Source: Candidatus Saccharimonadota bacterium | GTDB lineage: Bacteria > Patescibacteriota > Saccharimonadia > Saccharimonadales > Saccharimonadaceae | Assembly: GCA_000503915.1 (NCBI GenBank) | Contig: CP006915.1 | Coordinates: 1 to 32,000, forward strand | Length of the DNA stretch: 32,000 nucleotides | Reading direction: 5' to 3' | Shown here: positions 1 to 32,000 of the stretch, piece after piece | How positions within the stretch are numbered: position 1 is the stretch's first letter | Layout of the letters: every line of letters begins with the position of its first letter | Translations under genes and position numbers: made by a program | The notes under the pieces: model-generated | Told to the model about the DNA's origin: nothing | What the model saw: only the letters and a program-made list of their open reading frames with translations | Databases searched by the model: none

Positions 1-1149
1 TCACGGCAAGGTGTAAGTATAGGTACACGTCGTTCCGCTCAGCGTCCCTCCATCAGCGCAGTAGTAGTAGCCGCTTGATTGAGTGGCGGTATAGGTATTT
101 GTACACGTTGATCCGCTTAAACTACCGCCGCTAGGACAGTCATAGTATGACCCGCTGTACACTGCCGGGTGAGTACACGTGCTGCCACTCAGCGTGGCTC
201 CGGATTCATTACACCAATAGTATGTTCCTGTGGGCTGCCTATCATAGCAGTTATATGTGCCGTTCGTATTCAAGTAAGAATAGTTCGTTCCCGATGGACA
301 CTGTGAAGAAGTATTGGCGGTCCCCAGAGATTTCATACAGTAGTTGGTCCCTCCAATATTCTGGACGCTATAACTGGAACTCGGACAAACTTGCGCAGTA
401 CCGGGATATGTACAAGTTGCGCTACTTCCCGACCCGTTCATTGTCTCACCATAGTGACAATAATAATATGCCGCGTGGTAGGTGGCAGCGTAAGTATTTG
501 TACAAGTCGTACCACTCAATGTGCCACCACTCGGGCAGCTGTAAGTGCCGCTCTGGTAGGTAGCAGCGTAGGTTTTGGTACAGGTATTGCCGCTTTGGGT
601 TTCACCGGCGGCACAGGTGGCGGTACCGGCGACTGGCGTGAAGGTATCGTGCAGGCTTTTGGCGATGACGATACTGTTGTCGCTTTCTTTCTGGTATTGG
701 AGCTGGTAGCCATCACAGTAGCCAGTCAGGCTGGTCTGGCACTGGGTGTTTTTGGTACTGTTGGTGGTGTTGGCACTGTAGAGCAGCCGGGTGGGGCTAG
801 GACTACTGGTGACGATGGAGTTCTTGGTGGCGTCGTCCGCCAGGGGGAGTTTGAAGGTGCTGGCACTAACGACACCGAGCTTTTGTTTGAGGGTTGCCAC
901 GTCTTGGCTGGTCATAAGGGCAACCGAGGGGTATTCACCGTTTTTACGGTAGTACTTTTCTAGAGCGGTCGAGAGAATCTTGACGTTAGCGTCACGGGCA
1001 GTATCGCGGCTGCTCTTTTGGATTGATGCGGCTGAGAGAGAGACCAGGCCAGCCAGGAGGCCGATGACGATGACGACGATGGTGAGTTCGACAAGGGTGA
1101 AGGCGGGGAGGAAACGATTAATGCGTTGTTGTTTTAGTGTTTTTGCCAT
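1..1149 (-). CDS. Type IV pilin-like protein with C-terminal Cys-paired Ser/Thr/Gly/Tyr-rich repeats
   Basis: Complete 382-aa ORF (TGA at 1-3). The N-terminus MAKTLKQQRINRFLPA|FTLVELTIVVIVIGLLAGL has a short basic leader, Phe+1, Glu+5 and a hydrophobic helix, i.e. a prepilin (class III) signal, but with Ala rather than Gly at -1. The C-terminal half carries at least 6 copies of Y-x-C-x2-G-[GE]-[ST]-[LM]-[SN]-G-x-[ST]-C-T-x-[TP]-Y. Confidence 0.8.
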   Translation of the reverse strand: MAKTLKQQRINRFLPAFTLVELTIVVIVIGLLAGLVSLSAASIQKSSRDTARDANVKILSTALEKYYRKNGEYPSVALMTSQDVATLKQKLGVVSASTFKLPLADDATKNSIVTSSPSPTRLLYSANTTNSTKNTQCQTSLTGYCDGYQLQYQKESDNSIVIAKSLHDTFTPVAGTATCAAGETQSGNTCTKTYAATYQSGTYSCPSGGTLSGTTCTNTYAATYHAAYYYCHYGETMNGSGSSATCTYPGTAQVCPSSSYSVQNIGGTNYCMKSLGTANTSSQCPSGTNYSYLNTNGTYNCYDRQPTGTYYWCNESGATLSGSTCTHPAVYSGSYYDCPSGGSLSGSTCTNTYTATQSSGYYYCADGGTLSGTTCTYTYTLP

Positions 1150-1158
1150 ACCACTTTA

Positions 1159-1187
1159 AATATAAGCAATATTGTTAAGAAATGCAA
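1159..1187 (-). promoter_or_regulatory. Sigma70-type promoter for the pilin gene
   Basis: Minus strand reads TTGCAT (1187-1182), 17 nt, TATATT (1164-1159), 9 nt, ATG (1149). It lies immediately downstream of the typA stop. Confidence 0.5.
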
Positions 1188-1196
1188 TGATGCAGG

Positions 1197-3020
1197 CTAG
1201 TTTTTACTGGCGCGTTTACGCTCGGTAGGGTTAAGGTAACGCTTACGAAGGCGCAGGCTCTTTGGCGTCACTTCAAGTAGTTCGTCATCATTCAAGAAAT
1301 CGATCGACTGCTCAAGACTAAGTTCGGTATACGGCGTCAGCTGCACGGTACCATCACTACTCTTTGAGCGCATATTAGTAAGGTGCTTCGCTTTACAGAC
1401 ATTGATTTCCAAATCTTCCTGGCGGTTGTAGAGCCCGACAATCATGCCGCCGTAAACCTCTACGGCTGGGCCAATGAAGAGTTCGCCGCGATCTTCGGCA
1501 TTTTGCAGTGCGTACGGCGTAGTCGTTCCAGCTTCAAAGGCAATCAATGCACCGCCGCGTGTATTTTGCAGTTTTGACCCCAGCGGCTGATAGCCGTGCG
1601 GGACACTGTTCATAATCACTGTTCCCTTGGTCGCCGTCAGTAGCTGATTACGCAGACCGATCAGACCGCGCGTCGTAATTATATACGTCTGTCGTGCGCT
1701 CCCGCTACTCGTCGAGTCCTGATGCGTCAGTTCAGCACGACGCGTGCCGAGCTCTTGACTGACCGCGCCAACAAACTCCGTACCGACTTCAATAGTCAGC
1801 TCTTCGACTGGCTCTTTCGTAACACCATCTTCCTCAATCGTCACGACTTGCGGTCGACCAACTTCAAACTCGTAGCCTTCGCGGCGCAGCGTTTCGATTA
1901 GGACGGATAGGTGTAGCTCACCCCGACCGGAAACGACAAAGCCAATACCGTTATCCTCAACCCGTAAGCTGACATTGGTCTCCAGTTCCTTTTTCAGACG
2001 GTCACCAATCTGACGACTGGTTGTAAACTCACCTTCCCGACCTTTCACCGGACTGGTGTTTGGGCCAAGATACATACTGAGTGTTGGTGCTTCAACTTCG
2101 ATTTGTGGTAGGGCCTCCGGACTTTCGCTATCGGCAATTGTTTCACCAATATGTGCGTCCGAAACACCAGTAATCGCAACGATGTCGCCGGCGATCGCTT
2201 CACCGATCTCTTCTTTATTCAGCCCTCGATAGCCAAATAATTTATCAATCTTCGCGTTTTTTGTCACCCCGTCACGCTTCATCAAGACTACTGCCTGATT
2301 CTTCTTGGCTTTGCCCCGCGTGATGCGCCCGATCGCATATTTACCAAGAAATGAGTCGTACTGCAGGCTCGTCACGAGGAGTTGCAGCGCACCGTCAGCA
2401 TCTACCTGTGGTGCCGGGATATCATTCACAATAGCATCAAAAATTGGCGTCAGGTCGGCGTGTTCGGCAACATTCGCTGGCATCTCGTGCCAGGCTTTGC
2501 CATCGCGACCGATTGCATAATACGTTGGGTAGTGGAGTTGACTGTCGTCGGTGGCGAGTTCCAGGAATAAGTCAGCGACTTCATCGACTACCTCTTCAAT
2601 ACGACGCGACGGTTTGTCGATCTTGTTGATAACGACAACTGGTTTCAGCCCAAGCTCCAGCGCTTTCGACAGCACGAATTTCGTCTGCGGCATCGGCCCT
2701 TCCTGTGCGTCGACGATCAGTAGCACGCCGTCGGCCATATTGAGCGTCCGTTCGACTTCACCTGAAAAGTCCGCGTGTCCGGGTGTATCGATAATATTGA
2801 TTTTGTACTCGTCATGGTAGATCGATGTCTGTTTGGCCGTGATCGTGATGCCACGCTCATGCTCCTGGTCACCACTGTCCATAATGAGTTCCTGACTCAT
2901 CTCGGCCTGGTTCTGACGGAAGGTGTTAGACTGCTTCAGTAGACCATCAACCAGCGTCGTCTTACCGTGGTCGACGTGCGCAATAATAGCGATGTTACGA
3001 ATCAGTGTTGAATCTTGCAT
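1197..3020 (-). CDS. typA: Translational GTPase TypA/BipA
   Basis: 607 aa from ATG 3020. GTPase motifs AHVDHGKTT, DTPGHADF and NKID are present, and the layout is EF-G-like throughout. ATG 3020 is preferred over 3035 because GAGGG lies 8 nt upstream of it. Confidence 0.93.
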   Translation of the reverse strand: MQDSTLIRNIAIIAHVDHGKTTLVDGLLKQSNTFRQNQAEMSQELIMDSGDQEHERGITITAKQTSIYHDEYKINIIDTPGHADFSGEVERTLNMADGVLLIVDAQEGPMPQTKFVLSKALELGLKPVVVINKIDKPSRRIEEVVDEVADLFLELATDDSQLHYPTYYAIGRDGKAWHEMPANVAEHADLTPIFDAIVNDIPAPQVDADGALQLLVTSLQYDSFLGKYAIGRITRGKAKKNQAVVLMKRDGVTKNAKIDKLFGYRGLNKEEIGEAIAGDIVAITGVSDAHIGETIADSESPEALPQIEVEAPTLSMYLGPNTSPVKGREGEFTTSRQIGDRLKKELETNVSLRVEDNGIGFVVSGRGELHLSVLIETLRREGYEFEVGRPQVVTIEEDGVTKEPVEELTIEVGTEFVGAVSQELGTRRAELTHQDSTSSGSARQTYIITTRGLIGLRNQLLTATKGTVIMNSVPHGYQPLGSKLQNTRGGALIAFEAGTTTPYALQNAEDRGELFIGPAVEVYGGMIVGLYNRQEDLEINVCKAKHLTNMRSKSSDGTVQLTPYTELSLEQSIDFLNDDELLEVTPKSLRLRKRYLNPTERKRASKN

Positions 3021-3091
3021 AAAAATATCCCTCATCTATGAGGGTTCCTCAGTTACGAGTATACCATCTTGCCCTCAAGTAAGATAGTGTT

Positions 3092-3097
3092 TATAGT
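3092..3097 (+). promoter_or_regulatory. -10 box (TATAGT) 7 nt upstream of ATG 3105
   Basis: TATAGT-aataagc-ATG; there is no room for a Shine-Dalgarno sequence. Part of the window-wide leaderless pattern. Confidence 0.45.
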
Positions 3098-3104
3098 AAT
3101 AAGC

Positions 3105-3662
3105 ATGAACATGAACAATACACCCCCCTACAACAACTACCAAGTGTCCCCCACTGGTGAAGGAAAATCGAAAAAGAAACTTGTCATATTTATCACCCTC
3201 CTCGGCCTACTTTTGGTGGTGGCTGGAGCAGGGGCATATCTTGCAGTTGCCAGTGCTCAAGGGTGGTGGCCGTTTACTGTTGATAGTCCGGCCGAAACTA
3301 CCAAAACCGTAGAGCCACCTATTAAGATTAAAAAGGTGACGGTTTCCACCAAAGATGGCAAGCAGATGCTCGACATCGCCCTCAAGCTGAATTCAAAAGA
3401 CAAAGGCCACTGTGTGCTGGATCTTTCGAGCAAAATAGCTCGACTGACAATTGACGATTCAAAGGCAAACAAACAGCCAGAAGGATCTAAACCTGTCAAA
3501 CCTTGCTTCGGCTGGAACGTCGACGCAAGTGCGCTACCTAATGGCACCTATACGATCAACGTCAAGTTCGTTGGAGCAAAAAGCACTCTCACCACTTCGG
3601 ACAAGGTGACGCTCAAAGATGGTAAAACGCTGACCGAAGACAGCGATACAGATCACGAGTAG
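3105..3662 (+). CDS. Hypothetical membrane-anchored protein (N-terminal TM helix, small extracytoplasmic domain with 2 Cys)
   Basis: 185 aa from ATG 3105 (the track ORF starts at TTG 3069). TM segment LVIFITLLGLLLVVAGAGAYLAV is followed by a Lys/Thr-rich, apparently beta-rich domain. No family recognised. Confidence 0.6.
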   Translation: MNMNNTPPYNNYQVSPTGEGKSKKKLVIFITLLGLLLVVAGAGAYLAVASAQGWWPFTVDSPAETTKTVEPPIKIKKVTVSTKDGKQMLDIALKLNSKDKGHCVLDLSSKIARLTIDDSKANKQPEGSKPVKPCFGWNVDASALPNGTYTINVKFVGAKSTLTTSDKVTLKDGKTLTEDSDTDHE

Positions 3663-3673
3663 TACCTAGGTAC

Positions 3674-6406
3674 CTAGTAAAAAGTAAGCGAAGTTCCTAA
3701 AGATGACCCGCCACTACTACCTCCCACTGCTAAGTTTCCAAACTTTACAAGTGTAGGAACGTAGCGAGTTGCAGAGGTGCCATCGCCTAATTGGCCACTG
3801 TCGGTGTTCCTACCCCAGCAGTAGGCTTTGTCGTCGGAGCCGATCGCGCAGGTATGGTACCATGAGGGCGAAGCATAGATTGATTTAAATGTCATAGTCG
3901 TAGATACGGCTACTGGCGTACTACGATTGGTAACAGTACCGTCGCCTAATTGACCATATCCGTTATAGCCCCAGCAGTAGGCTTTGTCGTCGGAGCCGAT
4001 CGCGCAGGTATGCGTATACCCGGCACTGATTGACTTGAACGTAACTCCCGCAGGAATAGCACCTTGCGCGACAGCAGCTGGTATGCTGCTATTACCGCCG
4101 CCAGTTCCAAGGCGATAAAGAGTGCCATCGCCCCAGCAGTAGGCTTTGTCGTCGGAAGCTATTGCACACGTATGAATCTCCCCAGCGCTGATAGACTTTA
4201 TCGTCGCGCCTGCCGGCATAGCCCCCTGTACAATCGCCTGTGGTCTAGACAGATTGCTGGTTGTATTGTTTCCTAGTTGCCCTGAAGCATTATAGCCCCA
4301 GCAGTAGGCTTTGTCGTCGGAGCCGATCGCGCAGCTATAACGCTCACCGTTCGTGATCGCCTTGAAAGTTACGCCAGAAGGCATGTAAAAAGAATCGACA
4401 GCAACGGGTGTAGTACGCGAGGTTAGTGTGTTATCGCCTATTTGCCCAAACGCATTATTTCCCCAGCAGTAGGCGTTATTGTCGGATGCAATTGCACACA
4501 TATGAACACTGCTATTGCCGCTCACGATCGACTTGAGTGTAGCACCCGAAGGCATAGCGCCTTGAGCAATTGCCACCGGTGAACTGCGATCAGTTTGCGT
4601 CCCGTCAGCCAGTTGGTAATTACCATTATCTCCCCAACAATACCCCTTATCATCAGAGCCGATGACGCAGTTTTGGTAGTCGCCGCCACTGATAGATTTC
4701 ACAGTAACACTTGAAGGTATGGCTCCCTGCAAGACAGCAGCTGGCACATTATGAGCAGTGATTGTACCATCACCAAGCTGGTACTGGCTATTATCTCCCC
4801 AGCAATACGCTTTTCCGTCGGTACCAGCAAAACAGCTATGTTTTGTACCCAGTGCCATTGTCGTTGGCTTAGACGGCCAAGGTCCCTCGCCAGCCAACGT
4901 AGCAACCGGCGTACTGTTTATGCTAGTCGTAGTGCCATTGCCTAACTGTCCATTACCGCCAAGTCCCCAACAATACAGGCTACCGTTAGCAGCAGCACAC
5001 GTGTGGTTATAGCTGCTCGTCGCGTTATCGGTTGCGGACGAGACTTTCGTCACGGTCTTGCCGGCCAATGGACTTATGACCGCAGTTGGTGCGGTGAGTT
5101 GGTTAACTGTACCATCGCCGTTTTGTCCATGGATTCCGTAGCCCCAGCAGTACAAACTGCTGTTAGCAACGGCGCAGACGCCTCCGTTACGAGTAATGAC
5201 ATCAGTAACTGTCTTGCCGGCCAGTGCACCGCCTACCAGTACCGGCGTACTATTGGTAGCGGTGACAGTACCGTTGCCGATTTGTCCATTGCTGCCAAGT
5301 CCCCAACAATACAAACTACCGTCGGCGATGGCACAGGTATGGTTGTAGCCATTAGCTGGATCGCCATCACTCGATGACGATACCTTAGTCACGGTCTTGC
5401 CGGCCAATGGACTTATGACCGCAGTTGGTGCGGTGAGTTGGTTGGTTGTGCCATCACCATTCTGCCCATAAACTCCATAGCCCCAACAATACAAACTACC
5501 GTCGGCTATGGCACAGGTACCAACACTGCGAGTAATGACATCAGTAACTGTCTTGCCGGCCAATGCACCACCTACCAGTACCGGCGTACTATTGGTAGCG
5601 GTGACGGTACCGTTGCCGACTTGTCCGTTATTACCAATCCCCCAGCAGTACAGACTACCGTCGGCGATGGCACAGGTATGGTTGTAGCCATTAGCTGGAT
5701 CGCCATCACTCGATGACGATACCTTAGTAACTGTTTTACCGGCTAATGGACTAATGACCGCAGTTGGGGTAGTGAGTGAGTTGGTTGTACCGTTACCATT
5801 TTGTCCATAAACTCCGTAGCCCCAACAATACAGTCTACCCTCAGCGATGGCACAGGTACCAACACTGCGAGTAACCAGTGATTTGTCATTATTGTTAGTG
5901 GCTTGCGCTCCCCCTGGAACTGCTTTTAGTGTACTGTCGCTCCTTGAAAAGGTGTCCCCACTTGTGGTGCGTACCTGGTCAGTAATCCCTTTCGAATTGA
6001 GATTAGTCAGCTTACCACTGCTATTGGTATCGAAGGTAACTTCAAACTTCACACGGTAGTTGCCGTCCTTCATCACAAAGCAACGAGCATCAGTGCTGGT
6101 GTTCGTACAGGCTACGACTTCATTGCCGCTACAGTCGGTATTCGGCTTGAGTGGCTTGGCATTTGTCCATTGCGGCGTGTTACTGCTGGCTTGAAGGCAG
6201 GCATTCGCCATAATGAGCCCTGATTGGCTACCTTCTTTAGTGAGTTTTTCGGTATACTGATTTGTCAACGCGACATCGATGGAGCTGACGGTCGCAAAGG
6301 CTGCCAGCAGCGGGATAAAGAGCACGACGGCGGCGATCAGAACGGTCGGCAAAGCAAAAGCACGCGTATACCCCCCTGTAGTGATCCATTGCCTAAACTT
6401 AACCAT
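3674..6406 (-). CDS. RCC1-repeat (beta-propeller) surface protein with minor-pilin/PilX-like hydrophobic N-terminus
   Basis: 910-aa ORF. I counted 13 repeats containing [LAG]YCWG-x-[GN]-x2-GQ[LNIV]G[DN]G, the RCC1/ATS1 signature. N-terminus is MVKFRQWITTGGYTRA|FALPTVLIAAVVLFIPLLAAF. Confidence 0.85.
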   Translation of the reverse strand: MVKFRQWITTGGYTRAFALPTVLIAAVVLFIPLLAAFATVSSIDVALTNQYTEKLTKEGSQSGLIMANACLQASSNTPQWTNAKPLKPNTDCSGNEVVACTNTSTDARCFVMKDGNYRVKFEVTFDTNSSGKLTNLNSKGITDQVRTTSGDTFSRSDSTLKAVPGGAQATNNNDKSLVTRSVGTCAIAEGRLYCWGYGVYGQNGNGTTNSLTTPTAVISPLAGKTVTKVSSSSDGDPANGYNHTCAIADGSLYCWGIGNNGQVGNGTVTATNSTPVLVGGALAGKTVTDVITRSVGTCAIADGSLYCWGYGVYGQNGDGTTNQLTAPTAVISPLAGKTVTKVSSSSDGDPANGYNHTCAIADGSLYCWGLGSNGQIGNGTVTATNSTPVLVGGALAGKTVTDVITRNGGVCAVANSSLYCWGYGIHGQNGDGTVNQLTAPTAVISPLAGKTVTKVSSATDNATSSYNHTCAAANGSLYCWGLGGNGQLGNGTTTSINSTPVATLAGEGPWPSKPTTMALGTKHSCFAGTDGKAYCWGDNSQYQLGDGTITAHNVPAAVLQGAIPSSVTVKSISGGDYQNCVIGSDDKGYCWGDNGNYQLADGTQTDRSSPVAIAQGAMPSGATLKSIVSGNSSVHMCAIASDNNAYCWGNNAFGQIGDNTLTSRTTPVAVDSFYMPSGVTFKAITNGERYSCAIGSDDKAYCWGYNASGQLGNNTTSNLSRPQAIVQGAMPAGATIKSISAGEIHTCAIASDDKAYCWGDGTLYRLGTGGGNSSIPAAVAQGAIPAGVTFKSISAGYTHTCAIGSDDKAYCWGYNGYGQLGDGTVTNRSTPVAVSTTMTFKSIYASPSWYHTCAIGSDDKAYCWGRNTDSGQLGDGTSATRYVPTLVKFGNLAVGGSSGGSSLGTSLTFY
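3813..4335 (-). repeat. Four dispersed copies of a 38-45 nt string inside the RCC1 gene
   Basis: ccccagcagtaggctttgtcgtcggagccgatcgcgca starts at 3813, 3968 and 4296, with a diverged copy at 4131. It is in-frame coding for CAIGSDDKAYCWG in successive blades. Confidence 0.9.
4850..5866 (-). repeat. Three tandem 339-bp (113-aa, two-blade) intragenic repeats in the RCC1 gene
   Basis: Unit boundaries are 5866/5527/5188 (codons for SVGTC.. / SVGTC.. / NGGVC..). Units 1 and 2 align without gaps and are roughly nine-tenths identical at nucleotide level by eye. A 43-nt stretch (cggccaatggacttatgaccgcagttggtgcggtgagttggtt) is identical at 5062 and 5401. Confidence 0.9.
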
Positions 6407-6458
6407 ATGCTTGATGGTATTGTAGCGCGTTTTAAGAATAAGGAAAAGTCAGAATATG

Positions 6459-6486
6459 TGGTGGAGCATATATCAAGATATATGCT
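6459..6486 (-). repeat. Duplicate of the 13-nt 3' end of tRNA-Ala, embedded in a 9-bp hairpin
   Basis: tggtggagcatat occurs at 6459-6471 and again at 6531-6543, the tRNA 3' end including CCA. Hairpin is agcatatat-caag-atatatgct at 6465-6486. Confidence 0.85.
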
Positions 6487-6530
6487 ACCGGTGCTCATAA
6501 AACTAAATACGAGCATTCATTTTCTTCGCT

Positions 6531-6607
6531 TGGTGGAGCATATCGGATTCGAACCGATGACCTCTTCCATGCCATGGAAGCGCGCTAGCCAACTGTGCCA
6601 ATGCCCC
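6531..6607 (-). tRNA. tRNA-Ala (anticodon GGC), CCA encoded
   Basis: 77 nt: GGGGCAT..ATGCTCC-A-CCA. It has the G3:U70 wobble (the Ala identity element), anticodon arm CTTCC-ATGGCAT-GGAAG, and T-arm GGTTCGAATCC. Confidence 0.93.
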
Positions 6608-6795
6608 AAAGTTTACCCACACTATAGCAAATATTCGCCCCTATCGCTAGGGACGAATATTGTTCGCTGCTACGCGCCCACCCGGGGCACGGTGCTGTTT
6701 TCGGCTGTGTTTGTTTTAAGCAACAGGGCGTAGTCCCCGTTAGCGTACCAGCTGTAGTTTATTATCTCCTTCTCGGGCAAAAAACGCAAGCGCTT

Positions 6796-6804
6796 TGCTA
6801 TACT
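6796..6804 (+). promoter_or_regulatory. Extended -10 (TGcTATACT) 8 nt upstream of ATG 6813
   Basis: ttTGcTATACT-aaaactac-ATG. Confidence 0.5.
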
Positions 6805-6812
6805 AAAACTAC

Positions 6813-7079
6813 ATGAAGCAAACGAATAAAAAATCCATAGACGCACTCTACGAAACAGTAGGTTGGCTTGGTGCCGGCGGTGTACTCCTCGGCTATGCGC
6901 TGCTCAGTCTCGCTATCATGCCGGGTGATTCTATCTTGTATCACTCCCTGATGCTCTTTGGCTCGGCTGGGCTGGCTCTCATAACCTACAAACGACGATC
7001 CTATCAGCCTATGGTGGTGAACCTTGTTTTTTGCTTTTTCGCCATCGTAGCACTTATCCGACTTATAACGCTCGCATAA
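6813..7079 (+). CDS. Small integral membrane protein (3 predicted TM helices; resembles the CBU_0592-type small membrane protein family)
   Basis: 88 aa with three hydrophobic segments (WLGAGGVLLGYALLSLAI, LYHSLMLFGSAGLALI, VVNLVFCFFAIVALIRLI). The family resemblance is from memory only. Confidence 0.6.
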   Translation: MKQTNKKSIDALYETVGWLGAGGVLLGYALLSLAIMPGDSILYHSLMLFGSAGLALITYKRRSYQPMVVNLVFCFFAIVALIRLITLA

Positions 7080-7200
7080 AATCCCATTATGTGCTACTGT
7101 ATATAGGTTCAGAAGCATACGTGAATCTTTCTCTCCACCAGAGAATGTGAAGCTGCATGGTCGATCTGGCAACACATTAGTAACCAAGAGAAAGAAGCAT

Positions 7201-7509
7201 ATGCAAAAGCAAAATCTTTTCATCGGTAGCCTCGCCTACTCTACGACTGACGACAGCCTCAAAGCGTTTTTTGAGACAGTTGGCCCAGTCGCTAGCGCAC
7301 GCGTTATCACCGACCGCGACTCAGGTCGTTCAAAGGGCTTTGGTTTCGTCGAATTCGAAAACGACAGCGACAACCAAAAAGCCGTTGACGAACTGAATGG
7401 TAAAGAGCTTGACGGTCGCGAGATCAATGTCAGCCTTGCCAAGCCAAAAGAAGACCGTCCTCGACGCGATTCAAACGGCGGCGGTTCATTCCGTCAGCGC
7501 AGCTGGTAA
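7201..7509 (+). CDS. RRM-type RNA-binding protein (glycine/arginine tail)
   Basis: 102 aa from ATG 7201. RNP-2 is LFIGSL and RNP-1 is KGFGFVEF, with a C-terminal RRDSNGGGSFRQRSW tail. The upstream in-frame extension from 7147 has no homology logic. Confidence 0.88.
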   Translation: MQKQNLFIGSLAYSTTDDSLKAFFETVGPVASARVITDRDSGRSKGFGFVEFENDSDNQKAVDELNGKELDGREINVSLAKPKEDRPRRDSNGGGSFRQRSW

Positions 7510-7529
7510 TCCAGCCTAGCAATAAAATG

Positions 7530-7558
7530 ACCTCTCAAAACGAGAGGTTATTTTATTT
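7530..7558. terminator. Bidirectional rho-independent terminator between the RRM gene and the PGPGW gene
   Basis: acctctc-aaaac-gagaggt followed by tattttattt and preceded by aataaaat. It overlaps the stop codon of the minus-strand gene (7553-7555). Confidence 0.75.
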
Positions 7559-7924
7559 AACGAATGGTGACTTCAGCCAATCAAAGCCAAGATTAAAGAG
7601 TTCGTTAATGAGCCCATAAGTGTTGAGCAGCCATAGGGTAAGAACGACGATAAGTGCCGTGCCAAGCAGCGTCAAGACACGAATTGACCAGTGCTGTCCA
7701 CGGATCCAATCGTTCCAGCGGTCATACTGCTCTCTTGCATAAACGTTCAACCGATGCGCCCAAGTAAATTCCTGCGCCAGAATCGTTAGTCCGGCAAAAA
7801 CGATCAGCCAGCCCGGCCCGGGATATGGAATGGCGACCACGCCTGCCAGCAGCACGATACCGCCCGCCACGCCGATGATTATTCGACGCGTGCGTGAGCT
7901 TTTTTCTGTCTCGTTATTTTTCAT
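7553..7924 (-). CDS. PGPGW-motif small membrane protein (PF09656-like)
   Basis: 123 aa from ATG 7924. Motif IPYPGPGWLIVFAGLTILAQEF, with 3-4 TM segments. The start overlaps the upstream stop by 11 nt (ATGAAAAATAA). Confidence 0.7.
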   Translation of the reverse strand: MKNNETEKSSRTRRIIIGVAGGIVLLAGVVAIPYPGPGWLIVFAGLTILAQEFTWAHRLNVYAREQYDRWNDWIRGQHWSIRVLTLLGTALIVVLTLWLLNTYGLINELFNLGFDWLKSPFVK

Positions 7925-8477
7925 CGATTTTCTCCATAAAGAACTCGCGGATAACGGCAAGCGGCCTCGCTTCAAGATAGCTTTTCCCGTCGTCCTCCTT
8001 GTTCAGCTCTGCGCGCGTTTTGCCACCGTAGCCATCGACACACCATATCGCATCGTAGCCGTAACCACCCGTCCCGCGCGGACTAGTAGCAATTTCACCG
8101 CTAGCTCCGCCTTCAAAATGTGTGAACGTCTCACCGTCAAAGTATGTCGTCATGACGACCGTATGTGCTCGTCTATTCGAAAATCCATCCAGCATACGGC
8201 AAAGCTTCTCAAGTCCTTCTCTCTCTTCAACAAAAAATTTGATAAATGGACCTGGTAAATTGCCGAGAGCATTAAAGAACAACCCGACATCCTCCACTAA
8301 AATCGGCCGCCGTAAGATGTCATATGCACGACGAGCTTTATCCTCGGTGATTTTTCGTAAATCGGTCGACTGGATCTCACCAAGATCCAGTTTGTGATGG
8401 TCAAATTCAATACCAATGAGTTTAGAGAAATAAGTAGTTTTATTCGGATTGCCGGTGACGAATACGGGTTTTACCAT
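7914..8477 (-). CDS. rdgB: Non-canonical purine NTP pyrophosphatase (RdgB/HAM1/ITPase family)
   Basis: 187 aa from ATG 8477. N-terminal VFVTGNPNK motif, then ..LVEDVGLFFNALGNLPGPFIKFF.. and GYGYD. The track ORF start at 8591 adds 38 residues with no homology. Confidence 0.8.
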   Translation of the reverse strand: MVKPVFVTGNPNKTTYFSKLIGIEFDHHKLDLGEIQSTDLRKITEDKARRAYDILRRPILVEDVGLFFNALGNLPGPFIKFFVEEREGLEKLCRMLDGFSNRRAHTVVMTTYFDGETFTHFEGGASGEIATSPRGTGGYGYDAIWCVDGYGGKTRAELNKEDDGKSYLEARPLAVIREFFMEKIDEK

Positions 8478-8484
8478 GTTGTTT

Positions 8485-8493
8485 AGTATAACA
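8485..8493 (-). promoter_or_regulatory. Extended -10 (TGtTATACT) 7 nt upstream of ATG 8477
   Basis: Minus strand reads TGTTATACT-aaacaac-ATG. Confidence 0.5.
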
Positions 8494-8507
8494 CTAGGAA
8501 ACGAGCG

Positions 8508-8529
8508 AAAAGCGAGCCGGTTCGCTTTT
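8508..8529. promoter_or_regulatory. 8-bp perfect inverted repeat centred between two divergent promoters
   Basis: AAAAGCGA-gccggt-TCGCTTTT. It lies between the -10 boxes at 8485-8490 (-) and 8571-8576 (+). Candidate operator. Confidence 0.35.
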
Positions 8530-8567
8530 GTACAACAACGACGTGTTATATCAATACGGCCGAGTAT

Positions 8568-8576
8568 TGATATACT
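8568..8576 (+). promoter_or_regulatory. Extended -10 (TGaTATACT) 7 nt upstream of ATG 8584
   Basis: atTGaTATACT-tgatatc-ATG. Confidence 0.5.
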
Positions 8577-8583
8577 TGATATC

Positions 8584-9174
8584 ATGTCCAATTATCCATC
8601 GATAGACCGGCTCGCCGAGCTGCAGCAGCTCATCGCCGATTTTGCCAAAGTCGAGCGCGTACCGCACCTCGCCGACAATGGCCGACCGGAAAACGACGTC
8701 GAGCACAGCTTCGGTCTCGCGCTTACTTGTTGGTATTTGCAACCAAAAATCGCCCCAGAGCTCGACTTACTCAAAATCCTCCAGTACGCTCTTGCCCACG
8801 ACATCGTTGAGCTTCACGCCGGCGATACTTATGTCTTTGATCTGGAAAAAGCTGCGTCAAAAGAAGAGCGTGAACGTGCAGCACTCGAGCAAATCTCCAA
8901 AGACTGGCACGACTTTCCTGAGTTAGTTGAGCATGCGAAAGACTACATGGATAAAGCAAACGAGGAGGCAAAGTTCGTCAAAGCCGTTGACAAGCTTCTA
9001 CCTGTTATCATGATTGATATCGGCCAAAAGCAAGTTTGGTGGCATAAATATAATGTCACACTTGAAATGGAACGCGAACATAAGAAAAGCATCCGAGTTT
9101 CCGACTATGTTTCACCGTATTATGAACAGCTTATCGAATGGCTCGACAAGAACGGCAATATTCCAAAATCGTAA
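8584..9174 (+). CDS. HD-domain phosphohydrolase (YfbR-like 5'-deoxynucleotidase family)
   Basis: 196 aa from ATG 8584. Motifs are ENDVEHSFGLAL (His...) and LAHDIVELHAGD (HD...D). Confidence 0.75.
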   Translation: MSNYPSIDRLAELQQLIADFAKVERVPHLADNGRPENDVEHSFGLALTCWYLQPKIAPELDLLKILQYALAHDIVELHAGDTYVFDLEKAASKEERERAALEQISKDWHDFPELVEHAKDYMDKANEEAKFVKAVDKLLPVIMIDIGQKQVWWHKYNVTLEMEREHKKSIRVSDYVSPYYEQLIEWLDKNGNIPKS

Positions 9175-9175
9175 G

Positions 9176-9919
9176 TTATTTCGTCCGGCGGCGCAGTGTC
9201 AGCGAGCCCAGCACAACTGTACCGACTACAAAAGCGAAGACCATCCAGACGTCCCGCCAGGCTTCGTTGGATAAATCAGCCTCGACTGCGACACGGTTGA
9301 GCGCATCGACGGCATATGTCAGCGGTAACCAGTAGGCGATTTTCTCCAGTAGATCCGGCATCTGACTAAGCGGTAATAGCAAGCCACAAACGAGGAACTG
9401 TGGGAAGATGAGTGCCGGCATAAATTGTACAGCCTGGAATTCGGTACGAGCAAAAGCGCTGACAAATAGTCCAAGCGTTACTCCCATCACAGCATCGGCT
9501 AGTGCTACCAAAACTACGAACCATTCTGGCCCGGCCACGTCCATACCAAGCAGCCAAATTGCTACCGCACTGGCGACGAGCGACTGCGCAATTGCCAGCA
9601 CGCCGAAGGCAATCGTATAGCCGACGATAATATCGAGCTTTGCAACGGGGGTTACCAGCACCCGCTCCAGTGTGCCACTCGTGCGCTCGCGCAGTGTGGT
9701 GATACTCGTTACTAAAAACATGATGGTGAATGGAAATAATCCAAGCAAGGCCGGCGCGATATGGTCAAAAACGGTCGGATTATCGCTAAATAGCCAGTAC
9801 AGTAGGCTCATCAGAACCACTGGTACAAGAAATATTAAGGCCACCGAGCGATGATCATGTGACAGCTGCCGCAAGATGCGATAGGCGGTAGCGAGGATAG
9901 CTTTTAAATGGTAGAACAT
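9176..9919 (-). CDS. ABC-2 type transporter permease
   Basis: 247 aa with 6 hydrophobic segments, the typical ABC-2 layout. Its start overlaps the ATPase stop by 1 nt (TAATG). Confidence 0.8.
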   Translation of the reverse strand: MFYHLKAILATAYRILRQLSHDHRSVALIFLVPVVLMSLLYWLFSDNPTVFDHIAPALLGLFPFTIMFLVTSITTLRERTSGTLERVLVTPVAKLDIIVGYTIAFGVLAIAQSLVASAVAIWLLGMDVAGPEWFVVLVALADAVMGVTLGLFVSAFARTEFQAVQFMPALIFPQFLVCGLLLPLSQMPDLLEKIAYWLPLTYAVDALNRVAVEADLSNEAWRDVWMVFAFVVGTVVLGSLTLRRRTK

Positions 9920-10626
9920 TAAGCAGCCTCCACCAGTTTCAAAAATGCCGCCTCAGTCGAGCGTGTTTTGGTGTGTCGTAATAGCTCTTCACGCGCCTCA
10001 GTCCACAGCAGCTTGCCGTCTCGCACCAGAATAACGTCATCGCAGCGATCAGCCTCATCCATAACATGACTCGAGATCAATATCGTCTTACCGCTATGCG
10101 CAAACCTACGAAACAGTTGCCACAGGCTATGGCGCAAGACCGGATCAAGTCCGACTGTCGGCTCATCAAGCACCAAAATATCGGGTTCGCCAAGCAGGGC
10201 TATCGCTAAGCTAACCCGCGCACGTTGACCGCCCGATAATGTCGCCGCGACTTGATTACGTTGCCCAGTGAGATCCACATGCTTGATGACTGTATCAATC
10301 GCCGCACGAGACGCATTGATAAGTGACGCGAAATAAGCAAGATTCTGGTACACGGTCAGGTCTTCGTATACCGATGAACTCTGGGGTACATAACCTATGC
10401 GTCCACGTAGCTCAGAGCTTCCTGCCGCTAGATCGTCAATGGCCAGACTGCCGGAAGTTGGGATCTGTATGCCGACAATCGCGCGCATCATCGTGGTTTT
10501 GCCGGCACCACTCGGACCGATTAAACCAACTAACCTGCCTGGTTTAACATTAAAATTAATCGCTTTTAAGATCTTATTGCCATTTTTTTCAACGACTAGC
10601 TTCCGTCCGACAATGCCACTGTTCAT
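9919..10626 (-). CDS. ABC transporter ATP-binding protein (partner of the ABC-2 permease)
   Basis: 235 aa from ATG 10626. Walker A GPSGAGKTT, signature LSGGQRARV, Walker B ILVLDEPT, and an H-loop SSH. Confidence 0.9.
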   Translation of the reverse strand: MNSGIVGRKLVVEKNGNKILKAINFNVKPGRLVGLIGPSGAGKTTMMRAIVGIQIPTSGSLAIDDLAAGSSELRGRIGYVPQSSSVYEDLTVYQNLAYFASLINASRAAIDTVIKHVDLTGQRNQVAATLSGGQRARVSLAIALLGEPDILVLDEPTVGLDPVLRHSLWQLFRRFAHSGKTILISSHVMDEADRCDDVILVRDGKLLWTEAREELLRHTKTRSTEAAFLKLVEAA

Positions 10627-10630
10627 AGGA

Positions 10631-10879
10631 TTATTGTACACCCGCCTCAACCACGTATTCAAAGCGTGGCCTCGTTTCTCCATTCAGCTCAACGGCTTGG
10701 GTAAACATATCGTATGGGCGAACAAACAATTCATATTTCGTATCGTAGAGCGGCCGATACACCACCAGCTGCTCCGATGTTTCACTGTGCAGCGCAACGC
10801 CGATCACTTCATAGAGGTTTCCCGTTTTACTATGACGATAGGTTCCTTTTTGAATAACTTTCGGCTCAGCGTCACTCAT
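10631..10879 (-). CDS. DUF1653 domain protein
   Basis: 82 aa. The stretch GTYRHSKTGNLYEVIGVALHSETSEQLVVYRPLY....FVRPYDMF matches the DUF1653 pattern as I remember it. Confidence 0.7.
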   Translation of the reverse strand: MSDAEPKVIQKGTYRHSKTGNLYEVIGVALHSETSEQLVVYRPLYDTKYELFVRPYDMFTQAVELNGETRPRFEYVVEAGVQ

Positions 10880-11286
10880 ACATCTTCCTCGTCACTTAAC
10901 TCAGGGTACTTGTTCGGTTCACCACGATAGTAATTTATCCATTCATCACCCTGCTCAAGCATAATTTTCTCAACAAATATCCCGCTCGAGAAGCCGCCTT
11001 TTTCCTCCAGCTTTTCGAGGCGGCGACTCTCGATTTCTTCCTCTGAGATACCGGCAATCGCCGCAAAGTCGAGCGCAATCTGTCGTTTATCGGCCAGCTC
11101 ATCGGTCATTTTTACCCTATCACCAATAGCTGCGCGTAGTTCCCCCGTCTCCTCATCGTCTTTATCGAGCAGTGCTCCAAGCAACGCTATCTCACTAAGC
11201 TGACGCGACATAATACGTTGATGCAGCGAACCATACATTTCTGGAAGTTTGTCGCGGATTAGTTTGTTGAACTGGAATATCGGCAT
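10876..11286 (-). CDS. MazG-like / all-alpha NTP pyrophosphohydrolase family protein
   Basis: 136 aa from ATG 11286. N-terminal FNKLIRDKLPE, acidic metal motifs EETGE and DELAD, and C-terminal EKGGF. ATGA overlap with the downstream gene. Confidence 0.62.
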   Translation of the reverse strand: MPIFQFNKLIRDKLPEMYGSLHQRIMSRQLSEIALLGALLDKDDEETGELRAAIGDRVKMTDELADKRQIALDFAAIAGISEEEIESRRLEKLEEKGGFSSGIFVEKIMLEQGDEWINYYRGEPNKYPELSDEEDV

Positions 11287-11287
11287 A

Positions 11288-11614
11288 CTACAGATCCTCT
11301 TCATCGAATAGCGGATAGATATCAAACGCGACTTCTTCGTAAGGGTGAGTTTCTTTCATAGCAGCAATCACATTCTTTGCATCTTCACGCTCACAGACGA
11401 CTTCGATACGCTCTTCTTCGACCACCTCCGACTTGCCGGGCTCGCCAATGTGCGGACTTGCGTTCGCACCTGGCACAAACCTTCCCTTGCCAACCACGGA
11501 GTAACTACAGAAGCTATATTCACCGATCTTACCGGCACCCGCCACGCCTAATGCGCGGCGCACCTTGTCGGCACTCTCTATTGGCACGAAAGTGACAACC
11601 TTAACTCTACTCAT
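11288..11614 (-). CDS. Stand-alone NIF3/YqfO insert-domain-like (PII-like fold) protein
   Basis: 108 aa. VKVVTFVPIESADKVRRAL..AGAGKIGEYSFCSY...GRF.P..GA.P.IGE.G....VEE.RIEVVC......VIAAMKETHPYEEVAFDIYPL resembles the domain inserted in YqfO/NIF3 proteins. Confidence 0.65.
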   Translation of the reverse strand: MSRVKVVTFVPIESADKVRRALGVAGAGKIGEYSFCSYSVVGKGRFVPGANASPHIGEPGKSEVVEEERIEVVCEREDAKNVIAAMKETHPYEEVAFDIYPLFDEEDL

Positions 11615-13623
11615 AGTAGTTCCACCAGTTCTTTTTCATTAATAATCTTCGTTCCGTAGCTCTCAGCATTTTTCAATTTCGATGCTCCTACTTTGCCACC
11701 AGCGACGAGGTAGGTCGTGTCTTTGGCCACCGAGCTCTGGAAAGTACCGCCAAGCGCACGAATTTTTTCAGCGGCCTCATCGCGGCTCATTGATTCTAGC
11801 GTACCGGTAATGACAAAACTTTTGCCTTCCAGTTTGCCCGTTTTCTTTTCAAACTGCGGCTTAACACCGAGCTTTTTAAACTTGTCGAGCAGAGCGAGGT
11901 TGTCTTCGTCTGCAAACCAGGCGGCGATGCTTTCAGCTACCACGTCACCAACGCCATCGACATTTCTCAGCTCATCGATAGTCGCATGTGCCAGCTTATC
12001 AAGATTGCCAAACGTATTCACCAAGTCAATCGCTGTCTGAATGCCAACGTGACGGATACCGAGCCCGTAGACGAAACGCTCCAGCGGCGGCTGCTTTTTA
12101 TCAGCAATCCCATCGATCAGCTTCAGGGCAGAAATCTCGGCAAAGCGTTCGAGTTTCAGTAAGTCATCTTTCTGTAATTCATAAATATCAGCTAAATCGT
12201 GCACTAAACCAGCATCAACCAACGCTTCAACATTTTTTTCGCCGAGCGTGTCAATATCGAGTGCACCTTTAGACGCAAAATGCTGCAAGGCACGCTTTAA
12301 AAGCAGCGGACCAGTTGCACCTTTCACACGGTAGACCGCTTCACCTTCCGGCCTTTCAAACTCGAGCTCCGGATACTGGCGCTTTAGTTCCGCTGGATAA
12401 TCAAACGGCTTGGTGCCTTTTGGTCGAAGCTCCGAAAGTACTCGCTCGACCTGCGGTATGATATCGCCCGCCTTGAAAATAATCACCGTGTCACCAACGC
12501 GTATATCTTTCCGAGCAATTTCATCGGCGTTGTGAAGACTGGCGTGCTGCACCGTCGTGCCGGCGACATTGACTGGCTGAAACACCGCCACCGGCGTGGC
12601 GGCACCGGTCCGGCCAATCGAAATAACGATGTCTTCGACAACAGTCGTCGTTTCTTCAGCCGGGTACTTATAGGCAATCGCGCCACGCGGACTCTTGCCG
12701 ACAACACCGAGTTCGTTGAACTGGGCACGGTTATTGATCTTGACGACGAGGCCATCGGTATTGAAGCGAAAGCCCAGCCGCTTGTCATCCAGTTCATCGA
12801 CATAGCCCATGATCTCATCGACACTCGTCATGACGCGTGTCTGCCCACTGGTTGTAATCCCAAGCTCAGCCATCATGGCATATCCGACCGCGTTTGTCGG
12901 CACATCATCCGGCTCATCGCGCAAAATATCATAGCCGACGAAATGCAGCGGCCGCTCGGCTACCAGTCGTGGATCGAGTTGACGAATCGTCCCGGCCGCC
13001 AGATTGCGAGGGTTTTTAAACAGCGGCTGCCCGGCTTTCTCACGTTTCTCGTTGAGGCGAGCGAAATCGTCTTTATACATGACGATTTCACCGCGAATCT
13101 CTGTGCGGCCGCGTAAGAGATGAGCGTATCTTTGATTGCCACGAAGCCGCAAAGGAACATTTTCAATCGTGCGCACATTCATAGTTACGTCCTCACCCAC
13201 ACGACTATCACCACGCGTCACTGCCTGGACGAGCACGCCGTCTTCATAAATCACGGCACATGCCAGTCCATCCATCTTGATATCACAGATGAACTCGTGC
13301 TTTGCGCCGGGCAGGAGCTTATCCATCCGTTTTATCCATGCTTCGATTTCTTCGCGATTAAAGACATCGTTCAACGATATCATCGGCACACGATGTGTCA
13401 CCTTTTGAAATTTATCGAGTGCGATACCGGCGACACGCTGCGTCGGGCTGTCGGATGTAACCAACTCCGGGTGCGCCTCCTCAAGCTGTGATAGCTCGTG
13501 CTTCAAACTATCGGCGGCCGCTTCACTCATGGTCGATTCGTTGAGTACATGGTAATGGTAGCGGTAGTCATTGATCAGTTTTTTTAGCTGATTAATCCGT
13601 TCTTTAGGCTGGTTTTGCGTCAT
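11611..13623 (-). CDS. ligA: NAD-dependent DNA ligase
   Basis: 670 aa from ATG 13623. Adenylation motif CDIKMDGLA, OB fold, HhH repeats, and a C-terminal BRCT (GKSFVITGTL...). The chosen start gives the usual approximately 10-residue lead before the RINQLKKLINDYRYHYH helix. It overlaps the upstream gene by 20 nt. Confidence 0.93.
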   Translation of the reverse strand: MTQNQPKERINQLKKLINDYRYHYHVLNESTMSEAAADSLKHELSQLEEAHPELVTSDSPTQRVAGIALDKFQKVTHRVPMISLNDVFNREEIEAWIKRMDKLLPGAKHEFICDIKMDGLACAVIYEDGVLVQAVTRGDSRVGEDVTMNVRTIENVPLRLRGNQRYAHLLRGRTEIRGEIVMYKDDFARLNEKREKAGQPLFKNPRNLAAGTIRQLDPRLVAERPLHFVGYDILRDEPDDVPTNAVGYAMMAELGITTSGQTRVMTSVDEIMGYVDELDDKRLGFRFNTDGLVVKINNRAQFNELGVVGKSPRGAIAYKYPAEETTTVVEDIVISIGRTGAATPVAVFQPVNVAGTTVQHASLHNADEIARKDIRVGDTVIIFKAGDIIPQVERVLSELRPKGTKPFDYPAELKRQYPELEFERPEGEAVYRVKGATGPLLLKRALQHFASKGALDIDTLGEKNVEALVDAGLVHDLADIYELQKDDLLKLERFAEISALKLIDGIADKKQPPLERFVYGLGIRHVGIQTAIDLVNTFGNLDKLAHATIDELRNVDGVGDVVAESIAAWFADEDNLALLDKFKKLGVKPQFEKKTGKLEGKSFVITGTLESMSRDEAAEKIRALGGTFQSSVAKDTTYLVAGGKVGASKLKNAESYGTKIINEKELVELL

Positions 13624-14698
13624 CGTCAACAACCTTTCGATACAATAGATAGACATAGCTAGCACTCCAGACCGTTGCTATCGATGTGACGACCAGAATA
13701 GCCAGCGGCACGATCGGAACATTATCCAGCCACGAAGCCATCGACACCAGCCAATGGTTGAGCAGGATAATCGGCAGCATGATGACGATCCAGCCGATGC
13801 CAACCAGTAATGCTAGCCACACAAAACGCAGTAAAATGCGAAGACGACGCCCCACCACGAGGTCACCTGCCGCACGTACCGCTTGCATCGGATACATACC
13901 AGGAAGCGTTACGATAATCAGCGCCAAGATCGTACCCGAAATCCAATAGAGCGATAGCACGGTAAGTAGCCCAACCACCAGCCAGAAAATCATGCCAATA
14001 ATACCGTTCGATAAGAAGTCTGTGGCGAAGGCCACGCTGACACCGAGCGCCGCCAAGGCAAAGGGGGCGAGCTGGAAAAACAGCAGTACGAGCACTAAAA
14101 ATGTCGGCACGATCGGCGAACCGCTATTATAAATACCTTCTCTTAGCCTCGGCGTATGGCCGCTCAAGATAGCCCGGATCAGCCATACCGTTGTCAGCCA
14201 CGTCACTAGCACGATTAACACACTGTAGACTTGCTGGGCATCGGTGAGCTGCGGCGCGAAACTACCGCCAATCGCAGAGATTAGCAGCAGGCTCGCCTTG
14301 CCTATCTCCCCCCATGCGCCCGTCAAAATATCGGCGCCGGTCTGCTGAAGCAGGTCGCTCATCTCGGCGTAGGTTGATTGCAATGAGATGCCGACGAAGA
14401 CACCAGAAATCACGGCATAAAATAGTACCAATAGGCCAAATAGTTTTTTGTAACGCCAGAGCAGCCGCCAAACCTCGATAGTAAATGCAAAATAGCCCGG
14501 CAACGCGAATGAGCGGACATAATCTCGCCGACGAGTTCGCCGAAAACTACGGTGTGGCCGACGCACCAGGAAAGTGCCGATACGACGGTGTAGCTTCTCG
14601 TAAGGGCGCAGGAAAACCTTGTACCAGCGCTGCGAGCGGCTTAGCTTCTTCTTGACGACAGGCCTTTTCTTTGTGGAGGCAGCGCTACGGTCCGACAT
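13604..14698 (-). CDS. Hypothetical polytopic membrane protein with strongly basic N-terminal region
   Basis: 364 aa. The first approximately 65 residues are Lys/Arg-rich (KKRPVVKKKLSRSQR...RRTRRRDYVR), followed by about 7 hydrophobic segments. No family recognised. Confidence 0.6.
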   Translation of the reverse strand: MSDRSAASTKKRPVVKKKLSRSQRWYKVFLRPYEKLHRRIGTFLVRRPHRSFRRTRRRDYVRSFALPGYFAFTIEVWRLLWRYKKLFGLLVLFYAVISGVFVGISLQSTYAEMSDLLQQTGADILTGAWGEIGKASLLLISAIGGSFAPQLTDAQQVYSVLIVLVTWLTTVWLIRAILSGHTPRLREGIYNSGSPIVPTFLVLVLLFFQLAPFALAALGVSVAFATDFLSNGIIGMIFWLVVGLLTVLSLYWISGTILALIIVTLPGMYPMQAVRAAGDLVVGRRLRILLRFVWLALLVGIGWIVIMLPIILLNHWLVSMASWLDNVPIVPLAILVVTSIATVWSASYVYLLYRKVVDDDAKPA

Positions 14699-14702
14699 AG
14701 CG

Positions 14703-15578
14703 CTAGAACTTACCGGTCATTTCCCGGAGACGTTTTACACGGTCTTCAATCGGCGGATGTGTACTAAATAGTTTTGCGAGACTCGCACCCTTCAGTGGGT
14801 TCGCAAAAAACAGATGTGCCGATGAACTGTTTTGTCGCTTCAGTCCCGACCCAACCTGGCCGATCTTTTCAAGTGCCGTCGCTAGCGCCTCTGGATCCCG
14901 TGTCGTCATGGCACCAGTAGCATCGGCTAGATATTCACGTTGCCGGGAGATCGCAAACTGGACAAGCATAGCAATGATCGGCGCTACAATAGCAGCCACG
15001 ATGCCAATCACCAGAAATATTGGCGACGAATTACGATCACGACTGTCGCTAAACCACAACATGCGAAGGAAGATATCAGCCAGTAGCCCGATTGCACTGA
15101 CAAGTCCAAAAACAATCATCATGACACGAATGTCAAAATTCTTGACGTGTCCCATCTCGTGCGCCATGACCGCTTCAAGTTCCCGGTCGCTCATCAGCTC
15201 GACGATACCAGTCGTAGCCGCAACATAAGCATGCTTCGGATCACGTCCGGTTGCAAAAGCGTTCGGAGCCGGATCATCGATCAGATAGACCTTTGGCATC
15301 GGCATGCCATTGGTGATCGACAGGTTTTCAACGATACGATACAGCTTTGGGTTATCACGCTTTGCTATCTCATGAGCTCCGTTGACAGCCAGCGCTAGTT
15401 TCGCTGCCGCAAAGTACTGAATGAGCGCATACACGCTGGCACCAACCAATGTACCCCAGAAAATTCCCGTACTGCCGTAGACCTGAGAAAATACATACCC
15501 CAGGCCAGTGACAATCACGATGAAGACCAGCATGATAAACACCGTATTTCGTTTGTTAGCAGCAATAGCGTTATACAT
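14703..15578 (-). CDS. htpX: Zinc metalloprotease HtpX (M48 family)
   Basis: 291 aa with HEMGHVKN zinc motif, 4 TM segments, and a C-terminal STHPPIEDR. Confidence 0.92.
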   Translation of the reverse strand: MYNAIAANKRNTVFIMLVFIVIVTGLGYVFSQVYGSTGIFWGTLVGASVYALIQYFAAAKLALAVNGAHEIAKRDNPKLYRIVENLSITNGMPMPKVYLIDDPAPNAFATGRDPKHAYVAATTGIVELMSDRELEAVMAHEMGHVKNFDIRVMMIVFGLVSAIGLLADIFLRMLWFSDSRDRNSSPIFLVIGIVAAIVAPIIAMLVQFAISRQREYLADATGAMTTRDPEALATALEKIGQVGSGLKRQNSSSAHLFFANPLKGASLAKLFSTHPPIEDRVKRLREMTGKF

Positions 15579-15611
15579 AAGGCCCGCGAATACCCTCTAC
15601 AAAAATAATGG

Positions 15612-16175
15612 TTAGAATTTTACGTCGACTGGTTTTTCAACGCTTGCCATGTCCTCAACTTCAAAGAACTCACGTTGTTTGAAACCAAACATACCAGCAA
15701 TCACATTGGAAGGAAACTGCTGAATACGAGTGTTGAGGTCACGTGTGCCACCGTTGTAAAAGCGGCGAGCTGCTTGGATTTTGTCTTCGGTGTCCACCAG
15801 TTCTTCCTGCAGCTTCTGGAAGTTTTCACTGGCACGAAGCTGTGGGTAGGCTTCCGAAACGGCAAATAGGCTTTTTAGAGCACCCTCAAACTGGTTTTCA
15901 GCGGCCGCCGTCTCTTTTGGACCTTTCCCTGTCGCCGAAAGCACATTGGCACGCGCTTCGGTAACGTCTTGGAACACCTTCTTTTCATGAGCCGCGTAGC
16001 CCTTGACTGCTTCAACAAGATTTGGGATCAGGTCAGCTCGACGTTTGAGCTGCACGGTGATATCGCTCCACGCCTCTTCGACGCGGACTTTGAGTTGTAC
16101 CAAGCCGTTGTAGGTAAGCCACACAAACAGCGCTAAGACAACTACTACTGCCAGAATAATCCACCATACTACCAT
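15612..16175 (-). CDS. lemA: LemA family protein
   Basis: 187 aa with an N-terminal TM helix. YNGLV.L...VEEAWSDI.VQLKRR.DLIPNLV and a C-terminal FP.N..A..FGF are typical of LemA. SD AAGGGG lies about 7 nt upstream. Confidence 0.9.
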   Translation of the reverse strand: MVVWWIILAVVVVLALFVWLTYNGLVQLKVRVEEAWSDITVQLKRRADLIPNLVEAVKGYAAHEKKVFQDVTEARANVLSATGKGPKETAAAENQFEGALKSLFAVSEAYPQLRASENFQKLQEELVDTEDKIQAARRFYNGGTRDLNTRIQQFPSNVIAGMFGFKQREFFEVEDMASVEKPVDVKF

Positions 16176-16210
16176 TTCAAGACCCCTTTGCTACTTAAAT
16201 TGCTGCTTGC

Positions 16211-16219
16211 ATTATATCA
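16211..16219 (-). promoter_or_regulatory. Extended -10 (TGaTATAAT) for the lemA-htpX-...-ABC block
   Basis: Minus strand reads aaaaTGATATAATgcaagc, about 35 nt upstream of lemA ATG. It lies directly downstream of the tRNA-Leu terminator. Confidence 0.5.
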
Positions 16220-16228
16220 TTTTTGACG

Positions 16229-16255
16229 AAAAAAATCGACAGTGTTACTACTGTC
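16229..16255 (-). terminator. Rho-independent terminator after tRNA-Leu(TAA)
   Basis: Hairpin gacagt-gttact-actgtc (16238-16255), followed on the minus strand by T7 (plus-strand A-run 16229-16235). Confidence 0.65.
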
Positions 16256-16269
16256 AATTTTATATATTT

Positions 16270-16358
16270 TGGTGCGCGGGGCGGGGATCGAACCCGCACG
16301 GCCTTTTGGGCCAACAGATTTTAAGTCTGCACTGTCTACCTAGTTCCAGCACCCGCGC
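16270..16358 (-). tRNA. tRNA-Leu (anticodon TAA), type II with long variable arm, CCA encoded
   Basis: 89 nt: GCGCGGG...CCCGCGC-A-CCA. Anticodon arm is GCAGA-CTTAAAA-TCTGT and the variable arm is GGCCCAAAAGGCC. Confidence 0.92.
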
Positions 16359-16398
16359 TCACTTTAATAGTATAATTAAGGTCTGCAAATTCTATAAG

Positions 16399-16407
16399 TG
16401 ATATAAT
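16399..16407 (+). promoter_or_regulatory. Extended -10 (TGaTATAAT) abutting the HNH ORF
   Basis: gTGaTATAAT-ATGTTC-ATG. The first ATG (16408) touches the box and the second (16414) is 6 nt downstream. Confidence 0.45.
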
Positions 16408-16413
16408 ATGTTC

Positions 16414-16860
16414 ATGAAAACATGCAGTAAGTGTAGCGAGAATAAGGATGAATCTGATTTTTTTGTAAAAGATAAAAAAAGCGGACGTCTCCATGCTCAC
16501 TGCAAGGAATGCTACAAGGAACATAGAAAAACATTTTACGCAGCACACTACGCAAAATATGGTAATCTGTATCGCGAGCGCGCTCGTTTACGACGAGAGG
16601 CCGTAAAAAAGGAGTTCCGAACAAACATGTTGGCTCTACTTAAAAAAAGTGCATGCGAAGTGTGCGGGGAAAGTGATATAAGAGTACTCGAATTCGATCA
16701 CCTCGACCCTACGACAAAAACATTTTCTATATCTCAAGCTGTGAAGTATGGTTATTCCTGGAGTGAAGTTCTGAATGAGATTAAGAAGTGTCGTATTCTT
16801 TGTGCGAACTGTCATAAAAAGCATACTGCAGCACAAAGCAAATGGTATAAAAATATTTAA
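16414..16860 (+). CDS. Free-standing HNH endonuclease with N-terminal CxxC...CxxC zinc ribbon
   Basis: 148 aa from ATG 16414 (150 aa from 16408). N-terminal CSKC...HCKEC, then CEVCG...LEFDHLDP...N...ILCANCHKKH, i.e. an HNH/His-Me finger. It is flanked by tRNA-Leu and tRNA-Cys on the opposite strand. Confidence 0.8.
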   Translation: MKTCSKCSENKDESDFFVKDKKSGRLHAHCKECYKEHRKTFYAAHYAKYGNLYRERARLRREAVKKEFRTNMLALLKKSACEVCGESDIRVLEFDHLDPTTKTFSISQAVKYGYSWSEVLNEIKKCRILCANCHKKHTAAQSKWYKNI

Positions 16861-16868
16861 ATGCAGCT

Positions 16869-16942
16869 TGGAGGCACCGAGCGGAATCGAACCGCTGTAC
16901 GAGCTTTTGCAGAGCTCTGCCTAACCATTCGGCCACGGCGCC
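16869..16942 (-). tRNA. tRNA-Cys (anticodon GCA), CCA encoded
   Basis: 74 nt: GGCGCCG...CGGTGCC-T-CCA. Anticodon arm is GAGCT-CTGCAAA-AGCTC, and the U73 discriminator fits Cys identity. Confidence 0.92.
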
Positions 16943-16997
16943 ACTAGTGTCATTATAGCAAATTTTCTCGCCGTTTCGATGGATGAGATCGTTAGAC

Positions 16998-17003
16998 TAT
17001 AAT
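16998..17003 (+). promoter_or_regulatory. -10 box (TATAAT) 8 nt upstream of ATG 17012
   Basis: TATAAT-taaggagt-ATG. The AAGGAG ends only 1 nt before the ATG, too close for a normal SD. Confidence 0.4.
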
Positions 17004-17011
17004 TAAGGAGT

Positions 17012-17521
17012 ATGCAAAAAATTGGTATTTACTCTGGTACGTTCGACCCTCTCCATGAAGGGCATCTTGCTTTTGCGCTGGCTGCTCTGGAGCAGTGCGA
17101 GCTGGAGAAAGTAATCTTTATTCCAGAATCATCGCCACGCGGGAAACAAAACGTTTCGCCATTTGTCATGCGGCTCAAACAGCTTACCGAATATCTTCGT
17201 GCGTACCCCCGTCTGGATGTGCATAGCTTGAAGTCGACTCGCTTTACAGTACACGACACTCTTCCCGAACTACAACAGCAATTCCCGCAAGCTACCTTTA
17301 CCTTTCTGGTTGGATCAGACGTTGCACTCGGGCTTAAGGACTGGCCGGATATTCAGCTCCTGCTGAAGACGAACACGTTCGCCATCGGCATGCGTTCCGA
17401 CCAGACGGATGAAGAGATCGAGCGTAGCCTTGAGCAACTGAATAAAATATATGATCTTACGATCGAAGCGACGATCATTCATACCGACAAAGCTAATCTT
17501 GCATCGTCAAACCTTAAATAA
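17012..17521 (+). CDS. nadD: Nicotinate/nicotinamide-nucleotide adenylyltransferase-like protein (short NadD-type cytidylyltransferase fold)
   Basis: 169 aa. N-terminal GIYSGTFDPLHEGHLAFA carries the (H/T)xGH nucleotidyltransferase motif. It is shorter than typical NadD, so substrate assignment is uncertain. Confidence 0.65.
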   Translation: MQKIGIYSGTFDPLHEGHLAFALAALEQCELEKVIFIPESSPRGKQNVSPFVMRLKQLTEYLRAYPRLDVHSLKSTRFTVHDTLPELQQQFPQATFTFLVGSDVALGLKDWPDIQLLLKTNTFAIGMRSDQTDEEIERSLEQLNKIYDLTIEATIIHTDKANLASSNLK

Positions 17522-17528
17522 ACAACAA

Positions 17529-17546
17529 GCCGACCAAAAGGTCGGC
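17529..17546. terminator. Hairpin between nadD-like stop and the tRNA-Leu(GAG) 3' end
   Basis: gccgacc-aaaa-ggtcggc. The flanks are moderately T-rich on both strands (atattattc / ttgttgtt). Confidence 0.5.
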
Positions 17547-17555
17547 ATATTATTC

Positions 17556-17643
17556 TGGTGCGCGAGAGAGGACTTGAACCTCCACGAGCGCAATGCTCAC
17601 CAGCCCCTCAAGCTGACGCGTCTACCAATTCCGCCACTCGCGC
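17556..17643 (-). tRNA. tRNA-Leu (anticodon GAG), type II, CCA encoded
   Basis: 88 nt: GCGCGAG...CTCGCGC-A-CCA. Anticodon arm is TCAGC-TTGAGGG-GCTGG, with a long variable arm and T-arm GGTTCAAGTCC. Confidence 0.9.
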
Positions 17644-17700
17644 ATATTATTAACTGTAAAGTACATGGCAGCTTAGCGCCATCTCGGACTTTCCCGCGCC

Positions 17701-17747
17701 CGCGTCTACGATTGATTTACGTTTCACGTAGCCGCCACTCGCGCATA
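17701..17747 (-). pseudogene. Partial duplicate of the 5' part of tRNA-Leu(GAG): acceptor 5' strand plus D-arm, interrupted by a 22-nt hairpin insert
   Basis: ccgccactcgcgcata (17732-17747) matches 17631-17646, and cgcgtctac (17701-17709) matches 17617-17625. The intervening 22 nt replace aattg. No anticodon arm or T arm follows. Confidence 0.7.
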
Positions 17748-17772
17748 AGGACTTCGGCTATTATAGCTCGAA

Positions 17773-19575
17773 CTAGGGTGTTTTGTAAACTGGAGTACGC
17801 ACGGCCGACCAGTATAAAATATCACTGAACCGTTCGGGCGACGACGGTAGTCCCGTCGAGGACAAAACCGGCTGCACACTAGGGCGATAGGCGTAGCGCA
17901 TGACCGACTGATAAAGCCCTAAGGCTGGCGCGTCTTTTAGCCATTGTCTGGCAAAAGCTTTGTATTTTTCATTTCGCAGCTGTGTATCGTTAGTACTGCG
18001 AGCACTCGATAAAATATCGTCGCCGATCTCACTCTTGTAATTCGAGAAGTTGTACCCCACGCTGGTCGCCTGCGAAGAGTGCCAGTAAACATAGACATCT
18101 GGATCGGCACCGATTACCCGCTCGTAGAGCAAAACGTCATAGGCGCGCGGCTGCAGGACCGCCTGCACAAAATCCTCCGTTGGACTCTCGGGATCTTTGA
18201 CAGTCGTCTTTACGTCGATTCCAAGCTTACGCCATTGTCCTGCCAGGCGTTCGAGTACTTTTTCATAAACGCTATCTTTTACCGTTACAACCTGGAGGGT
18301 AAGTGGCTGCTTTTTTTTGTTCACTCGCACCTGAGCGCCTTTTGGCAACGTCCACCCCGCCTTTGTCAGTAGCTTTTCGGCTTCCCCGATATTATGACGC
18401 GGTGGGGCGGGGATACCTTTGCCGCTTAGTTGCCCATTTACAAATGGCAGATAAAGCGCAGGTACTGGGTAGCCGATTGCTTCACGAACCCTGTTCACAT
18501 CAGTACCAACCTGAAGCGCCAGGCGTACCTGCTTATCTTTTAATGATCCTGTCGTCGTATTAAAAAGGCTGTAGACCCCGCTGTTGATCGGTGTATCAAC
18601 AACCGTGATACCTTTTGGCAATGATACAGCCGAAGCATCGATGTCACTCGCGGCATTTACTTCACCAGTACGCAGGGCACGTACCATATCATCCTGGTTT
18701 TTGTAGGCGTGCAGCTCGAAGCGGGAGAGTTTCGGCTTTCCCCCATAGTAGTGATCCGATGCCGATAAGTTAACGATCTTGTGCTTCCGATCGGGGGATA
18801 ATTGGAGCAATTTCAGTGTGAATGGTCCACTGCCGACAGGTGCAATACTAAATGTGTTCTGTCGTAGCATACTTGGTGAGACATCCTCCAGCACGTGCTG
18901 TGGCAAGACGGCAAAAGTGAGTGCATGAGGGAAGGGTGCAGTCGGTGCGGGCAAAGTAAATTGCACGGTATATTCATCGAGGGCTTTTACGCCCACATTA
19001 TCCCAACTGCCGCTTCGGTACATCACTGACTGCGCTTCAGGTGATTTCATTAGATTGACAGTGAAAACGATATCATCGGCTGTTATTTTCACATTGTCAC
19101 CCCAGTAAGCGTCGTGACGGAGCTGTAAGGTGTACTGCTTGCCGTCCTTGCTGCTTGTCATCGAAGTTGCCAGATCGGGAGCGAGATGACCCGTATCGTC
19201 ATACCGGTACAACGACGAGAAAATCAACCGACTTGCCGATAACTCGGCGTTCGTCGAAGCATAGAGCGGATTAAGTGTATCAATCGGACCGATCGAAGCC
19301 TCAGCAAACGTACCGCCATCTTTCCATGCCATCGTTCGATAAGCCTGTTGATACCAGATCATCTGCAGTGCCACCGCTGCAATCAAAACGCCGACGATGA
19401 CAAGCCAGAGGATAATATGCTGTTTAGCATTACGAAGTGAGTCAAGCTTATTGAGGACGAAACGGTGCGCATGACGCGTCGTTGTCGTCTCTGCCTTGTG
19501 AGCCCTACGATAGAATTTTTTACTATCAAAACCGAGACGCCGAAACCGTTTCCAACTACCTTTTTCGTCTGCCAC
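17773..19575 (-). CDS. ABC-transporter family-5 (peptide/nickel type) substrate-binding protein, TM-anchored
   Basis: 600 aa. A basic N-terminus is followed by one TM helix (IILWLVIVGVLIAAVALQMIWY) and then an approximately 520-aa domain with the OppA/DppA-like pattern (..LNPLYA.., ..FTL...D.YWGD...ITADD..). No cognate permease or ATPase is adjacent. Confidence 0.7.
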   Translation of the reverse strand: MADEKGSWKRFRRLGFDSKKFYRRAHKAETTTTRHAHRFVLNKLDSLRNAKQHIILWLVIVGVLIAAVALQMIWYQQAYRTMAWKDGGTFAEASIGPIDTLNPLYASTNAELSASRLIFSSLYRYDDTGHLAPDLATSMTSSKDGKQYTLQLRHDAYWGDNVKITADDIVFTVNLMKSPEAQSVMYRSGSWDNVGVKALDEYTVQFTLPAPTAPFPHALTFAVLPQHVLEDVSPSMLRQNTFSIAPVGSGPFTLKLLQLSPDRKHKIVNLSASDHYYGGKPKLSRFELHAYKNQDDMVRALRTGEVNAASDIDASAVSLPKGITVVDTPINSGVYSLFNTTTGSLKDKQVRLALQVGTDVNRVREAIGYPVPALYLPFVNGQLSGKGIPAPPRHNIGEAEKLLTKAGWTLPKGAQVRVNKKKQPLTLQVVTVKDSVYEKVLERLAGQWRKLGIDVKTTVKDPESPTEDFVQAVLQPRAYDVLLYERVIGADPDVYVYWHSSQATSVGYNFSNYKSEIGDDILSSARSTNDTQLRNEKYKAFARQWLKDAPALGLYQSVMRYAYRPSVQPVLSSTGLPSSPERFSDILYWSAVRTPVYKTP

Positions 19576-19587
19576 GATTCGTTTGCC

Positions 19588-19824
19588 TTAACCAGTAATC
19601 GACGGCAATAATAAGCCAGCTAAAATCGAAAGTACAAAGACGACCGACAGGACAACGGTCGCTTCAAACAAGCTTTTGTCCAACCCACGACGCGTTGTAT
19701 AAAGTTCACCCGAGCTACCGAAGCCCGCACCGAGACTGGCGCCGCGTTGCTGCAGTAGGATACAGATAATCATCAAAACACCCGAGCCGAGGGTAACGTA
19801 TTGTAATGCGATCGCAAAATCCAT
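19588..19824 (-). CDS. secG: Preprotein translocase subunit SecG
   Basis: 78 aa with two TM helices flanking LLQQRGASLGAGFGSSGELY, the SecG Gly-rich loop. Confidence 0.85.
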   Translation of the reverse strand: MDFAIALQYVTLGSGVLMIICILLQQRGASLGAGFGSSGELYTTRRGLDKSLFEATVVLSVVFVLSILAGLLLPSITG

Positions 19825-19830
19825 TGTTGT

Positions 19831-20226
19831 TTATATCTCCTTCCGCGTGGGTTCGTGACTCAGCTCCAGCACGCTGCTTACTATATAGTTTATCAAACTT
19901 AGGATAATCCCGGTAATGACCGAGTACCAGAACGTCATGGCCAGCCCAGGGGCTAACGCGAGCGATATATAGACCATCAAGCCATTGACAATGAAAGTGA
20001 ATAGACCGAGCGTCAATAAAATTGCTGGCAGCGACAATACGATAACAACCGGGCGAAGCAAGCTGTTCACTATCGAGAAGATTAGACCAGCGAGCAAAAA
20101 GACCCTTACTCCGGCATCAATCGTTGCTGTCGGGTCATAGCCTGTGCCGAAAACACGCACCGCAACCCAGAGGCCAAATGAGTTCAGCAGCCAGCGGAGC
20201 AAAAAGACCGTAAATTGTTTTCTCAT
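19831..20226 (-). CDS. DUF360 / phage-holin-4_2 family membrane protein
   Basis: 131 aa with 4 TM segments. Motifs: LLNSFGLWVAV..., SIVNSLLRPVVIVLSLPAILLTLGLFTFIVNGLM. Confidence 0.78.
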   Translation of the reverse strand: MRKQFTVFLLRWLLNSFGLWVAVRVFGTGYDPTATIDAGVRVFLLAGLIFSIVNSLLRPVVIVLSLPAILLTLGLFTFIVNGLMVYISLALAPGLAMTFWYSVITGIILSLINYIVSSVLELSHEPTRKEI

Positions 20227-20253
20227 ATCGTTTACCTCTAGTATAGCGTTTCC

Positions 20254-21453
20254 CTACGGGCTTGTCGATAAGCGCTGACTCAAATTACGGTGGCCGCTCT
20301 CCGTTATTAAGATGCCGTCTTCGATGCGCACGCCAATTCCCTCTTCAGGAATATAGATGCCTGGCTCGACTGTTAGTACCATCCCCGACTTGAGATAGCG
20401 AGTCCCCCCGAGGCTATCGTGCACGTCGATACCAAGTCCATGACTGACGGCGTGCGGCATGTAGCGCCGAATACTTTCTTCGCCATTATAAAGATCGAGT
20501 TGTTTTAACGCTTCATTCATGACTTCATCAACTTGGCGCTGATACTCTTCAACGTTTAGCTCCGGTTCGAGAAGAGCAATGATTCGGCGCTGCGCCTCCT
20601 CAACCGCCCGGTGAACAGCCAGTTGTCGTTTCGAGGCCGTACCCTTCTGGATCGTACGCGTAATATCAGCTGCGTAGCCACCGGCTTCCGCACCAATATC
20701 CATCAGTATCAGCGCGTTCTTTTTGATTGAGCCACTGTTGGCAATGTAGTGCAATGTACAGGCATTTTTACCCGCTGCCACAATCGGCTCGTAGGCATGT
20801 CCGGTCATCCCACTTCGACGGAAAGCATGAGTAAAGTCAGCTTCGATCTCGTATTCATACCGGTAGCTTTCGATATCATGCCGTATCGATTCAAACGCCG
20901 CGGTCGTTACATTAATAGCTCGTTGTATGGCCTTGATTTCCTCCGGCTGCTTGATGGCGCGCATTTTTGCAAGGTCTTTACGACAGTCGATCACGTCATC
21001 AAAAATCCGCTCTAGTTTCTGCTGGTTTTTCTTAAGGCTAGGATTGAGGACAAAATTGAAATACCGTGCTTCTGGTGGCGGCCCAACTGTATAGACAGCA
21101 GCGTGCTTGCGCCGTAGCTGGCGAAGCAATGGGTCGAAATCCTTTGCCGCAATGATCGTTGATATACCACTTTGTTCGGCCGCTTCATCTGCACTAAGGC
21201 CGCCTTCGAACACTTGGTGCACTTCATCAGTTTCCGGCATCACGAGCCAGCTTTTCCTTTCGGTGCCGTCGATAATCACCAGCCAATCCGGCTCATCGAT
21301 CCCGGTCAGATACCAAAAATTCGGCTCCTGCGAAAAAGCCGCTGCCATGTCGCTACGGCGCTGTGTGCGATTATAGGCCGACAAGACAATAAGCCCGCCA
21401 CCCAATCCCTGTATTAAACTACTCCGATTACGCGTAAAAAAAATAGATTTCAT
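20254..21453 (-). CDS. pepP: Xaa-Pro aminopeptidase (M24B)
   Basis: 399 aa. M24 metal ligand context: MDIGAEAGGYAADITRT, HGLGIDVHD, VLTVEPGIY, GVRIEDGILIT. Confidence 0.9.
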   Translation of the reverse strand: MKSIFFTRNRSSLIQGLGGGLIVLSAYNRTQRRSDMAAAFSQEPNFWYLTGIDEPDWLVIIDGTERKSWLVMPETDEVHQVFEGGLSADEAAEQSGISTIIAAKDFDPLLRQLRRKHAAVYTVGPPPEARYFNFVLNPSLKKNQQKLERIFDDVIDCRKDLAKMRAIKQPEEIKAIQRAINVTTAAFESIRHDIESYRYEYEIEADFTHAFRRSGMTGHAYEPIVAAGKNACTLHYIANSGSIKKNALILMDIGAEAGGYAADITRTIQKGTASKRQLAVHRAVEEAQRRIIALLEPELNVEEYQRQVDEVMNEALKQLDLYNGEESIRRYMPHAVSHGLGIDVHDSLGGTRYLKSGMVLTVEPGIYIPEEGIGVRIEDGILITESGHRNLSQRLSTSP

Positions 21454-21490
21454 TTGCTGTCTATTATATCAAGCGAATCACCATAATCCG

Positions 21491-22468
21491 CTATTGCGGA
21501 CCCGCATTGTATACAGCTTGAACCTCAGCGTCCGATAGCGCTCTACTATAGAGACGAACATCGTCGATTTTCCCATTAAAATAATAAGAGCTGGCGAACC
21601 GTCCGATGTCTATCGTGCCAGTTCCATTACCGATTGCCGTACTTCCTGTATCGGAATCACACTTTATCCCGTCGATGTAGAGGGCTGTATTTGCGCCGTC
21701 CTGCAGCCCGACAATATGGTGCCAGTTATTCGCTGAAGGAATAGTACATACCGTATTGTTATTGTACGGAGCGCCGCCTCGCCAATACATTAAGGTTCCA
21801 GAAAAGAATATTTCCCACATTTGGTTAACTGGATTTTTTCCGATCACAAAACCAAGCTGAGAAAAGTTAGCACTGTATACCCACGCCGATGTCGTGATAG
21901 TAGTTGCAATACTTATCGTCGGAACCTGTATATAGGTATTGCTGCCGTTGAAGGCATACGCCTGGTTTGTGCTGCCGTTCTTGTCAGTAGTGGGTGATGC
22001 ATTTACCACGAGTCCGTCGTGTCCACCACCGCTGGTATCATTACCGTTGCCATTGAGCGGCCACCAGCCGACCAGCCCTTGCGTTGGGCAACTGCCAGCT
22101 TGCGGTGACTGATTGATACCATCGAGATAATATGTCACGTCCGCAACTTTTGTACTGCCACCTTGCAGGCAAAACGAACTGCCGTCGCTACTGCCGCCAC
22201 CAGCAATCGCCACACTGTCGCCACTCTTAAAACTTGACGGCACGGCGAACGGATAGCCGCTGCCAAAGTTTTTTGCTTGCTCCAGCGCTGCAGCGGCTGA
22301 CTTTAGGTCGGCCTGTACCGAGCTTTGCGCTAGTCGTGTCTGCCAGGATCCATAACCTACAACGGTAATACCTGCTAATATAGCCACGACAGCAACCACG
22401 ATCATAAGTTCGACAATCGTAAACGCAACGTTGAAATATCTATTTTTACGTGCCCACTTCATGTTCAT
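21491..22468 (-). CDS. Type IV pilin-like protein fused to a LamG/concanavalin-A-like lectin domain
   Basis: 325 aa. N-terminus is MNMKWARKNRYFNVA|FTIVELMIVVAVVAILAGI (prepilin-type, Ala at -1). The C-terminal approximately 200 aa carry LVGWWPLNGNGNDTSGGGHDG...AYAFNGSNTYIQVP...WHHIV...LYIDG...GKIDDVRLYSRALSDAEVQAVY, the LamG_3 pattern. Confidence 0.85.
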   Translation of the reverse strand: MNMKWARKNRYFNVAFTIVELMIVVAVVAILAGITVVGYGSWQTRLAQSSVQADLKSAAAALEQAKNFGSGYPFAVPSSFKSGDSVAIAGGGSSDGSSFCLQGGSTKVADVTYYLDGINQSPQAGSCPTQGLVGWWPLNGNGNDTSGGGHDGLVVNASPTTDKNGSTNQAYAFNGSNTYIQVPTISIATTITTSAWVYSANFSQLGFVIGKNPVNQMWEIFFSGTLMYWRGGAPYNNNTVCTIPSANNWHHIVGLQDGANTALYIDGIKCDSDTGSTAIGNGTGTIDIGRFASSYYFNGKIDDVRLYSRALSDAEVQAVYNAGPQ

Positions 22469-22480
22469 AACTATAGCATT

Positions 22481-24034
22481 TTATACAGACGTGGAAAACT
22501 TTTTTATCTGCAGTGCTTTTTGTTTACCAACCGCCTGCACCAGCTCTGCCTCAGTCGCTCTACTGACGCCACGCATACTACCGAATGTTTTAATAAGCCT
22601 CCTTCTTGTAGCCGGACCGATACCGGGGATTTCTTCGAGCATATTTTCGGTCTGACGCTTACGCTTCAAGACGGTGTGATACGAGATAGCAAAACGATGT
22701 GATTCGTCTCGAATACGCTGAAATAGTTTGACGACATCACCGTAGGGGCTTAGCGTTGTGCCAGCACCTAAGTTCCGTGAATGTGACCCGGCATTACGTT
22801 TACCGACGTGGAGGTTAACTATCACGTATTCTTTTTCCCTGTATACCCCTACACCGGATATAGGATTTGCTTCTAGGCCGGCCAATCTATCAAGAGAGAT
22901 ATGCGAACGAGTAGTGTGAATAATAATCTCTTCTTCACGTTTAGCGATGCTGACGGTCGGCACAGCCACGCCCCGCTCGCTCATCGCCGCCAGTGCCGCG
23001 TCGAGCTGCGCCTTGCCGCCATCGATCAACACTAGCTCTGGCATGCCCCAACTCTTAATGTTCTTTTCAGAGAAACGCCGCAGCAGCGTCTCGTGCATGT
23101 TACCGACATCATTGTTTTGCTCGATTTTCGTTTTGAACTTGCGATACTGTGCTCGGTCGCTGACACCATTGGTAAACACTACCATGCTCGCCACGACATT
23201 AGTGCCACCCATATGAGAAATATCATAGCCTTCGATCCGTCGTGGCACGTTCGGCAGACTCAGCAGCTCGGCTAGGTCAGCAAGCGCGCGATCTTTGGAG
23301 ATATCAAGAAACTCCCGATCACCAAACATGACGCGTCGCTGCAGCTCGCGCATAGCACTTAGTCGGTTCCGGAGCAAAGCCGCCTTTTCAAAATCGTGTG
23401 CCTTCGCCGCCTGTTTCATTTCCTGCTCTAGCTCACGAGCTAAGGCGATACGGTTGCCTTTTATATAGCTGATCAGCTTGCGAAGATTTTGTTTGTACGC
23501 CTCTGGTCCGTCAGCTCGGCGCGGGCTTAGGCCAAGATCTTCATCGAGCCGCGACGTTTGCTTGCCTGGCTCACGCGTGTAATAGGGAAAGACCTTACGT
23601 AAGTATCTGAGCGCTTTTTTCAGCGCATAGCCGTTATAGAACGGTCCGAAATACTCCGCTCCGTCATCCGCCGGGTTGCGCGTAAAGCAGACGTACGGCC
23701 AATCGCTTTTCATGTCGATACGAACGAACATCTGGCTTTTGTCGTCACGCAGCAGCACATTGTAGCGCGGCTTGTAGCGCTTGACCATCTCGCTTTCGAG
23801 AAATAGTGCGTCGATCTCGCTTTCCGTTTCCAACCAGTCGGTATCGTAGATTTCCGCCACCAACGCAACGGTTTTTGCATCTTTCAGACGCGTACTTTGA
23901 AAATACTGACGGACACGGTTTTTCAGCACCGCTGCCTTGCCAACATAAATTATTTCACCACTACGGGACTTGTGAAAGTACACGCCGGGCGAGCGTGGCA
24001 AGTCTTTTAGTTTGGTTTCGAGCGCTGTGTTCAC
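22481..24034 (-). CDS. uvrC: Excinuclease ABC subunit C (compact form)
   Basis: 517 aa starting at GTG 24034. GIY-YIG (GVYFHKS..GEIIYVGKA..LKNRVRQYF), UVR domain (FEKAALLRNRL), endonuclease V-like domain, and C-terminal HhH (IPGIGPATRRRL). Confidence 0.9.
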   Translation of the reverse strand: MNTALETKLKDLPRSPGVYFHKSRSGEIIYVGKAAVLKNRVRQYFQSTRLKDAKTVALVAEIYDTDWLETESEIDALFLESEMVKRYKPRYNVLLRDDKSQMFVRIDMKSDWPYVCFTRNPADDGAEYFGPFYNGYALKKALRYLRKVFPYYTREPGKQTSRLDEDLGLSPRRADGPEAYKQNLRKLISYIKGNRIALARELEQEMKQAAKAHDFEKAALLRNRLSAMRELQRRVMFGDREFLDISKDRALADLAELLSLPNVPRRIEGYDISHMGGTNVVASMVVFTNGVSDRAQYRKFKTKIEQNNDVGNMHETLLRRFSEKNIKSWGMPELVLIDGGKAQLDAALAAMSERGVAVPTVSIAKREEEIIIHTTRSHISLDRLAGLEANPISGVGVYREKEYVIVNLHVGKRNAGSHSRNLGAGTTLSPYGDVVKLFQRIRDESHRFAISYHTVLKRKRQTENMLEEIPGIGPATRRRLIKTFGSMRGVSRATEAELVQAVGKQKALQIKKFSTSV

Positions 24035-24041
24035 TCCTACA

Positions 24042-24047
24042 ATTATA
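24042..24047 (-). promoter_or_regulatory. -10 box (TATAAT) 7 nt upstream of the uvrC GTG
   Basis: Minus strand reads gacTATAAT-tgtagga-GTG. Confidence 0.4.
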
Positions 24048-24117
24048 GTCTACTCGGGAAGCGAGATCGAAAAACTCGTTTTCATTACCGGCAAAAAGGC
24101 CACCAACCAATCAAGCG

Positions 24118-24138
24118 TATAATAGAGGGAGAAGGAGG
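24118..24138 (+). promoter_or_regulatory. -10 box (TATAAT 24118-24123) plus Shine-Dalgarno GAAGGAGG (24131-24138) for the AKR gene
   Basis: gcgTATAATagagggaGAAGGAGGctttATG. One of the few clearly leadered, SD-bearing starts in the window. Confidence 0.55.
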
Positions 24139-24142
24139 CTTT

Positions 24143-24982
24143 ATGAATATACCGACAATCACCTTAAATAACGACGTCACCATCCCACAGCTAGGGCTTG
24201 GAGTCTGGCAAGCTAGTGATGCCGAGGCCGAGCACGCCGTATCGGTAGCTATCGATGCTGGCTATCGTCTGATTGATACCGCGGCCGTCTACGGAAATGA
24301 AACTGGCATTGGGCGGGGGATCGCAAAGTCCAGCGTACCGCGCGACGAACTTTTCATCACGACCAAGCTTTGGAACTCTGACCAAGGCTATGAACAGACC
24401 TTGCACGCTTTCGTTGCCAGTCTCAAGCGGCTCGGACTTGACTACATCGACCTCTACCTCATCCACTGGCAAATGCCAAAGATCAAGCGCTACAACGATA
24501 CCTGGCGAGCGTTCGAGGAATTACATAAGGCCGGCAAGATCCGCGCCATCGGCGTCAGCAACTTCGACGAGACACACCTTGGCGATCTCATGGAGCACGG
24601 GACGATCGTACCCGCCGTCAACCAAATTGAGATCCACCCCGATTTTCAGCAGAAGCCGCTACGCGACTTTTGTACGCAGCATGGTATCGCTGTCGAGTCA
24701 TGGAGCCCACTCGGCGGTAGCCGTAGCCGTAACGCCGTCTTGCAGACCGAAGCTATCAGATCGATCGCAACCAAGCATGGCAAGACACCAGCCCAGATCG
24801 CCCTAAGGTGGCATATTGAAAACGACCTGATTGTTATTCCAAAATCAGTTCACAAGCAACGCATCAAAGAAAATAGTGAAATCTTTGACTTTACTCTCGA
24901 TGAAGCCGACCATGCACTGATTGCTACCCTCGACGGGGATAACCGCCAAGGCGGCGACCCACAAACCATGAACATCCACTGA
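24143..24982 (+). CDS. Aldo/keto reductase (DkgA/YvgN-like)
   Basis: 279 aa. LGLGVWQ, DTAAVYGNE, TTKLWN, LIHWQ (catalytic D/Y/K/H context), SNF, IEIHP. It ends at TGA with the normal family length. Confidence 0.9.
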   Translation: MNIPTITLNNDVTIPQLGLGVWQASDAEAEHAVSVAIDAGYRLIDTAAVYGNETGIGRGIAKSSVPRDELFITTKLWNSDQGYEQTLHAFVASLKRLGLDYIDLYLIHWQMPKIKRYNDTWRAFEELHKAGKIRAIGVSNFDETHLGDLMEHGTIVPAVNQIEIHPDFQQKPLRDFCTQHGIAVESWSPLGGSRSRNAVLQTEAIRSIATKHGKTPAQIALRWHIENDLIVIPKSVHKQRIKENSEIFDFTLDEADHALIATLDGDNRQGGDPQTMNIH

Positions 24983-25158
24983 AGGGTCAGCGTAGTTAAC
25001 CCGCTGGTTCGTATCGGTTCATTTTTCCGGAAGATATAGTATACTACTCGTAGTATATAAGTCCGCACCAAGCACGAGGCCTACCCTGAAGGAACAACTC
25101 GTCACCGGCATTACCACTAGTCTCAGGGACTTTTATTAACTATAATAGGAGTCTCATC

Positions 25159-25332
25159 ATGTCGAAAATGACAAAAGAGGAGCAAGACCAGCTCGGTGTC
25201 GAGTGGTACGAACGCACGCACAAAAACTGGCGCGCGTGGGGGAGCTGGTTCAGCTGGGGAAGCCCAGTCGGACTCGGCCTTTTCTTTATCGAAACGGCCG
25301 CGGCTATCTGGGTCATCGCCCAGACGTTCTAA
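25159..25332 (+). CDS. Unannotated small Trp-rich membrane protein (57 aa)
   Basis: Absent from the ORF track (under 60 aa). Sequence: MSKMTKEEQDQLGVEWYERTHKNWRAWGSWFSWGSPVGLGLFFIETAAAIWVIAQTF. AGGAG lies 7 nt upstream of the ATG, and a strong terminator follows the TAA within a few nt. Confidence 0.55.
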   Translation: MSKMTKEEQDQLGVEWYERTHKNWRAWGSWFSWGSPVGLGLFFIETAAAIWVIAQTF

Positions 25333-25333
25333 T

Positions 25334-25368
25334 AAAAAACCCGCCGCGATCGCGGCGGGTTTTTTATT
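25334..25368. terminator. Bidirectional rho-independent terminator
   Basis: Perfect 20-nt palindrome cccgccgcgatcgcggcggg (25340-25359), flanked by an A-run upstream and T-run downstream. It serves the small ORF (+) and the DUF488 gene (-). Confidence 0.88.
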
Positions 25369-25373
25369 ATTTA

Positions 25374-25724
25374 TTAGCGAGAAGTGAGAAATTTCTGCAG
25401 CACCGCCGCTTGGTTAGATTCGGTGTCTTTGGCACCATAAAGCAGTGTAATGATCTTTTTATCTTTCGTCCGACGGCGAAATTCGTCAACCGCGGGATTA
25501 GCAGTAAGCTCTTTTTCGTAGCGCGACGCAAATTCTCTAAAACGTTCCGGCTTGTGGCCAAACCAGGTTCGTAGCTCTGAGGACGGCGCCACATCTTTAT
25601 TCCACTCATCGAGGGTAGCGTCTTCCTTCTTCATGCCACGCGGCCAGAGCCGATCAACCAACACCCGATAGCCGTCGGCCTCGTTTGGGTCGTCATAGAC
25701 GCGCTTGATCTGAAACTTTGTCAT
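25374..25724 (-). CDS. yeaO: DUF488 family protein (YeaO-like)
   Basis: 116 aa. KRVYD.P...DGYRVLVDRLWPRG.KK......EW.K...PS.ELR.WF matches E. coli YeaO closely by eye. SD GAGGAGG is upstream. Confidence 0.82.
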   Translation of the reverse strand: MTKFQIKRVYDDPNEADGYRVLVDRLWPRGMKKEDATLDEWNKDVAPSSELRTWFGHKPERFREFASRYEKELTANPAVDEFRRRTKDKKIITLLYGAKDTESNQAAVLQKFLTSR

Positions 25725-25764
25725 GTTTCCTCCTCTATTACCTACCTCTAGTATAGCAAGCTAC

Positions 25765-26379
25765 TTACAGCTCAAGTACACCGTGAACCCGATATGCCAG
25801 TTGTGGCACTACTTCTTCTTCAAACCATGGGTTCTTTGTCCGCCAACGGAAGTTCAGCGGACTTGGGTGTACCAGTGGAAAATAAGTCGGTAAGAACTCC
25901 TCGTAGGCACGAACCGTTTCGGTCAAGTTCAGTTTGGCGGTTTTGCCGAGGTAATATTTCTGTGAGTACGCCCCGATCAAGATAATCAGCCGCGCTTCCG
26001 GCATCAGCTTAAATAGCCACGGATGCCACTTTTCGGCAAAACCTTTCCGTGGCGGCAAGTCACCGTGCCGACCTTTTCCCGGATAATAAAAATCCATCGG
26101 AACTAGCGCAATAATATCTGGGTCATAAAACTGCTCGTCACTTACACCCAGCCATTTACGCAGCAGTACACCGCTGGCGTCATTCCAAGGTTTCATCGTC
26201 GCCTGTGCCTTACTACCCGGTGCCTGTCCGACGATAACAATCTTTGCCTTTACGCCAGCTGTATAAACCGGCGCATAACCTTTCGCACTCATATCGGCGT
26301 TCATTGGGTCGTTCACGATGGCCTCATAGATAGCCGCCATCGTACCTAGACCACCGAAGTCTTTTTTCTCTAGTGCCAT
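25765..26379 (-). CDS. Uracil-DNA glycosylase superfamily protein
   Basis: 204 aa. Motif A-like IVGQAPG and motif B-like VHPSPLN. The subfamily is not assignable by eye. Confidence 0.7.
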   Translation of the reverse strand: MALEKKDFGGLGTMAAIYEAIVNDPMNADMSAKGYAPVYTAGVKAKIVIVGQAPGSKAQATMKPWNDASGVLLRKWLGVSDEQFYDPDIIALVPMDFYYPGKGRHGDLPPRKGFAEKWHPWLFKLMPEARLIILIGAYSQKYYLGKTAKLNLTETVRAYEEFLPTYFPLVHPSPLNFRWRTKNPWFEEEVVPQLAYRVHGVLEL

Positions 26380-26385
26380 AGATTT

Positions 26386-26391
26386 ATTATA
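26386..26391 (-). promoter_or_regulatory. -10 box (TATAAT) 6 nt upstream of the UDG ATG 26379
   Basis: Minus strand reads ggctgTATAAT-aaatct-ATG. Confidence 0.45.
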
Positions 26392-26409
26392 CAGCCTACC
26401 TCACGCGTT

Positions 26410-26916
26410 CTATTGTGCCAGTAATGCGTCGAGTCGGTTGAGCTGGCTCGAGAAGCCTTCGATCATACCCATCTTGACAAGTTCTTCGATCTGCTCGGCA
26501 CTTTCAGCGATACAACGACTAACAATACGTGTCGCATTGCCTTCCTGGGTGAATTCGTTGCGTACCGTTTGCACCGGCATGCCTGTATTCAGTACGCCAG
26601 CTTCATCGGAGAAGTAGTCGACGTAGCTAAAGCTACTGCCTTCGTCGATCGTCTGAATCTCCATTACACCCCATGAGGTTTGGCCAAACCATTCGCCTTG
26701 GTTCTCATCGACACACTTCATACCATAATGCACGCGGCCACCCGGTATAAAGTTAAACTCTTTTACGCTGGTCACCCAGCCTTCCGGCCCCCACCATTTT
26801 TCAAACCAATCTTTATCGGCGTAAGCCTTCCAGACTTTCGCCTTCGATCCATTTGCCACATATTCAATGATAAGGGTTTTATTTTCGAGATCCTTGGTTA
26901 CTTTTACGTCTGTCAT
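26410..26916 (-). CDS. SRPBCC/AHSA1-family (START-like) protein
   Basis: 168 aa. VWKAYADKDWFEKWWGPEGW is the typical AHSA1 N-terminal signature. It sits 3 nt downstream of an ArsR gene, a common pairing. Confidence 0.75.
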   Translation of the reverse strand: MTDVKVTKDLENKTLIIEYVANGSKAKVWKAYADKDWFEKWWGPEGWVTSVKEFNFIPGGRVHYGMKCVDENQGEWFGQTSWGVMEIQTIDEGSSFSYVDYFSDEAGVLNTGMPVQTVRNEFTQEGNATRIVSRCIAESAEQIEELVKMGMIEGFSSQLNRLDALLAQ

Positions 26917-26919
26917 TTG

Positions 26920-27243
26920 CTATTCCTCCTTTATCAGTGCGTCTAATTTATCGTAGCGGCTCTGCCACATCTGGCGGTACTGCTCGAGATACTCGTCGGC
27001 GGATCGGAGAGTGTCAGGAGCCAAGCTCACCATATGCTTTTTCCCCTCCTTTCGTTTGTATATGAGATGGGCGCGCTCCAGAACTTTCAAGTGTTTCGAT
27101 ATGGCGGCAAAGCTGACGTCATAAAGGGCGACTAGCTCGCCGACAGAGTATTCGCACATCGCCACACGATCCAGTATGTCGCGTCGAATCGGATCACTCA
27201 GTGAATTGAAGATAGCATCGAGTCGATATGTATATTCAACCAT
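26920..27243 (-). CDS. ArsR/SmtB-family HTH transcriptional regulator
   Basis: 107 aa from ATG 27243. LSDPIRRDILDRV....SVGELVALYDVSFAAISKHLKVLERAHLI is a winged HTH. ATG 27243 is chosen because a near-consensus promoter places the transcription start there; the ATG at 27267 lies inside the promoter spacer. Confidence 0.8.
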   Translation of the reverse strand: MVEYTYRLDAIFNSLSDPIRRDILDRVAMCEYSVGELVALYDVSFAAISKHLKVLERAHLIYKRKEGKKHMVSLAPDTLRSADEYLEQYRQMWQSRYDKLDALIKEE

Positions 27244-27251
27244 TTGGTTAA

Positions 27252-27280
27252 ATGATACTACGAGCATAAATACCTGTCAA
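27252..27280 (-). promoter_or_regulatory. Near-consensus sigma70 promoter for the ArsR-SRPBCC genes
   Basis: Minus strand reads TTGACA (27280-27275), 17 nt, TATCAT (27257-27252), 8 nt, ATG 27243. Confidence 0.65.
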
Positions 27281-27373
27281 CCTTTTTTACCACTTATCTT
27301 TATAGATTTGTTGTCGTATATGCATCATGAAAAGCAGGGAAGGGCGTGACTATTTTTAAATGCCCGTCCCTTT

Positions 27374-27402
27374 TTGAATGTATCTCGTACATACTCTATA
27401 CT
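27374..27402 (+). promoter_or_regulatory. Sigma70 promoter for the AlkA-like gene
   Basis: TTGAAT (27374-27379), 17 nt, TATACT (27397-27402), 6 nt, ATG 27409. Confidence 0.6.
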
Positions 27403-27408
27403 TTAGGT

Positions 27409-28008
27409 ATGAGTTTTAGTGATGCTGAGAAAGTACTTATCGATCAAGATCCGATATTGGGAACTCTCATTCGCTCGCAGCATACTATTACCCTTCGGCC
27501 TGAGCGCGACTACTTCGAGGCTTTAGCGAGCTCGATCGTCTCGCAGCAGATTTCTGTCAAAGCCGCTGCCAGCATTTTTGCCCGTTTTAAAGGAAGCACT
27601 GACCTAAAGCCCGAACGAGTCGCTCTGCTCGATGACGAGCAGACAAAGGCCATCGGCTTGTCTGCTCAAAAAACAAAATACCTAAAGGATTTAGCTAATC
27701 ACTTTATGCAAGATTCGGCGGTCTTCAACCATCTTGATAGTTTGAATGATGACGAGGTCATTTCTGAACTCACCCGTGTCAAAGGTATTGGTGTCTGGAC
27801 CGCTCAGATGTTCCTGATCTTTACCCTGCACCGTGCCGATGTCTTCGCACCGGACGACCGCGGCCTACAGCTTGCTATTCAAAAACTATACAAGTTTTCG
27901 GAGCTTCCTGGCCGAGCGGAGCTAGAGGAATTCGCCACACACTGGACACCCTACCGTTCCACCGCTTGCCTACATTTGTGGCGCTCACTCGATAACGAGC
28001 CTAAGTAA
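27409..28008 (+). CDS. alkA: DNA-3-methyladenine glycosylase II family protein (HhH-GPD, AlkA-like)
   Basis: 199 aa from ATG 27409. SQQISVKAA, LTRVKGIGVWTAQMFLIF (the HhH) and ..VFAPDDRGLQ (the catalytic Asp region). Confidence 0.8.
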   Translation: MSFSDAEKVLIDQDPILGTLIRSQHTITLRPERDYFEALASSIVSQQISVKAAASIFARFKGSTDLKPERVALLDDEQTKAIGLSAQKTKYLKDLANHFMQDSAVFNHLDSLNDDEVISELTRVKGIGVWTAQMFLIFTLHRADVFAPDDRGLQLAIQKLYKFSELPGRAELEEFATHWTPYRSTACLHLWRSLDNEPK

Positions 28009-28009
28009 G

Positions 28010-28921
28010 TTACGCTATAACGCCGATTTTTTGCTGATGAGCCTGCTTGCACGCTTTAGTGTGAAAAAGAAGGTCTGGGACTTTTTTACAGTCCTCGCAA
28101 ATCAGCACAAGGTCATTACATTCCATGTGCGCGCAGTTTTCAAAATTCGACGTTTTACCACCGCAATGCGTACACTCACCAATCGTCTTGGCTTTGTCAG
28201 AAAAGTTCATGGTCATGCGCTCATCAAACACGCGCAGTGCACCTTCCCATAATCCGTCGTCGCCGTAGGCTTCGCCGTACTTTACGATACCGCCGTCGAT
28301 CTGGTAGACATCGTTGAAACCGCGCTTCTTCATCATCGCCGAAATAACTTCACAGCGAATGCCGCCGGTGCAATAAGTGATGACTTTCTTATCTTTGATG
28401 TCGTCGTACTTGCTGCTTTCAAGTTCGGCAATAAAGTCGCGCGAGGTATTGGTGTTTGGCACAATAGCATTCTTAAATTTACCAATCTTTGCCTCGTGCT
28501 CGTTGCGGCCATCAAAGAACACTACGTCATCACCGTATTCTTCAACTAGTGCATGTACCTCACTAGGTTTCAAGTGCTTACCACCGCCAATCACCCCGTT
28601 CTCATCAACCGTGAATTCATCATCCGAGTTTTTAAAGCCAACCAGCTCGCGCCGAGTTTTTACGCTCATACGCGGAAAGTCCTCGCGCGCACCATCACTC
28701 CACTTGAAGATGATGTCTTTGAAGCCTGGGAATTTCTTGGTGTCTTTGATGTACTTCTTCAGGTCATCCATCTCGCCGCCGACCGTCCCATTGAGACCGT
28801 GCTTGCTCACTAAGATACGCCCGCGCAGGTGCAGGCTGTCCGTCAATGCTTTCTGCCATAGCTTGACGGCCTCCGGGTCGGCAATCGGGGTAAATTTATA
28901 GTAGAGCAATATCTTTTGCAT
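28010..28921 (-). CDS. trhO: Rhodanese-domain tRNA uridine(34) hydroxylase (TrhO/YceA, UPF0176)
   Basis: 303 aa from ATG 28921. N-terminal ILLYYKF, rhodanese active-site loop YCTGGIRCE, and a C-terminal Cys cluster CTHCG...C..MEC...C.DC. Confidence 0.85.
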   Translation of the reverse strand: MQKILLYYKFTPIADPEAVKLWQKALTDSLHLRGRILVSKHGLNGTVGGEMDDLKKYIKDTKKFPGFKDIIFKWSDGAREDFPRMSVKTRRELVGFKNSDDEFTVDENGVIGGGKHLKPSEVHALVEEYGDDVVFFDGRNEHEAKIGKFKNAIVPNTNTSRDFIAELESSKYDDIKDKKVITYCTGGIRCEVISAMMKKRGFNDVYQIDGGIVKYGEAYGDDGLWEGALRVFDERMTMNFSDKAKTIGECTHCGGKTSNFENCAHMECNDLVLICEDCKKVPDLLFHTKACKQAHQQKIGVIA

Positions 28922-28956
28922 AACAGATACATTATACCGTAAAATAGGATACATTC

Positions 28957-30744
28957 ATGAGGATAAAACTTTTTAGTCGAACAGATAGCGGAACGGTTCA
29001 AAAGACTATCGCGATATTTCGCGAAGAGGCCGCTCAGGAAAAGCATATTGTTTGGTTATTTTCTACGTTAATACCGTTTAGTCATTTTCTCTACATTGTT
29101 CTCCTCCCACTCCTAATTTCATTTATTGTTCAATCACTTATCCAGGACCCTCATGACCTAGCCACACCACTCTGGCTCGTTGGCGGCATTATCGTAAGCG
29201 GCGCTTTATCTTTGTTTATTCAGCATTATGCATTTATCGGCTTTTTTAATCATGAGGAGCGCATGACAACCCGCCTCGCAGAGCGAGCAATGAATGGGCT
29301 TTTGCGCCATAGTCACTTATTTTTTAGCAATCAAAAAGTCGGCTCGCTTGCGGGGGATGTAAATACTTTTAGTCGCTCCTACCTGTCACTTATGGACACT
29401 CTCTTTTTAAATGCCAGCAGTATCGTCGTCAGCTTCATAACTAGCTTACTTATTATTGCGATTATTTCACCTCCGTTACTAATTCCGCTCCTTCTTCTGA
29501 CTGGGTTTATTATCGGAGAGTCAATTTTATCACTTCAAAAACGTTCACCCTACCGTAATAAACGAAAGGAGATGCAGTCTAGGTTATTTGGATCAATTGC
29601 GGACGTTCTCGGCAACCAGACATTAGTCCGCATGTTCAGCTCGCAGCAACGTGAAGTTGCCGCTATCGTCAGGGAGCGTCAGGCAATAGAAGGAGTAGCC
29701 AAAGAAGAAATAGACATCTTGCAACGCTCGGCGGAAGTTCGCCAAGGTGGACTCTACGTTTTTCAGGCCATCACCATGATCGTTGCTATTTACCTCGTCA
29801 CGCAGGATCAAGTATCAGTAGCCGCACTCATTTTTACAGTAACCTATCTTGGGCGTGTGACCGGTGCTATGTACAATATCAACAGTATTATTCGCACCGC
29901 CGAACAGGCATTTCTTGATGCATCAAAAGTAACAGAGATACTCGCTAACGACATCGAGGTTTTCGACATACCTCATGCAAAGCCTTTAGAGGTAACTCAG
30001 GGTGACATTCAGTTTCATAACGTTAACTTTTCTTATGGAACAAAAAGGAACGAAGTAGTTTTTCAGAATCTAAGCCTCGTCATTCCACACGGTCAAAGTA
30101 TTGGCCTCGTGGGACGTAGCGGTGGAGGCAAGTCGACCTTTACACAGCTGCTCTTACGATATATGGATATTCAAGATGGAGAAATTACCATCAATAAGCA
30201 AAATATCGCAGAAGTGACCCAGAACAGTCTTCGTGAGAACATTGCTTACGTACCGCAAGACCCGTATTTGTTTCACCGAACATTGCGTGAAAATATCACC
30301 TACGGAAATGGCCACGCGACAGACACTGAACTTCAACAGGCAATCAAAAAAGCACACGCCAAGGAATTCATCGACAAGCTTCCTCACGGTCTTGATACGG
30401 TAGTGGGCGAGCGTGGCGTCAAACTCAGCGGTGGCCAACGACAACGAGTGGCAATTGCTCGAGCAATCTTAAAGAACGCCCCGATTCTCATCCTCGACGA
30501 AGCGACTTCAGCGCTCGACTCAGAAAGCGAAAAGCTTATCCAAGAAGCTCTTTCAAACTTGATGAAAGATCGCACCTCTATCGTCATCGCTCACCGCCTG
30601 TCGACGATTGCCAAGCTCGATCGAATTATTGTACTTGATAACGGCAAGATCGTCGAAGACGGCACGCACACTGAGCTTCTTAAGGCGGGCGGCACGTACG
30701 CCAAACTGTGGAGCCACCAGAGCGGCGGCTTCATCGAAGACTAG
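28957..30744 (+). CDS. ABC exporter, fused permease/ATPase (MsbA/multidrug type I exporter-like)
   Basis: 595 aa with six N-terminal TM helices. Walker A GRSGGGKST, signature LSGGQRQRVAIAR, Walker B ILILDEATSALD, and H-loop AHRL. Confidence 0.9.
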   Translation: MRIKLFSRTDSGTVQKTIAIFREEAAQEKHIVWLFSTLIPFSHFLYIVLLPLLISFIVQSLIQDPHDLATPLWLVGGIIVSGALSLFIQHYAFIGFFNHEERMTTRLAERAMNGLLRHSHLFFSNQKVGSLAGDVNTFSRSYLSLMDTLFLNASSIVVSFITSLLIIAIISPPLLIPLLLLTGFIIGESILSLQKRSPYRNKRKEMQSRLFGSIADVLGNQTLVRMFSSQQREVAAIVRERQAIEGVAKEEIDILQRSAEVRQGGLYVFQAITMIVAIYLVTQDQVSVAALIFTVTYLGRVTGAMYNINSIIRTAEQAFLDASKVTEILANDIEVFDIPHAKPLEVTQGDIQFHNVNFSYGTKRNEVVFQNLSLVIPHGQSIGLVGRSGGGKSTFTQLLLRYMDIQDGEITINKQNIAEVTQNSLRENIAYVPQDPYLFHRTLRENITYGNGHATDTELQQAIKKAHAKEFIDKLPHGLDTVVGERGVKLSGGQRQRVAIARAILKNAPILILDEATSALDSESEKLIQEALSNLMKDRTSIVIAHRLSTIAKLDRIIVLDNGKIVEDGTHTELLKAGGTYAKLWSHQSGGFIED

Positions 30745-30752
30745 CCACTCCC

Positions 30753-30777
30753 TATTGCAAGGATTATCCTTGCAATA
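30753..30777. repeat. REP-like perfect palindrome (left copy)
   Basis: TATTGCAAGGA-TTA-TCCTTGCAATA. It starts 9 nt after the ABC exporter stop and abuts the transposase stop codon. Confidence 0.9.
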
Positions 30778-31392
30778 CTAGTGACCGCCGTTGGCGAGCC
30801 GGTCTTCAATCTCTACTAGCGACTTCCTGTAATCTACGTAATCTTCTAGGTACGTAAGGTACTTATCTGAACTCATTGTTTGTAGCCGCTCCGGATGTAT
30901 CCATCCGATTTGACGATACCCCAAATAGGCACTCAGACTTGACCATTTCCATCCCAAATAGTCTTTTGGGTTGAGATGTATGTACCGCGTAATATGATGA
31001 AAATAGCTGTCATCCTTAATCTGGATTGCCTTATACGTCCCTTGAAACAATCGTCCCTCTCGATGGTATTTATGGTTGAAATAGGTACTGTACGTCGTAG
31101 CGAGCTTGCGCATAAATCGTGTCATGGCGTCAGGCTCATTTTGAAAGAATAGCAAATGGAAGTGGTTGGGCATAAGACAAAATGCCACCAGTTGCAAACT
31201 GTCATCGAGCCGTTCATATTCACGACCAAAGGCATCGAAGCTCGGCTCAGGATAAAGATAGCGCTTCATAATATTCATAAACACCGCATAATCATCGTCG
31301 TCCTGGAAAATAACGCGTTTTTCTACGCCACGATTATACGCGTGGTAATATGCCGGCGCATCAAACAGTTTGACCGTGTTTTTTGATGGCAT
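30778..31392 (-). CDS. REP-associated tyrosine transposase-like protein (Y1/HUH, IS200-like fold; COG1943 type)
   Basis: 204 aa. YHAYNRGVEKRVIFQDDDDY, HUH motif CLMPNHFHLLF, and catalytic-Tyr helix ITRYIHLNP. Confidence 0.8.
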   Translation of the reverse strand: MPSKNTVKLFDAPAYYHAYNRGVEKRVIFQDDDDYAVFMNIMKRYLYPEPSFDAFGREYERLDDSLQLVAFCLMPNHFHLLFFQNEPDAMTRFMRKLATTYSTYFNHKYHREGRLFQGTYKAIQIKDDSYFHHITRYIHLNPKDYLGWKWSSLSAYLGYRQIGWIHPERLQTMSSDKYLTYLEDYVDYRKSLVEIEDRLANGGH

Positions 31393-31415
31393 ACCATTAC
31401 TCTAGCCCTCTGCAC

Positions 31416-31448
31416 CCCCTATTGCAAGGATGATCCTTGCAATAGGGG
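31416..31448. repeat. REP-like palindrome (right copy, longer stem)
   Basis: CCCCTATTGCAAGGA-TGA-TCCTTGCAATAGGGG, a 15-bp stem. The core differs from the left copy only at the central loop nucleotide. Confidence 0.9.
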
Positions 31449-31532
31449 TGGGCGACGACTTCACGTTACTATTCTCTGCCCAGACCTTCCACCCATTGCT
31501 GCGGCGTTACAACTTATTAATGACTTTCCTCT

Positions 31533-31567
31533 TCAAATAAAATAACGGCCACACCGTGACCGTTATT
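31533..31567 (-). terminator. Rho-independent terminator of the bL25 gene
   Basis: Minus strand reads AATAACGGtcacggtgtgGCCGTTATT followed by TTATTTG, about 20 nt after the stop. Confidence 0.7.
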
Positions 31568-31585
31568 TCACGTCACAGTTACTTA

Positions 31586-32000
31586 TTATTTGTTGGCGTC
31601 AACGTTTGACTGCTTTGGCTCATCCTGCGCTTTTCCGCCCGGCATCGTTTCCTCGGCCTGAGAGGTCTGGTCGGTGTCTTCACCATTTTCAGACTCGACT
31701 TCGCTTTCGTCTTCGGCATCACCAGCCGCTGCTTCGTTGGCTGCCTGCAGCGCGCTCGGCTCCCAGACGCTAGCGATTACCAGCTCAGTTACGCTGTGCT
31801 GTTCTTCGTCTTCGTCACCATGACCGGATTCGTGCTCAACAAGCTCTACTTTCTCAGGTAATGTTACGTCGCTAAGTAGCAACTTCTCGCCTGGCTCTTT
31901 CAGACCACGAATGTCAGCGTGCAATGCATCCGGCAAGTCCATCGGCAGTGCTCGCACTTCAATCTTGTCGATTGTCTGCAGGACGATCAGGCCGTTCTTT
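31586..32000 (-). CDS. rplY: Ribosomal protein bL25 (Ctc form), C-terminal part; the 5' end lies beyond the window
   Basis: The frame stays open to position 32000 (..KNGLIVLQTIDKIEVRALPMDLPDALHADIRGLKEPGEKLLLSDVTLPEKVELV..), the typical Ctc C-terminal domain. An acidic low-complexity tail follows. The track's GTG 'start' at 31957 is internal. Confidence 0.8.
   Translation of the reverse strand, partial: KNGLIVLQTIDKIEVRALPMDLPDALHADIRGLKEPGEKLLLSDVTLPEKVELVEHESGHGDEDEEQHSVTELVIASVWEPSALQAANEAAAGDAEDESEVESENGEDTDQTSQAEETMPGGKAQDEPKQSNVDANK

Follow-up and report, generated by a model that had tools for sequence, protein, structure and literature searches.

The closest described counterpart of the protein analyzed here is PilX2 (TM7x_02980) of Nanosynbacter lyticus TM7x. 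PilX2 has a lollipop shape, an RCC1 heptablade and a non-canonical signal peptide that both SignalP and TXSScan missed, and its gene stands in the order pilX2-pilW2-pilV2 (Grossman et al., ISME J 2025, PMC12206443). The deletion mutant showed 4.6% host binding in place of 10.6%, and its competitiveness was abolished (PMC12206443). The presence of PilX2 in the filament itself is only putative, which counts against the explanation that we favor below.

Tip subunits and modular pilins are also known from other systems. The modular type IV pilins PilB and PilC of S. sanguinis carry a vWA head and a ConA-like lectin head, respectively (Raynaud et al., PNAS 2021, PMC8179133), and GspK, with its extra domain, caps the filament (PMC8179133). 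GspK (type II secretion system), PilX (type IVa pilus) and ComGG (Com pilus) have a short leader that ends in Gly and a hydrophobic helix without Glu5, and their genes accompany two or three other minor pilins. The PilY1/PilC tip adhesins of type IVa pili are beta-propeller adhesins that minor pilins present at the pilus tip.

Here, we describe a 910-amino acid protein encoded in a window of 32,000 nucleotides, the whole stretch of DNA that was analyzed, from a Candidatus Saccharimonadota bacterium (contig CP006915.1; Table 1). We regard this protein as apparently a further example of the kind of RCC1 minor pilin already described with PilX2. The initial annotation had taken a pilin-anchored RCC1 propeller to be new, a claim contradicted by the published PilX2. 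The two proteins come from the same phylum and are alike in their predicted lollipop N-terminus with a non-canonical signal peptide, RCC1 beta-propeller head and high Gly+Ala+Ser+Thr (GAST) content, a likeness drawn from the published description of PilX2, which was neither among the loci scanned nor among the named protein matches. GAST content is 45% in the window protein; on the measure of the preprint of the PilX2 study, it is 36-39% for TM7x pilins and 25-28% for cytoplasmic PilB proteins (PMC11623550). The two also differ: PilX2 has one seven-bladed propeller and is encoded in a pilin operon beside pilA2, whereas the window protein comprises 13 blades (6 + 7) and its gene is an orphan, with no T4P-2 locus of the pilA2/pilW2/pilV2 type around it.

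Table 1. Features of the RCC1 gene and its surroundings, in window coordinates (arrow, prepilin-type junction).
Feature	Position	Strand	Basis or remark
Canonical type IV pilin, 382 aa, ...LPA↓FTLVELTIVV	1..1149	-	GspG TIGR01710 E 2e-10, below cut-off
Complete RCC1 gene, ATG to stop	3674..6406	-	910 aa; pilin-like N-module and 13 RCC1 blades
Residues 887-910 and stop codon, disordered Gly/Ser tail ending ...LTFY	3674..3748	-	AlphaFold model
Residues 514-886, RCC1 blades 7-13	3749..4867	-	High-confidence part of AlphaFold model
Residues 177-513, RCC1 blades 1-6	4868..5878	-	Three near-identical two-blade units
DNA tandem repeat, 339-bp unit, 2.5 copies, 86% matches	5037..5874	.	Underlies blades 1-6
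Residues 166-176, low-confidence linker from stalk module to head	5879..5911	-	pLDDT <50 at 166-174
Residues 74-165, globular part of N-module	5912..6187	-	Conservation and AlphaFold
Residues 19-73, single continuous 55-residue helix, length of pilin alpha1	6188..6352	-	AlphaFold, predicted
Residues 17-37, FALPTVLIAAVVLFIPLLAAF, hydrophobic alpha1-N-like segment	6296..6358	-	Family conservation
Residues 1-16, short basic leader MVKFRQWITTGGYTRA, Ala end	6359..6406	-	Putative prepilin-peptidase leader; cleavage inferred
tRNA-Ala(GGC)	6531..6607	-	125 nt upstream of RCC1 gene
Canonical modular pilin, 325 aa, ...NVA↓FTIVELMIVV, ConA-like lectin head	21491..22468	-	PilA_Myxo E 5e-8; Laminin_G_3 E 3.5e-23

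The head of the window protein matches RCC1-like domains (UVR8, HERC2 RLD, RPGR and RCC1) strongly in both Pfam and Foldseek. Thirteen stretches match the Pfam model RCC1 (PF00415; E 1e-91) and 12 match RCC1_2 (PF13540), WD40_RLD (PF25390) matches at E 1e-149, and 13 ‘CWG’ motifs recur at a spacing of 52-60 amino acids. The repeats have the properties of RCC1-like units, with lengths of ~50-60 amino acids, RCC1 HMM matches and four-stranded blades. The length and repeat number given in the initial annotation are borne out by the ORF translation and by Pfam, respectively. The accompanying suggestion of two seven-bladed propellers does not hold, because 13 blades are one short: the full-length AlphaFold model (pLDDT 81) has 52 strands, or 13 blades, split 6 + 7. 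Relatives mostly have 14 repeats. Blades 1-6 form no canonical seven-bladed ring, which counts against our preferred explanation. In a Foldseek search of the PDB with the whole model, the best matches were seven-bladed RCC1-like domains over 355-395 aligned columns, including UVR8 (E 2e-32), HERC2 RLD2 (target TM-score 0.81, rmsd 2.4 Å) and RPGR; these matches are to the model as a whole rather than assigned to blades 1-6 or 7-13. The eukaryotic proteins are intracellular and have one seven-bladed ring, whereas the window protein has 13 blades, is putatively extracellular and, unlike them, carries a conserved Cys pair in each blade.

The N-terminus of the window protein resembles that of a prepilin. 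It reads MVKFRQWITTGGYTRA↓FALPTVLIAAVVLFIPLLAAF, that is, ...YTRA↓FALPTVLIA, with the short basic leader, Gly/Ala end and directly following Phe of a class III signal peptide. Thr21 occupies position +5, where canonical pilins have Glu, so that the protein has the prepilin-like junction without Glu5 that is a feature of PilX, GspK and ComGG. Both the missing Glu and the Ala↓Phe junction shared with the two canonical pilins of the window (...RFLPA↓FTLVE and ...YFNVA↓FTIVE; first and last rows of Table 1) had been noted in the initial annotation and are confirmed. As two canonical prepilins in the window have Ala at -1, a prepilin peptidase that accepts Ala↓Phe is to be expected in this genome. 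These two pilins themselves score 13-16 bits on the N_methyl and IV_pilin_GFxxxE HMMs, for which the cut-off is 16.3. An AlphaFold model of residues 1-190 (pLDDT 76.6) predicts a helix from residue 19 or 20 to 73 and four antiparallel strands at residues 112-162, the ‘lollipop’ of pilins. The Cys-containing globular segment reported earlier is also there: C70, C92, C100 and C109 precede the repeats, the C70/C92 pair is invariant in the family, and W80 and the KPLKPNTDCSGN motif are conserved.

The window gene belongs, as an orphan paralogue, to a large Saccharibacteria family whose stalk module is combined with interchangeable binding heads. A profile of residues 1-190 retrieved 830 clusters at 50% identity, 356 of them at E<=1e-30, and the module was always N-terminal. 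This family size of at least 830 clusters is a lower bound, and the defining module comprises the first ~160 amino acids. Among the loci examined, the module is confined to Saccharibacteria genomes. The junction is very strongly conserved across 158 family representatives. The leader is short (median 12 amino acids), position -1 is occupied by Gly (125 representatives) or Ala (33) and by no other residue, and Phe stands at +1 in all 158. A+2, L+3 and P+4 are essentially invariant (F17, A18, L19 and P20 in the window protein, counting from +1), while position +5 is Thr in 137, Ser in 11 and Glu in none. Heads among 75 members were most often Gly_rich_2 (32), followed by RCC1 (13), phage tail Collar (8) and ConA-like domains (8), with PA14 (4), fibrinogen_C (3) and ricin B (2) being rarer. 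A C-terminal aromatic residue was found in most of the relatives inspected, independent of head type. A homologue also occurs in the cultivable strain TM7i (KI440_02565, 1330 amino acids). One relative, P0006, carries the JGI name ‘Tfp pilus assembly protein PilX’.

As a rule, genes of this family stand as orphans amid housekeeping genes. The window gene is itself flanked by tRNA-Ala and by a convergent 197-amino acid gene followed by bipA; it lies outside any pilin operon, and no minor-pilin partners (PilV/PilW or GspI/GspJ equivalents) adjoin it. Scanning the surroundings of the gene for promoters and terminators gave nothing that exceeds shuffled expectation. The nearest pilin gene lies on the far side of bipA at a distance of 2,525 bp, in agreement with the 2.5 kb first given, but its label as ‘major-pilin-like’ is not retained, since at 382 amino acids and with many repeats the product is too large for a confident major-pilin call. 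A pilin lies within 3 kb at 7 of 79 loci, and the enrichment in pilin density near family members is ~2.8-fold, on small numbers. Three Collar-headed relatives are surrounded by housekeeping genes only.

In four genomes, a family member clusters with two conserved prepilin genes (loci L019, L024, L043 and L051), in an order that matches pilX2-pilW2-pilV2 of TM7x. One of these prepilins has 143-170 amino acids and a G↓F[TS]A[VI]ELL junction, with TIGR02532 above cut-off in three of the four; the L019 copy matches PilV (E 4e-5), and the L043 copy is 758 amino acids long owing to Ig and ConA-like domains. The other has ~285 amino acids and a G↓FTL[IV]E junction. The family members at L019, L024 and L051 have RCC1 and ricin B heads and occupy a PilX2-like position, adjoining two minor pilins. 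At L062, which is syntenic with the window, the place of tRNA-Ala is taken by a canonical pilin gene and, 46 nt downstream of it, a family member that has no head. The RCC1 double head is also found on canonical pilins: among the 115 closest RCC1 relatives, 11-12 combine 13-14 repeats with a canonical G↓FT[LI][IV]E N-terminus and PF07963, and L086 has two canonical pilin genes with this double head in tandem. Junction conservation, the lollipop fold, the prepilin neighbors and the shared double head together support a pilin-type reading of the N-terminus.

Searches with pilin models gave a different picture. PF07963 and PF14341, which the initial annotation had named as checks, did not match, and TIGR02532 and a Tad model likewise gave no match to the full protein (E<=1) or to eight family N-termini (E<=10); Pfam and NCBIfam scans of these sequences returned only spurious transmembrane-type matches. 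A sequence-profile search of the PDB with the N-module found 0 matches at E<=10, and Foldseek with the residue 1-190 model reached a best E of 0.3 in the PDB, with no pilins. The lollipop is predicted, but it does not retrieve a solved pilin. Aligning the family profile with genuine Saccharibacteria pilins in hhalign brought G-1 and F+1 into register over 35 columns (E 0.003, probability 11%), which we discounted as evidence of homology because it is too weak. A Tad-type reading (G↓xxxxEF) was rejected, the upstream Gly being unconserved and Glu lacking.

These negative results, the absence of Glu5 and the orphan position of the window gene and most relatives count against a pilin-type reading. 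The missing pilin matches in the HMM and Foldseek searches, together with the absence of Glu5, the orphan position of most family members and the fact that SignalP made no PilD-signal call for TM7x PilX1 or PilX2, fit a pilus-independent surface adhesin. Such a protein would be tethered by an uncleaved signal-anchor, as a type II membrane protein with a helical stalk and an RCC1 head, and the role of FALPT would be in membrane insertion or oligomerization rather than in prepilin processing. We consider this unlikely, as it leaves unexplained why all 158 representatives have a short basic leader, only Gly or Ala at -1 and an invariant Phe at +1. Nor does it account for the 55-residue helix with its four-stranded sheet, the conserved clusters that members form with two prepilin genes in four genomes, or the RCC1 double head on canonical GFTxxE pilins.

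An even less probable explanation is that the protein is a Sec-exported RCC1 lectin, secreted or wall-associated, whose soluble propeller is released when signal peptidase I cuts behind residue 38, near AFA↓TV. An A-x-A-like site (A36-F37-A38) does follow the hydrophobic stretch, and many bacterial RCC1 proteins in our search have ordinary signal peptides. However, the hydrophobic stretch spans ~21 residues and the predicted helix runs unbroken to residue 73. Furthermore, A-x-A is unconserved in relatives whereas the start of the hydrophobic stretch is invariant, and cleavage at this site would lose the family's most conserved part. Finally, we rejected as most improbable an origin as a tail-fiber-like receptor-binding protein of a phage or mobile element: the module bears phage tail Collar and Gp10_C domains in relatives, NCBI names one relative ‘tail fiber protein’ and a tRNA gene adjoins the window gene, but the housekeeping flanks are syntenic with another Saccharibacteria genome, GC content is unremarkable with flat composition, no phage genes lie nearby in the window and the module is restricted to Saccharibacteria genomes.

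We favor the reading of the window protein as a modular, Glu5-less, PilX/GspK-like tip minor pilin that acts as an adhesin, which we consider probable. Of the original proposal, a PilX-type anchor with an RCC1 adhesin head, the architecture thus survives as the best-supported reading, on junction, fold, neighbors and shared head; the expected pilin HMM matches did not materialize. The gene product is most likely the functional equivalent of PilX/GspK/ComGG-type tip subunits in a Saccharibacteria type IV pilus. Under this model, the protein would insert into the membrane via its hydrophobic alpha1-N, and a prepilin peptidase would cut after Ala16, removing the 16-residue basic leader and exposing Phe1. 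Because it has Thr in place of Glu5, it could occupy no place in the filament other than the top. It would prime assembly jointly with PilV-like and PilW-like minor pilins and finish at the pilus tip. There, a stalk predicted as a 55-residue helix and a small beta-sheet would, through a flexible linker, display the 13 RCC1 blades as 6 + 7 (predicted). The blades may recognize a ligand, probably a glycan, on the surface of the host bacterium.

This putative tip pilin shares features with each of the other known systems. As in GspK, PilX and ComGG, a short leader precedes a hydrophobic helix that lacks Glu5. Sequence or HMM similarity to these proteins is not detectable (PF14341 unmatched), however, and the window gene lies outside the minor-pilin company that their genes keep; the extra domain of GspK sits inside the pilin sheet, whereas the head of the window protein is appended C-terminally. 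Similar to S. sanguinis PilB and PilC, a small pilin module and a short linker carry a grafted, probably tip-exposed adhesion module, and the heads of such pilins are diverse, ConA-like lectins included, as are those of the window protein's family. In PilB and PilC, the class III signal peptide is canonical and Glu5 is present (IPR012902). The G/A↓FALPT module is undetected by IPR012902 and so would escape a census of modular pilins based on it (PMC8179133). Display of a beta-propeller adhesin at the pilus tip, as we propose here, is also seen with PilY1; unlike the window protein, PilY1 is not a pilin, lacks a pilin-like N-terminal helix and has a propeller that is not of the RCC1 type.

Saccharibacteria live attached to host bacteria, and the only genetically studied candidate adhesin, TM7x PilX2, shares the build of the window protein. 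If the pilin reading is false, the window protein would merely be a membrane-anchored surface lectin. If it is true, the protein is another candidate host-recognition adhesin, and the G/A↓FALPT stalk would provide a simple sequence handle with which to catalogue adhesins of this type across Saccharibacteria. They escape standard pilin HMMs, SignalP and an IPR012902-based census alike. It is possible, although still doubtful, that Glu5-less tip pilins marked by the G/A↓FALPTVLIAS module form a large class specific to Saccharibacteria, with at least 830 clusters, that is invisible to current pilin signatures. If so, genomes would keep one copy in a minor-pilin operon and several orphan paralogues with different heads: RCC1 (single, double or triple), ricin B, ConA-like, PA14, fibrinogen-like, phage tail collar or Gly-rich. 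This swappable repertoire of tip adhesins would arm one pilus machine for varied host surfaces, and one fast-evolving cassette within it would be the window protein, whose two-blade units were duplicated recently. Such a repertoire could set host range.

The initial annotation described the RCC1 gene correctly, as an intact reading frame whose 910-residue product carries 13 RCC1 repeats and an Ala|Phe junction (| marks the putative cleavage site) without Glu5. Pfam finds 13 PF00415 repeats (E 1e-91), 12 RCC1_2 repeats and a match to the whole-domain WD40_RLD model (E 1e-149). The 13 CWG motifs recur every 52-60 aa, and a second conserved Cys stands ahead of each. The repeats had been considered enough for two 7-bladed propellers; they are one blade short of 14, the number seen in most relatives. 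Together with the 339-bp tandem repeat in the gene, this difference suggests that blades were gained or lost recently by a repeat-mediated process. Alternatively, it is possibly an assembly artefact in the MAG. A fragment 100% identical to the window protein (P0003, hypothetical protein) occurs in a Candidatus Saccharibacteria MAG, which identifies the organism as a Saccharibacterium.

Features of the window, with strand and supporting detail
Feature	Coordinates	Strand	Detail
RCC1 gene	3674..6406	-	Intact ORF, 910 aa (translation)
Tandem repeat	5037-5874		339-bp unit, 2.5 copies, 86% matches; codes for three two-blade units that are nearly identical
Canonical pilin, 382 aa	1-1149	-	…LPA|FTLVE
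Canonical pilin, 325 aa	21491-22468	-	…NVA|FTIVELMIVV; C-terminal ConA-like lectin domain (Laminin_G_3, E 3.5e-23)
197-aa protein	3069-3662	+	One N-terminal transmembrane helix; weak, sub-threshold Ig-like/E-set matches
150-aa ORF	16408-16860	+	Cys-rich, HNH-like candidate between tRNA genes
204-aa ORF	30778-31392	-	Candidate IS200/REP-type Y1 transposase (by eye)

The N-terminus reads MVKFRQWITTGGYTRA|FALPTVLIAAVVLFIPLLAAF, with Thr at the pilin Glu5 position, and shares its Ala|Phe junction with both canonical pilins of the window. All three proteins have Ala, not Gly, at -1; there is no strict per-genome rule, and other Saccharibacteria mix both residues within one locus. The pilin model search proposed earlier came back negative: N_methyl, PilX_N, TIGR02532 and TadE do not match the window protein at E<=1 (Pfam, NCBIfam), and eight N-termini from the family gave no pilin match in these databases at E<=10. 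A profile of the N-terminal module likewise found nothing among PDB sequences. These failures are weak negative evidence because such models hinge on the GFxxxE motif; both undoubted pilins of the window score just under the TIGR02532 cut-off.

The N-terminal module defines a family, which we name G/A|FALPT after its junction. Searching with residues 1-190 of the window protein alone brought up relatives that bear other heads behind this module, such as phage tail Collar domains or a Gly-rich region. A profile search retrieved 830 proteins from 1.84 billion cluster representatives, 356 of them at E<=1e-30. The module is always N-terminal, in proteins of 128 to 1861 aa. Among 158 representatives, the leader is short, with a median length of 12 aa, the -1 residue is Gly (125) or Ala (33) and no other, position +1 is always Phe, and A+2, L+3 and P+4 come close to invariance; +5 is Thr in 137 and Glu in none. 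Conservation extends to a Cys pair (C70/C92), W80 and a KPLKPNTDC motif. The pattern is that of a class III (prepilin) signal from which Glu5 is missing, and conservation of exactly these positions is not expected of a generic membrane anchor or Sec signal. Such a signal lacking Glu5 is the hallmark of tip subunits of the PilX/GspK/ComGG type; PMC8179133 discusses GspK.

The module, of about 150 aa, is joined to diverse heads. In 75 members scanned, these were Gly_rich_2 (32), RCC1 (13), phage tail Collar (8), ConA-like Laminin_G_3 (8), PA14 (4), fibrinogen_C (3), fn3 (3), ricin B (2) and NHL (1); most are binding modules. JGI annotates one relative as “Tfp pilus assembly protein PilX”. The last residue is aromatic (Tyr, rarely Phe) in most relatives inspected (P0001-P0017 and L028; window 3674-3685), with endings such as …LTFY, …FYTY, …AIKY, …PVIY and …RRYF across RCC1 heads, Collar heads and one head-less member; the head-less member of L062 ends in Gln. 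This recurrence suggests a shared contact for the C-terminus in most members, possibly with the stalk module.

Modeled with the family alignment, residues 1-190 (AlphaFold, pLDDT 76.6) form a single helix (20-73) and a four-stranded antiparallel sheet (112-162). In the full-length model (pLDDT 81) the stalk reappears, followed by a low-confidence linker (166-174) and a head of 52 strands in 13 four-stranded blades, which a confidence dip at 507-509 splits into 6 + 7. The whole model resembles 7-bladed RCC1-like domains, including UVR8 (E 2e-32) and HERC2 RLD2 (target TM-score 0.81, rmsd 2.4 A). Since the stalk alone has no significant match among solved structures, pilins included, its predicted “lollipop” is a topological resemblance to pilins, short of demonstrated homology.

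RCC1 heads also occur on canonical pilins. Of the 115 closest full-length RCC1 relatives, at least 28 carry the G/A|FALPT stalk (880-990 aa, mostly 14 repeats). A further 11-12 begin with a canonical G|FT[LI][IV]E N-terminus and have precomputed PF07963 matches and 13-14 repeats. Two of the latter are labeled “RCC1 family protein / Tfp pilus assembly pilin” by JGI. One locus (L086, 7200-12739) holds two tandem genes for canonical GFxxE prepilins of 910 and 912 aa, each with 13-14 RCC1 repeats. Its contig has another RCC1 gene past a Dus/UvrD block; in L011 and L034 this block sits between a G|FALPT member and a plain pilin.

Scanning GTDB species genomes gave 80 loci, nearly all from Saccharibacteria. 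Most members, including the window gene, are orphans amid housekeeping genes; a 1330-aa member with 21 repeats in the cultivated strain TM7i adjoins the ATP synthase operon. Counting the window, only 7 of 79 loci have a canonical pilin within 3 kb; on these small numbers, pilins are locally enriched about 2.8-fold. At four loci (L019, L024, L043 and L051), a family member shares one cluster with two conserved prepilins. The first has a G|F[TS]A[VI]ELL junction and 143-170 aa in L019, L024 and L051; Ig and ConA-like domains bring the L043 copy to 758 aa. For three copies of this prepilin (L019, L024 and L043) the TIGR02532 score passes the cut-off, and that of L019 also matches PilV (E 4e-5). 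The second (~285 aa, G|FTL[IV]E) has weak GspH, GspJ and HpsC matches. In L019, L024 and L051 the member bears an RCC1 propeller into which a ricin B lectin is inserted. A second L024 member (12284-14539), directly upstream of the two minor prepilins, appears to be broken (a frameshift or pseudogene) into two ORFs, one of 126 aa with the N-module and one of 530 aa with RCC1 plus ricin B.

Window 6407-16175 is syntenic with L062 3348-10453 (Saccharibacteria MAG, PBTC01000044), sharing genes for LemA, HtpX, a membrane protein, LigA, a small membrane protein and an RRM protein; the window has ~3.7 kb of additional genes (7914-11614) after ligA. In L062, a canonical pilin lies 46 nt upstream of the head-less 163-aa member, while the window counterpart is tRNA-Ala followed by the RCC1 gene. 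The convergent 197-aa gene ends 12 nt from the RCC1 stop codon. The 325-aa pilin gene adjoins uvrC, outside any pilus operon; its product has the modular pilin build of S. sanguinis PilC. The 382-aa pilin is too large for an obvious major pilin, and its C-terminal two-thirds consist of Cys/Thr/Tyr-rich repeats of the type CPSGGTLSGTTCTNTYAATY, which match no family.

We consider the window protein to be probably a Glu5-less modular minor pilin. It would insert into the membrane via alpha1-N, lose its leader after Ala16 to prepilin peptidase, and take the top filament position jointly with PilV-like and PilW-like minor pilins. Two RCC1 propellers would be displayed at the pilus tip, where they would bind a host-surface ligand, probably a glycan. 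The main rival, a membrane-tethered adhesin independent of the pilus, has perhaps one chance in four: it fits the absent HMM and structural matches and the orphan gene context but leaves the invariant junction and the operonic relatives unexplained. A Sec-cleaved secreted lectin fits the data poorly and is very unlikely, and a phage-derived receptor-binding protein, an equally poor fit, is more improbable still.

The earlier statement that no RCC1 propeller is known on a pilin-type anchor is out of date, since PilX2 (TM7x_02980) of Nanosynbacter lyticus TM7x has been described as a putative minor pilin (Grossman et al., ISME J 2025, PMC12206443; preprint PMC11623550). Encoded between pilA2 and pilW2-pilV2-pilZ2, PilX2 combines a lollipop N-terminus and a “non-canonical signal peptide” with an RCC1 beta-propeller of seven blades; TXSScan and BLAST gave no match. 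Its deletion reduced host binding from 10.6% to 4.6% and abolished competitiveness against another Saccharibacterium, and in the authors' proposal PilX2 serves as adhesin for the thin T4P-2 pilus (PMC12206443; PMC11623550). Architecture and gene order, not sequence, lead us to place PilX2 tentatively in the G/A|FALPT family. The window protein would be an RCC1-bearing PilX2-like pilin, of a type already known. The alternative heads of the family recall what Raynaud et al. (PMC8179133) call a “modular pilin”, although the stalk would escape their IPR012902-based census. Two features may be new: a double head of 13 blades, in which three two-blade units are recent duplicates, and, for the family, a conserved stalk that is missed by current pilin signatures, bears many alternative heads and is encoded mostly at orphan loci.
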